Positions 1 to 64,000 of a stretch of DNA of 64,000 nucleotides are shown here, piece after piece. Below the pieces are notes generated by a model. The model was not told the DNA's origin and made no database searches. It saw only the letters and a program-made list of their open reading frames with translations. The stretch is from UHGV virus genome UHGV-0332176, one strand, 5' to 3'. Numbering within the stretch: the first letter of the stretch is position 1; the number at the start of each line of letters is the position of its first letter. The translations under genes were made by a program, and so were the position numbers. The DNA comes from a virus.

Positions 1-247
1 CGTTATGGAACTGAATTAAATATTGATGATGAAGATAGTAAACGAAAAATTATTAGTGATATAGCAATAAATGATGATGACGATGATGAAGAAGATAATG
101 ATGAAAAAACAACTGATTATGTCATTATTTCATTAGAAACATTAATATCCACAAATAAAAATACCTATGTTTATAATAGTGGTGGTTATCAAATTATTTT
201 AACAAAAAAAGAAATTGATACAACTGATATGTGGAGATATGCTGTTT
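1..247 (+). CDS. partial CDS (C-terminal part), acidic D/E-rich protein; 5' end lies outside the window
   Basis: Open frame 1 from the window edge to TAA at 245-247; coding-like composition. Confidence 0.45.
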
Positions 248-268
248 AATTATTTTGTAAAAAAATAC

Positions 269-297
269 TTGACATATAAAAATTATTATGTTATATA
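269..297 (+). promoter_or_regulatory. sigma70-like promoter with extended -10: TTGACA, 17 nt, TGtTATATA
   Basis: TTGACA at 269-274 and TATATA at 292-297 with TG at 289-290; the same architecture recurs at 2386, 4756, 7146, 14341 and 14798. Confidence 0.5.
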
Positions 298-399
298 TAA
301 TATTGTTCCTAATGATGAATTAGGTTAGATGAAAAATCTGTAAAAATTGTGTTTATTTTTAATAATTCAGAAAGGAGTTATATATCAGAATCATTCAAT

Positions 400-830
400 A
401 ATTGGTATTATTAACCAATAGGAAGCCTTTTTAAGGCAATGAGAGTAACCAATCTTTCTTTTGATATATTATAATTTGTTGTTACTTGAATAATGGGTCG
501 CCAGCCCATAAAAGTATACAGATGATAAACTGAAAAGTTTTGAAGGTAGTTGTGAGTAATATGAGCATAAGGTTGAAATAGCCACAGTTGGATAACTGTG
601 AGTGACGTAAGAACCAGACAAATCGTGGTTGAAGAATCTGATGGCTGTATCTGGTTGGGAGTAATCAATCTCCCCATCTATTAAGCAAAGGAGTAATTAA
701 CCTTTGTGGATGTGACTGAATAATGTGTGAATATGAGGGGCTTGTCGGTAGTCAGGAGTCCGACCAACAAATTATAACAGTTTGTGGCAGTCGTTCTGTT
801 AAAAACTCTGCCTTTTTATTTAAATTGATA
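400..830 (+). ncRNA. candidate structured non-coding RNA of unidentified family
   Basis: About 430 nt with GC near 40% against a 27% background, downstream of the promoter at 269-297. No credible ORF. Local hairpins include gggag/ctccc (about 652-675) and gtcgg/ccgac (about 744-768). Confidence 0.3.
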
Positions 831-900
831 GTAAGAAAAAGATTTACATAGATTAATTTTTGGTATTAATAACAACAAATTTTTTTCAGGGTTCTTCAAT
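826..900 (+). ncRNA. repeat module 0: GATAGTAAG box, 9 nt, TACATAG box, short insert, gttcttc box
   Basis: Degenerate copy of the AATAGTGAG-N9/10-TACATAG ... ATGTTCTTT module found six times between 826 and 2330. Confidence 0.3.
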
Positions 901-916
901 TTAAATAAAAATTGCG

Positions 917-1030
917 AATAGTGAGTTATTAGATTTACATAGCTAAATTGGTTAAAGCATCAAATTGTTAATTTGAGTATTGTAGGTTCAATTCCTACTG
1001 TAAACACAATCTAATAGAATGTTCTTTCGC
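917..1030 (+). ncRNA. repeat module A: conserved boxes plus a covarying flanking stem (tattagatt/aatctaata) enclosing a tRNA-like domain
   Basis: AATAGTGAG at 917-925 and TACATAG at 936-942. A 9-bp stem 927-935/1009-1017 flanks the tRNA-like element, with a 3' bulge CACAAT. ATGTTCTTT box at 1019-1027. Confidence 0.5.
933..1006 (+). tRNA. tRNA or tRNA-like with anticodon GTT (Asn) and A1.C72 mismatch, embedded in module A
   Basis: Hand-folded cloverleaf: acceptor 933-939/999-1005, D arm gcta..agc, anticodon stem tcaaa/tttga with loop ttGTTaa, T arm gtagg-ttcaatt-cctac. Confidence 0.5.
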
Positions 1031-1079
1031 TTTTTATTATTTTGACATTTTTAATTAAATGTTTTATAAATAAATTTAT

Positions 1080-1165
1080 GGAAGGCAACTGGCTGGATGA
1101 AGACACCGACTTGAAATCGGCTGGGCAGAGATGCTTTGGGGGTTCGAGTCCCTCGCCTTCCGCCA
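1080..1165 (+). tRNA. tRNA-Ser(UGA), class II with long variable arm and encoded CCA
   Basis: Acceptor ggaaggc/gccttcc, anticodon loop cTTGAaa (hand-folded), long variable arm, T arm ggttcgagtcc, 3' GCCA. Confidence 0.7.
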
Positions 1166-1182
1166 TTTTTTTGAGAAAAAAT

Positions 1183-1569
1183 ATGAAATGTTTAAATTGT
1201 GGTAAAGAAATATTTGATAAAAAACATAAAAATAGAAAATATTGTTGTAATAAATGTCAAAAAGAATTTGAATGGAAACAAACAAAACAATTAATTGAAA
1301 TTTATAATACATATCAATTAAAAAATTATAATGAATATACTGCAAGAAGGACAGCTAAAAAATATTTAATTGAAAAATATGGAAATAAATGTAGTATTTG
1401 TGGAACGACTCATTGGTTAGGAAAACCAATTTTATTAATTGCTGACCATATAGATGGAGATGCCACAAATAATTCAATAAATAATATTAGACTTATTTGT
1501 TCTAATTGTGATGCTACATTAGATACATATAAAGCTAAAAATAAAAGTACAAGAACAAGTCGTAAGTAG
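1183..1569 (+). CDS. HNH homing endonuclease, inserted between two tRNA genes
   Basis: Zn-ribbon CxxC pairs and the HNH motif ADHIDGDATNN...NIRLICSNCDA. The ORF-track start at 1042 runs through tRNA-Ser, so the first plausible ATG is 1183. Confidence 0.7.
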   Translation: MKCLNCGKEIFDKKHKNRKYCCNKCQKEFEWKQTKQLIEIYNTYQLKNYNEYTARRTAKKYLIEKYGNKCSICGTTHWLGKPILLIADHIDGDATNNSINNIRLICSNCDATLDTYKAKNKSTRTSRK

Positions 1570-1574
1570 TTTTT

Positions 1575-1649
1575 GCCTTCGTGGCTCAATGGTACAGCAG
1601 TCGATTTGTAATCGACCATTTCCTCGTTCAAGTCGGGGCGAAGGCACCA
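1575..1649 (+). tRNA. tRNA-Thr(UGU) with encoded CCA
   Basis: Acceptor gccttcg/cgaaggc, anticodon stem gtcga/tcgac with loop ttTGTaa, T arm cctcg-ttcaagt-cgggg, ACCA 3' end. Confidence 0.75.
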
Positions 1650-1876
1650 ATTTTTAAGAGCTGACAAGCTGTTCCGCTTCTTATATTAAATAATATATAG
1701 CTTCTCGAACAGCGTTTTAATAAACTCTCCCGCTAAAGATACTTTGTGTATACAGCGAATATGGATAAACGTTAAATCGTTTTAATAACTATAATATAAC
1801 ACGTGTGAAAAAGTTATTATGAGTAAAGAGTTTTCATCAATCTCTATAAACAAAATTGATGAAATTATTTAAATGG

Positions 1877-1957
1877 TAATAGTGAGAAATAGATTTACAT
1901 AGATACTAACATTCAAACTGTTACAATATTAAAGAATCTATTAATATGTTCTTTACC
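1877..1957 (+). ncRNA. repeat module B: short module without a tRNA-like insert
   Basis: AATAGTGAG 1877-1885, TACATAG, covarying stem aatagatt/aatctatt, terminal AATATGTTCTTT. Confidence 0.4.
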
Positions 1958-1973
1958 AATTAAATAATTTTGA

Positions 1974-2045
1974 CAATAGTGATATAAAGAATTACATAGA
2001 TAACTGATTATTATCTGCCAGAAAATATTTCTTTATTATTATTCT
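1974..2045 (+). ncRNA. repeat module C, variant
   Basis: CAATAGTGAT box, TACATAG box, stem aaagaat/attcttt. Confidence 0.35.
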
Positions 2046-2065
2046 TTGTCATATAAAAAATTAGC

Positions 2066-2200
2066 AATAGTGAGAGAAAGATTTACATAGGCTTGTAACC
2101 CGTAGGTAATTGGTTCGAATCCAATCAGATGAATGAAAATTCATTTGTAGCTCATATTGGTAGAGCAACGAAAAAAAGAATCTTTCAATATGTTCTTTGC
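2066..2200 (+). ncRNA. repeat module D: circularly permuted tRNA-like domain, ordered anticodon arm, T arm, 3' acceptor, loop, 5' acceptor, D arm, enclosed by a covarying stem
   Basis: AATAGTGAG 2066-2074 with stem gaaagatt/aatctttc. T arm attgg-ttcgaat-ccaat, then cagatga pairs with the downstream tcatttg (acceptor-like), then D arm gctc-atattggta-gagc. An upstream anticodon-like arm atagg-cttgtaa-cccgt is present. Confidence 0.5.
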
Positions 2201-2217
2201 TTAATAAATTTTTTGGT

Positions 2218-2330
2218 GATAGTGATTAATTAGGTTTACATAGTGAAATGGTTAACACATTTGTCTTGAAAACAAAGAAATGCAGGTTCGAGTCCTGCTG
2301 TAAATAACACCTAATTTTTTGTTCTTCACC
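2218..2330 (+). ncRNA. repeat module E: boxes plus covarying stem (aattaggt/acctaatt) enclosing a class-I tRNA-like element
   Basis: GATAGTGAT box, TTACATAG box, 8-bp flanking stem 2228-2235/2309-2316, bulge ATAAC, gttcttc box. Confidence 0.5.
2234..2306 (+). tRNA. tRNA-like with anticodon UGA but a short variable arm, so class I rather than the class II expected for Ser; probably a tRNA-mimic domain rather than a decoding tRNA
   Basis: Acceptor gtttaca/tgtaaat, anticodon stem tttgt/acaaa with loop cTTGAaa, T arm gcagg-ttcgagt-cctgc, all hand-folded. Confidence 0.4.
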
Positions 2331-2343
2331 TAACATTTTGCAA

Positions 2344-2372
2344 CCCAAGAACATATGTTCTTGGGTTTTTTT
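2344..2372 (+). terminator. rho-independent terminator closing the RNA island
   Basis: cccaagaac-atat-gttcttggg hairpin followed by T7. Confidence 0.6.
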
Positions 2373-2385
2373 ATTAAATAAATTC

Positions 2386-2414
2386 TTGACATATTTTATT
2401 TAATATGTTATAAA
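2386..2414 (+). promoter_or_regulatory. sigma70-like promoter upstream of the Ro60 gene
   Basis: TTGACA 2386-2391, 17-nt spacer, TG-n-TATAAA 2406-2414. Confidence 0.5.
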
Positions 2415-2454
2415 CAGGAATGTAAATTAACCTTAACTTATGGAGTGTTGAAAA

Positions 2455-3744
2455 ATGAAAACAAATAAAGCAATTAAAAAAGACCCAGTATATACTTATG
2501 AAGGTGGTAAAGCATCTCATATTTCTGAATTAGAAGAACTTAAAAGAGCAACAATGTCTTGTTTGCTTTGGGAAGATAATTTCTATGAAGATGGAGTATC
2601 TATTGCAGATAGAATTACCTCATTAGTTAAGGCTTGTATAGATAAAGGTCATTATGATGATGTTATTGATATTTTAAAGAAAGTTAAATTTGATATGAAA
2701 ATTCGTCATTGTCCTTTATGGATGATTGTTGCAATTTATAAAGCTGGTAAAACAATTTCTAAAGATGTTATTGCATCTATCTTAACAAGACCTGATGATA
2801 TGGGTGAATTGCTATCTTTATATAGAAAAGATAATGAAAAATCTCCTATTCCAAATGCTATTAAGAAAGGTATGGCTATTGCATTACAAAAATTTGATGA
2901 ATATCAATTAGCAAAATGGAATCGTAATGCAAATTATAAATTAGTTGATATTGTTAATATTTGCCATCCAAAGGTAACTGAAGCTATTGATAAATTAGTT
3001 AAAGGTACTTTAGAAACTCCTAAAACTTGGGAAGTTTTACTTTCAGCAGCAGGTTCAGATAAAGAAAAGAAAAAAGATGCTTGGAATGAATTAATTGAAT
3101 CTAATAAATTACCAGATATGGCTTTATTAAAGAATATTCGTGGTATGCTAGAAAGCGGTGTATCAAAAACTGTTATTGTTGATAGAATTAATATGATTAA
3201 AAGTGGTCGTTTACTACCAATTGATTATATTAGAGCTGCAGAAAATAATCCATCTTTAGAAAATGAAATTGAAAAGAAATTTCTAAATTGCTTTGAAAAA
3301 CCATCATTATACGGTAAAACTGCAATTCTTGTAGATGTTTCAGGTTCAATGGATGGTGAACGCTTAAAATATGCAAATGCATTGGCAATGATTGGACGTG
3401 AAATGTGCTCAGAAGTTGATATATATTCATTCTCTGATTATGTTAAATTTGTACCAAATCGTAGAGGTTTTGCATTAGCAGAAGCTATTGATAAATCTCA
3501 AACTCATTGGGGAACTAATATGTGGGATGCTATTACTGAAGTTGAAAAAGGACGTTATGATAGAATTATTGTTGTAACTGATGAACAAACTATGGGTAGT
3601 CCTCATAATGCTAAAATTAAAAATGCATATATGATTAATGTGGCATCTTATTCAAAAGGTGTTGGATATAACAATGGTTATAAACACATTAATGGTTTTT
3701 CAGATAAAGTATTCAATTACATTTCTGAAATTGAAAATGTATAA
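2455..3744 (+). CDS. Ro60/Rsr-like protein with TROVE-like N-terminal region and C-terminal vWA domain (MIDAS DVSGSM)
   Basis: 429 aa. vWA motif ILVDVSGSMDG plus later SFSD / TDEQ elements. The alpha-helical repeat-like N-terminal two-thirds is consistent with TROVE. It follows the tRNA-like RNA module array. Confidence 0.6.
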   Translation: MKTNKAIKKDPVYTYEGGKASHISELEELKRATMSCLLWEDNFYEDGVSIADRITSLVKACIDKGHYDDVIDILKKVKFDMKIRHCPLWMIVAIYKAGKTISKDVIASILTRPDDMGELLSLYRKDNEKSPIPNAIKKGMAIALQKFDEYQLAKWNRNANYKLVDIVNICHPKVTEAIDKLVKGTLETPKTWEVLLSAAGSDKEKKKDAWNELIESNKLPDMALLKNIRGMLESGVSKTVIVDRINMIKSGRLLPIDYIRAAENNPSLENEIEKKFLNCFEKPSLYGKTAILVDVSGSMDGERLKYANALAMIGREMCSEVDIYSFSDYVKFVPNRRGFALAEAIDKSQTHWGTNMWDAITEVEKGRYDRIIVVTDEQTMGSPHNAKIKNAYMINVASYSKGVGYNNGYKHINGFSDKVFNYISEIENV

Positions 3745-4068
3745 ATATTATTAACAAACCCGATAGGCTTCTTATTTAATTGAGTAGTATGGGTATATTA
3801 GATGACTTAATGCTCACTCCCCTCTGCTACTCTTTAAATTAAATATAGCACAATTATCTTTCTGGAATTGACCAGATAAGTTTATTAAAATTCCTAGGTT
3901 AAATTAATAAATGGGTAGATTTATAAAATTATCCTAAACACGCTCTGATACTTTAATAGTATTAACGCTTATTATATGAGATTACATATAACAATTATAA
4001 TTTCAGCTGTTCAGTTATAATTGGGATATTGGATTTAATCAATTTAACAAGAGAGATTAATTTCTTTC

Positions 4069-4320
4069 TTGTTAAATTATTTTTGTATAAAAGGAAATAA
4101 AATGTTAAATTTAAAAAGTATTTTAAATGATAATATGAGAGTAAAATTTGATTTTTATCGTGATGGTGCTTTATGGTATTCAACAATGAATGGATTTCAA
4201 TTTCCTGTTTCCGTAAAAACATTAGCTGGTACAACAATTTTAAAAGCTAATGATAAAGCATCAGCATTTAGTTATTATATTAAAAAATATTATAATGAAT
4301 TAAATAAAGATAAGGAATAA
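4069..4320 (+). CDS. hypothetical protein
   Basis: ORF with an upstream AAGGAAA ribosome-binding site. Confidence 0.4.
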   Translation: MLNYFCIKGNKMLNLKSILNDNMRVKFDFYRDGALWYSTMNGFQFPVSVKTLAGTTILKANDKASAFSYYIKKYYNELNKDKE

Positions 4321-4325
4321 TTTAG

Positions 4326-4742
4326 ATGAGATTACAATTTTATGTTCAAACAAAAGAAATATCAAAAAATAATCAATTATATGGTGTTATGACAATGATT
4401 GATGATAAGCCATTTGATTATTTGATTGGTAATATGGAAGGTGATAAAGAATATGTTATTGATAAAGTATCTAAAAATATTTTAATTAAAAATAAAACTG
4501 TTTTAAAAAATAATTATTATTCTTTTAAATATGATAATTTAGATATAACGAAAAAAATGTTATATAAATTTCATACTGAAGATTTTTATAAACAGTATTC
4601 AAAAGAACAACAAACATCATTAGATGCATTACCAGCTATTTTTCTTTCTGATTTGACTAAATTATCTAACTTAACAAAACGAATGAATAATTACGAACAA
4701 TTATTACAAAATAAATTTTATAATTCAAAAAATCGCATTTAA
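4326..4742 (+). CDS. hypothetical protein
   Basis: ORF followed by the terminator at 4729-4755. Confidence 0.45.
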   Translation: MRLQFYVQTKEISKNNQLYGVMTMIDDKPFDYLIGNMEGDKEYVIDKVSKNILIKNKTVLKNNYYSFKYDNLDITKKMLYKFHTEDFYKQYSKEQQTSLDALPAIFLSDLTKLSNLTKRMNNYEQLLQNKFYNSKNRI

Positions 4743-4755
4743 TGCGATTTTTTTG
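4729..4755 (+). terminator. rho-independent terminator
   Basis: aaatcgcatt/aatgcgattt hairpin plus T-run, immediately before the promoter at 4756. Confidence 0.55.
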
Positions 4756-4783
4756 TTGACAAGTATTTTTATTATGTTATATT
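4756..4783 (+). promoter_or_regulatory. sigma70-like promoter
   Basis: TTGACA 4756-4761, TG at 4775-4776, TATATT 4778-4783. Confidence 0.5.
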
Positions 4784-4889
4784 AATATCATCTTAAATGT
4801 TTTGGAGAAAAATAATGGTATATCTTTTCATTTTTTGTATTTTATATTTTATTATTTTTAATGATTCAATTAATTAATGGAGAAAAAAT

Positions 4890-5129
4890 ATGAAATGGTA
4901 CACACAAGCAGATATGCCTTATGGTAAAGAACCGATTGTTGTAAAAACTGTTGATAAACAAATTTATTTAGGAAATCATCAACATATTCATAATTCTAAT
5001 CTTAAACATACTTTTAAGAATGAAGAACAATGGGTATTAACAACTAATCAACAAAAAATTGAATGGTCAAAAATTAAAGAATGGCATTATGTTCGAAAAA
5101 TTGTTGATGTAATTGAAAGGAAATTTTAA
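4890..5129 (+). CDS. hypothetical protein
   Basis: ORF with GGAGAAAA ribosome-binding site. Confidence 0.45.
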   Translation: MKWYTQADMPYGKEPIVVKTVDKQIYLGNHQHIHNSNLKHTFKNEEQWVLTTNQQKIEWSKIKEWHYVRKIVDVIERKF

Positions 5130-5399
5130 ATGAAAAATTATTTGATAATGGTTTATAATTTTAGTCAATGGATGTGGGTTTATGATTTCCAAAATAAAAA
5201 ATGGAATAAATTTAATTGGGGTAATAATATTTCTCCTAAGCAATTTCTTGAAATTGCTGAAAAATATAATATGTTTTATTTTTCAGCTAAAGATGTAGAA
5301 GAATCATATTCTAAATTTGATAAAGATGAAATAGAATTTATGGGTTTTGATGACCCAAACTGGAAAGAAAAAGTGAGGATTATAAGTTATGTTGGCTAA
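5130..5399 (+). CDS. hypothetical protein
   Basis: ORF; GGAAA site upstream. Confidence 0.45.
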   Translation: MKNYLIMVYNFSQWMWVYDFQNKKWNKFNWGNNISPKQFLEIAEKYNMFYFSAKDVEESYSKFDKDEIEFMGFDDPNWKEKVRIISYVG

Positions 5400-5733
5400 A
5401 AAGAAAAATATTTTTAAAAAGATATTGTATTTTATTATAATCGTTGGTACTCTTATTTTAGGATTATCTATTAGTGATGCAAATGCTAAATATGTTATTG
5501 CTTCTCAATATTCTTTTGATACAGACACATTTGCACAAATTTTAGAGATATGTGAAATGAAAGGTTGTCAACTTAAAGGTAATTTGGTTTATAATTCTTA
5601 TGGAAAATATTTACAAGTATTAATGGATTGTCCATACATATTTGATTATGAATATATAACAGAAAAAATGTTTGAATATTGGTCACACGATATAGAAATT
5701 AAATTGCCACAAGATATATCTAAATTTCTATAA
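5389..5733 (+). CDS. hypothetical protein with N-terminal signal or transmembrane segment
   Basis: Hydrophobic stretch ILYFIIIVGTLILGLSISDANA. Confidence 0.45.
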   Translation: MLAKKKNIFKKILYFIIIVGTLILGLSISDANAKYVIASQYSFDTDTFAQILEICEMKGCQLKGNLVYNSYGKYLQVLMDCPYIFDYEYITEKMFEYWSHDIEIKLPQDISKFL

Positions 5734-5743
5734 ATATGAATAC

Positions 5744-5832
5744 GAATGGTGGATGTAGTCAAGTTGGTCGAAGACGTTAGATTGTGGCTCTAATACATAA
5801 GAAACATCGTGGGTTCAAATCCCACCATTCAC
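5744..5832 (+). tRNA. tRNA, class II with long variable arm; isotype not resolved by hand-folding (anticodon-loop candidate ttGTGgc)
   Basis: Acceptor gaatggt/accattc, T arm gtggg-ttcaaat-cccac, variable arm of about 15 nt. The anticodon stem ttaga/tctaa found by hand is ambiguous. Confidence 0.5.
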
Positions 5833-5925
5833 CCACCTCAATAATGCAATAACCTTTACGAGGTTTGAGGTATAAGTAATTCAATAGTTGGATGAAACTA
5901 ATAATTGCAAAATATTGAAAAATTT

Positions 5926-6002
5926 GGCTCGTTAGGCGAATTGGCATAGCCGTCTGTCTTAGGTACAGAAGTTTGGGGGTTCGAGTCCCTCACGAGCTAC
6001 CA
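5926..6002 (+). tRNA. tRNA with anticodon UAG as hand-folded (a Leu anticodon but class I shape); encoded CCA
   Basis: Acceptor ggctcgt/acgagct, anticodon stem tctgt/acaga with loop ctTAGgt, T arm ggggg-ttcgagt-ccctc, ACCA end. Confidence 0.55.
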
Positions 6003-6006
6003 ATAT

Positions 6007-6083
6007 GGGCAGATGACGGAATTGGTATACGTGCTACACTCAAAATGTAGATTTTGTGAGTTCAAATCTCACTCTGCCTACCA
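6007..6083 (+). tRNA. tRNA with anticodon CAA as hand-folded (class I shape); encoded CCA
   Basis: Acceptor gggcaga/tctgcct, anticodon stem ctaca/tgtag with loop ctCAAaa, T arm gtgag-ttcaaat-ctcac, ACCA end. Confidence 0.55.
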
Positions 6084-6244
6084 AGATAAATTAAAATTGT
6101 GGGGAAAAATGAGAACAGTTTATGAATATATAAAAGAATTTATTCTTCAAATTTGTTGGCTTTTTAAATAATTTTGTGGAGAAATAATATGTGCAAAGAG
6201 GAAAATGACATCAAGTAAGTTAATAACTTATAGGAGATGTCAAA

Positions 6245-6556
6245 ATGACAAAAGGAAAAGATGTTCGCATCTATAAATCTTACAAAAAAATAGTTCGCCG
6301 TTATAATCGTGATTCAGGTTATATTGAATTTTACGAAGAAGAAGACCGTTGGGATTTCCCTTTCATTCGTAGAAAAAATGGATATGCTAAACTCAAAAAA
6401 AATAATGTTACTTGTAAAGAATTTGGAGTTAAAGGTGTTCCTAATGAAGATGTTAGCAAATATGACCCTTATAATGATGACCGTGCCAGAGCTTATGCTG
6501 AAGCTAAGAGCTGGAAAAGAAACTCTAAAAGAAAGCATCAATGGAAGGAATTGTAA
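6245..6556 (+). CDS. hypothetical basic protein
   Basis: ORF with GGAG ribosome-binding site; K/R-rich. Confidence 0.5.
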   Translation: MTKGKDVRIYKSYKKIVRRYNRDSGYIEFYEEEDRWDFPFIRRKNGYAKLKKNNVTCKEFGVKGVPNEDVSKYDPYNDDRARAYAEAKSWKRNSKRKHQWKEL

Positions 6557-6726
6557 TAGCAACATTAAGTAAAGATTCTAAATATTATGATATTTCTAAT
6601 GGTAAGAAAAAATATATAAAATACATAACAAAAAGAAAAGCCAGAAGAAATTTTAAAAAAGGATTGATGGAAATAAATTCTAAAAAATTAGGTTGCCAGT
6701 TATATTACTATGATAGATATTGGTAA
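6541..6726 (+). CDS. small hypothetical basic protein
   Basis: ORF only. Confidence 0.25.
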   Translation: MEGIVIATLSKDSKYYDISNGKKKYIKYITKRKARRNFKKGLMEINSKKLGCQLYYYDRYW

Positions 6727-6775
6727 ATAAAAGAGATTAAAAATATTATTATGTCTAATTTAATTATTATAGGTT

Positions 6776-7066
6776 ATGGAAAATAAAGATAGTTTATTTT
6801 TTCAGATGTACCAGATACAAAATGGTAAAATATTTGATTCAAAGGATTGCATCCTGTTAATGGAATCAAAAGTTTATAAATATCCAGAAGAAAAATGTCC
6901 ATTTTGTAATAGTATATTGGAAGACGGTCATTCAAAAGATTGTATGATGTATGAATATCCAACTATTTCAATCTGGTGGTTTATTTTACCCATATTATTA
7001 CTCATTGCTAGTGGATATATATGGATAAAGTTTAAAATAAATGAATATAAAAAGCGAAAGAAGTAA
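6776..7066 (+). CDS. small protein with CxxC...C Zn-ribbon-like motif and a C-terminal transmembrane helix
   Basis: CPFCNS...HSKDC, then the hydrophobic stretch ISIWWFILPILLLIASGYIWI. Confidence 0.45.
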   Translation: MENKDSLFFQMYQIQNGKIFDSKDCILLMESKVYKYPEEKCPFCNSILEDGHSKDCMMYEYPTISIWWFILPILLLIASGYIWIKFKINEYKKRKK

Positions 7067-7145
7067 TGTTTTTACAATTAACTTTTTCATTTTTAGTGTA
7101 TTACTGCTTGTGAAAGTCGTATACACTTTTTTTATTATAAAGTTC

Positions 7146-7174
7146 TTGACAAATTGTATCTCCTTGTGTAGAAT
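7146..7174 (+). promoter_or_regulatory. sigma70-like promoter: TTGACA, 17 nt, TG-TAGAAT
   Basis: TTGACA 7146-7151, TAGAAT 7169-7174. It overlaps the inverted repeat at 7157-7188. Confidence 0.5.
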
Positions 7175-7188
7175 GACCTACACAAGGA
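7157..7188 (+). promoter_or_regulatory. perfect 13-bp inverted repeat tctccttgtgtag N6 ctacacaaggaga overlapping the -10 element and the ribosome-binding site
   Basis: Seen directly. The 3' arm contains the GGAG site of the ORF at 7198. Confidence 0.5.
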
Positions 7189-7197
7189 GATTTTTTT

Positions 7198-7641
7198 ATG
7201 TTAAAAACATATGATAAAACAAAATTAGTTTTAAAACCAATGTTTGATACCATTAAAATAGATTGGTATGCAGATGTTTATTATGGTGATACTTGCATCG
7301 GAAGAATTACTGACAGAAATGAAAAAGATATTGGTTATGATATGTATTCTATTAATATTAATGAGCATCAATATGAATGGTTTGACTTTCCAGAAATGAA
7401 TAATGAAAATAAACCTGAATTTGTTTTAGAAGAATATCTTAAACTTTGGAAAGAAATCAATAAAGATATTTTAGAAGTATGTTTAGAACAATTAAATGAA
7501 TTAAATGAACCAACAATAACAGCTCATACTGTTACTAAAATAATGAAAGAAACTGATAGAGGTCTTATACCTGTTAAAGAAGCATTAAGAAAAACAAATG
7601 GCAATATTGAAGAAGCAATTGAAATATTGAAAGGAAATTAA
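7198..7641 (+). CDS. hypothetical protein
   Basis: ORF downstream of the promoter and ribosome-binding site. Confidence 0.55.
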   Translation: MLKTYDKTKLVLKPMFDTIKIDWYADVYYGDTCIGRITDRNEKDIGYDMYSININEHQYEWFDFPEMNNENKPEFVLEEYLKLWKEINKDILEVCLEQLNELNEPTITAHTVTKIMKETDRGLIPVKEALRKTNGNIEEAIEILKGN

Positions 7642-7645
7642 AACT

Positions 7646-8503
7646 ATGGCAACTTTTAAAAATCCATCTCCAAAAATTATTGTTAGGATAGCAAGAGAAA
7701 AATTATTAGATGAATCAATGAACAATGCAATAGTTTTTCTTATGGATTGTTTAGATGGTATGGATGTTCATACAGCTCGTCAAATTATTTTAGGTAATTG
7801 GAATATTACAGAAGATTTTGACTTAGATGAAACACCTGATAAAGATTGGAAAGAAGAATTATCTAAAAATTTTCAATCAGTTTATAAAGATGGGTCAGAA
7901 AAGAAATTTTTTGAAATTATAAGTATGCCATCTACAAAATTTAGTCAACAATATTTAGATAAATTAAGATATTGTATTGAAAAAGGTAATTTAAATAATT
8001 ATATTGAAGCTGAATGGTTTAAATCTGTTAGTAGAAAGATTACACATCTTGAATTAAAAGAAATTGGAGATGTTTTTAATAGTTCTGTTGTTATTGGATA
8101 TTTAGATATTCCATATGATGAAGATTTACCAGTTCATTCTTTTTCAGAATTTACTGATAAAATTAAAAAAAGACATAATGACATTTATCATAATTTTAGT
8201 TCTGATAATTCTTATTATAAAGAAAATGCTGATATAGAATTTTTTAAATGTTATTGGTTAAATAAAGATGGAAATTTAACAATGGTTGAACATTATTGTC
8301 ACGAAAAGTATTGTGATGAAGTTAAACATATTCCTATTGAAATCTATGAAAAAAATAATGTTCGTATTCATTATATGGATTCATACCCATTAGTCGGTAA
8401 AACTTCATATATTGCATTAACGGAACAAAAACGATATACTGATAAGCAATTAGAAGTATTAATGAAAATGCCGTGGGTTAAACTTGACCCTGAAAAATTA
8501 TAA
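7646..8503 (+). CDS. hypothetical protein
   Basis: 285-aa ORF. Confidence 0.55.
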   Translation: MATFKNPSPKIIVRIAREKLLDESMNNAIVFLMDCLDGMDVHTARQIILGNWNITEDFDLDETPDKDWKEELSKNFQSVYKDGSEKKFFEIISMPSTKFSQQYLDKLRYCIEKGNLNNYIEAEWFKSVSRKITHLELKEIGDVFNSSVVIGYLDIPYDEDLPVHSFSEFTDKIKKRHNDIYHNFSSDNSYYKENADIEFFKCYWLNKDGNLTMVEHYCHEKYCDEVKHIPIEIYEKNNVRIHYMDSYPLVGKTSYIALTEQKRYTDKQLEVLMKMPWVKLDPEKL

Positions 8504-8514
8504 AAGGTGATTAA

Positions 8515-8778
8515 ATGGTTAAAATTGAAGTCGGAAAATGTTATCTTGCAAGAGATGGAAGAAAATGTTTTGTTTATTCTAAACCAAAATGTTTAGTTGA
8601 TACTTTTTTATTTGCAAGAGTAGAATATGATACTGATGAATTATGGGAAAATAAATTACACCATAATCATTATATGTGTAATTCTAATGGACTTATTTAT
8701 AAAGATGGATTTGATGAAAATGACCAAGAAATAATGGAAATTTTATCTTGGTTTGATTTAGTTAAGGAATGTGATTAA
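8515..8778 (+). CDS. hypothetical protein
   Basis: ORF. Confidence 0.45.
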   Translation: MVKIEVGKCYLARDGRKCFVYSKPKCLVDTFLFARVEYDTDELWENKLHHNHYMCNSNGLIYKDGFDENDQEIMEILSWFDLVKECD

Positions 8779-8948
8779 TGACAAAATATAAATGTATATA
8801 TGGTTTTACAGAAAAAATAATTGAAGCATCTGATGAAGATGAAGCCAGAGATGAATTTGCATATAATTTTATTGAAAATGAAGATGAAATAAATGATTTT
8901 TTATTACAAGATATAAAATTTTGTACAAAAGTTGAGGAATGCGAATAA
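8778..8948 (+). CDS. small acidic hypothetical protein, not in the ORF track
   Basis: ATG at 8778 overlaps the upstream stop (ATGA) and the frame is open to TAA at 8946-8948; 56 aa. Confidence 0.3.
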   Translation: MTKYKCIYGFTEKIIEASDEDEARDEFAYNFIENEDEINDFLLQDIKFCTKVEECE

Positions 8949-9424
8949 TGTATAAATGGGAAATGAATATTATTAATGATTTTAATAATGAAAAATATAA
9001 ATGGTTATCTAATTTTTATCCTTCAAAATTTATTGCTAATGGTAAGGAATTTTGTAGTGTTGAACAATATTACCAATATGAAAAAGCAATAGAATTTAAT
9101 GATTTTGAAACTGCTGATAAAATTCTTAATACTTCTTCACCAGGTAAAGCTAAATCATTAGGTCGAGATGTTAAAAATTTTGATGATTTAGTATGGAATA
9201 AGTATAAAATTAATATAATGAAAGATGGATTATATGCTAAATTTACACAAAATTCTGAATTATATAATTTATTATTATCAACAGGTTCTTCTATAATAAT
9301 TGAAGGTAATCTATGGCAAGATACTTTTTGGGGTGTTGTAAATGGTGAAGGGCAGAATAATTTAGGATTACTATTAATGTTATTGAGAAATGAATTAAGA
9401 ATGTTAAAGGAAAATGAATGTTAA
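8939..9424 (+). CDS. NADAR (YbiA/DUF1768) domain protein
   Basis: Pattern WLSNFYPS...FCSVEQYYQYEKA...GRDV..F....W......M..YAKFTQN.ELYNLLLSTG...IIEGN..D..WG.G..G.G.N.LG.LLM.LR. Confidence 0.65.
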   Translation: MRIMYKWEMNIINDFNNEKYKWLSNFYPSKFIANGKEFCSVEQYYQYEKAIEFNDFETADKILNTSSPGKAKSLGRDVKNFDDLVWNKYKINIMKDGLYAKFTQNSELYNLLLSTGSSIIIEGNLWQDTFWGVVNGEGQNNLGLLLMLLRNELRMLKENEC

Positions 9425-9702
9425 AAGACGAATTTTTAATACATTATAAACAATTATATAATTGTAAATGGTATCATTACATTTATTATTGGTTTTATAA
9501 TTTTTGGCAGTTGCTAAATTTTAAACATAAGCAATGTGTAACCATCTATCTTTGTCTTAAAGAAGATGAGCCATCTTCTGAAATGTTTTATGCCCCATAT
9601 ATTCCAATAGCAACAAATGATTTAAAAAAGGAATTACCAAAAGGAGTAATAAAGATAAACGATTGTTTTACAACAGATGAAAATGGTAGAGTATTGTATT
9701 AA
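9418..9702 (+). CDS. hypothetical protein with the aromatic motif KWYHYIYYWFYNFWQ; paralogue of 10716-11045
   Basis: Shares a roughly 45-nt near-identical segment with the ORF at 10716. Confidence 0.45.
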   Translation: MLKDEFLIHYKQLYNCKWYHYIYYWFYNFWQLLNFKHKQCVTIYLCLKEDEPSSEMFYAPYIPIATNDLKKELPKGVIKINDCFTTDENGRVLY

Positions 9703-9713
9703 AGGAAGACATA

Positions 9714-10280
9714 ATGAAAAATAATTTAGAAGATTTAATTGAACAGCATAATTTATTAAAAGAGCATCCATTTAGATTAGGTAATGATGAAAAATATCTT
9801 GGAAATTATGCCACAGAATTTCAATCATTTTATAAAAATGTATATGAATATTTAAAAAATGGTAAAACTTATACTGAAGCATATAATGATAAAAAATTTC
9901 AAGCTATGAGTAATATGTATCACGATTTTATGAAAATAACAAGTGATTTAAGGCATCGTATTAATGATATACCATTAGAAAAGAAAACAAATATTATTTT
10001 ATATTTAGAAATGATTTTAGGGTCTATTCATTTTTATTTGGATAATGGTTATTTTAAATCATATTATACATTTTCAGTATTAGAACCTAATAAGTATATG
10101 GTTTATGAATTTAAATATAGTAATAGAAATAAGTGGTCATTATATATGCCGAAAGATAAATTAAAAAAGACTTTAGATTATTATCTTGCTAAACCTCACG
10201 AAGATAACATTTATACATATATTGTTGAATATTATCAAGATTTATATGATAATTATGAAAAGGATTGGAAAGATGAGTGA
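9714..10280 (+). CDS. hypothetical protein
   Basis: ORF with AGGAAG ribosome-binding site. Confidence 0.55.
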   Translation: MKNNLEDLIEQHNLLKEHPFRLGNDEKYLGNYATEFQSFYKNVYEYLKNGKTYTEAYNDKKFQAMSNMYHDFMKITSDLRHRINDIPLEKKTNIILYLEMILGSIHFYLDNGYFKSYYTFSVLEPNKYMVYEFKYSNRNKWSLYMPKDKLKKTLDYYLAKPHEDNIYTYIVEYYQDLYDNYEKDWKDE

Positions 10281-10713
10281 TTATGAAATAATTAAACAAA
10301 TTATGAAACCATTTATGTCAAGAATTCATAAAGGATTAATAGCTGAAACATTAATTTCTGTAAATAAAATTAATGGTTCTATGACCGACTTATTAGCTCC
10401 CCAAATTATTCCAACTTACTATCAACAAATTCTTGATGATATAAAATTATATAAGAATAATATTCAAGTAATATTTTATGATGAAAGAAGTAATAGTATT
10501 AAAGGTTATATTGATTTAAAAAATTATAAAACTTATACAACAGAAGTTGAAGTAATTAAAGAAAAATATTTTAAACAATATAAACAAGATTTAAAATATA
10601 TCAATATTGTTTGTAATAAATTTAATGCTAAATCAGAATTTACAATAGACCGATTACATTCATCTATAATGGGTTGGAGTAATACAATTAATTTTGAAAT
10701 CAAAGGAAATTAA
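10273..10713 (+). CDS. hypothetical protein; start trimmed to ATG 10273, where ATGA overlaps the upstream stop
   Basis: In-frame ATG with AGGATTGGAAAG upstream. The ORF-track start at 10186 would overlap the preceding gene by 95 nt. Confidence 0.45.
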   Translation: MSDYEIIKQIMKPFMSRIHKGLIAETLISVNKINGSMTDLLAPQIIPTYYQQILDDIKLYKNNIQVIFYDERSNSIKGYIDLKNYKTYTTEVEVIKEKYFKQYKQDLKYINIVCNKFNAKSEFTIDRLHSSIMGWSNTINFEIKGN

Positions 10714-10715
10714 AA

Positions 10716-11045
10716 ATGGATTTTAAAGAATTTCAAACAATAGAATTTAAATGGAATAGTAAATGGTATCATTTCATTTACTATTGGTTTTATAATCGTT
10801 GGCAAAAATATATTAAAAAATCTAATAAATGGATTGGTTGTTGCAGAGGTGATGCTTCCCGACCATTAAAAACAAAATATACAGTTGAATTTATTAATGA
10901 TATTACTAAAAATCAAGTTTGTGAAATAGATAATCAGTTAGTAGATAATTTAGCAATAGATTTACAAAAATCTATTGATGATGCTATTAAAGATAGATTA
11001 AATATAACAGATAATTGTAAAAATTTAAAAATAAAGGAAAAATAA
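10716..11045 (+). CDS. hypothetical protein with the KWYHFIYYWFYNRWQ motif
   Basis: Paralogue of 9418-9702. Confidence 0.45.
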   Translation: MDFKEFQTIEFKWNSKWYHFIYYWFYNRWQKYIKKSNKWIGCCRGDASRPLKTKYTVEFINDITKNQVCEIDNQLVDNLAIDLQKSIDDAIKDRLNITDNCKNLKIKEK

Positions 11046-11278
11046 TGAATTACTTAAATATTAAAATGCCTTATCCAATGCCAGATGATTATAATATAGA
11101 ATTGGAAATTGGTGATTATATTGTTAAAGATAAAAATGGTGAATTCTTTATTGATAGTTGGGTAGATAATATAATGGGATTTTATTGTTGGGAATTGGAT
11201 GCCTTATCAGAAATCGTATGTAAATTACCTTCTTGTGAAGAATTACTTAAAATTTTGGAGAAAGAATATGCAGAATAA
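11045..11278 (+). CDS. hypothetical protein
   Basis: ORF. Confidence 0.4.
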   Translation: MNYLNIKMPYPMPDDYNIELEIGDYIVKDKNGEFFIDSWVDNIMGFYCWELDALSEIVCKLPSCEELLKILEKEYAE

Positions 11279-11717
11279 AATTTTAGATGAATATAAAAAA
11301 GCTGTCAAAGAAAATGATTTTTGGAGAAAGAAAGTTTTAACTACTTTACGCTCTGAAATTAAAAATATGGAAATTATGCTTCGTCCAAAAAATTTAACAC
11401 CAACTGATGCAGATATTCTTTGTGTTATTCAAAAAATTATTAAACAAGATAAAGAAGCACTTGGTATGTTTATTGAAAGTGGACGACAAGATTTGATTGA
11501 TGCAACTAATACTGAAATTACAATTCTTGAAGAATTTTTACCAACACAATTAACAAATGATGAAATTGATAATATCATCAAACAAGAAATTGAAAATAAT
11601 AGCTATTCATCAATGAAAGATATGGGCAAATTGATGGGATATTTTAAGAATAATTATTCTGGTCAATGTGATATGGGATATGTATCTAAGAAAATTAAGG
11701 AGATGTTAAATGGATAA
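11268..11717 (+). CDS. GatB/YqeY domain protein
   Basis: Motifs LRSEIKN, KQDKEALGMFIESGRQDLIDATNTEITILEEFLP and MGKLMGYFKNNYSGQCDMGYVSKKIKEML match the YqeY pattern. Start taken at ATG 11268. Confidence 0.6.
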   Translation: MQNKILDEYKKAVKENDFWRKKVLTTLRSEIKNMEIMLRPKNLTPTDADILCVIQKIIKQDKEALGMFIESGRQDLIDATNTEITILEEFLPTQLTNDEIDNIIKQEIENNSYSSMKDMGKLMGYFKNNYSGQCDMGYVSKKIKEMLNG

Positions 11718-11967
11718 TATATTTGCAGGATTATCTAAAAAGCAAATATTATTAATATTGATGATGGCATATAAATGTAGTACATTAGTATCTCCATTAG
11801 ATATGAAAAAAATTTACAATATTTCTTATGATAGAAATTTTTCAGAATTTTTAAAAGATTTATGTTATAAAATTGATAATAATGAAATAATGAATATTGA
11901 TAATGATTATTTTTATTCAAAAGTTTTAAATAATTTAGAAAATGAATTAATAAATGAGGAAAAATAA
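11710..11967 (+). CDS. hypothetical protein
   Basis: ORF. Confidence 0.4.
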   Translation: MDNIFAGLSKKQILLILMMAYKCSTLVSPLDMKKIYNISYDRNFSEFLKDLCYKIDNNEIMNIDNDYFYSKVLNNLENELINEEK

Positions 11968-12454
11968 AATGTTTAAACTAATCGGTAATACTATTGATAA
12001 AATGATGTCAAGTTTTGATAAATGTTTCGATAAATTCGATAAATTGGATAAATGTATAGATAAATTTGAAAGTAATTTTGCAGGTGGTACATTTACAAAT
12101 TGTAACTTTAAAAGTTTTAGAATTTCAAGTAAAGAAAAAAATAATATTCAAATTGGTAATAAAACGTATAATGGTAAAAATATTAGAGGTGTTAATAATA
12201 AAATTATTATTGATGATAATATTGTGCTTGATTCTTCTGAAATTCCTATAATTATTATTAATAGTGATGTTGATGGTATAGATGCCACTTCTGTAATAGT
12301 TAATGGTAATGTTAATGGAGATATTGATTGTACATCTATTAAAGTAGCTGGAAATGTAAAAGGTGATATAGATGGTACAAATGTTACTATTGAAGGAAAT
12401 TATGAAGGCAATATTGATGGACTAAATGTTACAATTAATAACAAAGGAAAATAA
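11954..12454 (+). CDS. bactofilin-like beta-helical repeat protein
   Basis: C-terminal repeats G-N-V-x-G-D-I-D-x-T-x-V, reminiscent of the bactofilin DUF583 domain. Confidence 0.5.
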   Translation: MRKNKMFKLIGNTIDKMMSSFDKCFDKFDKLDKCIDKFESNFAGGTFTNCNFKSFRISSKEKNNIQIGNKTYNGKNIRGVNNKIIIDDNIVLDSSEIPIIIINSDVDGIDATSVIVNGNVNGDIDCTSIKVAGNVKGDIDGTNVTIEGNYEGNIDGLNVTINNKGK

Positions 12455-12669
12455 TGAAAAACGAAAGTTGTATAATATCAGATGTTCTTGATTGTGATGG
12501 TTTATATCAAGTAACATATAATAGAAAATGCAATAATTGTGATTATCAGGAATTAAAAGATAGAAAATTTGTTCAAGTTTTAAAAAACGGAATTACTCAA
12601 GATATTGATAATTGGCATTGTCCGAAATGTAATATATTAAATATGACTCAAATTACTGTTGATAAATAA
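12454..12669 (+). CDS. small Zn-ribbon protein with CxxC...CPKC
   Basis: CNNCDY ... WHCPKCN. Confidence 0.45.
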   Translation: MKNESCIISDVLDCDGLYQVTYNRKCNNCDYQELKDRKFVQVLKNGITQDIDNWHCPKCNILNMTQITVDK

Positions 12670-12699
12670 ATGAAACATATTAAGTAAAAGGAGTCTAAA

Positions 12700-12987
12700 A
12701 TGACATTTAAAGAAATTTGGTCATCATTTTGTGATAAAACAAAAGAACAAGGAATCAAGGCTTGGGAAGGTATTAAACAAGTTTGTTCATCATCTTTTTC
12801 AATATTAAAAAATACTGTAATTGGATTTTTTACAGGTATATATAATTGGTTAGTTGATATTATTACTGGTGTTGGTAAAGTTGTAATTGCATTAGTATCT
12901 TTTGTTTTTTCAGCATTAGGTTCAGCTATTTTTGCAACATTAAAATTATGTTTAGATAAATTAATTGAATGGGTTACTAAATGGTAA
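12700..12987 (+). CDS. small membrane protein with two predicted transmembrane helices, holin-like topology
   Basis: Hydrophobic segments VIGFFTGIYNWLVDIITGV and VVIALVSFVFSALGSAIFATL. Confidence 0.45.
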   Translation: MTFKEIWSSFCDKTKEQGIKAWEGIKQVCSSSFSILKNTVIGFFTGIYNWLVDIITGVGKVVIALVSFVFSALGSAIFATLKLCLDKLIEWVTKW

Positions 12988-13022
12988 TATAATTTAAATT
13001 AGACTAATCTATACTATATAAA

Positions 13023-13061
13023 TAAATGCATAATAAGAGAAAGGATTTTTATTATGCATTT
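13023..13061 (+). promoter_or_regulatory. 11-bp inverted repeat aaatgcataat N17 attatgcattt spanning the ribosome-binding site and start codon of the 13054 gene
   Basis: Seen directly. The AAGGA site sits in the loop and ATG 13054 lies in the 3' arm. Confidence 0.35.
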
Positions 13062-13722
13062 TTTATTTTCAACAATAAGTGGATTTATTGAATCAATCTG
13101 GCGTAGATGGTATGGTGGTTGGGTAGAAGGAACAATGGAAAATAAGTTACCTAAATGGTTATATAAATTTTTATCTTCTCGTGGAACACAAACCATTTTT
13201 AATTTAATATTTTTATTTGGCATTTTTATGCTTAATCCAATATGGACAGCAACTCCATTATGTAATTGGTTAATTACTCACAGTATTGCAGATTGGTGTA
13301 TTGCATCAATTATGTCAATTATTATTCAATTTGAATTTTGGAGTAGAGGACACGGACCTGCTTTTGATGAAGGACGGGGTATTCCAACACAAGAAACCAT
13401 TGAAAGATACCAAAAAGTATGGTGGGTATTTATTCCTAATAAATTAATTCCTGAAGAACATTGGTATGGATTTTTATATGATTTCATATGGATGTGGACA
13501 AGATATACAATTGGTTTATTTTTAATGATACCATTTTTATGGTCATTTAACATTCTTTGGTTAGGATTAATCGCAACAAGTATATATGCATTGTGTTGGA
13601 CATTATATGAAAGAGAATCTTGGATATTTCCATTAATTCCTTGGCAAATGGCATCTGTTTCTACACAATTAGCTGAATTATTAGTTGGATTTATTGTAGG
13701 CTTTTGGTTAATGTGGTTTTAA
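13054..13722 (+). CDS. multi-pass membrane protein, Trp-rich, function unknown
   Basis: About five hydrophobic segments in a 222-aa ORF. Confidence 0.5.
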   Translation: MHFLFSTISGFIESIWRRWYGGWVEGTMENKLPKWLYKFLSSRGTQTIFNLIFLFGIFMLNPIWTATPLCNWLITHSIADWCIASIMSIIIQFEFWSRGHGPAFDEGRGIPTQETIERYQKVWWVFIPNKLIPEEHWYGFLYDFIWMWTRYTIGLFLMIPFLWSFNILWLGLIATSIYALCWTLYERESWIFPLIPWQMASVSTQLAELLVGFIVGFWLMWF

Positions 13723-13745
13723 ATTAAACACTTGACTAATAATTA

Positions 13746-13778
13746 AAACTGGAATATAATAATTCCAGTTTTATTTTT
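13746..13778 (+). terminator. rho-independent terminator
   Basis: aaaactggaat/attccagtttt hairpin plus T-run. Confidence 0.55.
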
Positions 13779-13789
13779 ATGAGGGTTTT

Positions 13790-14332
13790 ATGGAAGAATG
13801 GAAAGATATAAAAGGATATGAAGGTTTATATTTAATTAGTAGTTATGGTCGTTGTAAAACAACAAATTTTAGACCTGGTTATGGTCGTATACCAGAAAGT
13901 TCAGAATGTATTTTAAAAATTGAAAATCCTGATTATCATCAAGGATATGCTCTTGTATCATTATCTAAAAATGGAAAAAAGAAAAAATTTAGAATACATA
14001 GATTAGTTGCTGAAGCATTTATTCCAAATCCTAATAATTATCCGTGTGTTAATCATATTGATGGAAACAAATTAAATAATAATGTTAATAATTTAGAATG
14101 GTGTACAGAAAAGCAGAATATGGAACACGCTGCTAAATTTAATTTAGTTAATCGTGGAAAACGGCAATATGTTAAACAATTAACATTAGATGGTAAATTA
14201 ATAAAAATTCATAAATCAATCAGAGAAGCATCTCGTGAAACAAATATTTGTAGAGATTCTATTACTAAATGTTTAAAAGGTAAGCAAAAACAATGTGGTA
14301 ATTTTAAATGGGAATATGTAGAAAATAAATAA
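13790..14332 (+). CDS. HNH homing endonuclease with an N-terminal NUMOD4 motif
   Basis: WKDIKGYEGLYLISSYGR (NUMOD4) and VNHIDGNKLNNNVNNLEWCTEKQN (HNH_3). Confidence 0.7.
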   Translation: MEEWKDIKGYEGLYLISSYGRCKTTNFRPGYGRIPESSECILKIENPDYHQGYALVSLSKNGKKKKFRIHRLVAEAFIPNPNNYPCVNHIDGNKLNNNVNNLEWCTEKQNMEHAAKFNLVNRGKRQYVKQLTLDGKLIKIHKSIREASRETNICRDSITKCLKGKQKQCGNFKWEYVENK

Positions 14333-14340
14333 TTTTTCTC

Positions 14341-14368
14341 TTGACAAATAAAAAATATATCTTATATT
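14341..14368 (+). promoter_or_regulatory. sigma70-like promoter
   Basis: TTGACA 14341-14346 and TATATT 14363-14368. Confidence 0.45.
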
Positions 14369-14420
14369 ACACCTATCAAGGCAATTTGATAAGTTTTTAA
14401 TTTTTTATTGGAGAAAATGA

Positions 14421-14771
14421 ATGCTTGATACTACTAAATACGAAAACAAACTTTCTTATCCTAAAAGTATTAGTGAAGAAAGAACAGAGTATAGAAACCT
14501 TTTGGTAAAAGATAATCTTTCTCCTGCTCAAAAACTTCGTATTGAAGAATTGAAACCTATTGTTGATGAATTTGATGCTAAACGGAAAGCATATCGTGAT
14601 GAAGATAAACGTTTGTATGAACAATTCAAAAAAGATTTGTTTGAAGAATATGGAGTAACTAATAATCCAAAAGTTGAACAAGCATATTCTTTGGCTTATG
14701 CATATGGTCATTCTTGTGGCTTGAATGAAATTCAAAACTACTTTTCAGAATTGGTAGATTTAATTATCTAA
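14421..14771 (+). CDS. hypothetical protein
   Basis: ORF downstream of the promoter, with GGAG ribosome-binding site. Confidence 0.5.
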   Translation: MLDTTKYENKLSYPKSISEERTEYRNLLVKDNLSPAQKLRIEELKPIVDEFDAKRKAYRDEDKRLYEQFKKDLFEEYGVTNNPKVEQAYSLAYAYGHSCGLNEIQNYFSELVDLII

Positions 14772-14797
14772 TTTTTTGAAAAAATATATTTTACCTC

Positions 14798-14825
14798 TTG
14801 ACAAGTTAAAAACTGGTGTTATAAT
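14798..14825 (+). promoter_or_regulatory. sigma70-like promoter: TTGACA, 16 nt, TGtTATAAT
   Basis: Near-consensus, with TATAAT at 14820-14825. Confidence 0.55.
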
Positions 14826-14859
14826 GACATCAGTTTTTAACTTATATGGAGATGAACGA

Positions 14860-15399
14860 ATGACTATTTTAACAACTGTTTCTTGCTTAAATCCTTTCTT
14901 TATGAATGATAGGCAAATTACAAACATTATTTTTTATAATGATGAAGGAATTTTATTTGAAACTCATCACGGCTGGTTTGGAAATAGCAATAATGTTTTT
15001 AAATCATTTGACCTTGTTGATGAAGTAAAAGTTCGCAGAATTACAGCTTTAAATAAATTGGATAAAAAAGAAAACTTTGTTGTTTCTTCATCAATTGCTT
15101 ATTCAAATGATAAAGGGTATGATTTATATCTTTATATTGATGGTAAAAATATCAGTCTTGATAAAGAAGAATTTAAAGAAGAAAACTTTTCTTCTACACA
15201 AATTAGAAAATATGTTAATCGTTGTTTAACTATTTATAATAAAAAAATTGACTTGGAAGAAACTTTAAAATTTGTAGATACTGATTTTGGTCAAGAAGTT
15301 AAAAAGATTGAAGAAGAATTATCTTCATTGGGTATTAAAATTAATCAATATGATTTAACAAAACTTTTGAAAAATTATAATTTAGTAAAGCGGTCTTAA
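14860..15399 (+). CDS. hypothetical protein; start moved to ATG 14860 downstream of the promoter
   Basis: The ORF-track start at 14776 would contain the promoter. ATG 14860 has a GGAG site 10 nt upstream. Confidence 0.5.
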   Translation: MTILTTVSCLNPFFMNDRQITNIIFYNDEGILFETHHGWFGNSNNVFKSFDLVDEVKVRRITALNKLDKKENFVVSSSIAYSNDKGYDLYLYIDGKNISLDKEEFKEENFSSTQIRKYVNRCLTIYNKKIDLEETLKFVDTDFGQEVKKIEEELSSLGIKINQYDLTKLLKNYNLVKRS

Positions 15400-15412
15400 T
15401 GACCGCTTTTTT
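15388..15412. terminator. bidirectional terminator between convergent genes
   Basis: aagcggtc-ttaat-gaccgctt hairpin plus T6. Confidence 0.55.
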
Positions 15413-16112
15413 ATCTTTCACTCATTGGAACTTCTGAATTAGCATATATAAATCTATATTGAAAAATTTCAGTATTTGTTATGTTAGAATTTATTTTAAT
15501 ATAATCATTTTTAGATACAGGAAATAAACATCTCATAATAACATCTGCTCCATTATGATACCATCCCTGACCATAAATATTATTAGAAAATATTTCAATA
15601 TAATTTGTTGTATTAATATCCGTTTTTTTCTGTAATGATATATATCCATTTGCTATTGCTGTATAACCTGTCAATCCTTGATTCCAAGTATTATCAGTAA
15701 TATCAATATATTTTTTACTGGGCATATCTAAACCTGCACCAGAAATTTGATACCATTCTGTCCATACACCTGTTTCATTTTCATTATATGAATTATAAGT
15801 ACGAGCATAAAGATTTGTTCCAATATTTGTTGAAATTATACTATTTTGTGAGTGGGCATATTGCCAAATTGCCTTCCTTGTTGGCGATGATTTTTGCGTA
15901 TGAACTGTTATAAACCATACTGTTGAATTAAAATCAACAGGACAATGGGTAATATCAATACTTCCAAAATCAACAGGTACATAATATAAACCCGTCTCAA
16001 TTAATGTATCAAAATCAGTATTTTTATTTTTAATTATATAATTTGATTTAGAATTTAATATATCATTTAATCCATCAACACGTGAAATAGGTAATTTACT
16101 TGTATCAACCAT
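15411..16112 (-). CDS. short tail-fibre or receptor-binding protein; N-terminus DTSKLPISRVD shared with 38599-39003, C-terminal module shared with the 33243 and 34911 fibres
   Basis: Paralogy seen in the ORF translations: the MPSKKYI...G.SG..YTA.ANGY module. Confidence 0.55.
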   Translation of the reverse strand: MVDTSKLPISRVDGLNDILNSKSNYIIKNKNTDFDTLIETGLYYVPVDFGSIDITHCPVDFNSTVWFITVHTQKSSPTRKAIWQYAHSQNSIISTNIGTNLYARTYNSYNENETGVWTEWYQISGAGLDMPSKKYIDITDNTWNQGLTGYTAIANGYISLQKKTDINTTNYIEIFSNNIYGQGWYHNGADVIMRCLFPVSKNDYIKINSNITNTEIFQYRFIYANSEVPMSER

Positions 16113-16208
16113 AATTTTATCCCCTTTGAAGTTATTTAATAAATAACTTCAAACCTTTTTAATGAGAGTTCAATGAATAAATATTTGTATAGTTTTAAAG
16201 GTTTTTAA

Positions 16209-18890
16209 ATGGCTGAAATTTTAGGAAATAAATTAAAAATAAATTCAATTGATATTATCCCTTCAACTATCAATCATAATGATGAATATTTAAAAGTTTC
16301 TAGTGATGAAACAAAATATGAATATGTTTCTAATGAAGAAATTAAAAATGAGTTAGATATTTCTTATAATAAAAATGCAACCGTTAATAAAGGTTATAAT
16401 AAAGCATATGATTTATGTTTAACTAATTTTTCAACTGGCTTATTAACATCAAATTGCAGTAATGGATTTGTTATTACAACAAATGGTTCACAATTAGATG
16501 GAAATTGGTCAGTATTAAATTCTTATCGGGGAATAATATTAGATGAATGGTATTCTGCAAAAGCTGATAACATATATCTTCAAATTCAATGCCCAATACC
16601 AATGGCATATACTGGTTTATTAAGAAAAGTTACTGATTGGTATGATAATGTTAGAGCTTATGAACCTTTAAATTTCATAGTTGAAGCATCAAATGATGGA
16701 CAAACCTTTAATGAGATATTTAATCATACAGAAACTGTTTTAGTGCCTCTTAATGTATATACCTATAATTTTAATGAAAACAAAGTAAAATATTTATATT
16801 GGAGATTTAGATACCCTACTGGTGGTGTATCTGGACAGCGTTTTTCTATGATGTTTCTTGGAGAGATTGAACCAAATATTTTTACTCAAACTGAATTTCA
16901 AAAAAATAACATTATTAAAATGCACCCATTTTGGATGCAGGAATTAATACCATACAGAACGACATATACTGATGCAGAAAATAATGGTACTGTATCAGGA
17001 AGTGAAAATATTACTGAATATAATGCTAATAATCAAATGTGGCAAGCATTCCGTGGTCGTGTAGATACTTCAAATCAAGGGTGGATGTCAGCAAATACTC
17101 AAGCAGTTCCTTGTGAGTTAAGATATACACCAACAAACATATATACACCTGGTTATTATTCTTTTTCTTTTAGAAAAGGTATATGGGGTGATACTTGGGG
17201 ATATACACCAATAAATGTTGCTATTGTTATTGTAGATGAAAATGATGTAGAATATCCAGTATGGCATAGAGTTATGCATTTAATTAATCCAGCTACATTT
17301 TCATCAGAAATTCTTTATATACCATTTTCATTTAAACAAGTAAAATGGAGAATTGATGCTAAGTATTCAACACGCGTTTCAATGGGTCATTGCCAAATTT
17401 TAAAATGTGAAAATATTGATTCTTATAATGCTGGTAATGTTAGAGTAGATTATAATATTTTTACTGCAACAAAAGGTCATAATATAAGAGCAGGTGGATA
17501 TTTCCATTTACCAACAATTGAATATAATGTTAGTGAAGATAATCCTTTAGAAGTTACTTTTCCTGATAATTCAAAGAAAACTTTTACATCATTATCTTCT
17601 ATTACAATAAAACCTCAAAAGAAATTTAGATTAATTACTCCAAAACATTTAGATTCAGAAACTTATAATCCAGCAACATTTGGAGAAGTAAGTAATAATC
17701 AAGATTATGTTAACATTGTACAAGGAACTTGTACAGGTATTGGTTCACAATTAGATTCATCAAGATATTTTTGGAAAGCTATTTGTACAGATGTACGAGC
17801 AGTTGATGATTGTTGGTTAACATCAAATAATGGTGCATTAGGTGGACCAATTTATACTTGGAATCAATTAAAACCAAAAGGTAGATATGTATTTAAATTT
17901 AATACTGGTTGGTGGCGAGATACAAATGGTTATTCAGCATCTGAAGTTAGAGTTCACGTAAGAAATGGTGATTCAGATAGCTGGAAAACTGTTTGGAATG
18001 TTGTTAATATTCCAGCAGCATATTCTACTTATTGGTGGTCACCTGTAATTGATATTGATTTTGAATTTAATCAAGTATATTTTGAAATGGTTTCACGAAA
18101 TCAAAGTTATCACGGTGGATTAGCTTGTTGTGCTGTTTTTCAAGAATGTGATTATGATTATCAAATTGGAACTGGTTGGTTAGTTTCTGATGATATTCGT
18201 CAAATTTATGAAAGAGCATATCAATATGCGTATGATTATCAAGAATCTCAAAATTTATATTTAAAAAAAGATGGAACAACTTATGGATTATCTAATTTAG
18301 TATATAGACAATCAGAACAACCATTAGAGCCAAAAGAAAATGATATTTGGTATAATAATAAACAAGAACCTTTAAGAGTTTATCAATATAAAAATAATGA
18401 ATGGGTTGCTTTTAATGATGTATTATTAGGTAATTTTAATTTAGTTAATGGTGTAATTCAATCATTTTATGATAATCCATATAATGATAATGGAACTTAT
18501 AAAAATTCAGATTGTATTTGGTCAAGTGAATTATCATTAACTGATGAAGCAACAATTGTTGATGGTGATGTTTTTACAATTACTAATTTAATATCTAATG
18601 TTTATCATAATTTAAATATTCAAGATACAACTAAATATAAAGCTGAATGCTATTTAAAATGTGTTGCTGAAGATTGTGGTTATGAACCAGGTGATATTGC
18701 TATGGGTACAATGATAGTTTTAACAGCAACTTTATTTGCTCAACCAATTCCATATTTAACAAAAAATACAATTGGTATTTGGACATCTAATTTAAATAAT
18801 GGTTGGAGAATTATTCATAAATGGTCAGGTCAAGTTGTAGAAGCAAATTGTAATAATTGGAGATTAGTATTTAAAATAAGGGAATTATAA
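16209..18890 (+). CDS. large receptor-binding or tail-spike-like protein with a C-terminal GYEPGDIA...W(R/K)(I/L)(I/V)F(K/R)I module
   Basis: 893 aa. The C-terminus is paralogous to the next two genes. Confidence 0.65.
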   Translation: MAEILGNKLKINSIDIIPSTINHNDEYLKVSSDETKYEYVSNEEIKNELDISYNKNATVNKGYNKAYDLCLTNFSTGLLTSNCSNGFVITTNGSQLDGNWSVLNSYRGIILDEWYSAKADNIYLQIQCPIPMAYTGLLRKVTDWYDNVRAYEPLNFIVEASNDGQTFNEIFNHTETVLVPLNVYTYNFNENKVKYLYWRFRYPTGGVSGQRFSMMFLGEIEPNIFTQTEFQKNNIIKMHPFWMQELIPYRTTYTDAENNGTVSGSENITEYNANNQMWQAFRGRVDTSNQGWMSANTQAVPCELRYTPTNIYTPGYYSFSFRKGIWGDTWGYTPINVAIVIVDENDVEYPVWHRVMHLINPATFSSEILYIPFSFKQVKWRIDAKYSTRVSMGHCQILKCENIDSYNAGNVRVDYNIFTATKGHNIRAGGYFHLPTIEYNVSEDNPLEVTFPDNSKKTFTSLSSITIKPQKKFRLITPKHLDSETYNPATFGEVSNNQDYVNIVQGTCTGIGSQLDSSRYFWKAICTDVRAVDDCWLTSNNGALGGPIYTWNQLKPKGRYVFKFNTGWWRDTNGYSASEVRVHVRNGDSDSWKTVWNVVNIPAAYSTYWWSPVIDIDFEFNQVYFEMVSRNQSYHGGLACCAVFQECDYDYQIGTGWLVSDDIRQIYERAYQYAYDYQESQNLYLKKDGTTYGLSNLVYRQSEQPLEPKENDIWYNNKQEPLRVYQYKNNEWVAFNDVLLGNFNLVNGVIQSFYDNPYNDNGTYKNSDCIWSSELSLTDEATIVDGDVFTITNLISNVYHNLNIQDTTKYKAECYLKCVAEDCGYEPGDIAMGTMIVLTATLFAQPIPYLTKNTIGIWTSNLNNGWRIIHKWSGQVVEANCNNWRLVFKIREL

Positions 18891-20803
18891 TGACACAAAT
18901 TAATCCAAAAGTAGAATATGATAATTTAGAAGGATTTCCAACATATAATGGAAATGAAATTCATTATATTAAAAGTACCGATGATTTAATAAATTTAAAA
19001 GATGTTTCATTGGATACTGTAAAAACAGAAATGAATTTTAATAATCCACAAATATTAAATTATAATTATATTAAAGAAGCTCCAAAAAATATTTTACAAA
19101 ATATTCAAAAAGAAATTTTTACATTTCCTGTTATGACTGCTAATGAAACTGTTATTGGAGATTTAACATATATTGCATCAAGTTCATCACAATATAATGA
19201 TACTTATGCAGCGTGGAAAGCATTTACAGGTACATTTGCAGCTGAAACAGATGCTTGGCAATCTCAAGTATTACCAACAGTTGATGCACCACAATGGTTA
19301 AAAATTTATTGTGGTGGTCAAGATATATTTCCATTATATTGGATAATTGGAAATTGTGGTTCATATACTCGTTCAATGAAAAATTTTATTATTCAAGGCT
19401 CAAATGATGATTCTCAATGGACTGATTTAGTAACAGATATTAATTATTCTAATATAGCTAATGATACATTTTATGTTTATTCTACTATTAAAAATCAATC
19501 ATTTAAATATTTTAGAATTTATATTACAACAGGAAATGCTACTGATTTAGTAAAAGTTGGTAATTGGTCAATGGTTGGTTATTTAAATTCTTCTACAATT
19601 ACTATTCCTTCTAATATTAATGAACAAAACCCTTTAATTTATATTGATGATAATGGTGAATCTCATACAATTACAGATAATTTAACTATAAATGTTACAC
19701 CAACAAGTTATACAAATATTGTTCCTCATATGAATAGTAATGCTGAACAAGGTTGGACATTAACAAGTAATAGAATGAATGGTTATACTTATGCTCAACC
19801 ATATTATATGACAAATGGAATTAATACTCAAGGTTTCCATTGCAATACTGCAATTGCAACTAATAATATAAGTTATGTTTCATATACAAGAGATACATCA
19901 TTTACACCTGTTGCATTTAAAATTAAAAATAGATGGGATTATGGAAGTGATATTAGTTATGAAGCAATAGTTGGTTTTAATGTTAAAAATGAAAAATCAA
20001 ATGTTTTATATAGAACTAACCAACATTATCGTTTAGCTCAAAATACTTGGCAAGAATTTAGATTACAACGGATTGAACCTTGTATGTCATTTATAATTGA
20101 AGCATTTAATTCCGATAATACTAATGCTTATCATAATTATGGTAGAGGATTTGAAATTTTAGTAGAAGATAATAATGGTACAGATTTCTTAGAATGGAGT
20201 ACATCATATATCTTTTTAAATACAACTACTGAACAATTAGTAGAAGAAAAAGGTGATTTTATTATTTCTCAAGTAATGCCTTCAACACCTAAAAATAATG
20301 ATTTATGGTTAAGTATTTTAGATAAAGGTAGAGTTTATAAATTTAATGGTACTTCGTGGGATTTAACAACTTATATTCCTATTGCGATGATTGTATATAA
20401 CTATTATCAAATTTCATCAGTATATAATTATCCTTTAAATGCTAATTGGTATGATTTAACTACTAAATCAATGTGGAAATCTCCTGAATTAATGCCAGCA
20501 ACAAATAGTTGGATTATGTATCCTCATAATCAACAATTTCAAAATATTAAAACAAAATTTTATGATATGATTTTAATTAATAAAATTGCAGAATTTGGAT
20601 ATGAACCAGGTGATATTGCAGAAGGAGTGTCTATTGATTATGTAGCAACTGATAATCGTTATCCAACAGTATTTTTAGATAATAAATTTATTGGTATACA
20701 TACAGGAACATTAAATACAGGTATATCAATATTACAAAAAAATAGTTCAGTTGAACAATATATAACATTAGCCAATTGGCGTATAATATTTAGAATATGG
20801 TAA
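18890..20803 (+). CDS. receptor-binding protein with an F5/8 type C (discoidin/CBM32-like) carbohydrate-binding domain
   Basis: YAAWKAFTGT..DAWQSQVLP..PQWLKIYCGG..IQGSNDDSQWT. C-terminal GYEPGDIAEG...ANWRIIFRIW. Confidence 0.7.
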   Translation: MTQINPKVEYDNLEGFPTYNGNEIHYIKSTDDLINLKDVSLDTVKTEMNFNNPQILNYNYIKEAPKNILQNIQKEIFTFPVMTANETVIGDLTYIASSSSQYNDTYAAWKAFTGTFAAETDAWQSQVLPTVDAPQWLKIYCGGQDIFPLYWIIGNCGSYTRSMKNFIIQGSNDDSQWTDLVTDINYSNIANDTFYVYSTIKNQSFKYFRIYITTGNATDLVKVGNWSMVGYLNSSTITIPSNINEQNPLIYIDDNGESHTITDNLTINVTPTSYTNIVPHMNSNAEQGWTLTSNRMNGYTYAQPYYMTNGINTQGFHCNTAIATNNISYVSYTRDTSFTPVAFKIKNRWDYGSDISYEAIVGFNVKNEKSNVLYRTNQHYRLAQNTWQEFRLQRIEPCMSFIIEAFNSDNTNAYHNYGRGFEILVEDNNGTDFLEWSTSYIFLNTTTEQLVEEKGDFIISQVMPSTPKNNDLWLSILDKGRVYKFNGTSWDLTTYIPIAMIVYNYYQISSVYNYPLNANWYDLTTKSMWKSPELMPATNSWIMYPHNQQFQNIKTKFYDMILINKIAEFGYEPGDIAEGVSIDYVATDNRYPTVFLDNKFIGIHTGTLNTGISILQKNSSVEQYITLANWRIIFRIW

Positions 20804-20811
20804 GGTAAAAA

Positions 20812-22518
20812 ATGGCAAATAAAACAAGTTATACAAATGTAGAGGGTTTAGTACCATTAAAAAATAATGGAAATAAATTTATTGGTATTAAAAATAATCA
20901 ATTACAAGCAGTATCTAATGAAAATTTATTAGATTCATTTAATATTAGTCAAAGAATACCATTTAGTGTTAATACTTGTTCAGATACTTTTATTAAGCCA
21001 TATGGTATTATTTCAAGTGGAAATGAAATTATATTATATCCAATGAAATTAATGGATTCAAGTAATACTATTGAAATAAATTTAACTGAAACATTAACTA
21101 AAAATATGAATTTATTTGCTGAAGGAAATAATCAGGGTTGTAAAGATAATTCTTATACAAAATGGCAACAACCTGTTATGACTGGTGAATATACTCCTTA
21201 TGGTCATTGTTTTCAATCACAAGGAACAATGACATCAGCTCCTTATATGGCAATGGATGGTGTTATTGATTCTCCATTAAATCAATGGTTAGCATCTACA
21301 ATTAATTCAACTTGGATATATACAAATACTAATCCAATTATTGTTGAATCACTTTATTTACATAATACTAATACAGCTAATAGAAGTAGAGATTTAGATA
21401 TTTTTATTAATGAAGATATTAATCAAAAAATTTTAGAAAATTATGTATGTTCGCCAGATGTATATGATATTAATTATATTAATATTCCTGCTGAAAATAG
21501 AATTGAATCATCATCTATTGGTATTTTAGTTAAAACTGCTTTTGCAGGAACAACTGTTGGATTTACAGAAATTGAAATAAATGCTAAAACTAAATATGTT
21601 CAACCTAATACATACTACAATGTATTTTTAATTACAAATAAAGAACAAACTAAAGTTGATTTTATAATTACAACTGATAAACAACCAATTATGCCTTCTG
21701 GATTTGAAGATGGTTATTATGCTTATGTTAAACAAGTACAAACAGATTTAATTTATAATATTTTTGAAACATCTTTAGGTGATGGTTTAGTGTTTGATAT
21801 GAGTCGTCCATTAACTATTACAGATTGTAATAATCAAACAACCATTATTACAAATGAATTACCTATAATAAAATTTAATGATACTGATTTAACTAAGGAA
21901 ATTATTCATACTGTATATTGTAAAAGTGATGGAACAATATATGATAGAACCGCTAAATTTTATAAAAATTTAGATTCGTTACCAACTGCGTATCAAATTG
22001 GAGAAGTAGCTTTCATTACTGGTAATTATGCTAATGGAAAAGCATTTGAATGGGATGGAGAAAATTGGATAGACTTTAATGATGTTCCTATTTGTGAAGT
22101 ATATCGTTATAATAATAAATCCATAGCAATTAATCAATTTCCTTGCAATAACAATTTTTATATTAAATCTCTACAAAATGATGTATGGATTCACGAAGAA
22201 ACAATGAAATTAGGATTTAATTATATAATTCCTCATAATTTAAATATTGAAGATATTTCAGATTATAAATTTGATTGTCAAATGTTATGTATTCAAGCTG
22301 ATGCAGGTTATTTACCAGGTGAATTAGCAATGTGTCCAACATTAGTTTTTAATGCAACAAATAACATTCGTAATATTCAGCCATATTTAACAAAAAATTA
22401 CATTGGTTTAATGTCAGGAACAGTTAATACAGGTTTTTGGGTTGTAAACAAAACAAGAGGATATGCTTGGGATGCTAATCTTTCTTGTTGGAAACTCATA
22501 TTTAGAATTTGGAAATAG
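20812..22518 (+). CDS. receptor-binding protein with a discoidin-like domain
   Basis: MAMDGVIDSPLNQWLAST..STWIYTNTNPIIVESLYLHNTN. C-terminal GYLPGELAMCP...CWKLIFRIWK. Confidence 0.7.
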   Translation: MANKTSYTNVEGLVPLKNNGNKFIGIKNNQLQAVSNENLLDSFNISQRIPFSVNTCSDTFIKPYGIISSGNEIILYPMKLMDSSNTIEINLTETLTKNMNLFAEGNNQGCKDNSYTKWQQPVMTGEYTPYGHCFQSQGTMTSAPYMAMDGVIDSPLNQWLASTINSTWIYTNTNPIIVESLYLHNTNTANRSRDLDIFINEDINQKILENYVCSPDVYDINYINIPAENRIESSSIGILVKTAFAGTTVGFTEIEINAKTKYVQPNTYYNVFLITNKEQTKVDFIITTDKQPIMPSGFEDGYYAYVKQVQTDLIYNIFETSLGDGLVFDMSRPLTITDCNNQTTIITNELPIIKFNDTDLTKEIIHTVYCKSDGTIYDRTAKFYKNLDSLPTAYQIGEVAFITGNYANGKAFEWDGENWIDFNDVPICEVYRYNNKSIAINQFPCNNNFYIKSLQNDVWIHEETMKLGFNYIIPHNLNIEDISDYKFDCQMLCIQADAGYLPGELAMCPTLVFNATNNIRNIQPYLTKNYIGLMSGTVNTGFWVVNKTRGYAWDANLSCWKLIFRIWK

Positions 22519-22553
22519 TATAAATATTTTATATAAGAAATGAAGGATTATGT

Positions 22554-23279
22554 ATGTCTACAATTTATGATATAGCTGGTACAAGTGCAAATTCATTTAA
22601 TTTAAATGGTAAGGTAACATTATTACAAGGTGATGAAGCTCCACAAATATATCAAGGAGTTGATGGTGATGTTTATTTTAGAACAAATGGTTTAATTTAT
22701 TCTAAACAAAATGGAACTTGGTTAAACTTATCATCTGCATCATTACCAGATGCTGCAACAGGTGATGGTAAATTTATTGTTTCTAATGGACAAAACTATG
22801 AATTTTATGATTTATCTGTTAATGATATTGCATTTTTATCAAGAAATAATGTATTTACAGGTAGCAATACATTTAATAATGTTGTTCAAGGTACAGCATT
22901 CAGAACTTATTGGGGTGACTTAGCTGAAATTTATGAAACTGATAAGGAATATCCAAAAGGTACATTGGTTAAATTTGGTGGTGATAAAGAAATTACAATA
23001 GCCGATACACAAGTTAATGCAGTAATTTCTTCAGAACCTGGTTTAATTTTAAATACTCAAAATAAAACAGGTCAAGCTATTGCATTAATTGGTAGAGTTC
23101 CTGTTAGAGTTATTGGTAATTGTAAAAAATTTGATTATTTAACATTATCAGATGTTCCAGGTGTTGCAACTGTATTAGAAGATAATGAATTTCCATTAAA
23201 TGTTATTGCAAGAGCATTAGAAAATAAAGATTATGTTGAAGAAGGTCTAGTTCTTTGTGTTATAAAATTTGATTTATAA
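22554..23279 (+). CDS. hypothetical structural protein
   Basis: ORF within the structural block, followed by a terminator. Confidence 0.5.
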   Translation: MSTIYDIAGTSANSFNLNGKVTLLQGDEAPQIYQGVDGDVYFRTNGLIYSKQNGTWLNLSSASLPDAATGDGKFIVSNGQNYEFYDLSVNDIAFLSRNNVFTGSNTFNNVVQGTAFRTYWGDLAEIYETDKEYPKGTLVKFGGDKEITIADTQVNAVISSEPGLILNTQNKTGQAIALIGRVPVRVIGNCKKFDYLTLSDVPGVATVLEDNEFPLNVIARALENKDYVEEGLVLCVIKFDL

Positions 23280-23305
23280 TTTTTTATTTTTGCTTTCTTT
23301 TATTA

Positions 23306-23336
23306 AATCCTCTATATTTGTATAGGGGATTTTTTA
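23306..23336 (+). terminator. rho-independent terminator
   Basis: aatcctctata-tttg-tataggggatt hairpin plus T-run. Confidence 0.55.
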
Positions 23337-23368
23337 TAATAAATAATTAATATAATTGGAGAAAATAT

Positions 23369-24136
23369 ATGGTAAAATTTTCATATAAATTAGTAAAAAC
23401 AGATAAAATAGTTCGTAAAGATGAAAATAAACATAAAATAATTGAATTAATTCCTCATAATGATATTACAAAAGAGGAATTAATAGATTTATTAAAATAT
23501 GTTTATGATTTAGAAAATAATGAAAAATTTAAAGATAATATTTTATTAAAATTAAAAGGATTAAATACTGACTTAATTGAAGAATCTATTAAATATTCTT
23601 TGACAAGAGAAGATTTAAAAGACCCTTTAATGATTTTAAATATTATTAATTTAATTAAAATTTATAATAATTTAAATGATAATTTTTTCCAAGATGAAAA
23701 TATCTATATTGATTCAAAAAAGCAATTATTAGATATTAAAAAACATATTAAACAAGAATTAAAAGATTTTATTAAAAAATTAAGTATCTACTTTATTTCA
23801 ATAATTAAATCTTATAATAAAGTAACTTATACCTCTCTTGATACTTATACTGTTTTACCAAATATTTATAAAACAATATTTTTATCATCTGACTTTTTAA
23901 CATTAGCAGGTATTTTATCAGTATCAGATTCATTTAATACAGAAGAATGTGTTACTGTTAAGGATTCATTTACATATGTTTCTTCATTATTAACAAAAAA
24001 TTTATTAAGTATTAATTTAATGAATAACTTTTTTAAAGATTTTGATGAAAAAATAAAAAAGGATAAAAATGACAATAGCAACCAATCAAGTAATTGTTTA
24101 TCAAGATTTATTAGATTTTGTTTTAACAAATCTTAA
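23369..24136 (+). CDS. hypothetical K/N/I-rich protein
   Basis: 255-aa ORF with GGAGAAAA ribosome-binding site. Confidence 0.45.
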   Translation: MVKFSYKLVKTDKIVRKDENKHKIIELIPHNDITKEELIDLLKYVYDLENNEKFKDNILLKLKGLNTDLIEESIKYSLTREDLKDPLMILNIINLIKIYNNLNDNFFQDENIYIDSKKQLLDIKKHIKQELKDFIKKLSIYFISIIKSYNKVTYTSLDTYTVLPNIYKTIFLSSDFLTLAGILSVSDSFNTEECVTVKDSFTYVSSLLTKNLLSINLMNNFFKDFDEKIKKDKNDNSNQSSNCLSRFIRFCFNKS

Positions 24137-24689
24137 AGCAAAATGCTCAAATATTGATACTTTTGCAAGTAATGTTCCTGTTTCTTTACGAAATGGTTCA
24201 AGTTATGTATTAGCTTCTACTCCTGGCGGAAATGGAACAGTAACAGCAACTGGTACAGTTAATGATAGTTTATTAGTAACTGTTCCTACTGCAACAGTTG
24301 AACAACAATTGAATGATTTTTTAATTGCCAGAGGAATTAAAAACAAACCTGATAGAGTAGTTGCTTTTAAAGATATTATGAATTTTTATAATAATATTGC
24401 GTCATTTTTGGCTACAAAATTAATGTTTGTAAGTAATAGTTTTGGTAGTGGAACATTTATTTTTTATAATAGTGCAAATAATTCATATCCATCTGTAAAT
24501 TTAAATGTATCAGATATTAATTTTACTAATCCTGAAATTAAAACAAGCATTACAGATTTAATGAATGCAATTAATAATGTTTCAAATACTCACTATGCAG
24601 CAACAACTATTGTTTATACGTGTTCATCAAGTAGTTCATCAAGTTGTTCTTCATCAAGTTCAATGTTTATTGCATATATGGATATATAA
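24069..24689 (+). CDS. Ser/Thr/Asn-rich protein with a C-terminal poly-Ser/Cys tail (TCSSSSSSSCSSSSS); paralogue of the next gene
   Basis: AAGGAT ribosome-binding site; shared block ..FL..I....K.......F..F.N.I.SF..TKL.F.... Confidence 0.45.
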   Translation: MTIATNQVIVYQDLLDFVLTNLKAKCSNIDTFASNVPVSLRNGSSYVLASTPGGNGTVTATGTVNDSLLVTVPTATVEQQLNDFLIARGIKNKPDRVVAFKDIMNFYNNIASFLATKLMFVSNSFGSGTFIFYNSANNSYPSVNLNVSDINFTNPEIKTSITDLMNAINNVSNTHYAATTIVYTCSSSSSSSCSSSSSMFIAYMDI

Positions 24690-25240
24690 TGGCTTTACAA
24701 AATATTACATACAACGAAATAGTTGAAACAGTTAAAAATTATATTAAAACAAATTGTATGAATATTGCAAATTTTGGAGCAATTCCAGCTGCCTTTAAAG
24801 CAGGTTATACATTATCAGGAAATATTAGTTCTTCAGGTGATAGATATACTTCTAAATATGTTGTAACAATTACAAGAGCTGTTACACAGGTTGCATCAAG
24901 TGTTGTTGATACAGATATGAATAATTTTTTAACAACAATTAATGTAACTAATAAATTAAATAATAATATTCCTGCAAGTGAATTTATTAATTTTATTAAT
25001 GATATAGTTAGTTTTTGTTCAACAAAATTATGCTTTGCAACTAGTCAATATGATGGAAATAGATATTTAATTTATTATACACCTAATACTTCATATTCTT
25101 CAATTGTTTCAATTAATACAAATGAAAGTAATAAAATTGTTCAAGCAAATGATGTTAATTCAATATTAAATATGCTTTTGAATGTTATTAAACAAAATAT
25201 CAGAAATGTCCCTTGTACATATAATATTGCATTATCATAA
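24689..25240 (+). CDS. Ser/Thr/Asn-rich protein, paralogue of 24069-24689
   Basis: Start taken at MALQNITYNE, ATG 24689. Confidence 0.45.
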   Translation: MALQNITYNEIVETVKNYIKTNCMNIANFGAIPAAFKAGYTLSGNISSSGDRYTSKYVVTITRAVTQVASSVVDTDMNNFLTTINVTNKLNNNIPASEFINFINDIVSFCSTKLCFATSQYDGNRYLIYYTPNTSYSSIVSINTNESNKIVQANDVNSILNMLLNVIKQNIRNVPCTYNIALS

Positions 25241-25288
25241 TTTAATTGATATACTTTTCTTTAATAAAAATATTGAAGGAAACATATT

Positions 25289-26155
25289 ATGAATTGTAAA
25301 CCTGTTTATGAATTTTTATTATGGGATAATTGTAATAATCATTGTAAATTTTGCTGGCAACGAGAAAATCCTCGCTTATTTAATAAATCTCAACGAGAAA
25401 TCATTTTAAATAATGTAATTAAATTTATTAATAGTAATAAATTTAAAAAAGATAGTCATATTCTCATTGTTGGCGGAGAAATTTTTGATAATCCATCTGA
25501 TTTTGAATTATTAGATACATTTTTTTGCCAAATACTTGAATTTATGATTAATGGAACAATTGATTTATTATATATCAATACAAATCTAATATATAAAGAT
25601 TTAACAGGTATTATTCGTTTAATTAAACGAATAGAAACATTAAATTTATTTGATAGATTAAGATTTACAACATCCTTTGATATAGAAGGAAGATTTAAAT
25701 CAGAAGATGATAAACAATTAATGTTATCTAATTTAAAACTTTTAACAGGAATTTATGATAAATTGCAAGTTGTTACAAATATCATTTTAACTAAACCTAT
25801 GTGTCAAGCAATTATTAATGATAAATTTAGTGTTGGACAATTTATGAAAAAATATAAATGCTGGGTTAATCTAATTCCATATATTGTTTTAGATAATAAT
25901 TTAACAGCGGATAGAGAAGAAATATTTTCAACATTACAAAAAGTTGATGAAGAAAATAATGGTTATTTACAAAAATATATTACAAATTTAGATTTAGCAC
26001 AAGATAAGTTATTATATATGTATAAAGATAATAAATTTCAATTTTGTAGTTGTGAAAATTCTGAATGTGGACATTCAATAAACTTTAAGAAATATTCAGA
26101 TACTAATGATTGTTATATTTGTGATTTAAAGGAATTATTCAATGGAAAAATTTAA
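25289..26155 (+). CDS. radical SAM family protein (paralogue 1) with CNNHCKFC, GGE motif and a C-terminal CGH...CxxC cluster
   Basis: CxxxCxxC at residues 15-22, IVGGEIF, C-terminal CGHSINFKKYSDTNDCYICD. Confidence 0.65.
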   Translation: MNCKPVYEFLLWDNCNNHCKFCWQRENPRLFNKSQREIILNNVIKFINSNKFKKDSHILIVGGEIFDNPSDFELLDTFFCQILEFMINGTIDLLYINTNLIYKDLTGIIRLIKRIETLNLFDRLRFTTSFDIEGRFKSEDDKQLMLSNLKLLTGIYDKLQVVTNIILTKPMCQAIINDKFSVGQFMKKYKCWVNLIPYIVLDNNLTADREEIFSTLQKVDEENNGYLQKYITNLDLAQDKLLYMYKDNKFQFCSCENSECGHSINFKKYSDTNDCYICDLKELFNGKI

Positions 26156-27062
26156 AAATAAAAATCGTTTTATTCAATTTGAATTATGGAAAGACTGTAG
26201 TTTAGGTTGTAAATTTTGTTTTAATAAAAAACAAAAAGATGTTAATAAAATTGAATCTTTACAATTTGTTTTAAATAAATTAGATGATTCCGAAATGTTA
26301 GATTATAATGAAATTGGTTTTATTGGCGGAGAATTTTTTAATAATGAATTAAAAGATAATGATGTTAAACAACTTTTTTATAATTTATTTAAAAAACTTT
26401 CTACTATGCATTTTGAAAAAATATATATTACAGGAGCATTAATGTATGATATGCAACAATATCTTATCCCTTTTTTAAATTATTTAAAAAAATTAAAAAT
26501 ATTAGAAAAAGTTTTATTATGCACATCATATGATTTAAAATATCGTTTTTATACAAAAGAAAGAGAAGATTTATGGAAAAATAATATGTTAACACTTCAT
26601 AAATTATATCCAGAATTAAAATTACATACTGAAACAGTTATTACTCAATATTTTATTGATGCAGTTTTAAATGATGAATTTAGTATAACTGAATTTTGTA
26701 ATACATATCATACCAGATTAGATTATATTGAACCAACATCAGGATTATATTATAAAGATAAGCAAGAATGTATGAAAGATATTCCTGATTTTTTTCCAAC
26801 AAAAGATAGTTTTATTGATTTTATGATGAAAACAGGTGTAGAATCAAATGAAATAGATTTAAAAACATTTTTATCTATGGAAATACGTTCAAATAAATTA
26901 TATTATTTAGATGAAGGTATAAGATGTGTTTCAGCAAATAGACGTGAAAATGATGGAATGATTGTTCCAAAAGATAGTTCTATTAAATATGAAATTGGGT
27001 TTGCAGATTCTGATGATAATATGCCAGAATTAGTTAGAGATTTTTGTTTAACAGTAGGATAA
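26142..27062 (+). CDS. radical SAM family protein (paralogue 2, divergent, lacks the C-terminal Cys motif)
   Basis: FELWKDCSLGCKFCFN and GFIGGEFF. Confidence 0.6.
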   Translation: MEKFKNKNRFIQFELWKDCSLGCKFCFNKKQKDVNKIESLQFVLNKLDDSEMLDYNEIGFIGGEFFNNELKDNDVKQLFYNLFKKLSTMHFEKIYITGALMYDMQQYLIPFLNYLKKLKILEKVLLCTSYDLKYRFYTKEREDLWKNNMLTLHKLYPELKLHTETVITQYFIDAVLNDEFSITEFCNTYHTRLDYIEPTSGLYYKDKQECMKDIPDFFPTKDSFIDFMMKTGVESNEIDLKTFLSMEIRSNKLYYLDEGIRCVSANRRENDGMIVPKDSSIKYEIGFADSDDNMPELVRDFCLTVG

Positions 27063-27066
27063 TATT

Positions 27067-28056
27067 ATGAATTTAATAGATTGGTGGATTAATTTAAATC
27101 CTTTAAATTATAAAGAAGAATTAGCATTATTATCTACACGAAATGATGAATATACTGGTAATGAAACAGATTTACCAAGTAATGAGGAATTTTTTAATCG
27201 TTTGCCAATGTGTAATTTATCTAAACCATATAGTGTACGTGTTGATAAATGTGCAACAACTTTAATTCAAGGTTTATTTGATACTTATATTGATGATGAT
27301 ACACTTGTTATATATACTGAAAATGAACATTATAAAATTAAAGAAATTCTTAATACGTTTAAAAATAGATTAGTATTAAGTTATGATGATATTCTTAAAT
27401 TAAATATGTCTAAAATAGCTTCAAGTCTATCTAAATTTAAAAAAGTATTTGTATACATTATTGGGACACAATTATCTAGTGGAGAAATTACACCTCAATA
27501 TTTTTTTATTAAATTAAAAGAATTATTAAATACTTATAAATGCCATTATAAATTAGTTTTAGATGACGTACACGGAATGTATTTTGTTCCTCGTGATTAT
27601 AGTTTATTTGATTATATTATTGGTACAACTCACGCTTTAATTCCAACATATCATATGGGAATTTTAATTGGTAAAGAAAATATGAATAAGTTTGGTAAAA
27701 ATGGTTATCATTGGATAATTGATTATTTTGAAGCATTAGATGTATTATTAAGTAGAAAAGAAAAAATTTATCAATTTAATTATGTATTAGAGCAAAGTTT
27801 AGCTGATATTTTAGCAAAAGGGAAATGTCATTTATTAACTCAAAAAGCTCCTCATTTATTTGCTATTAAAACAGACCAAATAAACTTTAATCAAGAATTT
27901 AAAAATGAAATGGATGAATATGGAATACGTTTAGAAGGAGTAAATAATGAATTAAAATATATTCTTCTTAGAGTATCACAATTTATTATTAATCCTCAAA
28001 ATTTAAAAGAAGGTATAGAAACTTTAAAAATAGCATTAGATTATATGTATGAATAG
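27067..28056 (+). CDS. hypothetical protein embedded in the radical-SAM operon
   Basis: 329-aa ORF with no CxxxCxxC motif. Confidence 0.5.
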   Translation: MNLIDWWINLNPLNYKEELALLSTRNDEYTGNETDLPSNEEFFNRLPMCNLSKPYSVRVDKCATTLIQGLFDTYIDDDTLVIYTENEHYKIKEILNTFKNRLVLSYDDILKLNMSKIASSLSKFKKVFVYIIGTQLSSGEITPQYFFIKLKELLNTYKCHYKLVLDDVHGMYFVPRDYSLFDYIIGTTHALIPTYHMGILIGKENMNKFGKNGYHWIIDYFEALDVLLSRKEKIYQFNYVLEQSLADILAKGKCHLLTQKAPHLFAIKTDQINFNQEFKNEMDEYGIRLEGVNNELKYILLRVSQFIINPQNLKEGIETLKIALDYMYE

Positions 28057-28065
28057 GAAAAACAA

Positions 28066-29001
28066 ATGGATAATAAGCAAAATATGGTTCAATTTGGTGT
28101 ATGGAGTAATTGTTGTAATGCGTGCGATTTTTGTTTACGTGAAGAAAGAATTCCATATAGTAAAGAAAAGCAATTATATTATTTAGATATGATTAAAAAA
28201 AATATTGAATATATTGATTGGAAAGATAAATTTTCTTATGGTATCTCATTATTAGGCGGTGAATTATATTATATTACTGATAAAGATTTACAAAAATCAT
28301 TTTTAGAATTGATTGATGTTATTATTGAAAAAATTTTAAAAGTTTCTCCAAATCCAGAATGCAAATATTCAACAGTAACTAATGGATTATACGACCCAAC
28401 ATTTTTATATCAAGTAATTGATAAAATTGTTAAAGAAGTAGGATTAAAAGCAATTGATGTTAATTTTTCATATGATTTAAAATATAGATTTAAATCAGAA
28501 GAAGATAGATTAAAAGTTCTAAAAAATATTAATGATTTTCATAAAAGATATAATTATAATGTTGGTGTACAAATGATTATGACACAATATGTAATTAATG
28601 AATGGAAAGCTGGCAGATTTGATGTTAATAAATTTATGGAAGAAGAAATTCCTGGTAATTATTTAACATTTTTATATCCACATCCTATTAGAACAGGTAA
28701 AAAATTAGACGATTTTAATTTTAACCGAACAGACTTTTTAGATTTTATTCAATATTTAAAAGATGAATGTTATAATGTATATTTGTCATTTTTACATTCA
28801 ACTAAAAATTCAGGAACATTTAAATATACTGGTTTACAAAATCGTGTACATCCTTCAGTAGATGCTCAACCAGTTTTATCAGATGGAAAAGAAATAATTA
28901 ATGAAAATTGCGGGCACTCAATTATATATAAATGTTATAGTGATTGTGATGATTGTGTATTATGTGATTTAAAAGAATTTGATGAGGAAGTATATATATG
29001 A
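28066..29001 (+). CDS. radical SAM family protein (paralogue 3)
   Basis: WSNCCNACDFC, LLGGELY, C-terminal CGHSIIYKCYSDCDDCVLCDLKEF. Confidence 0.65.
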   Translation: MDNKQNMVQFGVWSNCCNACDFCLREERIPYSKEKQLYYLDMIKKNIEYIDWKDKFSYGISLLGGELYYITDKDLQKSFLELIDVIIEKILKVSPNPECKYSTVTNGLYDPTFLYQVIDKIVKEVGLKAIDVNFSYDLKYRFKSEEDRLKVLKNINDFHKRYNYNVGVQMIMTQYVINEWKAGRFDVNKFMEEEIPGNYLTFLYPHPIRTGKKLDDFNFNRTDFLDFIQYLKDECYNVYLSFLHSTKNSGTFKYTGLQNRVHPSVDAQPVLSDGKEIINENCGHSIIYKCYSDCDDCVLCDLKEFDEEVYI

Positions 29002-29984
29002 AAAAACAAATGCAATTTGAATTATGGGATGAATGTAATTCTAAATGTACTTTTTGTCATTTATGTAATAAAAATAATATAACACCAAATGAAACAAAAC
29101 TTAATATGATTCAAGATACTTTAGATAAAATATCTAATTTATCTATATATGATGAGTATGATACAATAGGTTTTATTGGTGGAGAATTTTTTCAAGGTCA
29201 ACTTAATACTCCTGAAATTAAATCTAAATTTATGGAATTAATGGATAAATCAAGATGGTTATTAGATAATGATTATATTGAGAATGTATGGATTAATATA
29301 ACTTTAACAATTGGAAACCAAAATGACTTATATGACGTTTTAAAGCGTTTTGAAGGGCATAAAGGAAATTTATGGTTACTTACTTCATATGATACGTTAG
29401 GACGCTTCCATAGCCAAAAAATGCTGGATAATTGGGATTATCATATGAAAAACATTCATAAGTTATATCCAGAAATTAAATTTAATATTACAAGTATATT
29501 AACAGGTGACTTTATTGAAAAGTATTTAAATAATGAAATAAATTTTACACAAATGATGGAAGAATATCATTGTTCATTATTTTTTAAAGTTCCTGCATTA
29601 CAAAAAGAATTCTATAAATCCAATAAAGAAATGAATAATGCCATTGGTCATTTTTTTCCAACAAGAGATTTATTTTTAGAATTTTTAACTACTTTTCGTC
29701 AAACAGAACATCCTGATTTATGGAATAAATTATTTAATATTGCATATCGGGCTGATACATTGTATTGTCAAGAGAATGGGGATGATATAGAAATTACTCG
29801 TAATAAAGATAATGATTATATGGAAATTATTATTGATAATACAACAAATAAACAACTAATTAGAGATAAAGAAAAACAAATGGATTATATTATGGATTGT
29901 GGACATTTAAGTACATATAATTCATATGTTGATGAAGATGGATGTGCAATTTGTGATAAATTAATGATAGAAGAATTAATATAA
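28998..29984 (+). CDS. radical SAM family protein (paralogue 4)
   Basis: FELWDECNSKCTFC, GFIGGEFFQGQLNTPEIKSKFMEL, C-terminal DCGHLSTYNSYVDEDGCAICDKLMIEEL. Confidence 0.65.
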   Translation: MKKQMQFELWDECNSKCTFCHLCNKNNITPNETKLNMIQDTLDKISNLSIYDEYDTIGFIGGEFFQGQLNTPEIKSKFMELMDKSRWLLDNDYIENVWINITLTIGNQNDLYDVLKRFEGHKGNLWLLTSYDTLGRFHSQKMLDNWDYHMKNIHKLYPEIKFNITSILTGDFIEKYLNNEINFTQMMEEYHCSLFFKVPALQKEFYKSNKEMNNAIGHFFPTRDLFLEFLTTFRQTEHPDLWNKLFNIAYRADTLYCQENGDDIEITRNKDNDYMEIIIDNTTNKQLIRDKEKQMDYIMDCGHLSTYNSYVDEDGCAICDKLMIEELI

Positions 29985-30003
29985 AAATTTTAAAGGATTA
30001 ATA

Positions 30004-30954
30004 ATGAGTAAACAATTACAATTTGAATTATGGCAAGAATGTAATTCTAAATGTAAATTTTGTTATTTAGGAAAAGAAAATTGTTATACGCCAAATGAAA
30101 TAAAATTACAATCATTACAAAATGCATTAGATAAAATATCAGATTTATCAATTTATAAAGAATATGATACATTATCATATTTAGGTGGAGAATTTTTTCA
30201 AGGTCAACTTAATACTCCTGAAATTAAATCTAAATTTATGGAATTAATGAAAAAAACAGCGTGGCTATATGAACATAACTACATTAAACACGTATGGATT
30301 TATGCTACTTTAACAATTGGTGACCAAAAAGATTTATATGAAACTTTAAATTTATTTAATAAAAAAGATGAATTATGGATTTTAACTTCATATGATACAA
30401 TTGGAAGATTTCATACACAAAAAATGTTAGATAATTGGGATTATCATATGAAAAACATTCATAATTTATATCCAGAAATTAAATTTAATATTACAACCAT
30501 ACTTTCTGAAGATTGTATAGACAAATATTTAAATGATAATTTATCATTTAAAAAAATGATGGAAGAATATCATTGTTCATTCTTTTTTAAACAATGCGGA
30601 AATGGACCATATTCAAAAGAAGAAATGAATACTATTCTTCCACATTTTTTTCCACCACGAGATAAATTTATAGATTTCCTACAAAAATTTCGTAATGAAG
30701 AAAACGATGAAATGTGGAATAAATTATTTAATATTCATTATAGAGCTGATAGTTTATATAGAAATTTTAATGATAAAAATCATCAAATGGAATTAAATGT
30801 ACGTCATAAGGATTCATTAAATGAAATTGAAAATAATAATAAAGATGAAATGGAAACAAATGATTGTGGACATTTAAAAGTTTATGCAGCTTATATAGAT
30901 TGTGATGATTGTGTATTATGTGATAAATTAATGATAGAAGAACTTTTAAAATAA
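30004..30954 (+). CDS. radical SAM family protein (paralogue 5)
   Basis: FELWQECNSKCKFC, YLGGEFFQGQLNTPEIKSKFMEL, C-terminal DCGHLKVYAAYIDCDDCVLCDKLMIEEL. Confidence 0.65.
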   Translation: MSKQLQFELWQECNSKCKFCYLGKENCYTPNEIKLQSLQNALDKISDLSIYKEYDTLSYLGGEFFQGQLNTPEIKSKFMELMKKTAWLYEHNYIKHVWIYATLTIGDQKDLYETLNLFNKKDELWILTSYDTIGRFHTQKMLDNWDYHMKNIHNLYPEIKFNITTILSEDCIDKYLNDNLSFKKMMEEYHCSFFFKQCGNGPYSKEEMNTILPHFFPPRDKFIDFLQKFRNEENDEMWNKLFNIHYRADSLYRNFNDKNHQMELNVRHKDSLNEIENNNKDEMETNDCGHLKVYAAYIDCDDCVLCDKLMIEELLK

Positions 30955-30964
30955 GGATTAATAA

Positions 30965-31441
30965 ATGATTACTATTGAAAATAATGATAAAGATATTACT
31001 ATTGAAAATGATAAAAATCAACCATATGTTAAAAAAATTATTTTAAATAAAGATTTAACAATTAAAGCTCAAACAAATACATCTTTTAATATTAATACAA
31101 TTTTTACTTTTTCAGATAATAATGATTTTGCATTTGTTGAAGGTGTTATTGTTGAAGCAAATGATTATTATATTGTTGGTGAAGTATATAGTTTAGACCG
31201 TGAAAATAATAAATTATCATTATTAATTGGGAATAATTCTAATAAATCTTATACAATTCCTGCTGGCACACATATTGGTAATATATATATTACATCAAAA
31301 AATTTGACAGGAAATGTTATTTATGATAATGGTAATTTAGCAGTTATTGATTATAATAATTTTTATAAAGTTGATAATACAACCTTAACTGAATATCCAG
31401 ATGGAAAAAAAGCTATTACTATTAACTTGGATAAAGAATAA
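30965..31441 (+). CDS. hypothetical protein in the radical-SAM operon
   Basis: 158-aa ORF with AAGGAT ribosome-binding site. Confidence 0.45.
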   Translation: MITIENNDKDITIENDKNQPYVKKIILNKDLTIKAQTNTSFNINTIFTFSDNNDFAFVEGVIVEANDYYIVGEVYSLDRENNKLSLLIGNNSNKSYTIPAGTHIGNIYITSKNLTGNVIYDNGNLAVIDYNNFYKVDNTTLTEYPDGKKAITINLDKE

Positions 31442-32397
31442 TGAGCTTACAAATACAATATGAATTATGGCGAGAGTGTAATTGTAACTGTACATATTGC
31501 ACTCTTGGTTTTGATAATCATAAAACCGAGAATAAATTAAAACTTCAATCAATGCAAACCGCTATTGATGAAATGAAAAACTTTGAACCAAATGAACATC
31601 AAACAGTAGGTTTTATTGGTGGAGAATTTTTTCAAGGTCAACTTAATACTCCTGAAATTAAATCCAAATTTATGGAATTAATTAAAGTAGCTAATGATTT
31701 ATTAAATAATCATATTGTTAAAGATTTATGGTTAAATGCTTCATTATTAATTGGTAATCAAAAAGATTTATATGAAGCTATTGATTTAATTGATGATAAA
31801 ACAAAATTATGGATTTTAACTTCATATGATAGTATTGGAAGATTTCATACTCCTAAAATGCTAGAAACTTGGCAATATCATATGAAAAATATTCATAATT
31901 TATATCCAGAAATTAAATTAAACACAACGAGCATATTAACAGGTGATTTTATTGAAAAATATTTAAATGATAATATTGATATTAAAGAATTTAAAGCAAC
32001 ATATCATACAAATTTATTTTTAAAAACAACTGTTAAACCAGGACATTTAAGTCATTTATCTAAACAAGAAATTAATGATAAAATTGGTAATTTCTTTCCT
32101 ACACAAGAAAGATTTCAAGAATTTTTGTTTACTTTTTATATGCGTGAAGGAGCAGAAGAATATCATAATTTATTCAGTAATGATTTAAGAGCAGATGAAG
32201 TTAGAAAAAATTATAATATTGATACAAAACGAAATATTAAATTTATTCGTGATAAACAAACATTAGAAGAAACTATTGATTTAATTGATGAACATATAGA
32301 TAATTTATCGTGCGGACATTCAACAATATATCAATGTTATGTTGATTCTGATGACTGTTGCATTTGTAATAAACAAGAAATAGGAGAATTATTTTGA
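31441..32397 (+). CDS. radical SAM family protein (paralogue 6)
   Basis: YELWRECNCNCTYC, GFIGGEFFQGQLNTPEIKSKFMEL, C-terminal SCGHSTIYQCYVDSDDCCICNKQEIGEL. Confidence 0.65.
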   Translation: MSLQIQYELWRECNCNCTYCTLGFDNHKTENKLKLQSMQTAIDEMKNFEPNEHQTVGFIGGEFFQGQLNTPEIKSKFMELIKVANDLLNNHIVKDLWLNASLLIGNQKDLYEAIDLIDDKTKLWILTSYDSIGRFHTPKMLETWQYHMKNIHNLYPEIKLNTTSILTGDFIEKYLNDNIDIKEFKATYHTNLFLKTTVKPGHLSHLSKQEINDKIGNFFPTQERFQEFLFTFYMREGAEEYHNLFSNDLRADEVRKNYNIDTKRNIKFIRDKQTLEETIDLIDEHIDNLSCGHSTIYQCYVDSDDCCICNKQEIGELF

Positions 32398-33017
32398 ACA
32401 AAGGTGATTATTATAAAGTAGTTGATAAAGCAACCAAAGAAATAATTTGTGCTGGACCTATTTCATTTATAAAAAATACTGCAAATATGTCAATTTTAAT
32501 AAGTTTTGATAATAAATATTTCTTCAAATTTGAAGGCACAATGAAGTATAAAGTGATTGAAAATTCTAAGCATTTAGAAATACCTTTAAAATTAGAATTT
32601 TTAAATAGATATGCTGTTTGCTTATATAAAGATTATTTTAAATATCCACACTATGATGTATATAGAGAATTTGATATAACTGAATTAGATAAACCTGTTA
32701 TCAAATTAGTTAAAGCATTAAATAAATTTGAAGGAATTGAAACCACAGGAAGTTGTTGCGGACACGATGAAAATATTTTATGGATTGATATAATGTTTTA
32801 TACAATACCAGCTTTAAATTTATTATTAGATATTTTAAATACAAATGAATATAACGATAAATTTATGTTGTGTAATTATTATACCCAGAAAAATGATTCA
32901 AATGAATCTGTTATGTTACGTTTAAGAACTTTTGCTATTGGAGAAAAAGCATATCAATATACAGATGATTTAGCTGATAAATTAGAAGAAATATATTCAT
33001 TATTATATAATTTATAA
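32394..33017 (+). CDS. hypothetical protein, last gene of the operon, with a TGSCCGHDE motif
   Basis: 207-aa ORF overlapping the upstream stop. Confidence 0.45.
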   Translation: MNKGDYYKVVDKATKEIICAGPISFIKNTANMSILISFDNKYFFKFEGTMKYKVIENSKHLEIPLKLEFLNRYAVCLYKDYFKYPHYDVYREFDITELDKPVIKLVKALNKFEGIETTGSCCGHDENILWIDIMFYTIPALNLLLDILNTNEYNDKFMLCNYYTQKNDSNESVMLRLRTFAIGEKAYQYTDDLADKLEEIYSLLYNL

Positions 33018-33242
33018 ATGATATTTACCTTTTAAATATTTAATAACTGATTCATTTTCTCGTTCAGTTAATTCACTATTATATAAAATAACTTCAGCAA
33101 TTTCACAAGCTAAAAATGGACTAAATGAAACAGTTCCATTTTCACTTACTGCCCAATTTATATATTCATTAGGTTTTAACCAATAACCACCTCTAAATAC
33201 TTTTGCAGTATTTGTTGCAGGGTCACCAAAATCCCTCTTTAA
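33012..33242 (-). pseudogene. 76-codon open frame lacking any start codon, in frame immediately after the TAA stop of the 33243-34547 fibre gene
   Basis: Hand translation after the stop gives LKRDFGDPATNTAKVFRGGYWLKPNEYINWAVSENGTVSFSPFLACEIAEVILYNSELTERENESVIKYLKGKYHL*. It has no ATG, GTG or TTG and is in the same frame as the upstream gene. Confidence 0.3.
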
Positions 33243-34547
33243 TTATTCACCTTGAGCAAAAATTAATCTAAAAGCAATAGTTTGTCCACCAAAAGTGTAA
33301 CCAATTATAAATTGTTGTCCTTTTCTAACAGGAAAATAAAGAACATCATTTACTCCACTTGTTGACCATTTTATAGCTATTGTATTTTCATCAACAGTTG
33401 TTGATGGTAAATTAGTATCATATGCAACAAGATATTGATTTGCAGCTGTTGCTTGTTTAACTAATTGAATATAACCATTAGCAACTGCTGTATAAACTGT
33501 GCCAGAAATACCTAACTCTAAATTAATATATTTTTTAGAAGGCATTGCTTGTTGAGCTACCCAACTAGAATTATTTTTATCTACTAATGATATAGGATGT
33601 TTAGGATTAAATAATACAATTTTACCATTTTCAATACGAGCAGAACCTACCCAAATATCATTTGAAATTCCTAAACCTGCATAATTATAATTATTAATTT
33701 CATCAAAGAAAATTAAATCAATTGTTGGTTTATCAAATGCTTGACTATTAATGGCTATTTTATTAGCATATAAATCTAATATAACATTTGCAGTTATATT
33801 TGGACAAGTATATGTTAAAATATTTTCAATTGATATAATATTATTTTTTTTAATTCCTGTTAAAGAATCATTACCATTTGGAGATAAACCTTTTATTCCT
33901 GGTAAAGCAAATATTGTTGAACCTACAAAGCCAAATCCATTAAATACTTGGTCAATAGAAACCCAAGAAGAAACTGTACTTGTTCCTAACGCAATTGGTA
34001 ATGAACATTCTTGCCAACCATCAGTAGTATCTAAATAGCATTTTTTATCAGTTGTATTATAATAAATTTTAAATGAAGCAGTTGAAGTAGGTAATTCAGA
34101 TACTGTTTCACCTGGTACAAAACCTGTTAATAAAACATCAAAATCTTTTGATAAAGCAATTAAAACTTGTCCATCATAATTAGCATTAACACTTGATATA
34201 TCTGTTGTTGTAGTTTTTAATACTCCATTACCATTATAAACTTTACTACCTGCTTTTAACGTAATTATTCCATTATTAATTTCTAACTTAATATCTTGTG
34301 GAATTTCTGTAATACAGTTAGTAATTTGATTATAACCTACTTGTTCATTACGCCAGCTTAAATTTGTACCATCATTGCTTAATACTTGTTGATTAGTATC
34401 AGTATTAACTTCTGGTATTGTTCCACCATCAGGAGTAATATAAAATTCATTTTCAACTAATTGACCAGCTTCTTTTAATTCATTATATTTAGCTGTACTC
34501 ATTTTATTAAATTTTAATTGAGGTATATCTACACTTGTTTGAGCCAT
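33243..34547 (-). CDS. tail fibre protein, paralogue of 34911-36176
   Basis: A roughly 130-aa block (ITNC.T.IPQDIKLE.NNG.ITLKAGSKVYNGNG..KTTTTDI...) is nearly identical to the neighbouring fibre. The C-terminal module is shared with 15411. Confidence 0.7.
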   Translation of the reverse strand: MAQTSVDIPQLKFNKMSTAKYNELKEAGQLVENEFYITPDGGTIPEVNTDTNQQVLSNDGTNLSWRNEQVGYNQITNCITEIPQDIKLEINNGIITLKAGSKVYNGNGVLKTTTTDISSVNANYDGQVLIALSKDFDVLLTGFVPGETVSELPTSTASFKIYYNTTDKKCYLDTTDGWQECSLPIALGTSTVSSWVSIDQVFNGFGFVGSTIFALPGIKGLSPNGNDSLTGIKKNNIISIENILTYTCPNITANVILDLYANKIAINSQAFDKPTIDLIFFDEINNYNYAGLGISNDIWVGSARIENGKIVLFNPKHPISLVDKNNSSWVAQQAMPSKKYINLELGISGTVYTAVANGYIQLVKQATAANQYLVAYDTNLPSTTVDENTIAIKWSTSGVNDVLYFPVRKGQQFIIGYTFGGQTIAFRLIFAQGE

Positions 34548-34611
34548 AATAAAATTTCCTTAATAAACTATAAAAATATTTATTAAAATAAAAGAGAGGT
34601 TATTTCCTCTC

Positions 34612-34911
34612 TTATTCTTTTGGATATTTTTCTTTAATTGATTTAATTAATGTTTGCCAGTTATTTGTTCCATCTTCTAAATCGTGATATATCATATCTA
34701 ACTGTTCAGTTAATGGTGGATATTCTTTTATTCTATTATTAATAGCAACAGCATTATGTGATTCAGATTCTTTAATATATTCTCCATTAACTAAAATATA
34801 TTTTTCATTTGTTTTCACTATTTTATCAAATTCCATAAGAGGAATAGATTCAATTTCTTTCTTTGTATTTTTAACTACAATAATCTTGTTATTTTGATAA
34901 CCTAACCACAT
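34612..34911 (-). CDS. small protein downstream of the fibre gene, possibly a fibre assembly or accessory factor
   Basis: 99-aa ORF; position only. Confidence 0.4.
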   Translation of the reverse strand: MWLGYQNNKIIVVKNTKKEIESIPLMEFDKIVKTNEKYILVNGEYIKESESHNAVAINNRIKEYPPLTEQLDMIYHDLEDGTNNWQTLIKSIKEKYPKE

Positions 34912-36176
34912 TATATTTCCCCTTTTGCATAGATAAATTTAAAACTAATTAAATTTGTAAATTCAGTATCAAACAATATTTGACAAATTTCACCTTTTAA
35001 AACAGGTATAATTGTTCTTAAATATTTGTCTGCACTTCTTGATGCATAACAATAACCATAATTTAAACCACTTCTTATAATAGCTATATCAACCCAGTTT
35101 GGCCCTTGCCCATCTATACTGAAATAACCATTTGCTGGAGCAATATAAGTTGCTCCTGATGCACCTAAAGTTAATGAAACATATTTACTACCTGGCATAA
35201 CTTGTTGTGTAATAAATGTAGTATCATTTTTATCAAATAATTGATATGCATTATTAAAACTAAATGTAGTAATTTTTCCAGAAGCATCAGTTAAAAATGT
35301 TCCAATTGGACATACTACCCAATCATTTAACCATCCATTTGAAATATCATTTAAAACATATTTCCATTTATTTTCATTTGGAGAATACCAAATAGAATAT
35401 GTAGATAATGTTGGTGCATTATTTTGATAATAAACTTTTGATGTTTCTAAAAACTCTAATTGTCTTTCATCATCTGAAACTCTAGCAAATAATGTATATG
35501 ATGTATTTGGAGCTAAAGATATTGTCCAATAAGTTAAAGTAGGTAAAATTTTTACAATATTATTTTGACTTCCATCATCATTGTTACCATTTGGAAATAT
35601 ATAAGTATTTCCACCATTTTTAATTATTGTATTTCCAATAAAACCAAATCCGTTAAATACTTGGTCAATAGATGTCCAAGATGTTGTAGTAGATGTTCCA
35701 ATAGCAAATGGAAAAGAACATTCTTGCCAACCATCAATTGTATCCAAATAACATTTTTTATCAGTTGTATTAAAATAAATTTTAAATGTTGCAGTTGATT
35801 CGGGTAATTCAGATACAGTTTCACCTGTTAAAAATCCAATTAATAATACATCATAATCTTTAGAAAGTGCTAACATAACTTGACCATCATAATTTGCATT
35901 TTCACTTGTAATATCTGTTGTGGTAGTTTTCATAATACCATTACCATTATAAACTTTACTACCTGCTTTAAGTGTAATTGTACCATTATTTAATTCAAGT
36001 TTAATATCTTGAGGTATTTTTGTTAAACAGTTTGTAATTTGACCATAAGTCCAATATGGTTTAGAACCATTATTACTTAACATCATTCCTGATGTTTCAT
36101 CATTCATTAATGGCATTTGAACACCATTTAACATAATTTTTTGACTAAGTTCATTGTTACCTAAATATAATGTCAT
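34911..36176 (-). CDS. tail fibre protein, paralogue of 33243-34547
   Basis: Shared internal block and C-terminal module. Confidence 0.7.
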   Translation of the reverse strand: MTLYLGNNELSQKIMLNGVQMPLMNDETSGMMLSNNGSKPYWTYGQITNCLTKIPQDIKLELNNGTITLKAGSKVYNGNGIMKTTTTDITSENANYDGQVMLALSKDYDVLLIGFLTGETVSELPESTATFKIYFNTTDKKCYLDTIDGWQECSFPFAIGTSTTTSWTSIDQVFNGFGFIGNTIIKNGGNTYIFPNGNNDDGSQNNIVKILPTLTYWTISLAPNTSYTLFARVSDDERQLEFLETSKVYYQNNAPTLSTYSIWYSPNENKWKYVLNDISNGWLNDWVVCPIGTFLTDASGKITTFSFNNAYQLFDKNDTTFITQQVMPGSKYVSLTLGASGATYIAPANGYFSIDGQGPNWVDIAIIRSGLNYGYCYASRSADKYLRTIIPVLKGEICQILFDTEFTNLISFKFIYAKGEI

Positions 36177-37933
36177 TATTCACCCCAATCTACTATTGTT
36201 GCCGCAATATATGTTTTTAAAATTTTGTACATTTCCATCCAATATGTTGTATTTGTTAATTCTGTTCCTGCTGGAATATTATCTTGTAATCCTAAATAAC
36301 CATATTGAGCTGTACTATCTTCATATGTTACAAAATCACTAGCAATATATGCTTTACTTGAATCCCAATCACCTTTAGGATTAATACCTTTACCACTTGT
36401 AATATTTACTGGAGTTGGGTTTTCTAAACCACCATCATTTGTCCAAGATAATGTATAACCATTTTCCATAGGAGTTAATTCTGGAGTAAATGTTATACCT
36501 TCTGTACCAATATTAAGATTGTAAAAATATTTTAAATCTACTAATGTTCCAGCAGTTAATCCAGAAACTAATGTAACTGTTTTTTTATCTGTTCCTAATG
36601 TATAAGCTGCAGAAGTCAATTCTGTATTTCCAACATTTACTGATAAAACAGATTTATCATAAATCTCGTGAGAAGCTACAAAAGTTGTTTGTCCTTCTGT
36701 GGCTGTAAATGATTCAACAATTCTTTGTGCATAGTTAGTATAAATGGAAATAGTTTCTGGATTTTCTAATTCTTTATTATTAGTAAAAGAAATTGTAGCT
36801 TCGTGAGCATCTTGAGTTGTATGTGGTGTATAAGTTACACCGTCAGAAATAATAACGTTTTCTGGATTTGGTAAACCAACATCATTTGTCCAAGATAATG
36901 TAGTATCTAATCCAACTTTAGTTTGTGATGGAGTAAAAGTCGCACCATCTTTAATAACAACATTTTCTGGATTATCTAAATTTCCATTGTTTGTCCAAGA
37001 TAATGTAGTTTCTGTACCTGTTTTAGATTGTGAAGGAACAAAAGTTACACCATCATAAATATGAGAATCAGCAGGATTTTCTAAACCGCCATCATTTGTC
37101 CAAGACAATGTAGTATCTCTATCAACTTTATTAATATGAGGTGTATAAGTTGCACCAACTTGAACTTCTAAATTATTAAACCAAGATAATTGAACTCTTG
37201 TACCAACAGGAACAGCATTTTTTAATATAACTGTATCTAATGTTTCATTTAAATCCCATTCAGAATTCATAATAACACTATTTTCAATATTAACAGTTAT
37301 TAAATCTTTTTTAAGAACTTTTTCTCCTAATGGAAATTCAGTTGTACTTTCTTCAGTTGTCGTAAATGATTTAGAAACAACTTGTGATACATTAGTTGGA
37401 ATAATCATATTACCATAAACAATTACTTCAATATTTGTTCCTGGTTCTATTGGTTCATTAAAAGTAAGTGTTTTACCATCATCAGCTAATGTATAGTTAT
37501 TAGATTGCAATAAAAGGTTATTAATGTTAACTGATAATGATTCTTTATTAGCAACAGCATCATCTAATACCACAGATGTAATTTCATTTACTGGGTCATA
37601 AAAGAATTTAGAAGTCTTAAAATAACCTGCTAATAATTGCCATTTATTAAAATCAAATGGTTCTTGTGCTACGTGTTCTTGACGACATTGAAATAAACTA
37701 TTGTTATAAGAAACAATATCTCCTACACGATATGTAACACCTGGTGTCCATATAGTTGATGTATTTTCACCACCAGAACCACCACCAATGTCTTGTGCAA
37801 CTTCATCAGGTGTTAAATATTGAGCTAATCCATCTTGACTAATTTTAATATAAGTATTTGGATTATCTTTAAATGGTGATTGAAATTCATCAATCATACT
37901 TGTTGTAATTTTTATATTTGGTGTTCCAACCAT
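36176..37933 (-). CDS. tail fibre protein with a CBM5/12-like motif and about five tandem 33-aa repeats of TLSWTN(D/N)GxLxNP
   Basis: WTPGVTYRVGDIVSYNNSLFQCRQEHVAQEPFDFNKW. The repeats run from DTTLSWTNDGGLENP to TISFTNNKELENP. Confidence 0.7.
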   Translation of the reverse strand: MVGTPNIKITTSMIDEFQSPFKDNPNTYIKISQDGLAQYLTPDEVAQDIGGGSGGENTSTIWTPGVTYRVGDIVSYNNSLFQCRQEHVAQEPFDFNKWQLLAGYFKTSKFFYDPVNEITSVVLDDAVANKESLSVNINNLLLQSNNYTLADDGKTLTFNEPIEPGTNIEVIVYGNMIIPTNVSQVVSKSFTTTEESTTEFPLGEKVLKKDLITVNIENSVIMNSEWDLNETLDTVILKNAVPVGTRVQLSWFNNLEVQVGATYTPHINKVDRDTTLSWTNDGGLENPADSHIYDGVTFVPSQSKTGTETTLSWTNNGNLDNPENVVIKDGATFTPSQTKVGLDTTLSWTNDVGLPNPENVIISDGVTYTPHTTQDAHEATISFTNNKELENPETISIYTNYAQRIVESFTATEGQTTFVASHEIYDKSVLSVNVGNTELTSAAYTLGTDKKTVTLVSGLTAGTLVDLKYFYNLNIGTEGITFTPELTPMENGYTLSWTNDGGLENPTPVNITSGKGINPKGDWDSSKAYIASDFVTYEDSTAQYGYLGLQDNIPAGTELTNTTYWMEMYKILKTYIAATIVDWGE

Positions 37934-37996
37934 TTTAAAATTCCTTATATCTTTGTATATAAGATATTTATAAAAATTCCAACCTCTAAATTAATG

Positions 37997-38023
37997 TTTG
38001 TTCTTATTTATTAAATAAGAACA
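37997..38023. promoter_or_regulatory. 13-bp perfect palindrome ttgttcttattta-tt-aaataagaacaa with the core TTATTTATTAAATAA, upstream of the collar gene
   Basis: Seen directly. The same core recurs at 38562-38590 and 45769-45797. Confidence 0.45.
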
Positions 38024-38034
38024 AAGGGGTTATT

Positions 38035-38559
38035 ATGAATGATATTAGTAAAATTAAGAGTAATAGAATTGATGATGGAATAAAACCTGGTGATTTATGT
38101 TATTCATTAAGAACAGAAAAAGAAGGATGGTTATTATGTGATGGAACAAGTTATTCAACAACTGATTATCCTGATTTATTTACTGTAATTGGTTATACAT
38201 TTGGTGGAAGTAATTCTCAATTTAATGTGCCTAATTGTTCTGGTAAATTTTTACAAATGGATACATCTAAAACCATAGGACAAAATATTGAAGCTGGTCT
38301 TCCAAATATTGATATGAGTGCATCATTTTATTTAATAGAAGCTCACGGTAGATTTATTGGCTTATCTAATAATACAGGTTCAGTATATGGTGAAGATGCA
38401 GGTGCAATAGAAAATGCTAATGGTGGTGGTGATGTTGGCAGTAATGCTCCAAGAAAAATTCATATAAATGGTAATTTAAATTCATATAATACAATTTATG
38501 GTAATTCAAACACAGTACAACCACCAGCTATAATTGTTAACTATTTTATCAAATATTAA
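38035..38559 (+). CDS. phage tail-collar domain protein
   Basis: LCDGTSYSTTDYPDLFTVIGYTFGG collar signature. About 120 nt are near-identical to 45821-46336. Confidence 0.65.
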   Translation: MNDISKIKSNRIDDGIKPGDLCYSLRTEKEGWLLCDGTSYSTTDYPDLFTVIGYTFGGSNSQFNVPNCSGKFLQMDTSKTIGQNIEAGLPNIDMSASFYLIEAHGRFIGLSNNTGSVYGEDAGAIENANGGGDVGSNAPRKIHINGNLNSYNTIYGNSNTVQPPAIIVNYFIKY

Positions 38560-38561
38560 GT

Positions 38562-38590
38562 TTATTTCTATTTATTAAATAGAAATAAAG
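38562..38590. promoter_or_regulatory. palindrome tttatttctattta-tt-aaatagaaataaa sharing the ATTTATTAAAT core
   Basis: Seen directly, about 9 nt before the start of 38599. Confidence 0.4.
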
Positions 38591-38598
38591 GATAAAAT

Positions 38599-39003
38599 AT
38601 GACAGATACAAGTAAATTACCTATTTCACGTGTTGATGAATTAATTGATAAATTAGATGAAATTAATATTAAATTAACCAATTTAGAAAATTCTCGTAGA
38701 ATTATTGAAACCTGGTCAGAAGGAACTGAATGGTATCGTGTGTGGTCAGATGGTTGGATTGAACAAGGTGGAACAACTGGATTAATAACATCAAGTGATG
38801 GTTATACAGCAACAACAATTCAATTTAAAAAATCATTTATTAATACAAATTATACTTTTACATCTTGTGCAAATAAATATTCATCTCAAAATGGATTAGG
38901 AACTGCTTATCCACCATTTATTTTTACAAAAAATAATAATTCAGTTATAATTGGAAAATATTCTTGGACAGATGGTTTAGATTGGTATGCTTGTGGATAT
39001 TAA
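38599..39003 (+). CDS. short tail-fibre-like protein: N-terminus DTSKLPISRVD shared with 15411, C-terminal WSDGW..Q...GY module shared with the fibres at 39000-42473
   Basis: Paralogy in the translations. Confidence 0.55.
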   Translation: MTDTSKLPISRVDELIDKLDEINIKLTNLENSRRIIETWSEGTEWYRVWSDGWIEQGGTTGLITSSDGYTATTIQFKKSFINTNYTFTSCANKYSSQNGLGTAYPPFIFTKNNNSVIIGKYSWTDGLDWYACGY

Positions 39004-40283
39004 TATCCTTCAGCTTGCCAATAACCAGCTGTAATAGTCATACCAGTTGTTGTAATATTTGTTGCTCCAACAGTTGTTGTTACTGGTATATTTTCAAAAG
39101 CAACAGGAAATACTGGATTAACATTATTACCCCATTGTTCTTTCCAACCATCTGAATAAATTCTATAACCAATAGTTCCAAGAGATTCTGCAATTATAAA
39201 ATGATTTTCAAAACTTTCAATCAAATCTTCGGTTGGAAAATAAGAACTTAATTGTGATGATGTAGCTTTAAATCTACCAATCCATTTACTTTTATTTGTA
39301 GGTTCAACGTTAGTATAAATAAAATCATTAACAACAAAATCATAATAAACATTATATGTTACATTTATACCTAAAGATTGTGTATTAAAATATTCAATTT
39401 TCATATATCCTGATGAACCAGCATAAGCAACTGTATTACTACCAGCGGTATTTGAATCACCACCTTTTCCATAATTTTCAAATATAGGTGTTCCACCATT
39501 TTTATAACCGCCATTTGCTCCATAACCACCAGAAACACCATTTAAATTAAATACTTCTTCTTCAATTGTGAAATTTGTAACTGTTGTTAATCCACCTGTT
39601 TTTGCAGCTTCTGCTCCACTTCTCCACCAAGAGTGTCCACCAAAACCACCAGGTGTAGAGATAATTTCATTATCAGATAATTTAAATATTGTACTTCCAC
39701 CTGTACCACCAGTTGCATTCATATCTAATCCATAACGAGCTTCACCGCCAGCACCAACAGTTAATGTATAATCTCCTTCAGCTAAGAAAAGTTTACATTG
39801 ATATGCTGAACCAGATGCACCTGCTGATGATGCAGATGAATTACTTGATTGTGTTCCTGCACCACCACCGCCAGCACCAACTAATGTAATAATATAAAAT
39901 CCAGATGGTAAAAATTTTTGTATTGTTTGAGGTACATCACTTTCAAATAAAATTTCACCAGAAGTTAAATCAATTTCACTTTCATCAGCAAATTTAAGAG
40001 TTTTTGTAGTTGGCTTATTAAAAACATATAATTTATTATCTTCTGTATCAAAAAATGAACCTTCATTAATAATTAATCTATTTCCATAATTTTTTAAAGT
40101 TAAACCATTAATATATTCTCTTAAATTCATTAATGAACTTAAACTATCTTGTGAAATATAATCAATAGTTTTATTATTAACAAATGTTGCAATATAATCA
40201 GGATTATTAAAAGGATTAATTTTTAATTCTAATCTATCATTTGATACTTTTATACTCATTTTTAATAACCTTTCGCAAACCAA
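39000..40283 (-). CDS. tail fibre protein with a Gly-rich central region and a shared C-terminal module GYRIYSDGWKEQWGNNVNPVFPVAF.NIP...GAT..T.TGMTI.AGYW.AEGY
   Basis: The C-terminal module is nearly identical in 40262-41302 and 41289-42473. Confidence 0.7.
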   Translation of the reverse strand: MVCERLLKMSIKVSNDRLELKINPFNNPDYIATFVNNKTIDYISQDSLSSLMNLREYINGLTLKNYGNRLIINEGSFFDTEDNKLYVFNKPTTKTLKFADESEIDLTSGEILFESDVPQTIQKFLPSGFYIITLVGAGGGGAGTQSSNSSASSAGASGSAYQCKLFLAEGDYTLTVGAGGEARYGLDMNATGGTGGSTIFKLSDNEIISTPGGFGGHSWWRSGAEAAKTGGLTTVTNFTIEEEVFNLNGVSGGYGANGGYKNGGTPIFENYGKGGDSNTAGSNTVAYAGSSGYMKIEYFNTQSLGINVTYNVYYDFVVNDFIYTNVEPTNKSKWIGRFKATSSQLSSYFPTEDLIESFENHFIIAESLGTIGYRIYSDGWKEQWGNNVNPVFPVAFENIPVTTTVGATNITTTGMTITAGYWQAEGY

Positions 40284-41302
40284 TAACCAGCAGCAATTGT
40301 CATTCCAGTACGAGTTACTGCTGTTGCTCCTCTAACAACAGATAAAGGTATTTCATTAAATGCTACTGGAAAAACAGGATTTACTAAATTCCCCCATTGT
40401 TCTTTCCAACCATCTGAATAAATTCTATAACCTGTTGTACCTGATTGTTCTTTAATTATATATCTGCTTTGATATGATGAAGCTAAATCTTCCATTGGAT
40501 AATAACGAATAATATTATCAGCATTATCAGAAGCAGTTATAAAATCACCGATTTTTTTACATTTTAATTTATTATGAAATATATTACCAAATTCATTTCC
40601 ATAAGTAATAAAAAATTCTTTATTTTCATTTAACCAAATTTCATATTTCATTAAAGGATAATGAGTTGACCACGCTGTTGTTAAATCAATTATTGTATCA
40701 TTTTCAAACTCAATAAATTTTTTATCTAAAATTTTTTTTAAATGATAACCTGTTTCAATTGGTATATAATATAATAATGTATCACCTTCATTCATTATTG
40801 GTTTATCAGCATAACTAGAAATAATCATATCAAATTCATTCATATAATTTTTAATATGACAAAGATAATGTTTTAATGTTGTTCCAGATGAAGAATCAAT
40901 TCCACCTGCTCCATTTGTATTATATAATAAAGTTGAATATCTTGTTTCATAATTTCCAATATTTAAATCCATTGGTTGAAATTGATATGTAGATGTAATA
41001 TCCCATAATGGATATTTTAAATGAAAATCTTGCTTTTTTGTTTGATTATTATGAAGAAAATAGTCACATATTTTGTCTAAATATGTATAACCTTTTTTAA
41101 TAATTAATTGATTTCCAGAAATTTTTAATGTTAATCCTTTTGAAGAATTTGACAAATTATATTTTTCTGAAATATTAATTGGATTAATAAAAGTTAAATC
41201 GGTTGCATTTTCATTAACTTTTAAAATTCCATTTTCATTAGTTGGAATTGAGCGTTCAAATCTATTAATTTTTACTTTATTAGTCATATTAATATCCTTC
41301 AA
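40262..41302 (-). CDS. tail fibre protein, same C-terminal module
   Basis: C-terminal GYRIYSDGWKEQWGNLVNPVFPVAFNEIP... Confidence 0.7.
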   Translation of the reverse strand: MKDINMTNKVKINRFERSIPTNENGILKVNENATDLTFINPINISEKYNLSNSSKGLTLKISGNQLIIKKGYTYLDKICDYFLHNNQTKKQDFHLKYPLWDITSTYQFQPMDLNIGNYETRYSTLLYNTNGAGGIDSSSGTTLKHYLCHIKNYMNEFDMIISSYADKPIMNEGDTLLYYIPIETGYHLKKILDKKFIEFENDTIIDLTTAWSTHYPLMKYEIWLNENKEFFITYGNEFGNIFHNKLKCKKIGDFITASDNADNIIRYYPMEDLASSYQSRYIIKEQSGTTGYRIYSDGWKEQWGNLVNPVFPVAFNEIPLSVVRGATAVTRTGMTIAAGYWFAKGY

Positions 41303-42473
41303 CTTTCCAATTTCTTGCTGTAATTGTCATTCCAGTTGTTGTTACATTTGTTGCATCTCTTTCAACAATTTGTGGAATATTTGTAAAAGCTACTGGAAAT
41401 GTTGGATTAGCATTATTACCCCATTGAATTTTCCATCCATCTGAATAAATTCTATAACCAATTGTTTCTAATGATTCAGCAATAACATTTCCGTGAGAAA
41501 ATGCTTCTGTTAAAGTTAATGTTGGATAATAATAATTAGTTATATTCATATTATTAACATTAAAAAATCCTATTTTTGCAAATTCTGTATATCCATCTGG
41601 TAATGTTGGTATTTCATCAATAGAAGTTAAAATTTTACTTTCACCGTTATCATTACCAATTGCAAAAATATTATAATATTGACTTGGAATTCTATAATCG
41701 TGATAATATGCAACAATAATAAAACGACTAATTCCTATTAATCCTGCTGCTCTATTTGATAACAATCCATTATATCTAAAATAAGAATATTCTTTTAAAG
41801 TTTCTTTAGCTTGATATTCATTAATTGCATTTGCTGCTGTATTAGGAACTATATCTTTATTATTAACTGAAACTAATGTATCCCAATTTATTCCATCTTG
41901 AGATGCTAAAATATCAAATACAATTCCGCAAGAAGTTGCTTCATTTCTATTTTGAATAACAAATTTTTCAACTCTAACTGGAAAAGGTATTTTAATTTGT
42001 AACCAATGTGGATAAGCTGTATTATTTAATGATGCCCACGCATCTGATTCTGATGAATTTGTTCCATTAAATGCTTTCCAAGCATCATATGTTGTACTTG
42101 TTATATCACTTGCCGATGCTTCACAATTATTACTAATATTACTTGTTAATATTGGTTGATTCCATAAACGTTCAGTTATTTTATCAGCTGTACCACCATC
42201 ATTAATACTTTTACTTACATCAAATGTCCCACCAGTAAAATTAATCATTTTATTATTTTGGCTTAATACAGAACCATTTGTTATAGTAATGGTTGTTCCA
42301 TTAATAGCAGTAATTTTAAATGAATTAACTGTATTATCAATATACATTAAATTGGATATTTTTGTTTTATCTATATATGATATGTCATTTGAATTGTTCA
42401 CAATTAGTTTTCCAACATTATTTTCTAATGCAGGTAATTTTTCAACTAATCTTGAAATCTTTATTTTATCCAT
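41289..42473 (-). CDS. tail fibre protein with a discoidin-like domain and the shared C-terminal module
   Basis: YDAWKAFNGTNSSESDAWASLNNTAYPHWLQIKIPFPVRVEKFVIQNR. C-terminal GYRIYSDGWKIQWGNNANPTFPVAF... Confidence 0.7.
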   Translation of the reverse strand: MDKIKISRLVEKLPALENNVGKLIVNNSNDISYIDKTKISNLMYIDNTVNSFKITAINGTTITITNGSVLSQNNKMINFTGGTFDVSKSINDGGTADKITERLWNQPILTSNISNNCEASASDITSTTYDAWKAFNGTNSSESDAWASLNNTAYPHWLQIKIPFPVRVEKFVIQNRNEATSCGIVFDILASQDGINWDTLVSVNNKDIVPNTAANAINEYQAKETLKEYSYFRYNGLLSNRAAGLIGISRFIIVAYYHDYRIPSQYYNIFAIGNDNGESKILTSIDEIPTLPDGYTEFAKIGFFNVNNMNITNYYYPTLTLTEAFSHGNVIAESLETIGYRIYSDGWKIQWGNNANPTFPVAFTNIPQIVERDATNVTTTGMTITARNWKVEGY

Positions 42474-42481
42474 AAAAAACC

Positions 42482-42949
42482 TTATAATTTTGCTAATTCA
42501 TTTCGTTTATGTTGATATGCTTTTTCATAAATTTCTGCTAAAAATTTTGTTAAATCTGTTAATTCTTTTTTTGTCATTTTTTTACTATTTTCTATTGTTC
42601 CACTAACATCCCAAATAGTTAATGTCATATCATCATCTAAATATTTTTGTAATAAAGTATAATATTGTTGAGAATATTCTGGTTCATAATACAATCCATT
42701 AGTATATTTAACAGGTGTTGTAATTGCAAATTGAAACCAATCTTCAATTTCTTGAATTTTCTTATTTGTTTCTTCATCTAAATTAATATTTGTATATGGA
42801 TAACCATCTTCAGTTTCTTGAAGAATATAACCTTTACTCATATCTTCACAAATTTTCTTATGTTGTTCTTCAGTAATTTCAACAGCACCATCAGGAATAT
42901 ATGTATTAATTCCTTCAAAATAAAAACCTTTTTTATAAAATATTCTCAT
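42482..42949 (-). CDS. hypothetical protein between fibre genes, possibly a chaperone or assembly factor
   Basis: 155-aa ORF. Confidence 0.45.
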   Translation of the reverse strand: MRIFYKKGFYFEGINTYIPDGAVEITEEQHKKICEDMSKGYILQETEDGYPYTNINLDEETNKKIQEIEDWFQFAITTPVKYTNGLYYEPEYSQQYYTLLQKYLDDDMTLTIWDVSGTIENSKKMTKKELTDLTKFLAEIYEKAYQHKRNELAKL

Positions 42950-42950
42950 A

Positions 42951-45707
42951 TTAATAACCTTTCGCTATCCAATTAACTGGGTCTGTAATATTTGTATCAA
43001 TAGTAAAACCCGTTTTATCAAAAGTCAAAATTTTTACACCATTTGCCATTACATATAAAGTTTTATTTATAAATGCTTCTGGAAAAGTAATAACTCCTGA
43101 AACTGGTGTAGAAGTTCCCCATTGTTCAATAATTTTTGTTGCAAATTTATTTTCATCTTCTACCCAATTTTCAATTTTATTAGAATATAAAATACCACCA
43201 AAGCCACCACTTTGAGCAATTGTATTTAAATCTTGAGTTGGGTAATTATCATATAAATGCCATTCATTATTACTTATAAATGACCCAATTTTTGCATATT
43301 TTGTATAACCAGATGGTAATACAGGTATTTCTTTTGTATCTGTACCAATATCTACAATACTACCATCATCATTACCAATTACAAATACATTAAATTTAGT
43401 ATTACGTTTCATACTATTTGAAAAAGTTGCTACAATATCAATTTCATTTGCACCAACAGCAATACCATATGAATTTTTAATTGTAATACCAATTGTTTTA
43501 TCTATTTGTGGAGTTGGAATTTCTACGTGTGAATGACCATAATCTTCATTTAATGCAGTAAATGAAGCTACAACATTACTTGGTTCACGAACCCAAATAT
43601 CAATATCTTTTGAACGATTTTCTAAACCTGAACCTTGATTATAAAAATCAATTGCTGTAACTCTTAATGGATATATTGCAGTATAATACCAAGTTGCTGA
43701 TGTAACATCAGTTAACCAACCATTACCTGTTTGTTTTAATCCATCCATTGCTCTATAACCTTCACGGTCAGTTTGTGCAGATGAAGTTATAACAGTACCT
43801 AATGGTTGAGTATTACTTGTCATTACTGGTTGTAACCAAGTTTCTTGTTCATCTTCTAATGAACTACCATTATTATTTCCTGATGTAAAAGGTTTATTAG
43901 GATTCTTAGTAATAATAGAACTAATTTCTAATAAAACTGTACCTGTTGAATCCATAATTGAACCTGGTTGAATAATAATTGTATCATTAGCTTCAATTTG
44001 ATATTCAGGATATGGTTGAGATATTGTACCATAAGTAATTGATGAAGTAAAACCATTTTGTGTATTTCTTAATTTAATATCACCTGCTAAAGTTTTTGTA
44101 TCAACTAAATTAAAATCTGATGCATCTTCATTAACTTGTGGAATTTTACCAGCATTATTAGTAAATGTTGTTAAAGATTTAATATTTAAATCTTCTTTTA
44201 AAGTATCTTTAGTAATTAACTCATAACCACTTTCATCTTGTTTTACTCTTAAATATTCTAATGAATGTGATGTTGGTCTTGGTAATTCTGTATTTATTAA
44301 AGTCATATTACCAAAAATTGTTACTTCAACTCGTGCTCCGCTTTCAATATTATCAGTAAATGTAATAATTGTTCCTGTTGTATCAATATTATAATTATCA
44401 GATTGAATTAAAGTATTACCAATATTAATCATTAATGAATTTTTATCATTAACTGAAACTGGTAATGTAATAGTATTTGTTTCATTAACTATATCAAAGA
44501 AATAATTTAATTTATTATAACCTGCTAAGAGTTGCCATTTTGAATTATCAAAAGGTTCGGAAGCAATATTATCTTCAAGACAAATATACATTGCATTATC
44601 ATAAATACAAACATTTCCTTTTGCAAATGATAATCCGACTTGCCATTGTATAATATTAGCTCTTTCATCATATGTATGCAATACCATATTTCCCATAGAT
44701 AAAACTTCAATTATTACACCAGCTGGAATTGGTTTAATAAAAGTAATTGTTTTATGGTCAGGTTCTAATGTATAATTTTGAGATTGTTGTAAAATGCCCC
44801 CAGCATTAATAATTACAACTTCTTTATTAGGAATTTCATCGGTTAAAGTAATTGAAGTTGTTTCTTCAGTTGCATTATAAAAAAATTCTCTTGCTGCTGA
44901 AAAACCTGCTAAAATTTTCCATTTACTTTCATCAAATCCAACATCAGATGTATGGTCTTCAATACATTCAAATAATGCATTTTCATAAATAACAACCGTT
45001 CCTTGTGAATATTCAGTATTTGGTGTCCAGTCAACTAATGTTGCATCATTTGTACCAATAATTGTAAAATTAGGATAATCACCAGTAATAGCAATATTTT
45101 TACCAGGATTTAATGAAATAATTTGGTCAGGTTTAGTATTTGTAACAATATTATCACGAGAAATTGCAATACCATCACCAGCTGTATAACTATTATTACT
45201 TGCTGAAATTAACACATTGTTTGAATCAGGAGAATATTCAACAGTAATATTTTGATTACCTGGCTTAATATTTTGTTGAACTAAATATTTTGAACTATCA
45301 GGAAAATTAACTTTAAGAGAAACAGTATTATCAGTTTCACTAGGTGTTACTGTAATAGAATCATCAGTCGCTTTAATATCTTCTTTTGTTAAAAAATCTT
45401 CTACTGGATGGTCAGTTGTTGAAATTGTAACTTTATTAGTATCTGGGTCAGTAGTTACAGTAATATTTGCACCTGCAACAATATCTTCAGATTTCAAATT
45501 ATCTTTTGTTAAATCTTCAACATCTTCAGCTGTTAAGTGAATTGATTTATTATCAATGTGTTCTTGAACAGTTTTTTCTGTTTCAGTTGTTGTTCCAGTA
45601 ACATCTTCAACAATAGTTGCTAAAGTTTCTGGATTAATTTTTTGATAATCATCACCATTTTTAACAACTAATTCAGCAATTGTTTTATTATCTAAAATAC
45701 TAACCAT
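42951..45707 (-). CDS. large tail fibre protein with two CBM5/12-like motifs and a C-terminal discoidin-like domain
   Basis: WTPNTEYSQGTVVIYENALFECIEDHTSDVGFDESKW and WQVGLSFAKGNVCIYDNAMYICLEDNIASEPFDNSKWQ. C-terminal REGYRAMDGLKQTGNGWLTDVTSATWYYTAIYPLRVTAIDFYN. Confidence 0.7.
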   Translation of the reverse strand: MVSILDNKTIAELVVKNGDDYQKINPETLATIVEDVTGTTTETEKTVQEHIDNKSIHLTAEDVEDLTKDNLKSEDIVAGANITVTTDPDTNKVTISTTDHPVEDFLTKEDIKATDDSITVTPSETDNTVSLKVNFPDSSKYLVQQNIKPGNQNITVEYSPDSNNVLISASNNSYTAGDGIAISRDNIVTNTKPDQIISLNPGKNIAITGDYPNFTIIGTNDATLVDWTPNTEYSQGTVVIYENALFECIEDHTSDVGFDESKWKILAGFSAAREFFYNATEETTSITLTDEIPNKEVVIINAGGILQQSQNYTLEPDHKTITFIKPIPAGVIIEVLSMGNMVLHTYDERANIIQWQVGLSFAKGNVCIYDNAMYICLEDNIASEPFDNSKWQLLAGYNKLNYFFDIVNETNTITLPVSVNDKNSLMINIGNTLIQSDNYNIDTTGTIITFTDNIESGARVEVTIFGNMTLINTELPRPTSHSLEYLRVKQDESGYELITKDTLKEDLNIKSLTTFTNNAGKIPQVNEDASDFNLVDTKTLAGDIKLRNTQNGFTSSITYGTISQPYPEYQIEANDTIIIQPGSIMDSTGTVLLEISSIITKNPNKPFTSGNNNGSSLEDEQETWLQPVMTSNTQPLGTVITSSAQTDREGYRAMDGLKQTGNGWLTDVTSATWYYTAIYPLRVTAIDFYNQGSGLENRSKDIDIWVREPSNVVASFTALNEDYGHSHVEIPTPQIDKTIGITIKNSYGIAVGANEIDIVATFSNSMKRNTKFNVFVIGNDDGSIVDIGTDTKEIPVLPSGYTKYAKIGSFISNNEWHLYDNYPTQDLNTIAQSGGFGGILYSNKIENWVEDENKFATKIIEQWGTSTPVSGVITFPEAFINKTLYVMANGVKILTFDKTGFTIDTNITDPVNWIAKGY

Positions 45708-45768
45708 TTAATAATTCCTCTTGTAAATCTATAAAAGTATTTATTCACAGTTTGAAGTATTAAAAAGG

Positions 45769-45797
45769 TTTGAAGTTATTTATTAAATAACTTCAAA
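45769..45797. promoter_or_regulatory. 12-bp perfect palindrome tttgaagttatt-tatt-aaataacttcaaa with the same TTATTTATTAAATAA core, in a divergent promoter region
   Basis: Seen directly; preceded by a direct repeat gtttgaagt x2. Confidence 0.45.
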
Positions 45798-45820
45798 GGA
45801 TAAAATTTAAGGATTTAATA

Positions 45821-46336
45821 ATGGCATTATATCTCGGAAGTAATGAAGTTTCTCAAAAAGTTTTATTATTAGGTGGAAATAAAAGTGATATAGAAGTTGG
45901 TGATTTATGTTATTCATTAAGAACAGAAAAAGAAGGATGGTTATTATGTGATGGAGCAAGTTATTCAACAACTGATTATCCTGACTTATTTGCTGTAATT
46001 GGTTATACTTTTGGTGGTTCAGAAAATAATTTTAACGTTCCAAATTATAAAGGTAAATTTCTTCAAATGATTAATGATAATCAAACAATAGGTCAAAATA
46101 TTGAAGCTGGTTTGCCTAATATTACAGGTAATTTTAGTGCATATAATAATGCTGGTATAGATACTGCTAATGGGTCATTTTATTTATCTAATGCACAACA
46201 TATAAACTATGCTGGTAGGTCAGAAAGAGATACATATCTTTGTAATTTTGATGTATCTCGTTCTTCTTCAATATATGGAAAATCAAATACAGTACAACCA
46301 CCTGCTTCTATTGTTAATTATTTTATCAAATATTAG
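45821..46336 (+). CDS. phage tail-collar domain protein, paralogue of 38035-38559
   Basis: LCDGASYSTTDYPDLFAVIGYTFGG; C-terminus NTVQPPASIVNYFIKY nearly identical to 38035. Confidence 0.65.
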   Translation: MALYLGSNEVSQKVLLLGGNKSDIEVGDLCYSLRTEKEGWLLCDGASYSTTDYPDLFAVIGYTFGGSENNFNVPNYKGKFLQMINDNQTIGQNIEAGLPNITGNFSAYNNAGIDTANGSFYLSNAQHINYAGRSERDTYLCNFDVSRSSSIYGKSNTVQPPASIVNYFIKY

Positions 46337-46422
46337 CGACAAATAACGATGACACACAATTTATTAGTAATTTCAATAACTTATTTCATTTTTCGGTTAT
46401 TAAACAAATAATAATGACATAA

Positions 46423-46767
46423 AAACAAAGCTCCCAAATGGGAGCTTAACTTATTTATGTATTATTTCAGTCGCAGTCATTTCTGTTGCAAGGATAACTG
46501 TTTCCCCACTAAACATAAAAGCATTCATCCGTTAGGATTAAGCAGCAATTACATTATAGTTATAGTTAACGTTTTCGTTAGCATTCATTTTATTTTGAAC
46601 CGATATTGGTGGTATCTCGCCAGGTACATTATAGCCATTTTCAATAATGTTCAAAATTCCGTCCGCCCCTAATACATTGATTTTTCATAATATTTTCCTG
46701 GTGGAGCGGCTGGGAGTTAAACCCAGGTCACTATCATTTACTTTGGGATAATTTATCAGCACCATTC
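46423..46767 (-). ncRNA. ssrA: circularly permuted two-piece tmRNA precursor: acceptor piece, then about 29 nt of intervening sequence, then coding piece
   Basis: Minus strand. The acceptor piece ends with T arm ctggg-tttaact-cccag, 3' acceptor ccgctcc and ACCA (to 46699). The coding piece begins with GGGGCGG at 46669, which pairs with ccgctcc through a G3.U70 wobble. Tag ORF 46581-46537 reads GCT AAC GAA AAC GTT AAC TAT AAC TAT AAT GTA ATT GCT GCT TAA (ANENVNYNYNVIAA*). The terminator hairpin gctcccatttgggagc plus T-run ends at 46423. Confidence 0.75.
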
Positions 46768-46774
46768 AAAATTA

Positions 46775-46803
46775 TTTATAAATTATTTTATTTTAATTGT
46801 CAA
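46775..46803 (-). promoter_or_regulatory. sigma70-like promoter for the tmRNA gene
   Basis: On the minus strand: TTGACA (plus coordinates 46803-46798), 17-nt spacer, TATAAA (46780-46775). Confidence 0.5.
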
Positions 46804-46864
46804 TAAAATAATTTAGGACATAAATACAGTTATAAGCAATTCACAAATTTAATAAAGGATTATA

Positions 46865-47668
46865 ATGATATATTATGTTTATCAAATAACAAATAAAATT
46901 AATAATAAAATTTACATTGGAAAAAGAAAATATAAAGGAGAAAATCCTTTATTAGATTCATATATGGGGTCAGGAAAATTAATTAAAGAAGCAATTAAAA
47001 AATATGGAAAAAATAATTTTCAAAAAAATATTATTCAAAGTTTTGATAATGAAAATGATGCTTTTAAATTAGAAAAAGAACTTGTAACAAAAGAATTCTG
47101 TAACAGAAAAGATACTTATAATATTCACGAAGGTGGTACAGGAAGTTTTTCTCACATTAATAATAAACCAATTGAAAAAAGAGAAAATATTATAGCTGTT
47201 AGAAAATTATTAAATTCAGGAGTAAAATTTGGTGGAAAAAAATATTTTACAGAAGAAACTTATCAAAAAATTAGTAATTTTAATAAAGAACGATGGAAAA
47301 CTTGGAAAGAAAAACCAGAATTAATGCCAGATTTTTATATAAAACCTCGTACAGAAAAATTTAAACAACATTTATCAGAAATTTTTAAAGGTCAAAATAA
47401 TCCTAATTTTGGTAAACATTGGTATATTCATAAAAAAGCTATTAATATTAATGAAAAGAAAATGTTTTTTGATAATGAAATACCACAAGGTTTTATTACA
47501 GTAAAAGAATGGAAAGATTTACATAAAAATAAGAAAAATAAAGCATATGGAAAACATTGGTATAATGATGGTAAACAAAATTATTTTTTATCCCCAGATG
47601 ATGAAAAAATTAAAATATTAAGTAAAGGGCGTATTGGTACTCTTTTTAAAAAAATTGAAAGTAATTAG
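46865..47668 (+). CDS. GIY-YIG homing endonuclease with NUMOD-like repeats
   Basis: IYYVYQITNKINNKIYIGK (GIY..YIG). FTEETYQKISNFNKERW and NPNFGKHWY / AYGKHWY repeats. Confidence 0.7.
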   Translation: MIYYVYQITNKINNKIYIGKRKYKGENPLLDSYMGSGKLIKEAIKKYGKNNFQKNIIQSFDNENDAFKLEKELVTKEFCNRKDTYNIHEGGTGSFSHINNKPIEKRENIIAVRKLLNSGVKFGGKKYFTEETYQKISNFNKERWKTWKEKPELMPDFYIKPRTEKFKQHLSEIFKGQNNPNFGKHWYIHKKAININEKKMFFDNEIPQGFITVKEWKDLHKNKKNKAYGKHWYNDGKQNYFLSPDDEKIKILSKGRIGTLFKKIESN

Positions 47669-47707
47669 AAAAAGATTTATATTAAATTTTAATGGTTCAA
47701 AGTTTAT

Positions 47708-47822
47708 TCGTTTTGCAAGCTGGTGGTAATTGGAATGATTCATCTAACTACGGAGTTGGTTCTCGTAATAGTAACAATTCTCGTGCTAATTTGAACGACA
47801 ATAACTCGGTGCGAGGGCTTGA
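47708..47822 (+). repeat. DGR template repeat (TR)
   Basis: Translates to ...AGGNWNDSSNYGVGSRNSNNSRANLNDNNSVRGL; AAC/AAT-rich. It matches the VR at 49401-49515 (minus strand) except at TR adenines. Confidence 0.85.
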
Positions 47823-47948
47823 TATAATCTCTTTTTTGAGCATTAGCTGAATTTTGAACCTTGTCTTAATAGGCTAAACATCAAAATTGTAAAAATAATA
47901 TTAGTAAAAGAATTTGAAAATATTATTTTTCAATTAGAGTAAAAATAA

Positions 47949-49298
47949 ATGAAAAGAATTAATAATTTATGGGAAGAATTTACTTCACAAGAACATTGGT
48001 TTGAAGCAAGAAAAAGAGCTTTACGAGGTAAAGTTAAAAAATATTGTGTCAAAGCTATTATGAGAAAAGGTGACGAATATTTAGAAAAAATTCGTCAAGA
48101 TGTTATTAATGGTACTTTTGAATTTAAGGGTTATAAAGAACATACTATTTATGAACCTAAAGAACGTAAAATATTTGTAGCAAGAATTGAAGAAAGAATT
48201 TATCATTGGGCATCAATGATGATTACTGAAAGAATTTTTGAACCAACATTTATATTTGATAGCTATTGTTGCCGTAAAAATAAAGGACAACATAAATGTT
48301 CAGATAAATGCAAAGAAATTGTTAAACATAATAATTATTGTTTAAAATTAGATATTTCTAAATTTTATCCAAATATTAATCATAAAATATTAAAAGAGTG
48401 TTTAGCAAGAAAAATTAAAGATATAAGATTTCTCAATGCTTTATACGCAATTATTGATAGTCATAATAAGGATACTGGAAAAGGTATTCCAATTGGTAAT
48501 TATTCTTCTCAAATTTTTGGAAATATTTATATGACTAAATTAGATATGTTTGTTAAGCACACTTTAAAATGCAAACATTATTTAAGATATTGTGATGATT
48601 TTTGTTTATTTTCAAATGATAAAAAGTATTTAAATTGGTGCAAAGAAAAAATTATTGAATTTGTTACTAATGAATTAGATATGAAATTAAGCAAATGTGA
48701 TTTATTTAAAACTAAACAAGGTGTTGATTTTGTTGGATATAGACATTTTCCTCAATATACTTTAGTTAGAAAAAGAACTGCTAAAAAAGTTAAAAAGAGA
48801 ATGTTAAAAATTCAATATAAATTAAAAAATTATGAATTAACTCAAAAAGAATTATTTAGAATGAATGGGCAAGTTGCCAGCTCATATGGTTGGTGTAAAC
48901 ACGCTGATTCTTATAGATTTATGAAAAAATATAAAATTGAAGAATGTTTAAAGGAGATTATAATGAGATATGCAGAATTTAAAAACAAATTACATACAAA
49001 TAAAATGTTATCAATGAAAATTAATGATTTTATTAATAAAGAAATAACAATAACAGGTTGGGAATATTATAAAAAGAATGATAATAATGAAGATGATAAA
49101 AATAAAGAAGCAGTTAAAACTGTTAAAATACATTTAATATATAATGGTGAAGAAAAAATTATTATAACTAAAGCATCGGTTATTATCAGAGATTTAGAAG
49201 AAATTTCACAATTAGAAAAAGAAGAAAATACAAAGATATTTCCCTTTGATGCAACATTAAAGAAAGATACTAAACGAAATTATTTTTATTTTGAATAA
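47949..49298 (+). CDS. diversity-generating retroelement reverse transcriptase
   Basis: RT motifs: EPKERKIFVA (motif 2), LKLDISKFYPNINH (motif A), GIPIGNYSSQIFGNIY (the DGR-specific IGxxxSQ form of motif B), YLRYCDDFCLF (YxDD). It has a C-terminal extension of about 110 aa. Confidence 0.85.
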   Translation: MKRINNLWEEFTSQEHWFEARKRALRGKVKKYCVKAIMRKGDEYLEKIRQDVINGTFEFKGYKEHTIYEPKERKIFVARIEERIYHWASMMITERIFEPTFIFDSYCCRKNKGQHKCSDKCKEIVKHNNYCLKLDISKFYPNINHKILKECLARKIKDIRFLNALYAIIDSHNKDTGKGIPIGNYSSQIFGNIYMTKLDMFVKHTLKCKHYLRYCDDFCLFSNDKKYLNWCKEKIIEFVTNELDMKLSKCDLFKTKQGVDFVGYRHFPQYTLVRKRTAKKVKKRMLKIQYKLKNYELTQKELFRMNGQVASSYGWCKHADSYRFMKKYKIEECLKEIIMRYAEFKNKLHTNKMLSMKINDFINKEITITGWEYYKKNDNNEDDKNKEAVKTVKIHLIYNGEEKIIITKASVIIRDLEEISQLEKEENTKIFPFDATLKKDTKRNYFYFE

Positions 49299-49372
49299 AG
49301 ACGGGCATCGCAAGGCTGCCCTGTCGTTTGCTATATGACCGCACAAGGCGGTCTAAAAAGAAAAGGATTTGA

Positions 49373-49395
49373 GTTTTACTCAAATCCCTTAGCAT
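49373..49395. promoter_or_regulatory. 9-bp stem hairpin ggatttgag-tttta-ctcaaatcc immediately 3' of the VR on the target strand; candidate DGR target-recognition hairpin and terminator. Two more GC-rich hairpins sit at 49309-49333 and 49346-49360.
   Basis: Seen directly. It lies between the convergent RT and target genes. Confidence 0.45.
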
Positions 49396-50455
49396 TAGCA
49401 GCAAGCCCCCGCACCGAGCTACCGTCGCTCAAAGTAGCACGAGAAGCGTTACAATCACGAGAACCAACCCCGCAGATAGATGAACCATCCCAAGTACCAC
49501 CAGCCCGCAAAACGAAACCTTCACCGTAAAAAGAACCTTTACCCATATCAGTATTAATAACAGTCCAACCACTTCCACCAGATGCACCAGTTGAATTTAA
49601 ATATTGCCATAAAGCACCGCAACAATCTTCTATACCATAAACAGAAATCATTCTTCTACCAGCAGTATCTACGTGTCCACCAGTTGTTACTGGGTCAGCA
49701 GCACCAGAAATAGCAGTTCCTTGATTAGAACCAAATGCATATGCAGTAAATTCATTATCATTAGCTAAATGTTTACCAACTGAAAATAAATCTTCTACGT
49801 GATTTTGATAATAACGAGTATCAGTAATTGTTGCACCAAAAACTGATTTGGTATTTAATCCAGTTCCTGATTGTAAATAAATATCACACCATTTATCAAT
49901 TACATCAATATATGCCATTCCATCAACATCAGCAAATCGTGGACGAAATGAGATACAAGATATTGAATTTGGTAATATATCGCCAGCATTATATCCAGAT
50001 AATAAATGTCCAGAAATTGTTCCAACATTAGCACATACAGTATGGAATGAAGATAACCATTGAGTATTAGATGTTGTATATCCTGTTGGAGCATCTGAAT
50101 TTAATGAACAAATTAATTCTTTATCAGAAGTAATATAAATGTAATAAGTTTTTCCAGCTTGTAAAGATGTTCCAGTATCTAAAATAGAAACGGGATTAAT
50201 TTCTTTGGCTTCATAATTTTCATAATTAACTAATTCATTATTAAAAACTAAAGGTATATTACAAGGTTCAAGAATAATTGTTGTTTTATCAAAACAATTA
50301 GTTTTACCTTCTCTAAATAATTGAGTATAAGATTTACCTTTAATTGTATTATCTAATTCTTTAATATGAACAAAACGAAATGTAGGAGCAAATCCGCCTA
50401 ATAATGTTTGTAATCCATATATACGATTAATTTGAACTTTTGAAATATCTATCAT
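49376..50455 (-). CDS. DGR target protein (C-type-lectin-fold variable protein), likely a receptor-binding protein
   Basis: The C-terminus ...GEGFVLRAGGTWDGSSICGVGSRDCNASRATLSDGSSVRGLAANAKGFE* is encoded by the VR. Confidence 0.8.
   Translation of the reverse strand: MIDISKVQINRIYGLQTLLGGFAPTFRFVHIKELDNTIKGKSYTQLFREGKTNCFDKTTIILEPCNIPLVFNNELVNYENYEAKEINPVSILDTGTSLQAGKTYYIYITSDKELICSLNSDAPTGYTTSNTQWLSSFHTVCANVGTISGHLLSGYNAGDILPNSISCISFRPRFADVDGMAYIDVIDKWCDIYLQSGTGLNTKSVFGATITDTRYYQNHVEDLFSVGKHLANDNEFTAYAFGSNQGTAISGAADPVTTGGHVDTAGRRMISVYGIEDCCGALWQYLNSTGASGGSGWTVINTDMGKGSFYGEGFVLRAGGTWDGSSICGVGSRDCNASRATLSDGSSVRGLAANAKGFE
49401..49515 (-). repeat. DGR variable repeat (VR) at the 3' end of the target gene
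   Basis: About 103 nt align with the reverse complement of the TR and mismatch only at TR-adenine positions (about 23 substitutions). The 3' end GGGGGCTTG (VR) versus GAGGGCTTG (TR) corresponds to the IMH region. Confidence 0.85.
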
Positions 50456-50551
50456 TGTAATACCTTTTATTTATATTTAATATTTATTAAATAAAAAACC
50501 CACCAATATTTTTAATTAGTGGGTAATATTTGGAGATAATAACAATATATT

Positions 50552-50950
50552 TTAATTTTCAATTAATTCAACAGTTTGTTTTCCTAATTCTATAATCATT
50601 GAATTAACAATTTTTTCTTCATTTTCACAATCATATGTTGGATGAGAACCATTAGCATCATAATATTTAATATTACATACAAATTCTTCTAAATCTTCAG
50701 AAGGTAATGCACTTTCATAAATTTCATCAGTTCTTTTATCCCTAATATAAATGGTTAATATATATTCATCTAAATGAGCTTCAACAATTTCAAAATCTTT
50801 TGTAAGTTTTTTTGGAAATACTTGTTCAACACCATTTACGGATTTAATTTCCGTTGGTTTATCATTAATTAAAAACCAACTAACACAAGAAATCAAAAAT
50901 GCAATTAATACCACTAAACCAAATTCTTGAAATTTTTTAATAACTTTCAT
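50552..50950 (-). CDS. membrane-anchored hypothetical protein with an N-terminal transmembrane segment
   Basis: VVLIAFLISCVSWFLI. Confidence 0.5.
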   Translation of the reverse strand: MKVIKKFQEFGLVVLIAFLISCVSWFLINDKPTEIKSVNGVEQVFPKKLTKDFEIVEAHLDEYILTIYIRDKRTDEIYESALPSEDLEEFVCNIKYYDANGSHPTYDCENEEKIVNSMIIELGKQTVELIEN

Positions 50951-50954
50951 TTTT

Positions 50955-51118
50955 TAATCCTTTTCTAAAATTCCTTTGTATGTTCTATAAGAATATTTGT
51001 CATTGGGGTTAAATTTACAACGATAAAATCCATTAAGTTTCTTTAACCATTTAGCATATTCTCTCTTTTCTTTTTCTTTTTGTTCTTTTAATTTTTCTTC
51101 TAATGTTTTTTCTTCCAT
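50955..51118 (-). CDS. small K/E-rich hypothetical protein, not in the ORF track
   Basis: GGAG site 5 nt upstream of ATG; MEEKTLEEKLKEQKEKEKREYAKWLKKLNGFYRCKFNPNDKYSYRTYKGILEKD*. Confidence 0.35.
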
Positions 51119-51133
51119 TTCATTCTCCTAATA

Positions 51134-51385
51134 TTAAGCATTAATTAATTTCCCTACTGACCGAATACCATAATCTAAATCAAATTTTAAATTTTCAACA
51201 GAATCATATTGATAAGTTATTTGATAATTAACAGTATTATACTTATGATATAATCCATTCATTTTAAAAATAACAGGAATTATTTTACGACCACCAACAA
51301 CCATATCAAATGGAATCTTTTCAACATTTTTATGAGTTTTATTATCTGTAATAATAGCCAAGCCTTTAATTCTTTGACGTTTCAT
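51134..51385 (-). CDS. hypothetical protein
   Basis: ORF. Confidence 0.45.
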   Translation of the reverse strand: MKRQRIKGLAIITDNKTHKNVEKIPFDMVVGGRKIIPVIFKMNGLYHKYNTVNYQITYQYDSVENLKFDLDYGIRSVGKLINA

Positions 51386-51557
51386 TTGTTTTCTCCAATG
51401 TTAACAATTTACAATTTTCTTTAGGTTCAATATATGTTTGTTTACCATTTAATCTTGTTGGTACAGAAATAACGTATACCTTATCTGATTCCATTATGAT
51501 TTTTCCAGCAAATCCTTTTTCTTCATTAAAAATAGCATATTTTCCAACATTAGTCAT
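51366..51557 (-). CDS. small hypothetical protein; start trimmed to an internal ATG to avoid overlapping 51562-51981
   Basis: The 104-aa ORF-track call overlaps the upstream gene by 119 nt out of frame. The internal Met (MTNVGKYAIF...) starts just after the upstream stop. Confidence 0.35.
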   Translation of the reverse strand: MTNVGKYAIFNEEKGFAGKIIMESDKVYVISVPTRLNGKQTYIEPKENCKLLTLEKTNETSKN

Positions 51558-51561
51558 TTCA

Positions 51562-51981
51562 TTAAGCCCAATCAATATTATTATAATAAATACCCCATTT
51601 ATCATCAGCTTCATCCATAAAGCCACAAACAGAATCTTGATTATTTTTAATTGTAAAAACTTCTGAATGCTGTTCAACATAATTAATAACTTGATTAAAT
51701 AAGTTTATTAATTTATTGTCATATTCTTTATCATTATAAATTTCAACCATACTTTCAATGTGTGATTTAAAACCATTTTCAGCTAAAAAGAAAGCACTAC
51801 TTCCGCACGTTTCAATTCCATAACCTTCCCAAAATTTATCACCATCATTGTACCAACGATAATTTATTTTGGCAAAAGCACGAATAATTTCACCACCTAA
51901 TGTATCACATTTACCTATATCAGGAACATATTGATTAAACAATTTATAATATTTCTTTTCAGTTTCTGTTTTCTTTACCAT
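51562..51981 (-). CDS. hypothetical protein
   Basis: 139-aa ORF. Confidence 0.5.
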   Translation of the reverse strand: MVKKTETEKKYYKLFNQYVPDIGKCDTLGGEIIRAFAKINYRWYNDGDKFWEGYGIETCGSSAFFLAENGFKSHIESMVEIYNDKEYDNKLINLFNQVINYVEQHSEVFTIKNNQDSVCGFMDEADDKWGIYYNNIDWA

Positions 51982-52056
51982 ATTTTTATCTTTTAAAAAA
52001 ATAAAAACCTATCAAATTATTTTGATAGGTTTAATATATCAAATAAAATTTATTTG

Positions 52057-52704
52057 TCAAGAAATAAAATTAAATTTTTTCATTAATTTTTCAATATTAG
52101 ACATTTTATTTAGAAAATAATTTTCGTTATAAAAACTACTCCATTCCCAAGTAATATATTTTGTAACAACTCTTTTATGTGGTTTTATTTTACAAAATAA
52201 TTCACGACTGCCATCATTCCAAATAACACGACAATCATCATAAAATGTTCCCGAATTTGCATCAACAAAAAATGTATTGCCATCAAATTTTGTAATTTCA
52301 TATTGATAAATTTCTTCAGTTTCATAATGTAATTTAAATGTATTTAAAGAAACTTCTAACATTAGTTGAGTAAATAACCATTTAAAATTTTTAAATTTTT
52401 CTGATGGAGTTTCTCCTTTTAAAAACTTACGTTTAATAAGTTCTTTTGAATATAAACTATATTTAGATAAAAATTCTTCATATTTTTTAAAATTTTCATT
52501 GGACAAACAATTTAAATAAGGTTGAGCATCTTTTTTATACCAAGTAGAGAGAATATCTAATCCTGTTATACACATATCCATATCAGTATTGATAGATATT
52601 TCTGCTTTCCACTTTATATTTTTTAATTTTCTTTTATAATTTAATGCTCGCAATTTAGACATTAATATATTATCGGAATTATAAATTCTTTTAAAAATAT
52701 TCAT
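52057..52704 (-). CDS. hypothetical protein
   Basis: 215-aa ORF. Confidence 0.5.
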   Translation of the reverse strand: MNIFKRIYNSDNILMSKLRALNYKRKLKNIKWKAEISINTDMDMCITGLDILSTWYKKDAQPYLNCLSNENFKKYEEFLSKYSLYSKELIKRKFLKGETPSEKFKNFKWLFTQLMLEVSLNTFKLHYETEEIYQYEITKFDGNTFFVDANSGTFYDDCRVIWNDGSRELFCKIKPHKRVVTKYITWEWSSFYNENYFLNKMSNIEKLMKKFNFIS

Positions 52705-52852
52705 TATTCATTTCTCCCATATAATTTGTTTAAGAGATTTTAATCTCTTTCTATTATAAATTTTTTTAGATTTAATAACTTTTTGTTTATATAAAGGATT
52801 ATTCCATAATTCAAAAGCCATCATATCTCGTTTTTTAAGAGGATTTTTAATT

Positions 52853-53452
52853 TTAATTAATAGCTTTGACATATTCTTCTCTTTCATAATATAAATAACT
52901 TTTTGTTAAATCAATATTTAATATTAATGGTGTTTCTTCTTCAAAATAAAAAACTAATTGATTATTTTTATAATCTATTTTATCAATATGTTTCTTAAAA
53001 ATATTTGAAATTTCACCTTTTAATATTTTAATAGGTTCATTTGATATAATCTTAAATATAAATTGTGTCATTGGTAAATCACAACATATATGAAATTTTA
53101 TTTTATTTTCATCAAGAGTAATAGTATTAATTTTATTTTCTTTTAATAATATTAAATCTTCCAAACTAACATCATATAAATGTTTAACTTTATTATATTG
53201 AAAATGAAAAGAATTAATAGCATCCATCCAATTATCAAATTTAATAATAAAATTATCAGAATTAATATATGAATATTCGTTTTCTGTTAATAACGAATAT
53301 GTTTCAAAATCAACTTTTCCATTATTATATAATTTATGAATTCCTAATGTACCATAGCCAACTTGATTTGATTGATATGTATCTATACAAGTAATAACAA
53401 ATTTATCATCTAATTCAGAATAAATTTGCCCAACTTCAATTTTCATTTTCAT
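52853..53452 (-). CDS. hypothetical protein
   Basis: 199-aa ORF. Confidence 0.5.
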   Translation of the reverse strand: MKMKIEVGQIYSELDDKFVITCIDTYQSNQVGYGTLGIHKLYNNGKVDFETYSLLTENEYSYINSDNFIIKFDNWMDAINSFHFQYNKVKHLYDVSLEDLILLKENKINTITLDENKIKFHICCDLPMTQFIFKIISNEPIKILKGEISNIFKKHIDKIDYKNNQLVFYFEEETPLILNIDLTKSYLYYEREEYVKAIN

Positions 53453-53762
53453 CTTCCTCTTGATAATCTATTTCAATTTTTGTAATAATTTCATTAAATA
53501 TTTTTTCAAATTTTCTAACTGCTTTTTCAAATTCAATTTCAAAATCATCAATACTTAATGTATGTGAAAAATCTTTTTTAAATTCATAATTATTATCACC
53601 AAATTTAGCATCTGCTGTTAAAATAGTATACATTTTATTAAAATAATCACTATAAAAGTGAGAAATATGATATTTAATAAAAGTTTTTCCAATTTTCTTT
53701 TTAAAATTGTATTTTTTATCTTTTAATCCTTTTTCATCTATATCATTTAATGTTATTGTCAT
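53436..53762 (-). CDS. hypothetical protein
   Basis: 108-aa ORF. Confidence 0.45.
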   Translation of the reverse strand: MTITLNDIDEKGLKDKKYNFKKKIGKTFIKYHISHFYSDYFNKMYTILTADAKFGDNNYEFKKDFSHTLSIDDFEIEFEKAVRKFEKIFNEIITKIEIDYQEEDENEN

Positions 53763-53830
53763 AAATTAATACCTCTATATTTTTTATAGAGGTATTATAA
53801 AAAATTTATTTTAACTTGTCAATGATTTTT

Positions 53831-53906
53831 TGGCACTCCCAAGAGGATTCGAACCCCTAATTTAACGTCCGTAGCGTTATGGTTTTTCCAGTTAGCCTAT
53901 AGGAGC
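53831..53906 (-). tRNA. tRNA-Arg(ACG) with encoded CCA
   Basis: Reverse complement gctccta..taacg-ctACGga-cgtta..agggg-ttcgaat-cctct..tgggagt-g-cca, hand-folded. Confidence 0.65.
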
Positions 53907-53910
53907 AATT

Positions 53911-54567
53911 TTATTCATAATCATCAATAAAATCTAAATCACCTTCTCTTGATTCTATTGCACGAATGCATTGATTACATAATAAACCTAAATCTTTTTC
54001 ACGATGTAATTCAGACATTGGATATTCTTCACCACACCAACTACATTCTGCATATTCTTCAAAATCTTCATTATCAAAATTATCTTCATTAATATTTTCT
54101 GTATGTTCTTCTTGTTGAGGATTATCACCCCAAAGTTTATTTTGAACTAACATTACAATATTTCCTAATCTTTGTTTAGCAGTTGGTTCATCAATTTTAC
54201 CATCTTCTAATGCACGATAAATTTCTTCAGCTTTTTTTACTAATTCATCATTATGAGGTAAATTACTATTAATAAATTGTAATTGCATCCAAGGATTAAC
54301 TTCAGAACGATGTTCATATTCTACCAACATTTTTTTAATTACTGGGTCAGCAACTTCATTAACATTAGTATAATTTTCAACATTTTCTGTTAATACAGAA
54401 TAAACACCATCTTCTAAACCAGAAGCTATTTCATTATTTTTTTCTTTTGCTTCTGAAATAATATTTTCAATAACATTGATTGATTTATTTTCATTTAATA
54501 ATTTACGACCATAAATATATCCAAATGCATATTCTCTTGTTTTATCTTTTAATTGATTAATATCCAT
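53911..54567 (-). CDS. acidic protein with a C-terminal Zn-ribbon (CSWCG...CNQC)
   Basis: 218-aa ORF. Confidence 0.5.
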   Translation of the reverse strand: MDINQLKDKTREYAFGYIYGRKLLNENKSINVIENIISEAKEKNNEIASGLEDGVYSVLTENVENYTNVNEVADPVIKKMLVEYEHRSEVNPWMQLQFINSNLPHNDELVKKAEEIYRALEDGKIDEPTAKQRLGNIVMLVQNKLWGDNPQQEEHTENINEDNFDNEDFEEYAECSWCGEEYPMSELHREKDLGLLCNQCIRAIESREGDLDFIDDYE

Positions 54568-54609
54568 TTTTTAAAATCTCCATAATATATATTATTATTT
54601 ATATTAATA

Positions 54610-54969
54610 TTAACAAGAACGATTTTTAATATGTTTAATTAATTTATCAAAAGAATCAAATACCCAATAGTCATAACCATATGATAAAATATAGTCTTTA
54701 TGAAAATATCCATTTTCTTCTAATTTATTTTTAAGTTCTTTTAATAATTTTAATTGTTCTTTTGTTTGGATATACCGATAATCAATCATTAATGAAGATG
54801 AACCATTAACAATTCTAATCCAACCCAAATCTAATGTTTGTTGTGTAGCATCTTCATCAGAATTAAATGTTTTTTCTAAAACTTTTTCAATAAATTGTTT
54901 ATGACCGAAATCATTCATTATTGTAAAAACTTCATTTGTTGGTGAAATCCAAAATCCATATGGTTTCAT
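54610..54969 (-). CDS. hypothetical protein
   Basis: ORF. Confidence 0.45.
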   Translation of the reverse strand: MKPYGFWISPTNEVFTIMNDFGHKQFIEKVLEKTFNSDEDATQQTLDLGWIRIVNGSSSLMIDYRYIQTKEQLKLLKELKNKLEENGYFHKDYILSYGYDYWVFDSFDKLIKHIKNRSC

Positions 54970-55151
54970 TAATTTTGTTCCTTAAATTTACAAAATAGTG
55001 GATTAGTATCTCCACCGCCTACATAACAAACAACTTCTTCATTTTCACATCTAAGTATTGGAATATAAGTAAAATTACCTTCTCTCACTATTTCACAAGT
55101 CATTGTTAAACCAATTATTAAACAAAACAATTTTTTCATTTTATTCTCCAA
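54969..55151 (-). CDS. small putative lipoprotein or secreted protein
   Basis: MKKLFCLIIGLTMTC signal or lipobox-like N-terminus. Confidence 0.4.
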   Translation of the reverse strand: MENKMKKLFCLIIGLTMTCEIVREGNFTYIPILRCENEEVVCYVGGGDTNPLFCKFKEQN

Positions 55152-55203
55152 TAAATTATTTAAATAAAATATATCATAAAAAAATTATTTGTCAATAGAA
55201 AAA

Positions 55204-56151
55204 TTAAAATGGATATTTCCCTATTATTTTTTTGATTTCAATAATGCAAGATATAAAATTAATATCTGGAAAAGCTACAAAATTATGCTGATATAAATAT
55301 TTGGCAATTATAATTAAAATATCATCATATAATTTTTCTTCCGTTGTAATCATTGATAAATGATTATACATAAATTGATATAATGATTCATATTCTTCAT
55401 TAGCAATATTTTGAGCTAATAATTTTTTAAGTGTAAAGCAATCATTATTAATATTATTAATTACTTCACTAAATTTATCATATGCATATGCTGCATCATT
55501 TTTTAAAGGTTGTAAAATATTATTAATTGTATTTTGGTCAATTGCATTAATACAAGCTCTTAAATCAGGCTGATAAATTTCAACATATTTAACGACATCA
55601 TTCATATCATTAACAATAATACGTTCATCTTGTAAAATTTTTGCAATACGTCCAACAAATTCTTCAAATTTTAATGTATTAAAATGATAACGTTGACATC
55701 TTGATGTAATAGCAACATCAATTTGAGCAATATTATTTGTTGTAAAAATAAATCTACACCAATTAGAATATTCTTCTAATACATATTTTAATGATGATTG
55801 AGCTTGTTTAGAAGCTCTTTCAAATTCTTCTAAAATAATAAGTTTTACAGTATCTTTTTCTAATGGTGGAACAGATGCATAATCAATAACTTTACGCATA
55901 TCATCAATAGAAGTCTTATCAGACATATTATAACGAATATAATCAGTTAATTGTAATTCATTAATTAAAACATTAATCGATGAAGATTTTCCTGTTCCAG
56001 GAGGACCATAAAAAATTAAATGTGAATCAATAGTTTTATTAGCAATCCACGTTTTAAATTTATTTTCATATTCATCATTAATATATACTAAATCAGAAAC
56101 AGTTTTTGGTCTATATTTTTCAGTTAATATTTGGTTCATTTTCTTCCTCAT
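55204..56151 (-). CDS. clamp-loader ATPase (RFC small subunit / T4 gp44-like / DnaX-like AAA+)
   Basis: EKYRPKTVSDLV ... HLIFYGPPGTGKSS Walker A; LIILEEFE Walker B-like; SRC motif TSRCQ. Confidence 0.7.
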   Translation of the reverse strand: MRKKMNQILTEKYRPKTVSDLVYINDEYENKFKTWIANKTIDSHLIFYGPPGTGKSSSINVLINELQLTDYIRYNMSDKTSIDDMRKVIDYASVPPLEKDTVKLIILEEFERASKQAQSSLKYVLEEYSNWCRFIFTTNNIAQIDVAITSRCQRYHFNTLKFEEFVGRIAKILQDERIIVNDMNDVVKYVEIYQPDLRACINAIDQNTINNILQPLKNDAAYAYDKFSEVINNINNDCFTLKKLLAQNIANEEYESLYQFMYNHLSMITTEEKLYDDILIIIAKYLYQHNFVAFPDINFISCIIEIKKIIGKYPF

Positions 56152-56590
56152 TAATAATTTCTAAAGGTTTAATATCAAAAGCACATTCTGGGTATACAGC
56201 AACCCCTTTTATATCATAATCATAAATTTCATTTTTTTCATTAATATTTCCAACACCGAATGAACAACAATATAAAGAAATGTTATTAGATAACATATTA
56301 TTAACTATGTTAGAAGCAACAGAAAATTTTTCACTACAAATTTCTCCCTCAATCCATAAATTATTATTTTCCATATAAACTTTTGATACTTTACCACAAA
56401 TAATTTCAGGTGGTATAAAACCATCTGAAGAAGGAAAATCTAATGTAATAGGAATTACATTGTTTTTTAAATTATTATATACCTTTTCCACTTCTTTTAA
56501 TGGATATATTCTATTATTCCTATTTAATTCATCTGCTTTTAAACAACAACTTTTAATTTTTACATTTTTATTCATTTGATATTTCCTCAT
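56120..56590 (-). CDS. hypothetical protein
   Basis: ORF. Confidence 0.45.
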   Translation of the reverse strand: MRKYQMNKNVKIKSCCLKADELNRNNRIYPLKEVEKVYNNLKNNVIPITLDFPSSDGFIPPEIICGKVSKVYMENNNLWIEGEICSEKFSVASNIVNNMLSNNISLYCCSFGVGNINEKNEIYDYDIKGVAVYPECAFDIKPLEIINEEENEPNIN

Positions 56591-56873
56591 TATTTTTATA
56601 AATGCTAAAACTATCTGAAATTAATTTTGCATCACCTCTGACATAAGATTCACTATAATCAATATCAAAATCAACTTCTTTTAAAAATTTTAAAAACTTT
56701 TTTTCATTAACATCTTTAAATTCGCAAATATCTTCAATTGTTGATTTTTCTAGCAATACAAATGCAACATTACCTTCTTTATCAAATTGCATTTGATAAA
56801 TTGGAATTGAAAAACGTCTGTTATCATAAATAAAATCACAAAACATACTAAATTCTGGCATTTTTTCAGTCAT
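56568..56873 (-). CDS. hypothetical protein
   Basis: ORF. Confidence 0.45.
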   Translation of the reverse strand: MTEKMPEFSMFCDFIYDNRRFSIPIYQMQFDKEGNVAFVLLEKSTIEDICEFKDVNEKKFLKFLKEVDFDIDYSESYVRGDAKLISDSFSIYKNNEEISNE

Positions 56874-56877
56874 TATT

Positions 56878-57246
56878 TTACCTCATTAATATTAAACCAA
56901 ATATTCCTAAACAACATATACCAATAAATGATAAAATTGTCAAGAAAATTATTTTTAACGGATTGAATTTCTTTTTCGTTGTATTCCATTCTTCCCAATG
57001 TTTTTGAACAAAACATTTTAATTCAATATCATTTGGTAAATGGTCTTTTCCAAATAAAGCATATAATTCTGGATATTTTCTTTTATCAAAAATTTTATTT
57101 GGAACCCATTTAATATAACTTTCGGGAACTGCTCCATCAACAGTCATCGTAAAACCAATTGGAGTTGTATCTTCAATAGGAATATTTTTATTAAAATCCC
57201 ATAAATCTTTTCTTTTGGTAGCTTTAATAACCGTAATTCTTTCCAT
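56878..57246 (-). CDS. hypothetical protein with a C-terminal transmembrane helix
   Basis: IIFLTILSFIGICCLGIFGLIL. Confidence 0.45.
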   Translation of the reverse strand: MERITVIKATKRKDLWDFNKNIPIEDTTPIGFTMTVDGAVPESYIKWVPNKIFDKRKYPELYALFGKDHLPNDIELKCFVQKHWEEWNTTKKKFNPLKIIFLTILSFIGICCLGIFGLILMR

Positions 57247-57258
57247 AATATTAATCCT

Positions 57259-57636
57259 TTATGTATTATTGAATATACCAAATACTTTTTCTTTTTCCCA
57301 ACACGCAACTGAACCTTCTTCACTACCATCGGGAAGTTTAAAACAATCAGTATCTCTTAAAACATCTCCTAATGATGTATAAACAAATTTCCAACCTGAT
57401 TCTTTTAATTTATTAATTTTTTCTTCTGATTCTTTTAAATAATCTATCCATTCTTGATTAAAAGGGAGTCCATATTTTTCAGAATCTTCTTTTTGAACTT
57501 GAATTTCTTCTTCAATAGTTCTAAAATTCTCAGGAACACATAAATCTGGTTGTTCTGTATATACTTCCCATTCTTCAAAATCAGGATATTCTTCCATTCT
57601 TTTTTGAATTTCTTTTAATAATGTTTTAACTTTCAT
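57259..57636 (-). CDS. hypothetical protein
   Basis: ORF. Confidence 0.45.
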   Translation of the reverse strand: MKVKTLLKEIQKRMEEYPDFEEWEVYTEQPDLCVPENFRTIEEEIQVQKEDSEKYGLPFNQEWIDYLKESEEKINKLKESGWKFVYTSLGDVLRDTDCFKLPDGSEEGSVACWEKEKVFGIFNNT

Positions 57637-57910
57637 TTGAATATCTCTTTGCTTTAATTGTTAAACCATCTGCCATTATATTTGTAATTTTAAAAGGTAT
57701 ACCTGAATCAGAATTAAATATATATCCTATTTGAATTTTAGATGGTAATAAATTTTTTCTAAATTCCATTGATTTTTTATTAGGAACTGCATATAAAGAT
57801 TCCCAATAATATTCTAATTCTTGTGCATCTTCTTTTGAAATTATTACGTGATAATTTCTTTTCTTTTCAAAGTATGTTTTATTAAAAATTTTTAATAACC
57901 ATTTAAACAT
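57626..57910 (-). CDS. hypothetical protein
   Basis: ORF. Confidence 0.4.
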   Translation of the reverse strand: MFKWLLKIFNKTYFEKKRNYHVIISKEDAQELEYYWESLYAVPNKKSMEFRKNLLPSKIQIGYIFNSDSGIPFKITNIMADGLTIKAKRYSNES

Positions 57911-58319
57911 TTTTCAATTCCTCATTTAAAATTTGTTGAGCATATTCACCTCTATCAGCAATTCTTTCAATAATTCGTGCTGAAGGGTCATTTGTATTCA
58001 TCATAGCATACTTTAATGTTTCAGTATCTTTATAAATATGCTTTCCTGTTGCATAAAAATTTAATCCTTTTATAAGAGTTTCAATTATATCATTACATTG
58101 ACATACTTGATAAATTAAATCATCCAAATAACACCATTCATCACAATGTTCTAAATAATTCCAAGCTATATCTGTACCAACACCTCTATCATTAAGATAG
58201 AAACAATCATATTTTGGTTCTTGATTGTCTATATCATCACCAAAAGGTGTATTAAATTTAAATACAATGTAAGAATAAGTTATAGGTTCTTCTTTATTTG
58301 TATGCCAAATATTATCCAT
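57903..58319 (-). CDS. hypothetical protein
   Basis: ORF. Confidence 0.45.
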   Translation of the reverse strand: MDNIWHTNKEEPITYSYIVFKFNTPFGDDIDNQEPKYDCFYLNDRGVGTDIAWNYLEHCDEWCYLDDLIYQVCQCNDIIETLIKGLNFYATGKHIYKDTETLKYAMMNTNDPSARIIERIADRGEYAQQILNEELKNV

Positions 58320-58677
58320 TATTTTCTCCTGAATATTGAACTTTTATATTAAATATTTGTCCTGTTAATTTTGTTAAAGGTGCAACTGTAACTAAAGTAT
58401 GATGACACCATACAGGAAAACAATAACCTAATATTTTTTGACAATATTTTTTATACCTTCTCCAAGATATTTTATTAAAATGAGTCTGAAAATATAAAAA
58501 ATCGGGATGTTCTTGGCAAAAAATATCATAATCAATTTCCCTGCTTAAATGTCTAAAAGCATATTCTTCACTAAAAATATTATACCCAATACGGTCTTCA
58601 AACATTGTTTTTTTATATTCTCGTTGAGAAAAAATATCTTTTAAAATATCATAAAGTCGTATCATCAATAATTCCAA
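58312..58677 (-). CDS. hypothetical protein
   Basis: ORF. Confidence 0.45.
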   Translation of the reverse strand: MELLMIRLYDILKDIFSQREYKKTMFEDRIGYNIFSEEYAFRHLSREIDYDIFCQEHPDFLYFQTHFNKISWRRYKKYCQKILGYCFPVWCHHTLVTVAPLTKLTGQIFNIKVQYSGENNG

Positions 58678-59035
58678 ATTCTTTTAATTGTGTTGGCATT
58701 GTTTTAGAAACAGCCATTAAACCTTCTTTTAATGATTTAGGAGAAATATACCATAAAGTTTCATCTTTTTCATTAATTGTCATAGCCATTGAAGTTGACC
58801 AATGTCCGTGTCTTAATAAAACCCAATCTCCAACATCAATATAATTAATATTATCAGATTTATAAAAAACCTTTGCCCATCGTGGTCTAGCAAAATGTCC
58901 TTCATAATCCATTTTTTCAGCTGGTACAATAAAACCAGATTTTAAAGTTCTTTCACCATATTCTATATTTTTAACAAATAATGAATTTGGTAAACATTCA
59001 ATATAATGTGGTATAGTTACTCCAAAATCAATCAT
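58649..59035 (-). CDS. hypothetical protein; possibly a GroES/gp31-like co-chaperonin, weak
   Basis: Beta-rich; GFIVPAEK...RPRWAKVF...VGDWVLL resembles the cpn10 pattern. Low certainty. Confidence 0.4.
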   Translation of the reverse strand: MIDFGVTIPHYIECLPNSLFVKNIEYGERTLKSGFIVPAEKMDYEGHFARPRWAKVFYKSDNINYIDVGDWVLLRHGHWSTSMAMTINEKDETLWYISPKSLKEGLMAVSKTMPTQLKEFGIIDDTTL

Positions 59036-59043
59036 TTTAATCC

Positions 59044-59397
59044 TTAATTTTCTTCTTTAGTTTCATTTTCATCTGTTGCTTCAATTTTCTTTTTTGATGG
59101 TTTTGCAACTTTAATAGTTTGGTTTTTAATTAATGATTCAACAGTCATATCTTTTAACTCATCTTCAATTTTTGCGTTTTCTTCAATATTATCTTTCATA
59201 TTAACAGTTGCTTGCTGAATCGTATTAGCATTATAATATTTTTCGAGCATTTCTTCTCTGGTTTCAACAATTTTTCCACCACGACCGAGCCTATCACCAC
59301 GACCATTCATATGAGCATTCCCTAATGCAACAGTTTTTTCATTTTTTTTAGCTAAAGAAATCATATCAACTTCTTTACCTCTATAACTTTTAACCAT
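59044..59397 (-). CDS. hypothetical basic protein
   Basis: ORF. Confidence 0.45.
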   Translation of the reverse strand: MVKSYRGKEVDMISLAKKNEKTVALGNAHMNGRGDRLGRGGKIVETREEMLEKYYNANTIQQATVNMKDNIEENAKIEDELKDMTVESLIKNQTIKVAKPSKKKIEATDENETKEEN

Positions 59398-59771
59398 TAT
59401 TTTTCTCCTTTTTCAAACATTTTACAATGACAATGACCTGTTTTTTCCATATCTTCTTTAATGAATACACAAGGACACCTAATATCTTCTAATTCACTCG
59501 GTTTATTTTTTTGATATATGGTATATTTACAAGGACAATAACCTTCACATTTGTTTACAGCATCATACATTTTGTCAAAAATTTTACCTAATTTGTATCC
59601 ATTTTCTTTTGCATAATTTTCATACCATTCTTTTGTATGTAATTGAGCTTCATTTTGAATATTATAAATAAATTCAATTATTTTTATCTTTTTTTCTTCT
59701 GATATTCCATCACCTAAAAACTCGTTCATTTTCGGTAATAAAATATTAACATAATCTTCTTTTTTTAACAT
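59397..59771 (-). CDS. Cys-rich protein with a CPC...CPC...CHC motif, resembling the ferredoxin-thioredoxin-reductase catalytic subunit
   Basis: CEGYCPCKYTIYQKNKPSELEDIRCPCVFIKEDMEKTGHCHC. Confidence 0.45.
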   Translation of the reverse strand: MLKKEDYVNILLPKMNEFLGDGISEEKKIKIIEFIYNIQNEAQLHTKEWYENYAKENGYKLGKIFDKMYDAVNKCEGYCPCKYTIYQKNKPSELEDIRCPCVFIKEDMEKTGHCHCKMFEKGEK

Positions 59772-60239
59772 TTAATTTTCTCCATTATTTTTTAATGATT
59801 TTACATCAAAAACAAACCCTTTACAATATAATTCATCATCTTCTATAATATCAAACCATTCACAAGGAATATTTGTTTCATATTTAAATTGAGCATCAGA
59901 AGGATGTTTAATTTTAATAAATGTATTTTCATTTAATTTTAAAGCATTTTTAATTGTTTTATAAAAAACAGGATAATCATAATTAATTGTATCTAATAAA
60001 TCATCAATTTTCTTAATACTTACAAATTCAGATTCTTCTGGATACCAAATAAAATGTGCATCTGAATAACAATCATATTCAAGTCGTAATGCTCCATTTA
60101 ATTCAAATAAATCATCGCTATAACCATATGCAATAACTATTCCATTTTCTTTCATTTCTTGAAGTAAATCTTTATCAAAATTATCACCATAATTATGATT
60201 ATTTAATAAGTCAGCATATTCTTTTAATGTTCTTTTCAT
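59772..60239 (-). CDS. hypothetical protein
   Basis: ORF. Confidence 0.45.
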   Translation of the reverse strand: MKRTLKEYADLLNNHNYGDNFDKDLLQEMKENGIVIAYGYSDDLFELNGALRLEYDCYSDAHFIWYPEESEFVSIKKIDDLLDTINYDYPVFYKTIKNALKLNENTFIKIKHPSDAQFKYETNIPCEWFDIIEDDELYCKGFVFDVKSLKNNGEN

Positions 60240-60251
60240 CTTTCAATTTCC

Positions 60252-61277
60252 TTATAAATCATCAGTATCTATTATTAAGTTTGGATTAAATTTTACATCA
60301 TTTTCTTTAAATGGTTCACCATATGCACAATAACCCATTGCATTAATAATATATCGTTTATTATTACCAAACACAAAATCTTTTCGGCAATGAACGTGTC
60401 CAGAAATTACTAATTTAATATTATCAAATTCATTAACCCAATCTTCTAAATCAGAAACATAACTAGCATTTGCTTTATGATGTTTGTACGTGTCATCAAT
60501 ACATTGTGGAGATAAACAATGATGTGTTAATAAAATAATTTTGCATTTAGGATTAATTGCTAAAATTTCATTATAACATCTTTTAACTTCCTCTTTTGCT
60601 TTATTATGTAATTCTAAATATAAATTTGGAGTAATGTTTCTTGATGGAGTTTCCCACCCCCATTTAAAATCATTTAATGATTCTTTAGCAACTAACATAT
60701 TTTCTCTAAATATCATTTCAGGAGTTAATTCGGTTGCAGGTACATATTCCTTACCTTTATCCCCTAAATACATATTAATCCAAATATTATATGCTTTCTG
60801 TCGATTATTATATTCTTCAAGTGTTAAATCAGTATATTCATAATTAGTAAAGAATGTTGAACCAATAACTGCAACATCTTCTTTATTTGATAGAAATGTC
60901 CAATCATTTTCCAGATATGTATAATACATATGAGTTTTAGGATATGCTTGTCTTAATTCATCCTGTAATTCATATATAGTTTTTCTTCCTTTTTGATAAA
61001 CTAAATGATTCCCTTCAATAAATATAACTCTTTCATTCGGAAAAAAACCTTCTAAAAATGCTTGAGTATAATCTAAACCTGTTGCCATATCACCTGCAAT
61101 CAATGTTACACAATCATCTTCGTGTTTAAGTTTTCTTTTATAATAGTGGTAAAAAGATGAATGATTAATAGGTAAATTACCATTAATTCCATCTGTAAAA
61201 TGTATATCACTCATTATTCTAATTTTCATAATAAACTCCATATTAATAATACTAATAATATTAAGCATATAAACCAT
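60252..61277 (-). CDS. calcineurin-like metallophosphoesterase
   Basis: IMSDIHF, AGDMATG, IEGNHL, LLTHH, SGHVH. Confidence 0.65.
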   Translation of the reverse strand: MVYMLNIISIINMEFIMKIRIMSDIHFTDGINGNLPINHSSFYHYYKRKLKHEDDCVTLIAGDMATGLDYTQAFLEGFFPNERVIFIEGNHLVYQKGRKTIYELQDELRQAYPKTHMYYTYLENDWTFLSNKEDVAVIGSTFFTNYEYTDLTLEEYNNRQKAYNIWINMYLGDKGKEYVPATELTPEMIFRENMLVAKESLNDFKWGWETPSRNITPNLYLELHNKAKEEVKRCYNEILAINPKCKIILLTHHCLSPQCIDDTYKHHKANASYVSDLEDWVNEFDNIKLVISGHVHCRKDFVFGNNKRYIINAMGYCAYGEPFKENDVKFNPNLIIDTDDL

Positions 61278-61381
61278 ATAATATATTCTATATCTAATTC
61301 ATCACTAAATGAATCAAACTTTCCTAATTCTATGTCATATTCATTTTCTTCATTATACATAAAATTTCTCAAAAAATAAAA

Positions 61382-62209
61382 TTATTTTATATTAAAATAT
61401 TCATCAAAATGAATTTCTAACACTTTAGCTTTTAAATCTTCGATTGTGCCATTATTTTCAAAAATATGCGTTGGATTATCAATGCCAACCCATCTCCATT
61501 CAGATTCGTGGATATTTTTAATTTCTGAAATTTCATCTTCTATAATCCAGTGTGCTGTGTTAGTATTACCATCAAAAGAACATAACCAATGTTCACCGTT
61601 ATACATATAATCTGATTTGGTACTAATAATTGAGCAAGTATTATATTTTTTTAATTTAATAGAAGATGGAATTTCTTTAAAATTCTTATAAGTTCCAATA
61701 AAGTTCGCATTTTCTGGAAAATTATTCCAAATTTTTCTATGTTCTTCAACTTTTCTAAACCATTTTGGTAATTTCCCACGCTCAACTCGCCAAATTTCAC
61801 CACCAATTCTTTTAATCATTTCAATTTCATTTGGAAAACGAACATCAGTAATAACAATATTTTTATCACTTTCCAAAATCTTTCTTTCAAGACAATCAAC
61901 CCAAATATTTTGATGTAATTGATTTCTTAAAAGATTAGTTCCTAAAAATTGTAAAGCATATCTTGGTGTAAAATCTTTACCCATTTTTTCTGACCAAAAT
62001 TTATCTGGTTGTTCTCTAATAGCTCTATCTTCAGGTGTTTCACCAGCAAGCATTTTCCTATCAAAACCAAATAATAGTGATGCTACATCTTTTAAATGAC
62101 TCGCAAATGACATTTTTTCCCAATTAGGTAAATTGTTAACTAAAATATCACCAACTGTATCTTTGCCAGCTCCCGCTAAACCACAAATACCAATAATTTT
62201 TTTATTCAT
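61382..62209 (-). CDS. deoxynucleoside monophosphate kinase (T4 gp1-like)
   Basis: P-loop GICGLAGAGKDT and the ITDVRFPNE motif. Confidence 0.65.
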   Translation of the reverse strand: MNKKIIGICGLAGAGKDTVGDILVNNLPNWEKMSFASHLKDVASLLFGFDRKMLAGETPEDRAIREQPDKFWSEKMGKDFTPRYALQFLGTNLLRNQLHQNIWVDCLERKILESDKNIVITDVRFPNEIEMIKRIGGEIWRVERGKLPKWFRKVEEHRKIWNNFPENANFIGTYKNFKEIPSSIKLKKYNTCSIISTKSDYMYNGEHWLCSFDGNTNTAHWIIEDEISEIKNIHESEWRWVGIDNPTHIFENNGTIEDLKAKVLEIHFDEYFNIK

Positions 62210-62296
62210 ATTTTTTCCTTACACTCATATATTCTTATAATTTTTAACATACAAAAATGCCTTTGTCAAGTTAATTTAACAAAGGCATTAAATATA

Positions 62297-63247
62297 TTAT
62301 CTAATAAGTAATGATTCATATGGTGTGAGATTTTCCCAACTTGAAAAAACATATATATCACTTTCATCTTTAAATGCAAATTCCATATTAATTATAACAA
62401 GTCTGTCCAAGCTATTTATATTAATATTTTTAATTCTTGCAGTTAAATTATTAGGAAGATATTGACAAAATTTATTAACAATATGTTGAGAGTGAGTTGC
62501 AATATCTTCATCTAAATTGAAATTCCATTCAGTTGTTGTTTCATCAGAATTTTTTAAAAATTCTTTCATTGCTTTTTTAATTTTTTTATTTCCCCATTTA
62601 TTCATTTCAAGTCTAGCTTTATTTAATTCAAATTTATTTTCTTTATCATAAAAATCATTATTATTAAAATCCTCAATGGATAAAATTGAATTTTCTAAAA
62701 ATTGTTTATCATCATCATTATGATTATATTTAGAATGATACATTAATGGTGTACCTGTTAAAGTTATTTTTTTTAAATATTCAGAATTTAAATCAATTGT
62801 ACGAAATTGTTTATTTAATTCTGTTTGCTTTGTAGGATTAATTTCTCCACCATATTTTTTAAAAGCATCAGCAAATGTTATGGGTTTTTCTTTCTTTTTA
62901 ATTTTTTTTAAAATTTTTTTTGTAAAATCTTTAACTTTTGAAAAGAAAATATCTAATTTTTTATTATTTTTTGAAATTTTATTAATTGGATTTTTAAAAT
63001 TAGAATTTTGATAATATTTTTCTAACGCATCCATAACATCATTATTAATATAATTTGTTATAATATCATTTGAAATACCTGAATTTACAATTTGTTCATA
63101 TTCTATATTCTCTTTAATAGACTGCGGTGATACTCCTGAATTATATAAAATTTTTGCAATAAGTTGAAGAAATTCATTTTTATATTTCTTCCATATTTTA
63201 TCATCATTTTTATACATATTTTTATATACTTTAAATAAACTAAACAT
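62297..63247 (-). CDS. hypothetical K/N-rich protein
   Basis: 316-aa ORF. Confidence 0.5.
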   Translation of the reverse strand: MFSLFKVYKNMYKNDDKIWKKYKNEFLQLIAKILYNSGVSPQSIKENIEYEQIVNSGISNDIITNYINNDVMDALEKYYQNSNFKNPINKISKNNKKLDIFFSKVKDFTKKILKKIKKKEKPITFADAFKKYGGEINPTKQTELNKQFRTIDLNSEYLKKITLTGTPLMYHSKYNHNDDDKQFLENSILSIEDFNNNDFYDKENKFELNKARLEMNKWGNKKIKKAMKEFLKNSDETTTEWNFNLDEDIATHSQHIVNKFCQYLPNNLTARIKNININSLDRLVIINMEFAFKDESDIYVFSSWENLTPYESLLIR

Positions 63248-63437
63248 TTTTTATCTCTCCTTAAAAAGTTAATAAGCAAAGTTAAACTTTTTACTCGTAA
63301 AAGTTAAATTTTAAATCTAACTTTGCTCAATTAGTTTATTTAGTATAATAAATAGGAAAAAATTAATCAAAATAAAAAATAGTATTTTTTACTTCTATTT
63401 TTGCAAGTATATTGGGGAAATTAAATCAAAGATAAAA

Positions 63438-63524
63438 TGGTGGGCATACCGAGAGTCGAACTCGGATGAGGATACCCCCGACAGATTTTAAGTCTGTTGC
63501 GTCTACCAATTCCGCCATACGCCC
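63438..63524 (-). tRNA. tRNA-Leu(UAA), class II with long variable arm and encoded CCA
   Basis: Reverse complement gggcgta..acaga-ctTAAaa-tctgt..cgggggtatcctcatccg..gag-ttcgact-ctc..tatgccc-a-cca. Confidence 0.65.
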
Positions 63525-63765
63525 TTAATAATTTTATTTATATTATATTTAAATATTATTATCAATATATTATAAATCACTTCTGCTCTGCAAAAACATT
63601 TTTGCTTGTATATTTAAATTATCATCCTTATTTAACTGCTACCTCAATTAACGGACATATTATTTGCAAGAGTAATTAATCCTTGGAAAATAAATGGTAG
63701 CTTTATTTCTGTAACTAATTACTGTGATTACCTCTACGTTCATATATATAACATTATATTTTTTA

Positions 63766-64000
63766 ATTGTCAATACTTTTTTTATTATTTTTTTTACTTA
63801 CTAATTTATTTAAAAATTTCATTAATTGTTGTTTATCACAATCCATTAAATCGTTAAAATTTTTATAACTCATATGATTAAGTAAATCGTGATAACATCC
63901 TTCACAAACCTCTATTCCAAATAAATCAAATAAAGGTTCATCATCTTCATTCGGACATAAAAAACATCTTCCTTTTTTATTTAAATTATCTTTTTCATAA
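63766..64000 (-). CDS. partial CDS (C-terminal part) with a CxxC Zn-ribbon-like motif; continues beyond the window
   Basis: Minus-strand frame ...FGIEVCEGCYHDLLNHMSYKNFNDLMDCDKQQLMKFLNKLVSKKNNKKSIDN*. Confidence 0.35.

What the first reader, a model, noticed from the sequence alone, without database searches (positions are those of the whole stretch)
46423..46803. Phage-encoded circularly permuted two-piece tmRNA with an unusual tag ANENVNYNYNVIAA
On the minus strand a sigma70-like promoter drives a short 'acceptor piece' that ends with a T arm, the 3' acceptor strand ccgctcc, a discriminator A and CCA. About 29 nt later GGGGCGG provides the 5' acceptor strand, pairing with G3.U70, the alanine identity pair conserved in tmRNAs. 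This is followed by a resume-codon ORF GCT AAC GAA AAC GTT AAC TAT AAC TAT AAT GTA ATT GCT GCT TAA, which has the Ala start and AA-stop architecture typical of SsrA tags. Structured, pseudoknot-like sequence and a hairpin terminator follow. The order of pieces is the permuted arrangement known from alpha-proteobacteria and cyanobacteria, not the one-piece form. In a phage this implies manipulation of host trans-translation or ribosome rescue, possibly to keep ribosomes free late in infection. The six-frame track only gives a spurious antisense ORF here.
Basis: partly seen in the sequence, partly recalled or inferred. Interest (0 to 1): 0.85.

Follow-up and report, generated by a model that had tools for sequence, protein, structure and literature searches.

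The report
Two-piece tmRNA in gut jumbo phage
A ~287-kb bacteriophage from the human gut carries its own complete "two-piece" ribosome-rescue RNA (tmRNA), derived from gut Alphaproteobacteria; this is a real gene but a new example of a known kind, and its one unusual feature is that the tRNA-like half was swapped as a block together with a neighbouring homing-endonuclease gene.

Summary
The minus strand of 46803-46420 holds a consensus-like promoter, a 69-nt acceptor piece ending in CCGCUCC-A-CCA, and a 29-nt intervening sequence. The coding piece follows, with GGGGCGG (G3.U70), pseudoknot PK1, the tag ORF ANENVNYNYNVIAA-UAA, a 3' pseudoknot and a terminator. Rfam scores it well above threshold: tmRNA_permuted 87.5 bits against a cut-off of 47, and alpha_tmRNA 77.4 against 50. 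ARAGORN misses it.

Covariation supports the fold. In the tRNA-like domain plus P2, 21 of 31 pairs show compensatory changes. In the 3' pseudoknot, 7 of 9 do.

The context is a 25% GC jumbo phage (contigs of 284-288 kb in human-gut assemblies), among tail-fibre genes and next to a diversity-generating retroelement. The closest bacterial relatives of the RNA are tmRNAs of gut and rumen Alphaproteobacteria, whose tags read ANDN..APVA.AA.

Phage-encoded two-piece tmRNAs are already documented, mostly in marine phages, so this is a new member of a known kind.

One further result: in this phage, 1041 bp (the tRNA-like domain, promoter and a GIY-YIG homing endonuclease) replace 251 bp that carry a different tRNA-like domain in otherwise 99.75%-identical genomes.

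Function in ribosome rescue is inferred, not shown.

The parts
46775..46803 (-). Promoter: -35 TTGACA (46803-46798), 17-nt spacer, -10 TATAAA (46780-46775). The predicted transcription start is about 46768-46765, just before helix P2.
   Evidence: Sequence read. It matches TTGACA-N17-TATAAT with one mismatch (8 such sites in the window against 3.7 expected). The same TTGACA-N17-TATAAA arrangement sits upstream of the tmRNA in L003, L004 and L017.
46699..46767 (-). Acceptor piece, about 69 nt. It holds the 5' strands of P2 (GGUGC 46763-46759; AUUAUCC 46752-46746; AUGAU-A-GU 46737-46730), the T arm (46726-46710, loop UUUAACU), the 3' acceptor strand CCGCUCC (46709-46703), the discriminator A and an encoded CCA.
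   Evidence: Rfam alignments. RNAalifold and pair counts on 24 sequences: 96.2% of cells paired, 21 of 31 pairs with compensatory change, 0 of 500 shuffles as good.
46670..46698 (-). Intervening sequence of 29 nt, predicted to be removed when the precursor is cut into two pieces.
   Evidence: It lies between the CCA and G1. It has no stable fold. The corresponding spacers are 2-123 nt in gut alphaproteobacterial tmRNA genes and 5 or 84-86 nt in related phages.
46623..46669 (-). 5' part of the coding piece. It holds the 5' acceptor strand GGGGCGG (46669-46663, with G3.U70), the D-loop analogue ACGGAAUUUUGAAC, and the 3' strands of P2 (AC-AUUAU 46650-46644; GG..AUAAU 46636-46628; GUACC 46627-46623).
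   Evidence: G3.U70 is present in 24 of 24 aligned sequences. The acceptor stem differs between phage variants with compensation: GGGGCGG/CCGCUCC, GGGGAUG/CAUCUCC and GGGGUUG/CAGCUCC.
46602..46622 (-). Pseudoknot PK1, upstream of the resume codon. Stem 1 is UGG 46622-46620 with CCA 46609-46607. Stem 2 is GAUA 46616-46613 with UAUC 46605-46602.
   Evidence: This region is 90-92% identical over 50 nt to gut alphaproteobacterial tmRNAs. The first pair of stem 1 is U-A here and C-G in L003 and the bacteria, which is a compensatory change. Stem 2 is invariant, so it is not tested by covariation.
46538..46582 (-). Tag reading frame: resume codon GCU (46582-46580), 14 codons encoding ANENVNYNYNVIAA, stop UAA (46540-46538). 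It is preceded by an A-rich stretch and UGA-AU, as in the bacterial relatives.
   Evidence: The Rfam alignment puts GCU AAC GAA AAC on the consensus GCa AAC GAu AAC. Relatives keep a 14-codon frame: ANENVNYNYNMMVA (L004) and ANDNLAYNYNVMAA (L003). Gut Alphaproteobacteria encode ANDN..APVA.AA.
46474..46507 (-). 3' H-type pseudoknot. Stem 1 is GGGG 46507-46504 with CCUU 46493-46490. Stem 2 is CAGUUAU 46500-46494 with AUGACUG 46480-46474. The loop is the conserved GCAACAGAA.
   Evidence: Pair counts on 32 sequences: 99.3% paired, 7 of 9 pairs with compensatory change, 0 of 500 shuffles as good, 34-64% paired when partners are slid.
46420..46447 (-). Intrinsic terminator: AAGCUCCC-AUUU-GGGAGCUU followed by a U run.
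   Evidence: Terminator scan. Variation in the population sits in its loop.
46865..47668 (+). Free-standing GIY-YIG homing endonuclease (267 aa), transcribed divergently from the tmRNA gene.
   Evidence: phrog_314 homing endonuclease, E 5.8e-39. Pfam NUMOD3 passes its cut-off; SegE_GIY-YIG scores 24.4 bits against a cut-off of 25. The protein is 100% identical in the six other genomes that carry the window-type tRNA-like domain, and absent from the three that carry the other type.
46624..47664 (.). Swapped module of 1041 bp: the whole tRNA-like domain including P2, the intervening sequence, the promoter and the endonuclease gene. It replaces 251 bp in an otherwise near-identical genome.
   Evidence: Window against L017: 99.75% identity for 45000-46623 and 96.4% for 47665-49079, with nothing alignable in between. 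The boundaries were read.

Best explanation
This is a functional, phage-encoded two-piece tmRNA (ssrA) gene of the alphaproteobacterial type.

Inferred expression and processing: host RNA polymerase transcribes a precursor of about 350 nt from a near-consensus sigma-70 promoter. Host tRNA-processing enzymes remove the 29-nt intervening sequence, with RNase P cutting at G1 of the coding piece and trimming back to the encoded CCA. This leaves an acceptor piece of about 69 nt paired to a coding piece of about 250 nt through the acceptor stem and helix P2.

Inferred action, from the established tmRNA pathway: host AlaRS charges the RNA with alanine (G3.U70, A73). With host SmpB and EF-Tu it enters ribosomes stalled on broken mRNAs. 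Translation resumes at GCU and adds ANENVNYNYNVIAA, a tag whose hydrophobic-Ala-Ala end resembles the degrons of the likely host lineage. The ribosome is then released at UAA.

Likely benefit: extra ribosome-rescue capacity in an infected cell, where mRNA breakage is heavy or host tmRNA supply fails.

Shown here: the gene's anatomy, its selective maintenance and its descent from gut alphaproteobacterial tmRNA. Not shown: expression, processing, charging and tagging.

The gene in this window is also a chimera. Its tRNA-like domain arrived as one block with a GIY-YIG homing endonuclease and replaced a different tRNA-like domain. The mRNA-like half was kept.
For: - Model scores: Rfam hits are well above the curated cut-offs, and alpha_tmRNA is the best family within its clan.
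- tRNA-like domain and P2: 31 pairs, 96.2% paired, 21 with compensatory changes, and G3.U70 invariant in 24 of 24 sequences.
- 3' pseudoknot: 99.3% paired, 7 of 9 pairs compensatory.
- Conservation across phages: a tmRNA gene sits at the same place in three diverged lineages, upstream of the tail-fibre genes. These are the window type, L004 (flanks 80-88% identical) and L003 (about 70%). All three have a promoter, a 14-codon tag frame and a terminator.
- Selection: between the window and L003 the tmRNA is the best-conserved DNA. Between the window and L004 the mRNA-like half is 92% identical, against 80-88% for the flanks. There are no changes in PK1, the resume region or the 3' pseudoknot.
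- Ancestry: the PK1-plus-tag-start signature matched at least 120 species representatives, almost all gut or rumen Alphaproteobacteria. The alternative tRNA-like domain is 73-77% identical to theirs.
- T loop: UUUAACU also occurs in ordinary phage tRNA genes.
- Phage context and abundance.
Against: - There are no expression, processing, charging or tagging data.
- ARAGORN does not recognise the window's form.
- Its T loop (UUUAACU) and D-loop analogue differ from the alphaproteobacterial consensus (GGCAGUA; AAACAGGAUUGAC). Its tRNA-like domain is only 64-67% identical to bacterial ones.
- The single-sequence fold is no more stable than shuffled sequence (z +0.3).
- No smpB was found in the 64-kb window. 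That test was weak and left the other ~220 kb of the genome unseen.
- One relative's tag ends in VA rather than AA.
- The host is inferred only from tmRNA ancestry. For the marine phage Melnitz, tmRNA ancestry did not match the present host (PMC9004378).
Confidence: 0.8

Rival explanations
1. The RNA is made but acts mainly as a decoy or modifier of host trans-translation. It might titrate SmpB, or attach a tag that host proteases or adaptors read differently. It would not be a plain booster of ribosome rescue.
For: The window's tRNA-like domain is divergent and is missed by ARAGORN. The tag's middle (VNYNYN) differs from APVA in every bacterial relative found. The last four tag residues change fast between phage variants: VIAA, VMAA, MMVA. 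There is a precedent: the mycobacteriophage DS6A tmRNA is little more than a tRNA-like domain, and such a molecule inhibits tmRNA (PMC4131195, PMC11915505).
Against: The whole mRNA-like half is maintained in all variants: PK1, the resume context, the 14-codon frame with stop, and the 3' pseudoknot. A decoy would not need these. The tag ends stay hydrophobic plus Ala, like the bacterial degrons.
Confidence: 0.12
2. It is a passenger: host DNA captured by the phage, or an attachment-site remnant, with no role in infection and in the process of decaying.
For: tmRNA genes are common integration sites, and fragments of them occur in prophages (PMC9004378, PMC4383910). The gene lies in a recombination-prone tail-fibre and DGR region, next to a mobile endonuclease.
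Against: The gene is complete, with its own promoter and terminator. It is kept at the same position in phages whose flanking DNA has diverged to 70-88% identity. Its helices change by compensatory substitutions. No integrase was seen in the neighbourhood, and the phage has T4-like replication genes.
Confidence: 0.05
3. It is a protein-coding region on the plus strand (ORF 46457-46672, 71 aa), and the RNA resemblance is incidental.
For: An ATG-initiated 71-aa ORF exists there.
Against: The ORF is 59 aa in the other allele and absent from L003. The Rfam E-values of 2e-15 and 2.8e-19, together with the covariation, cannot be incidental.
Confidence: 0.01

Closest known systems
Two-piece (circularly permuted) tmRNA of Alphaproteobacteria (Rfam RF01849; Caulobacter model, Keiler, Shapiro and Williams 2000, cited in PMC9004378), specifically that of uncultured gut and rumen Alphaproteobacteria
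   Same: The gene order is the same: acceptor piece, intervening sequence, coding piece. Also shared are the G3.U70 acceptor stem with encoded CCA, the three-part P2 helix, PK1 with GAUACCACC..UAUCGG, the UGA-AU-GCU resume context, a tag starting A-N-D/E-N and ending hydrophobic-A-A, and a 3' pseudoknot with the GCAACAGAA loop.
   Different: It is encoded by a 25% GC phage. It lacks the 5' hairpin of the bacterial acceptor piece. The T loop is UUUAACU rather than GGCAGUA, and the D-loop analogue is altered. The tag has 14 residues rather than 13, with an Asn/Tyr-rich centre. Stem 2 of the 3' pseudoknot is longer and AU-rich. A separate terminator hairpin follows, whereas in most of the bacterial genes stem 2 of the pseudoknot runs straight into a U tract.
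Phage-encoded two-piece tmRNAs of marine and aquatic myophages (OM43 phage Melnitz, Pelagibacter myophages, cyanophages; PMC9004378)
   Same: Each is a complete permuted ssrA of bacterial ancestry carried by a large lytic-type phage, behind an early-type promoter. The same functions have been proposed: keeping the translation machinery running, or tagging proteins.
   Different: The habitat is the human gut rather than the sea; 50 of the 53 two-piece phage tmRNAs counted in that study were marine or aquatic. The bacterial source lineage is different (gut Alphaproteobacteria). No glutamine riboswitch matched in the window. No sequence similarity to any cultured-phage record was detectable. There are two alternative tRNA-like domains, one linked to a homing endonuclease.
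One-piece phage tmRNAs (mycobacteriophage Bxz1 group, Bacillus phage G, huge phages; PMC4131195, PMC7162821)
   Same: A ribosome-rescue RNA carried by large phages alongside many tRNA genes.
   Different: Those are standard, unpermuted genes. Some huge phages also carry smpB, which was not found in this window.
T4 SegB, a GIY-YIG homing endonuclease inside the tRNA gene cluster (PMC2330249; see also PMC13096335)
   Same: A free-standing GIY-YIG endonuclease gene lies beside genes for small stable translation RNAs. In T4, cleavage of the related phage's tRNA region leads to preferred inheritance of the endonuclease gene together with the flanking tRNA genes. That is the pattern seen here for the tRNA-like domain.
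   Different: No cleavage site or activity is known here. The co-inherited sequence is half of a tmRNA gene, not tRNA genes. The Pfam SegE_GIY-YIG match is just under its cut-off (24.4 against 25).

Membership tests
tmRNA, permuted (two-piece) form | Score at or above the curated threshold of the family covariance model | tested here: met
   RF04321 scores 87.5 bits (cut-off 47). RF01849 scores 77.4 bits (cut-off 50).
tmRNA, permuted (two-piece) form | Alanine-type acceptor stem: 7 pairs with G3.U70, discriminator A73, 3' CCA | tested here: met
   GGGGCGG pairs with CCGCUCC, followed by A and CCA. G.U at this position is found in 24 of 24 aligned relatives, and positions 5-6 covary.
tmRNA, permuted (two-piece) form | Circular permutation: the 3' acceptor strand and T arm are encoded upstream of the 5' acceptor strand, separated by an intervening sequence | tested here: met
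   The order on the minus strand is T arm 46726-46710, CCA 46701-46699, 29-nt spacer, then G1 at 46669.
tmRNA, permuted (two-piece) form | T arm, and a long P2 helix joining the two pieces | tested here: met
   Helices 1-5 of alignment A1 are 91-99% paired, and 19 of their 24 pairs show compensatory change. The window's own pairs were listed by hand.
tmRNA, permuted (two-piece) form | Pseudoknot PK1 just upstream of the resume codon | tested here: inconclusive
   The sequence can form UGG/CCA and GAUA/UAUC. One compensatory change (C-G to U-A) is seen in stem 1. Stem 2 is invariant, and my search pattern had fixed it.
tmRNA, permuted (two-piece) form | Short tag reading frame that starts at an Ala resume codon without a start codon and ends in a hydrophobic Ala-rich degron plus stop | tested here: met
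   GCU ... GCU GCU UAA encodes ANENVNYNYNVIAA. The frame aligns with the consensus and is kept in L003 and L004. ARAGORN chooses an upstream GUU in the relatives, which homology does not support.
tmRNA, permuted (two-piece) form | Structured 3' domain (pseudoknot) after the tag | tested here: met
   An H-type pseudoknot at 46507-46474 is 99.3% paired, with 7 of 9 pairs compensatory.
tmRNA, permuted (two-piece) form | Precursor processed into two base-paired RNAs | not testable with these tools
   This needs Northern blotting, RNA-seq or end mapping.
tmRNA, permuted (two-piece) form | Works with SmpB, is charged by AlaRS, and tags nascent chains | not testable with these tools
The rest of the ~287-kb genome was not available.
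Free-standing GIY-YIG homing endonuclease with co-conversion of flanks (T4 Seg type) | GIY-YIG catalytic domain plus a DNA-binding module | tested here: met
   phrog_314, E 5.8e-39. NUMOD3 scores 23.7 bits (cut-off 20.4). SegE_GIY-YIG scores 24.4 bits, just under its cut-off of 25.
Free-standing GIY-YIG homing endonuclease with co-conversion of flanks (T4 Seg type) | Presence/absence polymorphism between close genomes, with a replaced flank | tested here: met
   The endonuclease and the window-type domain occur together in 7 of 7 genomes (window and L005-L010). The other domain occurs without the endonuclease in 3 of 3 (L004, L015, L017). Flanks are 99.75% and 96.4% identical.
Free-standing GIY-YIG homing endonuclease with co-conversion of flanks (T4 Seg type) | Site-specific cleavage of the endonuclease-free allele | not testable with these tools
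   This needs a cleavage assay or a co-infection experiment.

The most novel reading that the evidence does not exclude
The GIY-YIG endonuclease beside the gene targets the other (bacterial-like) allele of the tmRNA tRNA-like domain. It spreads by gene conversion, carrying a cleavage-resistant, phage-evolved tRNA-like domain with it. If so, a tmRNA is being rebuilt from interchangeable modules in natural gut phage populations: a tRNA-like domain plus P2 on one side, and PK1, tag and pseudoknot on the other. A further, more speculative step is that the phage tmRNA serves as a counter-defence. It could rescue ribosomes after host abortive-infection nucleases cut mRNAs or the host's own tmRNA, by analogy with phage tRNAs and SegB in T-even phages (PMC13096335).
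Probability: 0.3. Interest if true: 0.6.

Novelty: new member of a known kind. Interest (0 to 1): 0.35.

Why it matters
The finding extends phage-encoded two-piece tmRNAs from marine phages to an abundant human-gut jumbo phage. The neighbouring reverse-transcriptase protein of this phage is on record in 113 blocks of the assembly collection.

It also gives a host lead for this phage, namely gut Alphaproteobacteria, a poorly known group.

The window's form is missed by ARAGORN, which the phage studies and annotation pipelines cited here use for tmRNA detection. Covariance models are therefore needed to count such genes properly.

The two co-circulating tRNA-like domains on one mRNA-like half are a natural domain-swap experiment. 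They show that the tRNA-like module plus P2 can be exchanged as a unit. They also make it testable whether a homing endonuclease drives that exchange.

Tried and rejected
- ARAGORN on the window found no tmRNA. It does find the other allele in L004 and L017, but with a resume codon that homology contradicts.
- Single-sequence folding of the tRNA-like domain was uninformative: z +0.3, and the acceptor stem came out mis-paired. This is an AT-rich sequence, so I relied on comparative evidence instead.
- BLAST against cultured-phage records found only a 50-nt match, to an unverified 50% GC "Bacteriophage sp." contig. That contig carries a bacterial-type alpha tmRNA scoring 187 bits.
- T4-type late promoter: TATAAATA is present at the -10 position but is not enriched in the window (23 sites against 35 expected). 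I dropped the idea.
- The 84-86-nt intervening sequence of the other allele folds into a cloverleaf-like shape. The z-scores are only -2.2 and -1.2, and no Rfam family matches it. It is left as a note.
- smpB in the window: tblastn gave no credible hit.
- Relatives of the endonuclease in IMG/VR are at most 39% identical over the full-length matches (two short C-terminal fragments reach 41-44%). They say nothing about where the module came from. L003 has a dUTPase-like gene, not an endonuclease, beside its tmRNA.
- A search for more window-type tRNA-like domains using the T-arm pattern returned ordinary phage tRNA genes. It did show that this T loop occurs in real phage tRNAs. None of the window's own tRNAs has it.
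- Contig L020 appeared to carry the window-type domain without the endonuclease. Beyond nt 624 it is unrelated sequence that does not match the window and looks bacterial, at 1.2x coverage, so it is probably an assembly chimera.
- Host clue from replication genes: the clamp loader's best cultured match is Pseudomonas jumbo phage PA5oct at 35% identity. This does not help to assign a host.
- A look-up of the collar protein found only six contigs, all with the endonuclease.
Full report
**1. What is in the sequence**

I read the minus strand of 46950-46300. It contains, in order:
- TTGACA (46803-46798), 17 nt, then TATAAA (46780-46775).
- The strands GGUGC, AUUAUCC and AUGAU-A-GU.
- A T arm: CUGGG-UUUAACU-CCCAG (46726-46710).
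- CCGCUCC, A, CCA (46709-46699).
- A 29-nt spacer (46698-46670).
- GGGGCGG (46669-46663), then a D-loop-like stretch.
- The complementary strands AC-AUUAU, GG..AUAAU and GUACC (to 46623).
- UGGCGAGAUACCACCAAUAUCGG, then an A-rich run and UGA-AU.
- GCU AAC GAA AAC GUU AAC UAU AAC UAU AAU GUA AUU GCU GCU UAA (46582-46538).
- A pseudoknot (46507-46474).
- A hairpin terminator (46447-46428).

The acceptor stem forms seven pairs with G3.U70.

**2. Is it more than chance?**

Rfam 15 reports RF04321 tmRNA_permuted at 87.5 bits (cut-off 47, E 2e-15). It reports RF01849 alpha_tmRNA at 77.4 bits (cut-off 50, E 2.8e-19), covering 46807-46469. Only the best family of a clan is reported, so the alphaproteobacterial model outscored the beta, cyanobacterial and standard tmRNA models. 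ARAGORN finds eight tRNAs in the window but no tmRNA.

**3. Context**

The neighbours are phage genes:
- tail-fibre and tail-collar proteins;
- a GIY-YIG homing endonuclease (46865-47668);
- a reverse transcriptase (47949-49298) with an Mtd-like target gene (49376-50455);
- a clamp loader.

The window is 22-30% GC. The reverse-transcriptase protein is found in 113 blocks of the assembly collection. The contigs that carry it include ones of 284-288 kb from human-gut samples, and related short contigs are labelled human gut metagenome. This is therefore a jumbo phage that is common in the human gut. The clamp loader's nearest cultured relative is Pseudomonas jumbo phage PA5oct, at 35% identity.

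**4. Relatives of the RNA**

Pattern scans of IMG/VR and of metagenome contigs and Rfam gave three kinds of phage relatives.
- (a) Copies 99-100% identical to the window, from the same phage.
- (b) A second allele in the same or a closely related phage (L017, L014, L004, L015). It has a different tRNA-like domain, acceptor stem GGGGUUG/CAGCUCC, T loop GCGAUA or GCAGUA, and an 84-86-nt intervening sequence.
- (c) L003 (also sampled as L013), a 36-kb contig of 32% GC. Its tRNA-like domain resembles the window's (85% identical), its acceptor stem is GGGGAUG/CAUCUCC, its spacer is 5 nt and its tag is ANDNLAYNYNVMAA.

In all three the gene sits just upstream of the long tail-fibre gene. It has a TTGACA-N17-TATAAA promoter and a terminator.

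Almost all are uncultured Alphaproteobacteria from human, mouse, chicken, horse, deer or rumen samples. Examples are Proteobacteria bacterium CAG:495, Azospirillum sp. 51_20 and Candidatus Scatocola. Their tags are ANDNFAPVAVAA, ANDNELAPVALAA and ANDNNVAPVA[MLIV]AA, and their intervening sequences are 2-123 nt long.

**5. Structure tested by comparison**

I aligned four phage variants and 20 bacterial sequences, with the intervening sequence replaced by a linker.
- RNAalifold predicts the acceptor stem, the T arm and a three-part P2 helix: 31 pairs, 21 with compensatory changes.
- Counting those pairs gives 96.2% of cells paired, against 81% in shuffles and 39-48% when partners are slid. The covariation score is 0.51 against 0.23, with 0 of 500 shuffles as good.
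- The 3' pseudoknot (stem 1 GGGG/CCUU, stem 2 CAGUUAU/AUGACUG, loop GCAACAGAA) is 99.3% paired across 32 sequences. Seven of its nine pairs show compensatory change, with 0 of 500 shuffles as good.
- PK1 is compatible with the sequence. Its stem 1 shows one compensatory change: U-A in this phage, C-G in L003 and the bacteria. Its second stem never varies, and my search pattern had fixed it, so PK1 counts as consistent rather than proven.
- MAFFT misplaces a few window and L003 residues in P2. By hand, the window forms AUGAU-A-GU with AC-AUUAU, AUUAUCC with GG(CU)AUAAU, and GGUGC with GUACC. L003 changes A-U to G-C inside the middle helix.

**6. Evidence of selection**
- Between the window and L003, the tmRNA is the strongest DNA match in the region compared.
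- Between the window and L004, the mRNA-like half is 92% identical, against 80-88% for the flanking genes.
- The differences from L004 fall at one synonymous tag position, in the last four tag codons, in the spacer after the stop, and downstream of the pseudoknot (including the terminator). None falls in PK1, the resume context or the 3' pseudoknot.
- The plus-strand ORF over the gene is not conserved.

**7. The tag**

Homology fixes the resume codon at GCU. The upstream context AAAAUGAAUGCU is the same as in a subset of the gut alphaproteobacterial genes, such as L001 and L023. The Rfam alignment places GCU AAC GAA AAC on the consensus. ARAGORN's longer tag for the other allele, starting at GUU, is not supported.

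Compared with the bacterial tags, the phage tags keep A-N-D/E-N at the start and a hydrophobic residue plus Ala(-Ala) at the end. The centre, APVA in the bacteria, is replaced by an Asn/Tyr-rich stretch made of AT-rich codons. So the tag is distinctive, but its constrained ends are ordinary.

**8. The extra finding: a swapped tRNA-like domain**

The window and L017 are 99.75% identical over 45000-46623 and 96.4% identical over 47665-49079. Between those points they do not align at all. The window has 1041 bp where L017 has 251 bp (boundaries).
- The window's block holds the whole tRNA-like domain with both strands of P2, the intervening sequence, the promoter and the endonuclease gene.
- L017's block holds the other tRNA-like domain and its promoter.
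- The left boundary falls exactly at the end of P2. All pairing partners therefore travel together, and the downstream PK1, tag and pseudoknot half is untouched. L017 has the same tag as the window.
- The endonuclease occurs with the window-type domain in 7 of 7 genomes where the region can be seen. It is absent with the other domain in 3 of 3.
- The other domain is the more bacterial-like: 73-77% identical to gut alphaproteobacterial sequences, against 64-67% for the window type.

The pattern matches what T4 SegB does to the tRNA gene region, namely preferred inheritance of the endonuclease gene with its flanks (PMC2330249). Cleavage was not tested, so the endonuclease's causal role is an inference.

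The window-type T loop UUUAACU is unlike the alphaproteobacterial GGCAGUA. It does occur in ordinary phage tRNA genes.

**9. How it most likely works**

The steps follow the established tmRNA-SmpB pathway and are inferred here:
1. transcription by host RNA polymerase;
2. removal of the spacer by host tRNA-processing enzymes;
3. charging with alanine;
4. entry with host SmpB and EF-Tu into stalled ribosomes;
5. tagging and release.

No smpB was seen in the window (a weak test), so dependence on host SmpB is assumed.

The promoter class suggests expression by the host polymerase, which would be early rather than late. Nothing here measures timing.

The main rival is that the RNA modifies or blocks host trans-translation instead of supplementing it. 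That cannot be excluded, but the conserved mRNA-like half argues against a pure decoy.

**10. Comparison with what is known**

tmRNA genes in phages have been known for years: mycobacteriophages and phage G (PMC4131195), and huge phages (PMC7162821). The current tmRNA database lists 79 bacteriophage sequences (PMC11915505).

Two-piece forms in phages are documented too. A survey found 53 two-piece forms among 133 unique phage tmRNAs, and 50 of those 53 came from marine or aquatic phages. It also discussed the same candidate functions (PMC9004378).

This is therefore a new member of a known kind. It is notable for its gut habitat, for being invisible to ARAGORN, and for the endonuclease-linked exchange of its tRNA-like module. 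A literature search on tmRNA, homing endonuclease and phage turned up no description of such an exchange.

**11. Verdict**

Interest is moderate to low (0.35). The most novel reading still open is endonuclease-driven modular exchange of the tRNA-like domain, possibly in a counter-defence role. I give it a probability of about 0.3.

Noticed in passing
window 47707-47821 (template repeat), 47949-49298 (reverse transcriptase, +), 49376-50455 (Mtd-like target, -), variable repeat 49402-49516: A complete diversity-generating retroelement lies right next to the tmRNA gene. The two 115-nt repeats are 84% complementary, and all 18 differences lie at adenines of the template repeat (13 A to G, 3 A to C, 2 A to T). 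The variable repeat is at the 3' end of a tail protein gene with an Mtd second domain. No Avd-like gene was noticed beside it.
   Followed up: partly
L004 5400-5485 and L017 about 1536-1620 (intervening sequence of the other tmRNA allele): The 84-86-nt intervening sequence folds into a cloverleaf-like shape. A GGAGAU/AUCUCC closing stem holds three hairpins, one of them T-arm-like (UUGG-UGCGAUU-CCAA). Support is weak (z -2.2 and -1.2) and no Rfam family matches it. It may be a processing handle.
   Followed up: partly
L001 (MT836065.1, 'Bacteriophage sp.', human faeces) 5817-6168 and L002 (IMGVR_UViG_3300029245_000277) 6198-6549: Two contigs filed as viral are about 50% GC and carry a bacterial-type alpha tmRNA (187 and 200 bits, tag ANDNELAPVALAA). 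They are probably gut alphaproteobacterial DNA, or prophages integrated next to ssrA, rather than phage-encoded tmRNAs.
   Followed up: no
loci L021-L140 (gut alphaproteobacterial tmRNA genes), 3' end: In most of these bacterial genes, the 3' strand of stem 2 of the last pseudoknot (GGCUC or GGCCC) runs straight into a U tract. The pseudoknot stem may therefore double as the transcription terminator. The phage versions have a separate terminator hairpin.
   Followed up: no
window 933-6083 (+), 53831-53906 (-), 63438-63524 (-): There are eight tRNA genes, six of them in a loose cluster at the start of the window. The tRNA-His (5749-5834) is 86 nt long, which is unusually long for that tRNA.
   Followed up: no
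window 38035-38559 and 45821-46336; L005-L010 positions 1-4526: Two paralogous tail-collar genes share segments of 84-87% identity. Genomes with identical reverse transcriptases carry alternative tail-fibre gene sets. The tmRNA therefore sits in a recombining host-range module.
   Followed up: no
L020 (human gut metagenome contig, 2846 nt, coverage 1.2x), beyond position 624: The contig switches from phage sequence, 4 nt into the endonuclease gene, to sequence that does not match the window and looks bacterial (one ORF resembles a multi-pass membrane transporter; this was judged from the translation only). It is probably an assembly chimera. Several other contigs end within 100 nt upstream of the tmRNA, as expected if the two alleles break assemblies at this point.
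   Followed up: partly
window 46545-46552 compared with L004 5262-5273: Four substitutions within 8 nt change the last four tag residues from VIAA to MMVA, while the rest of the mRNA-like half is nearly unchanged. This could be fast evolution of the degron end, or a small recombination patch.
   Followed up: no
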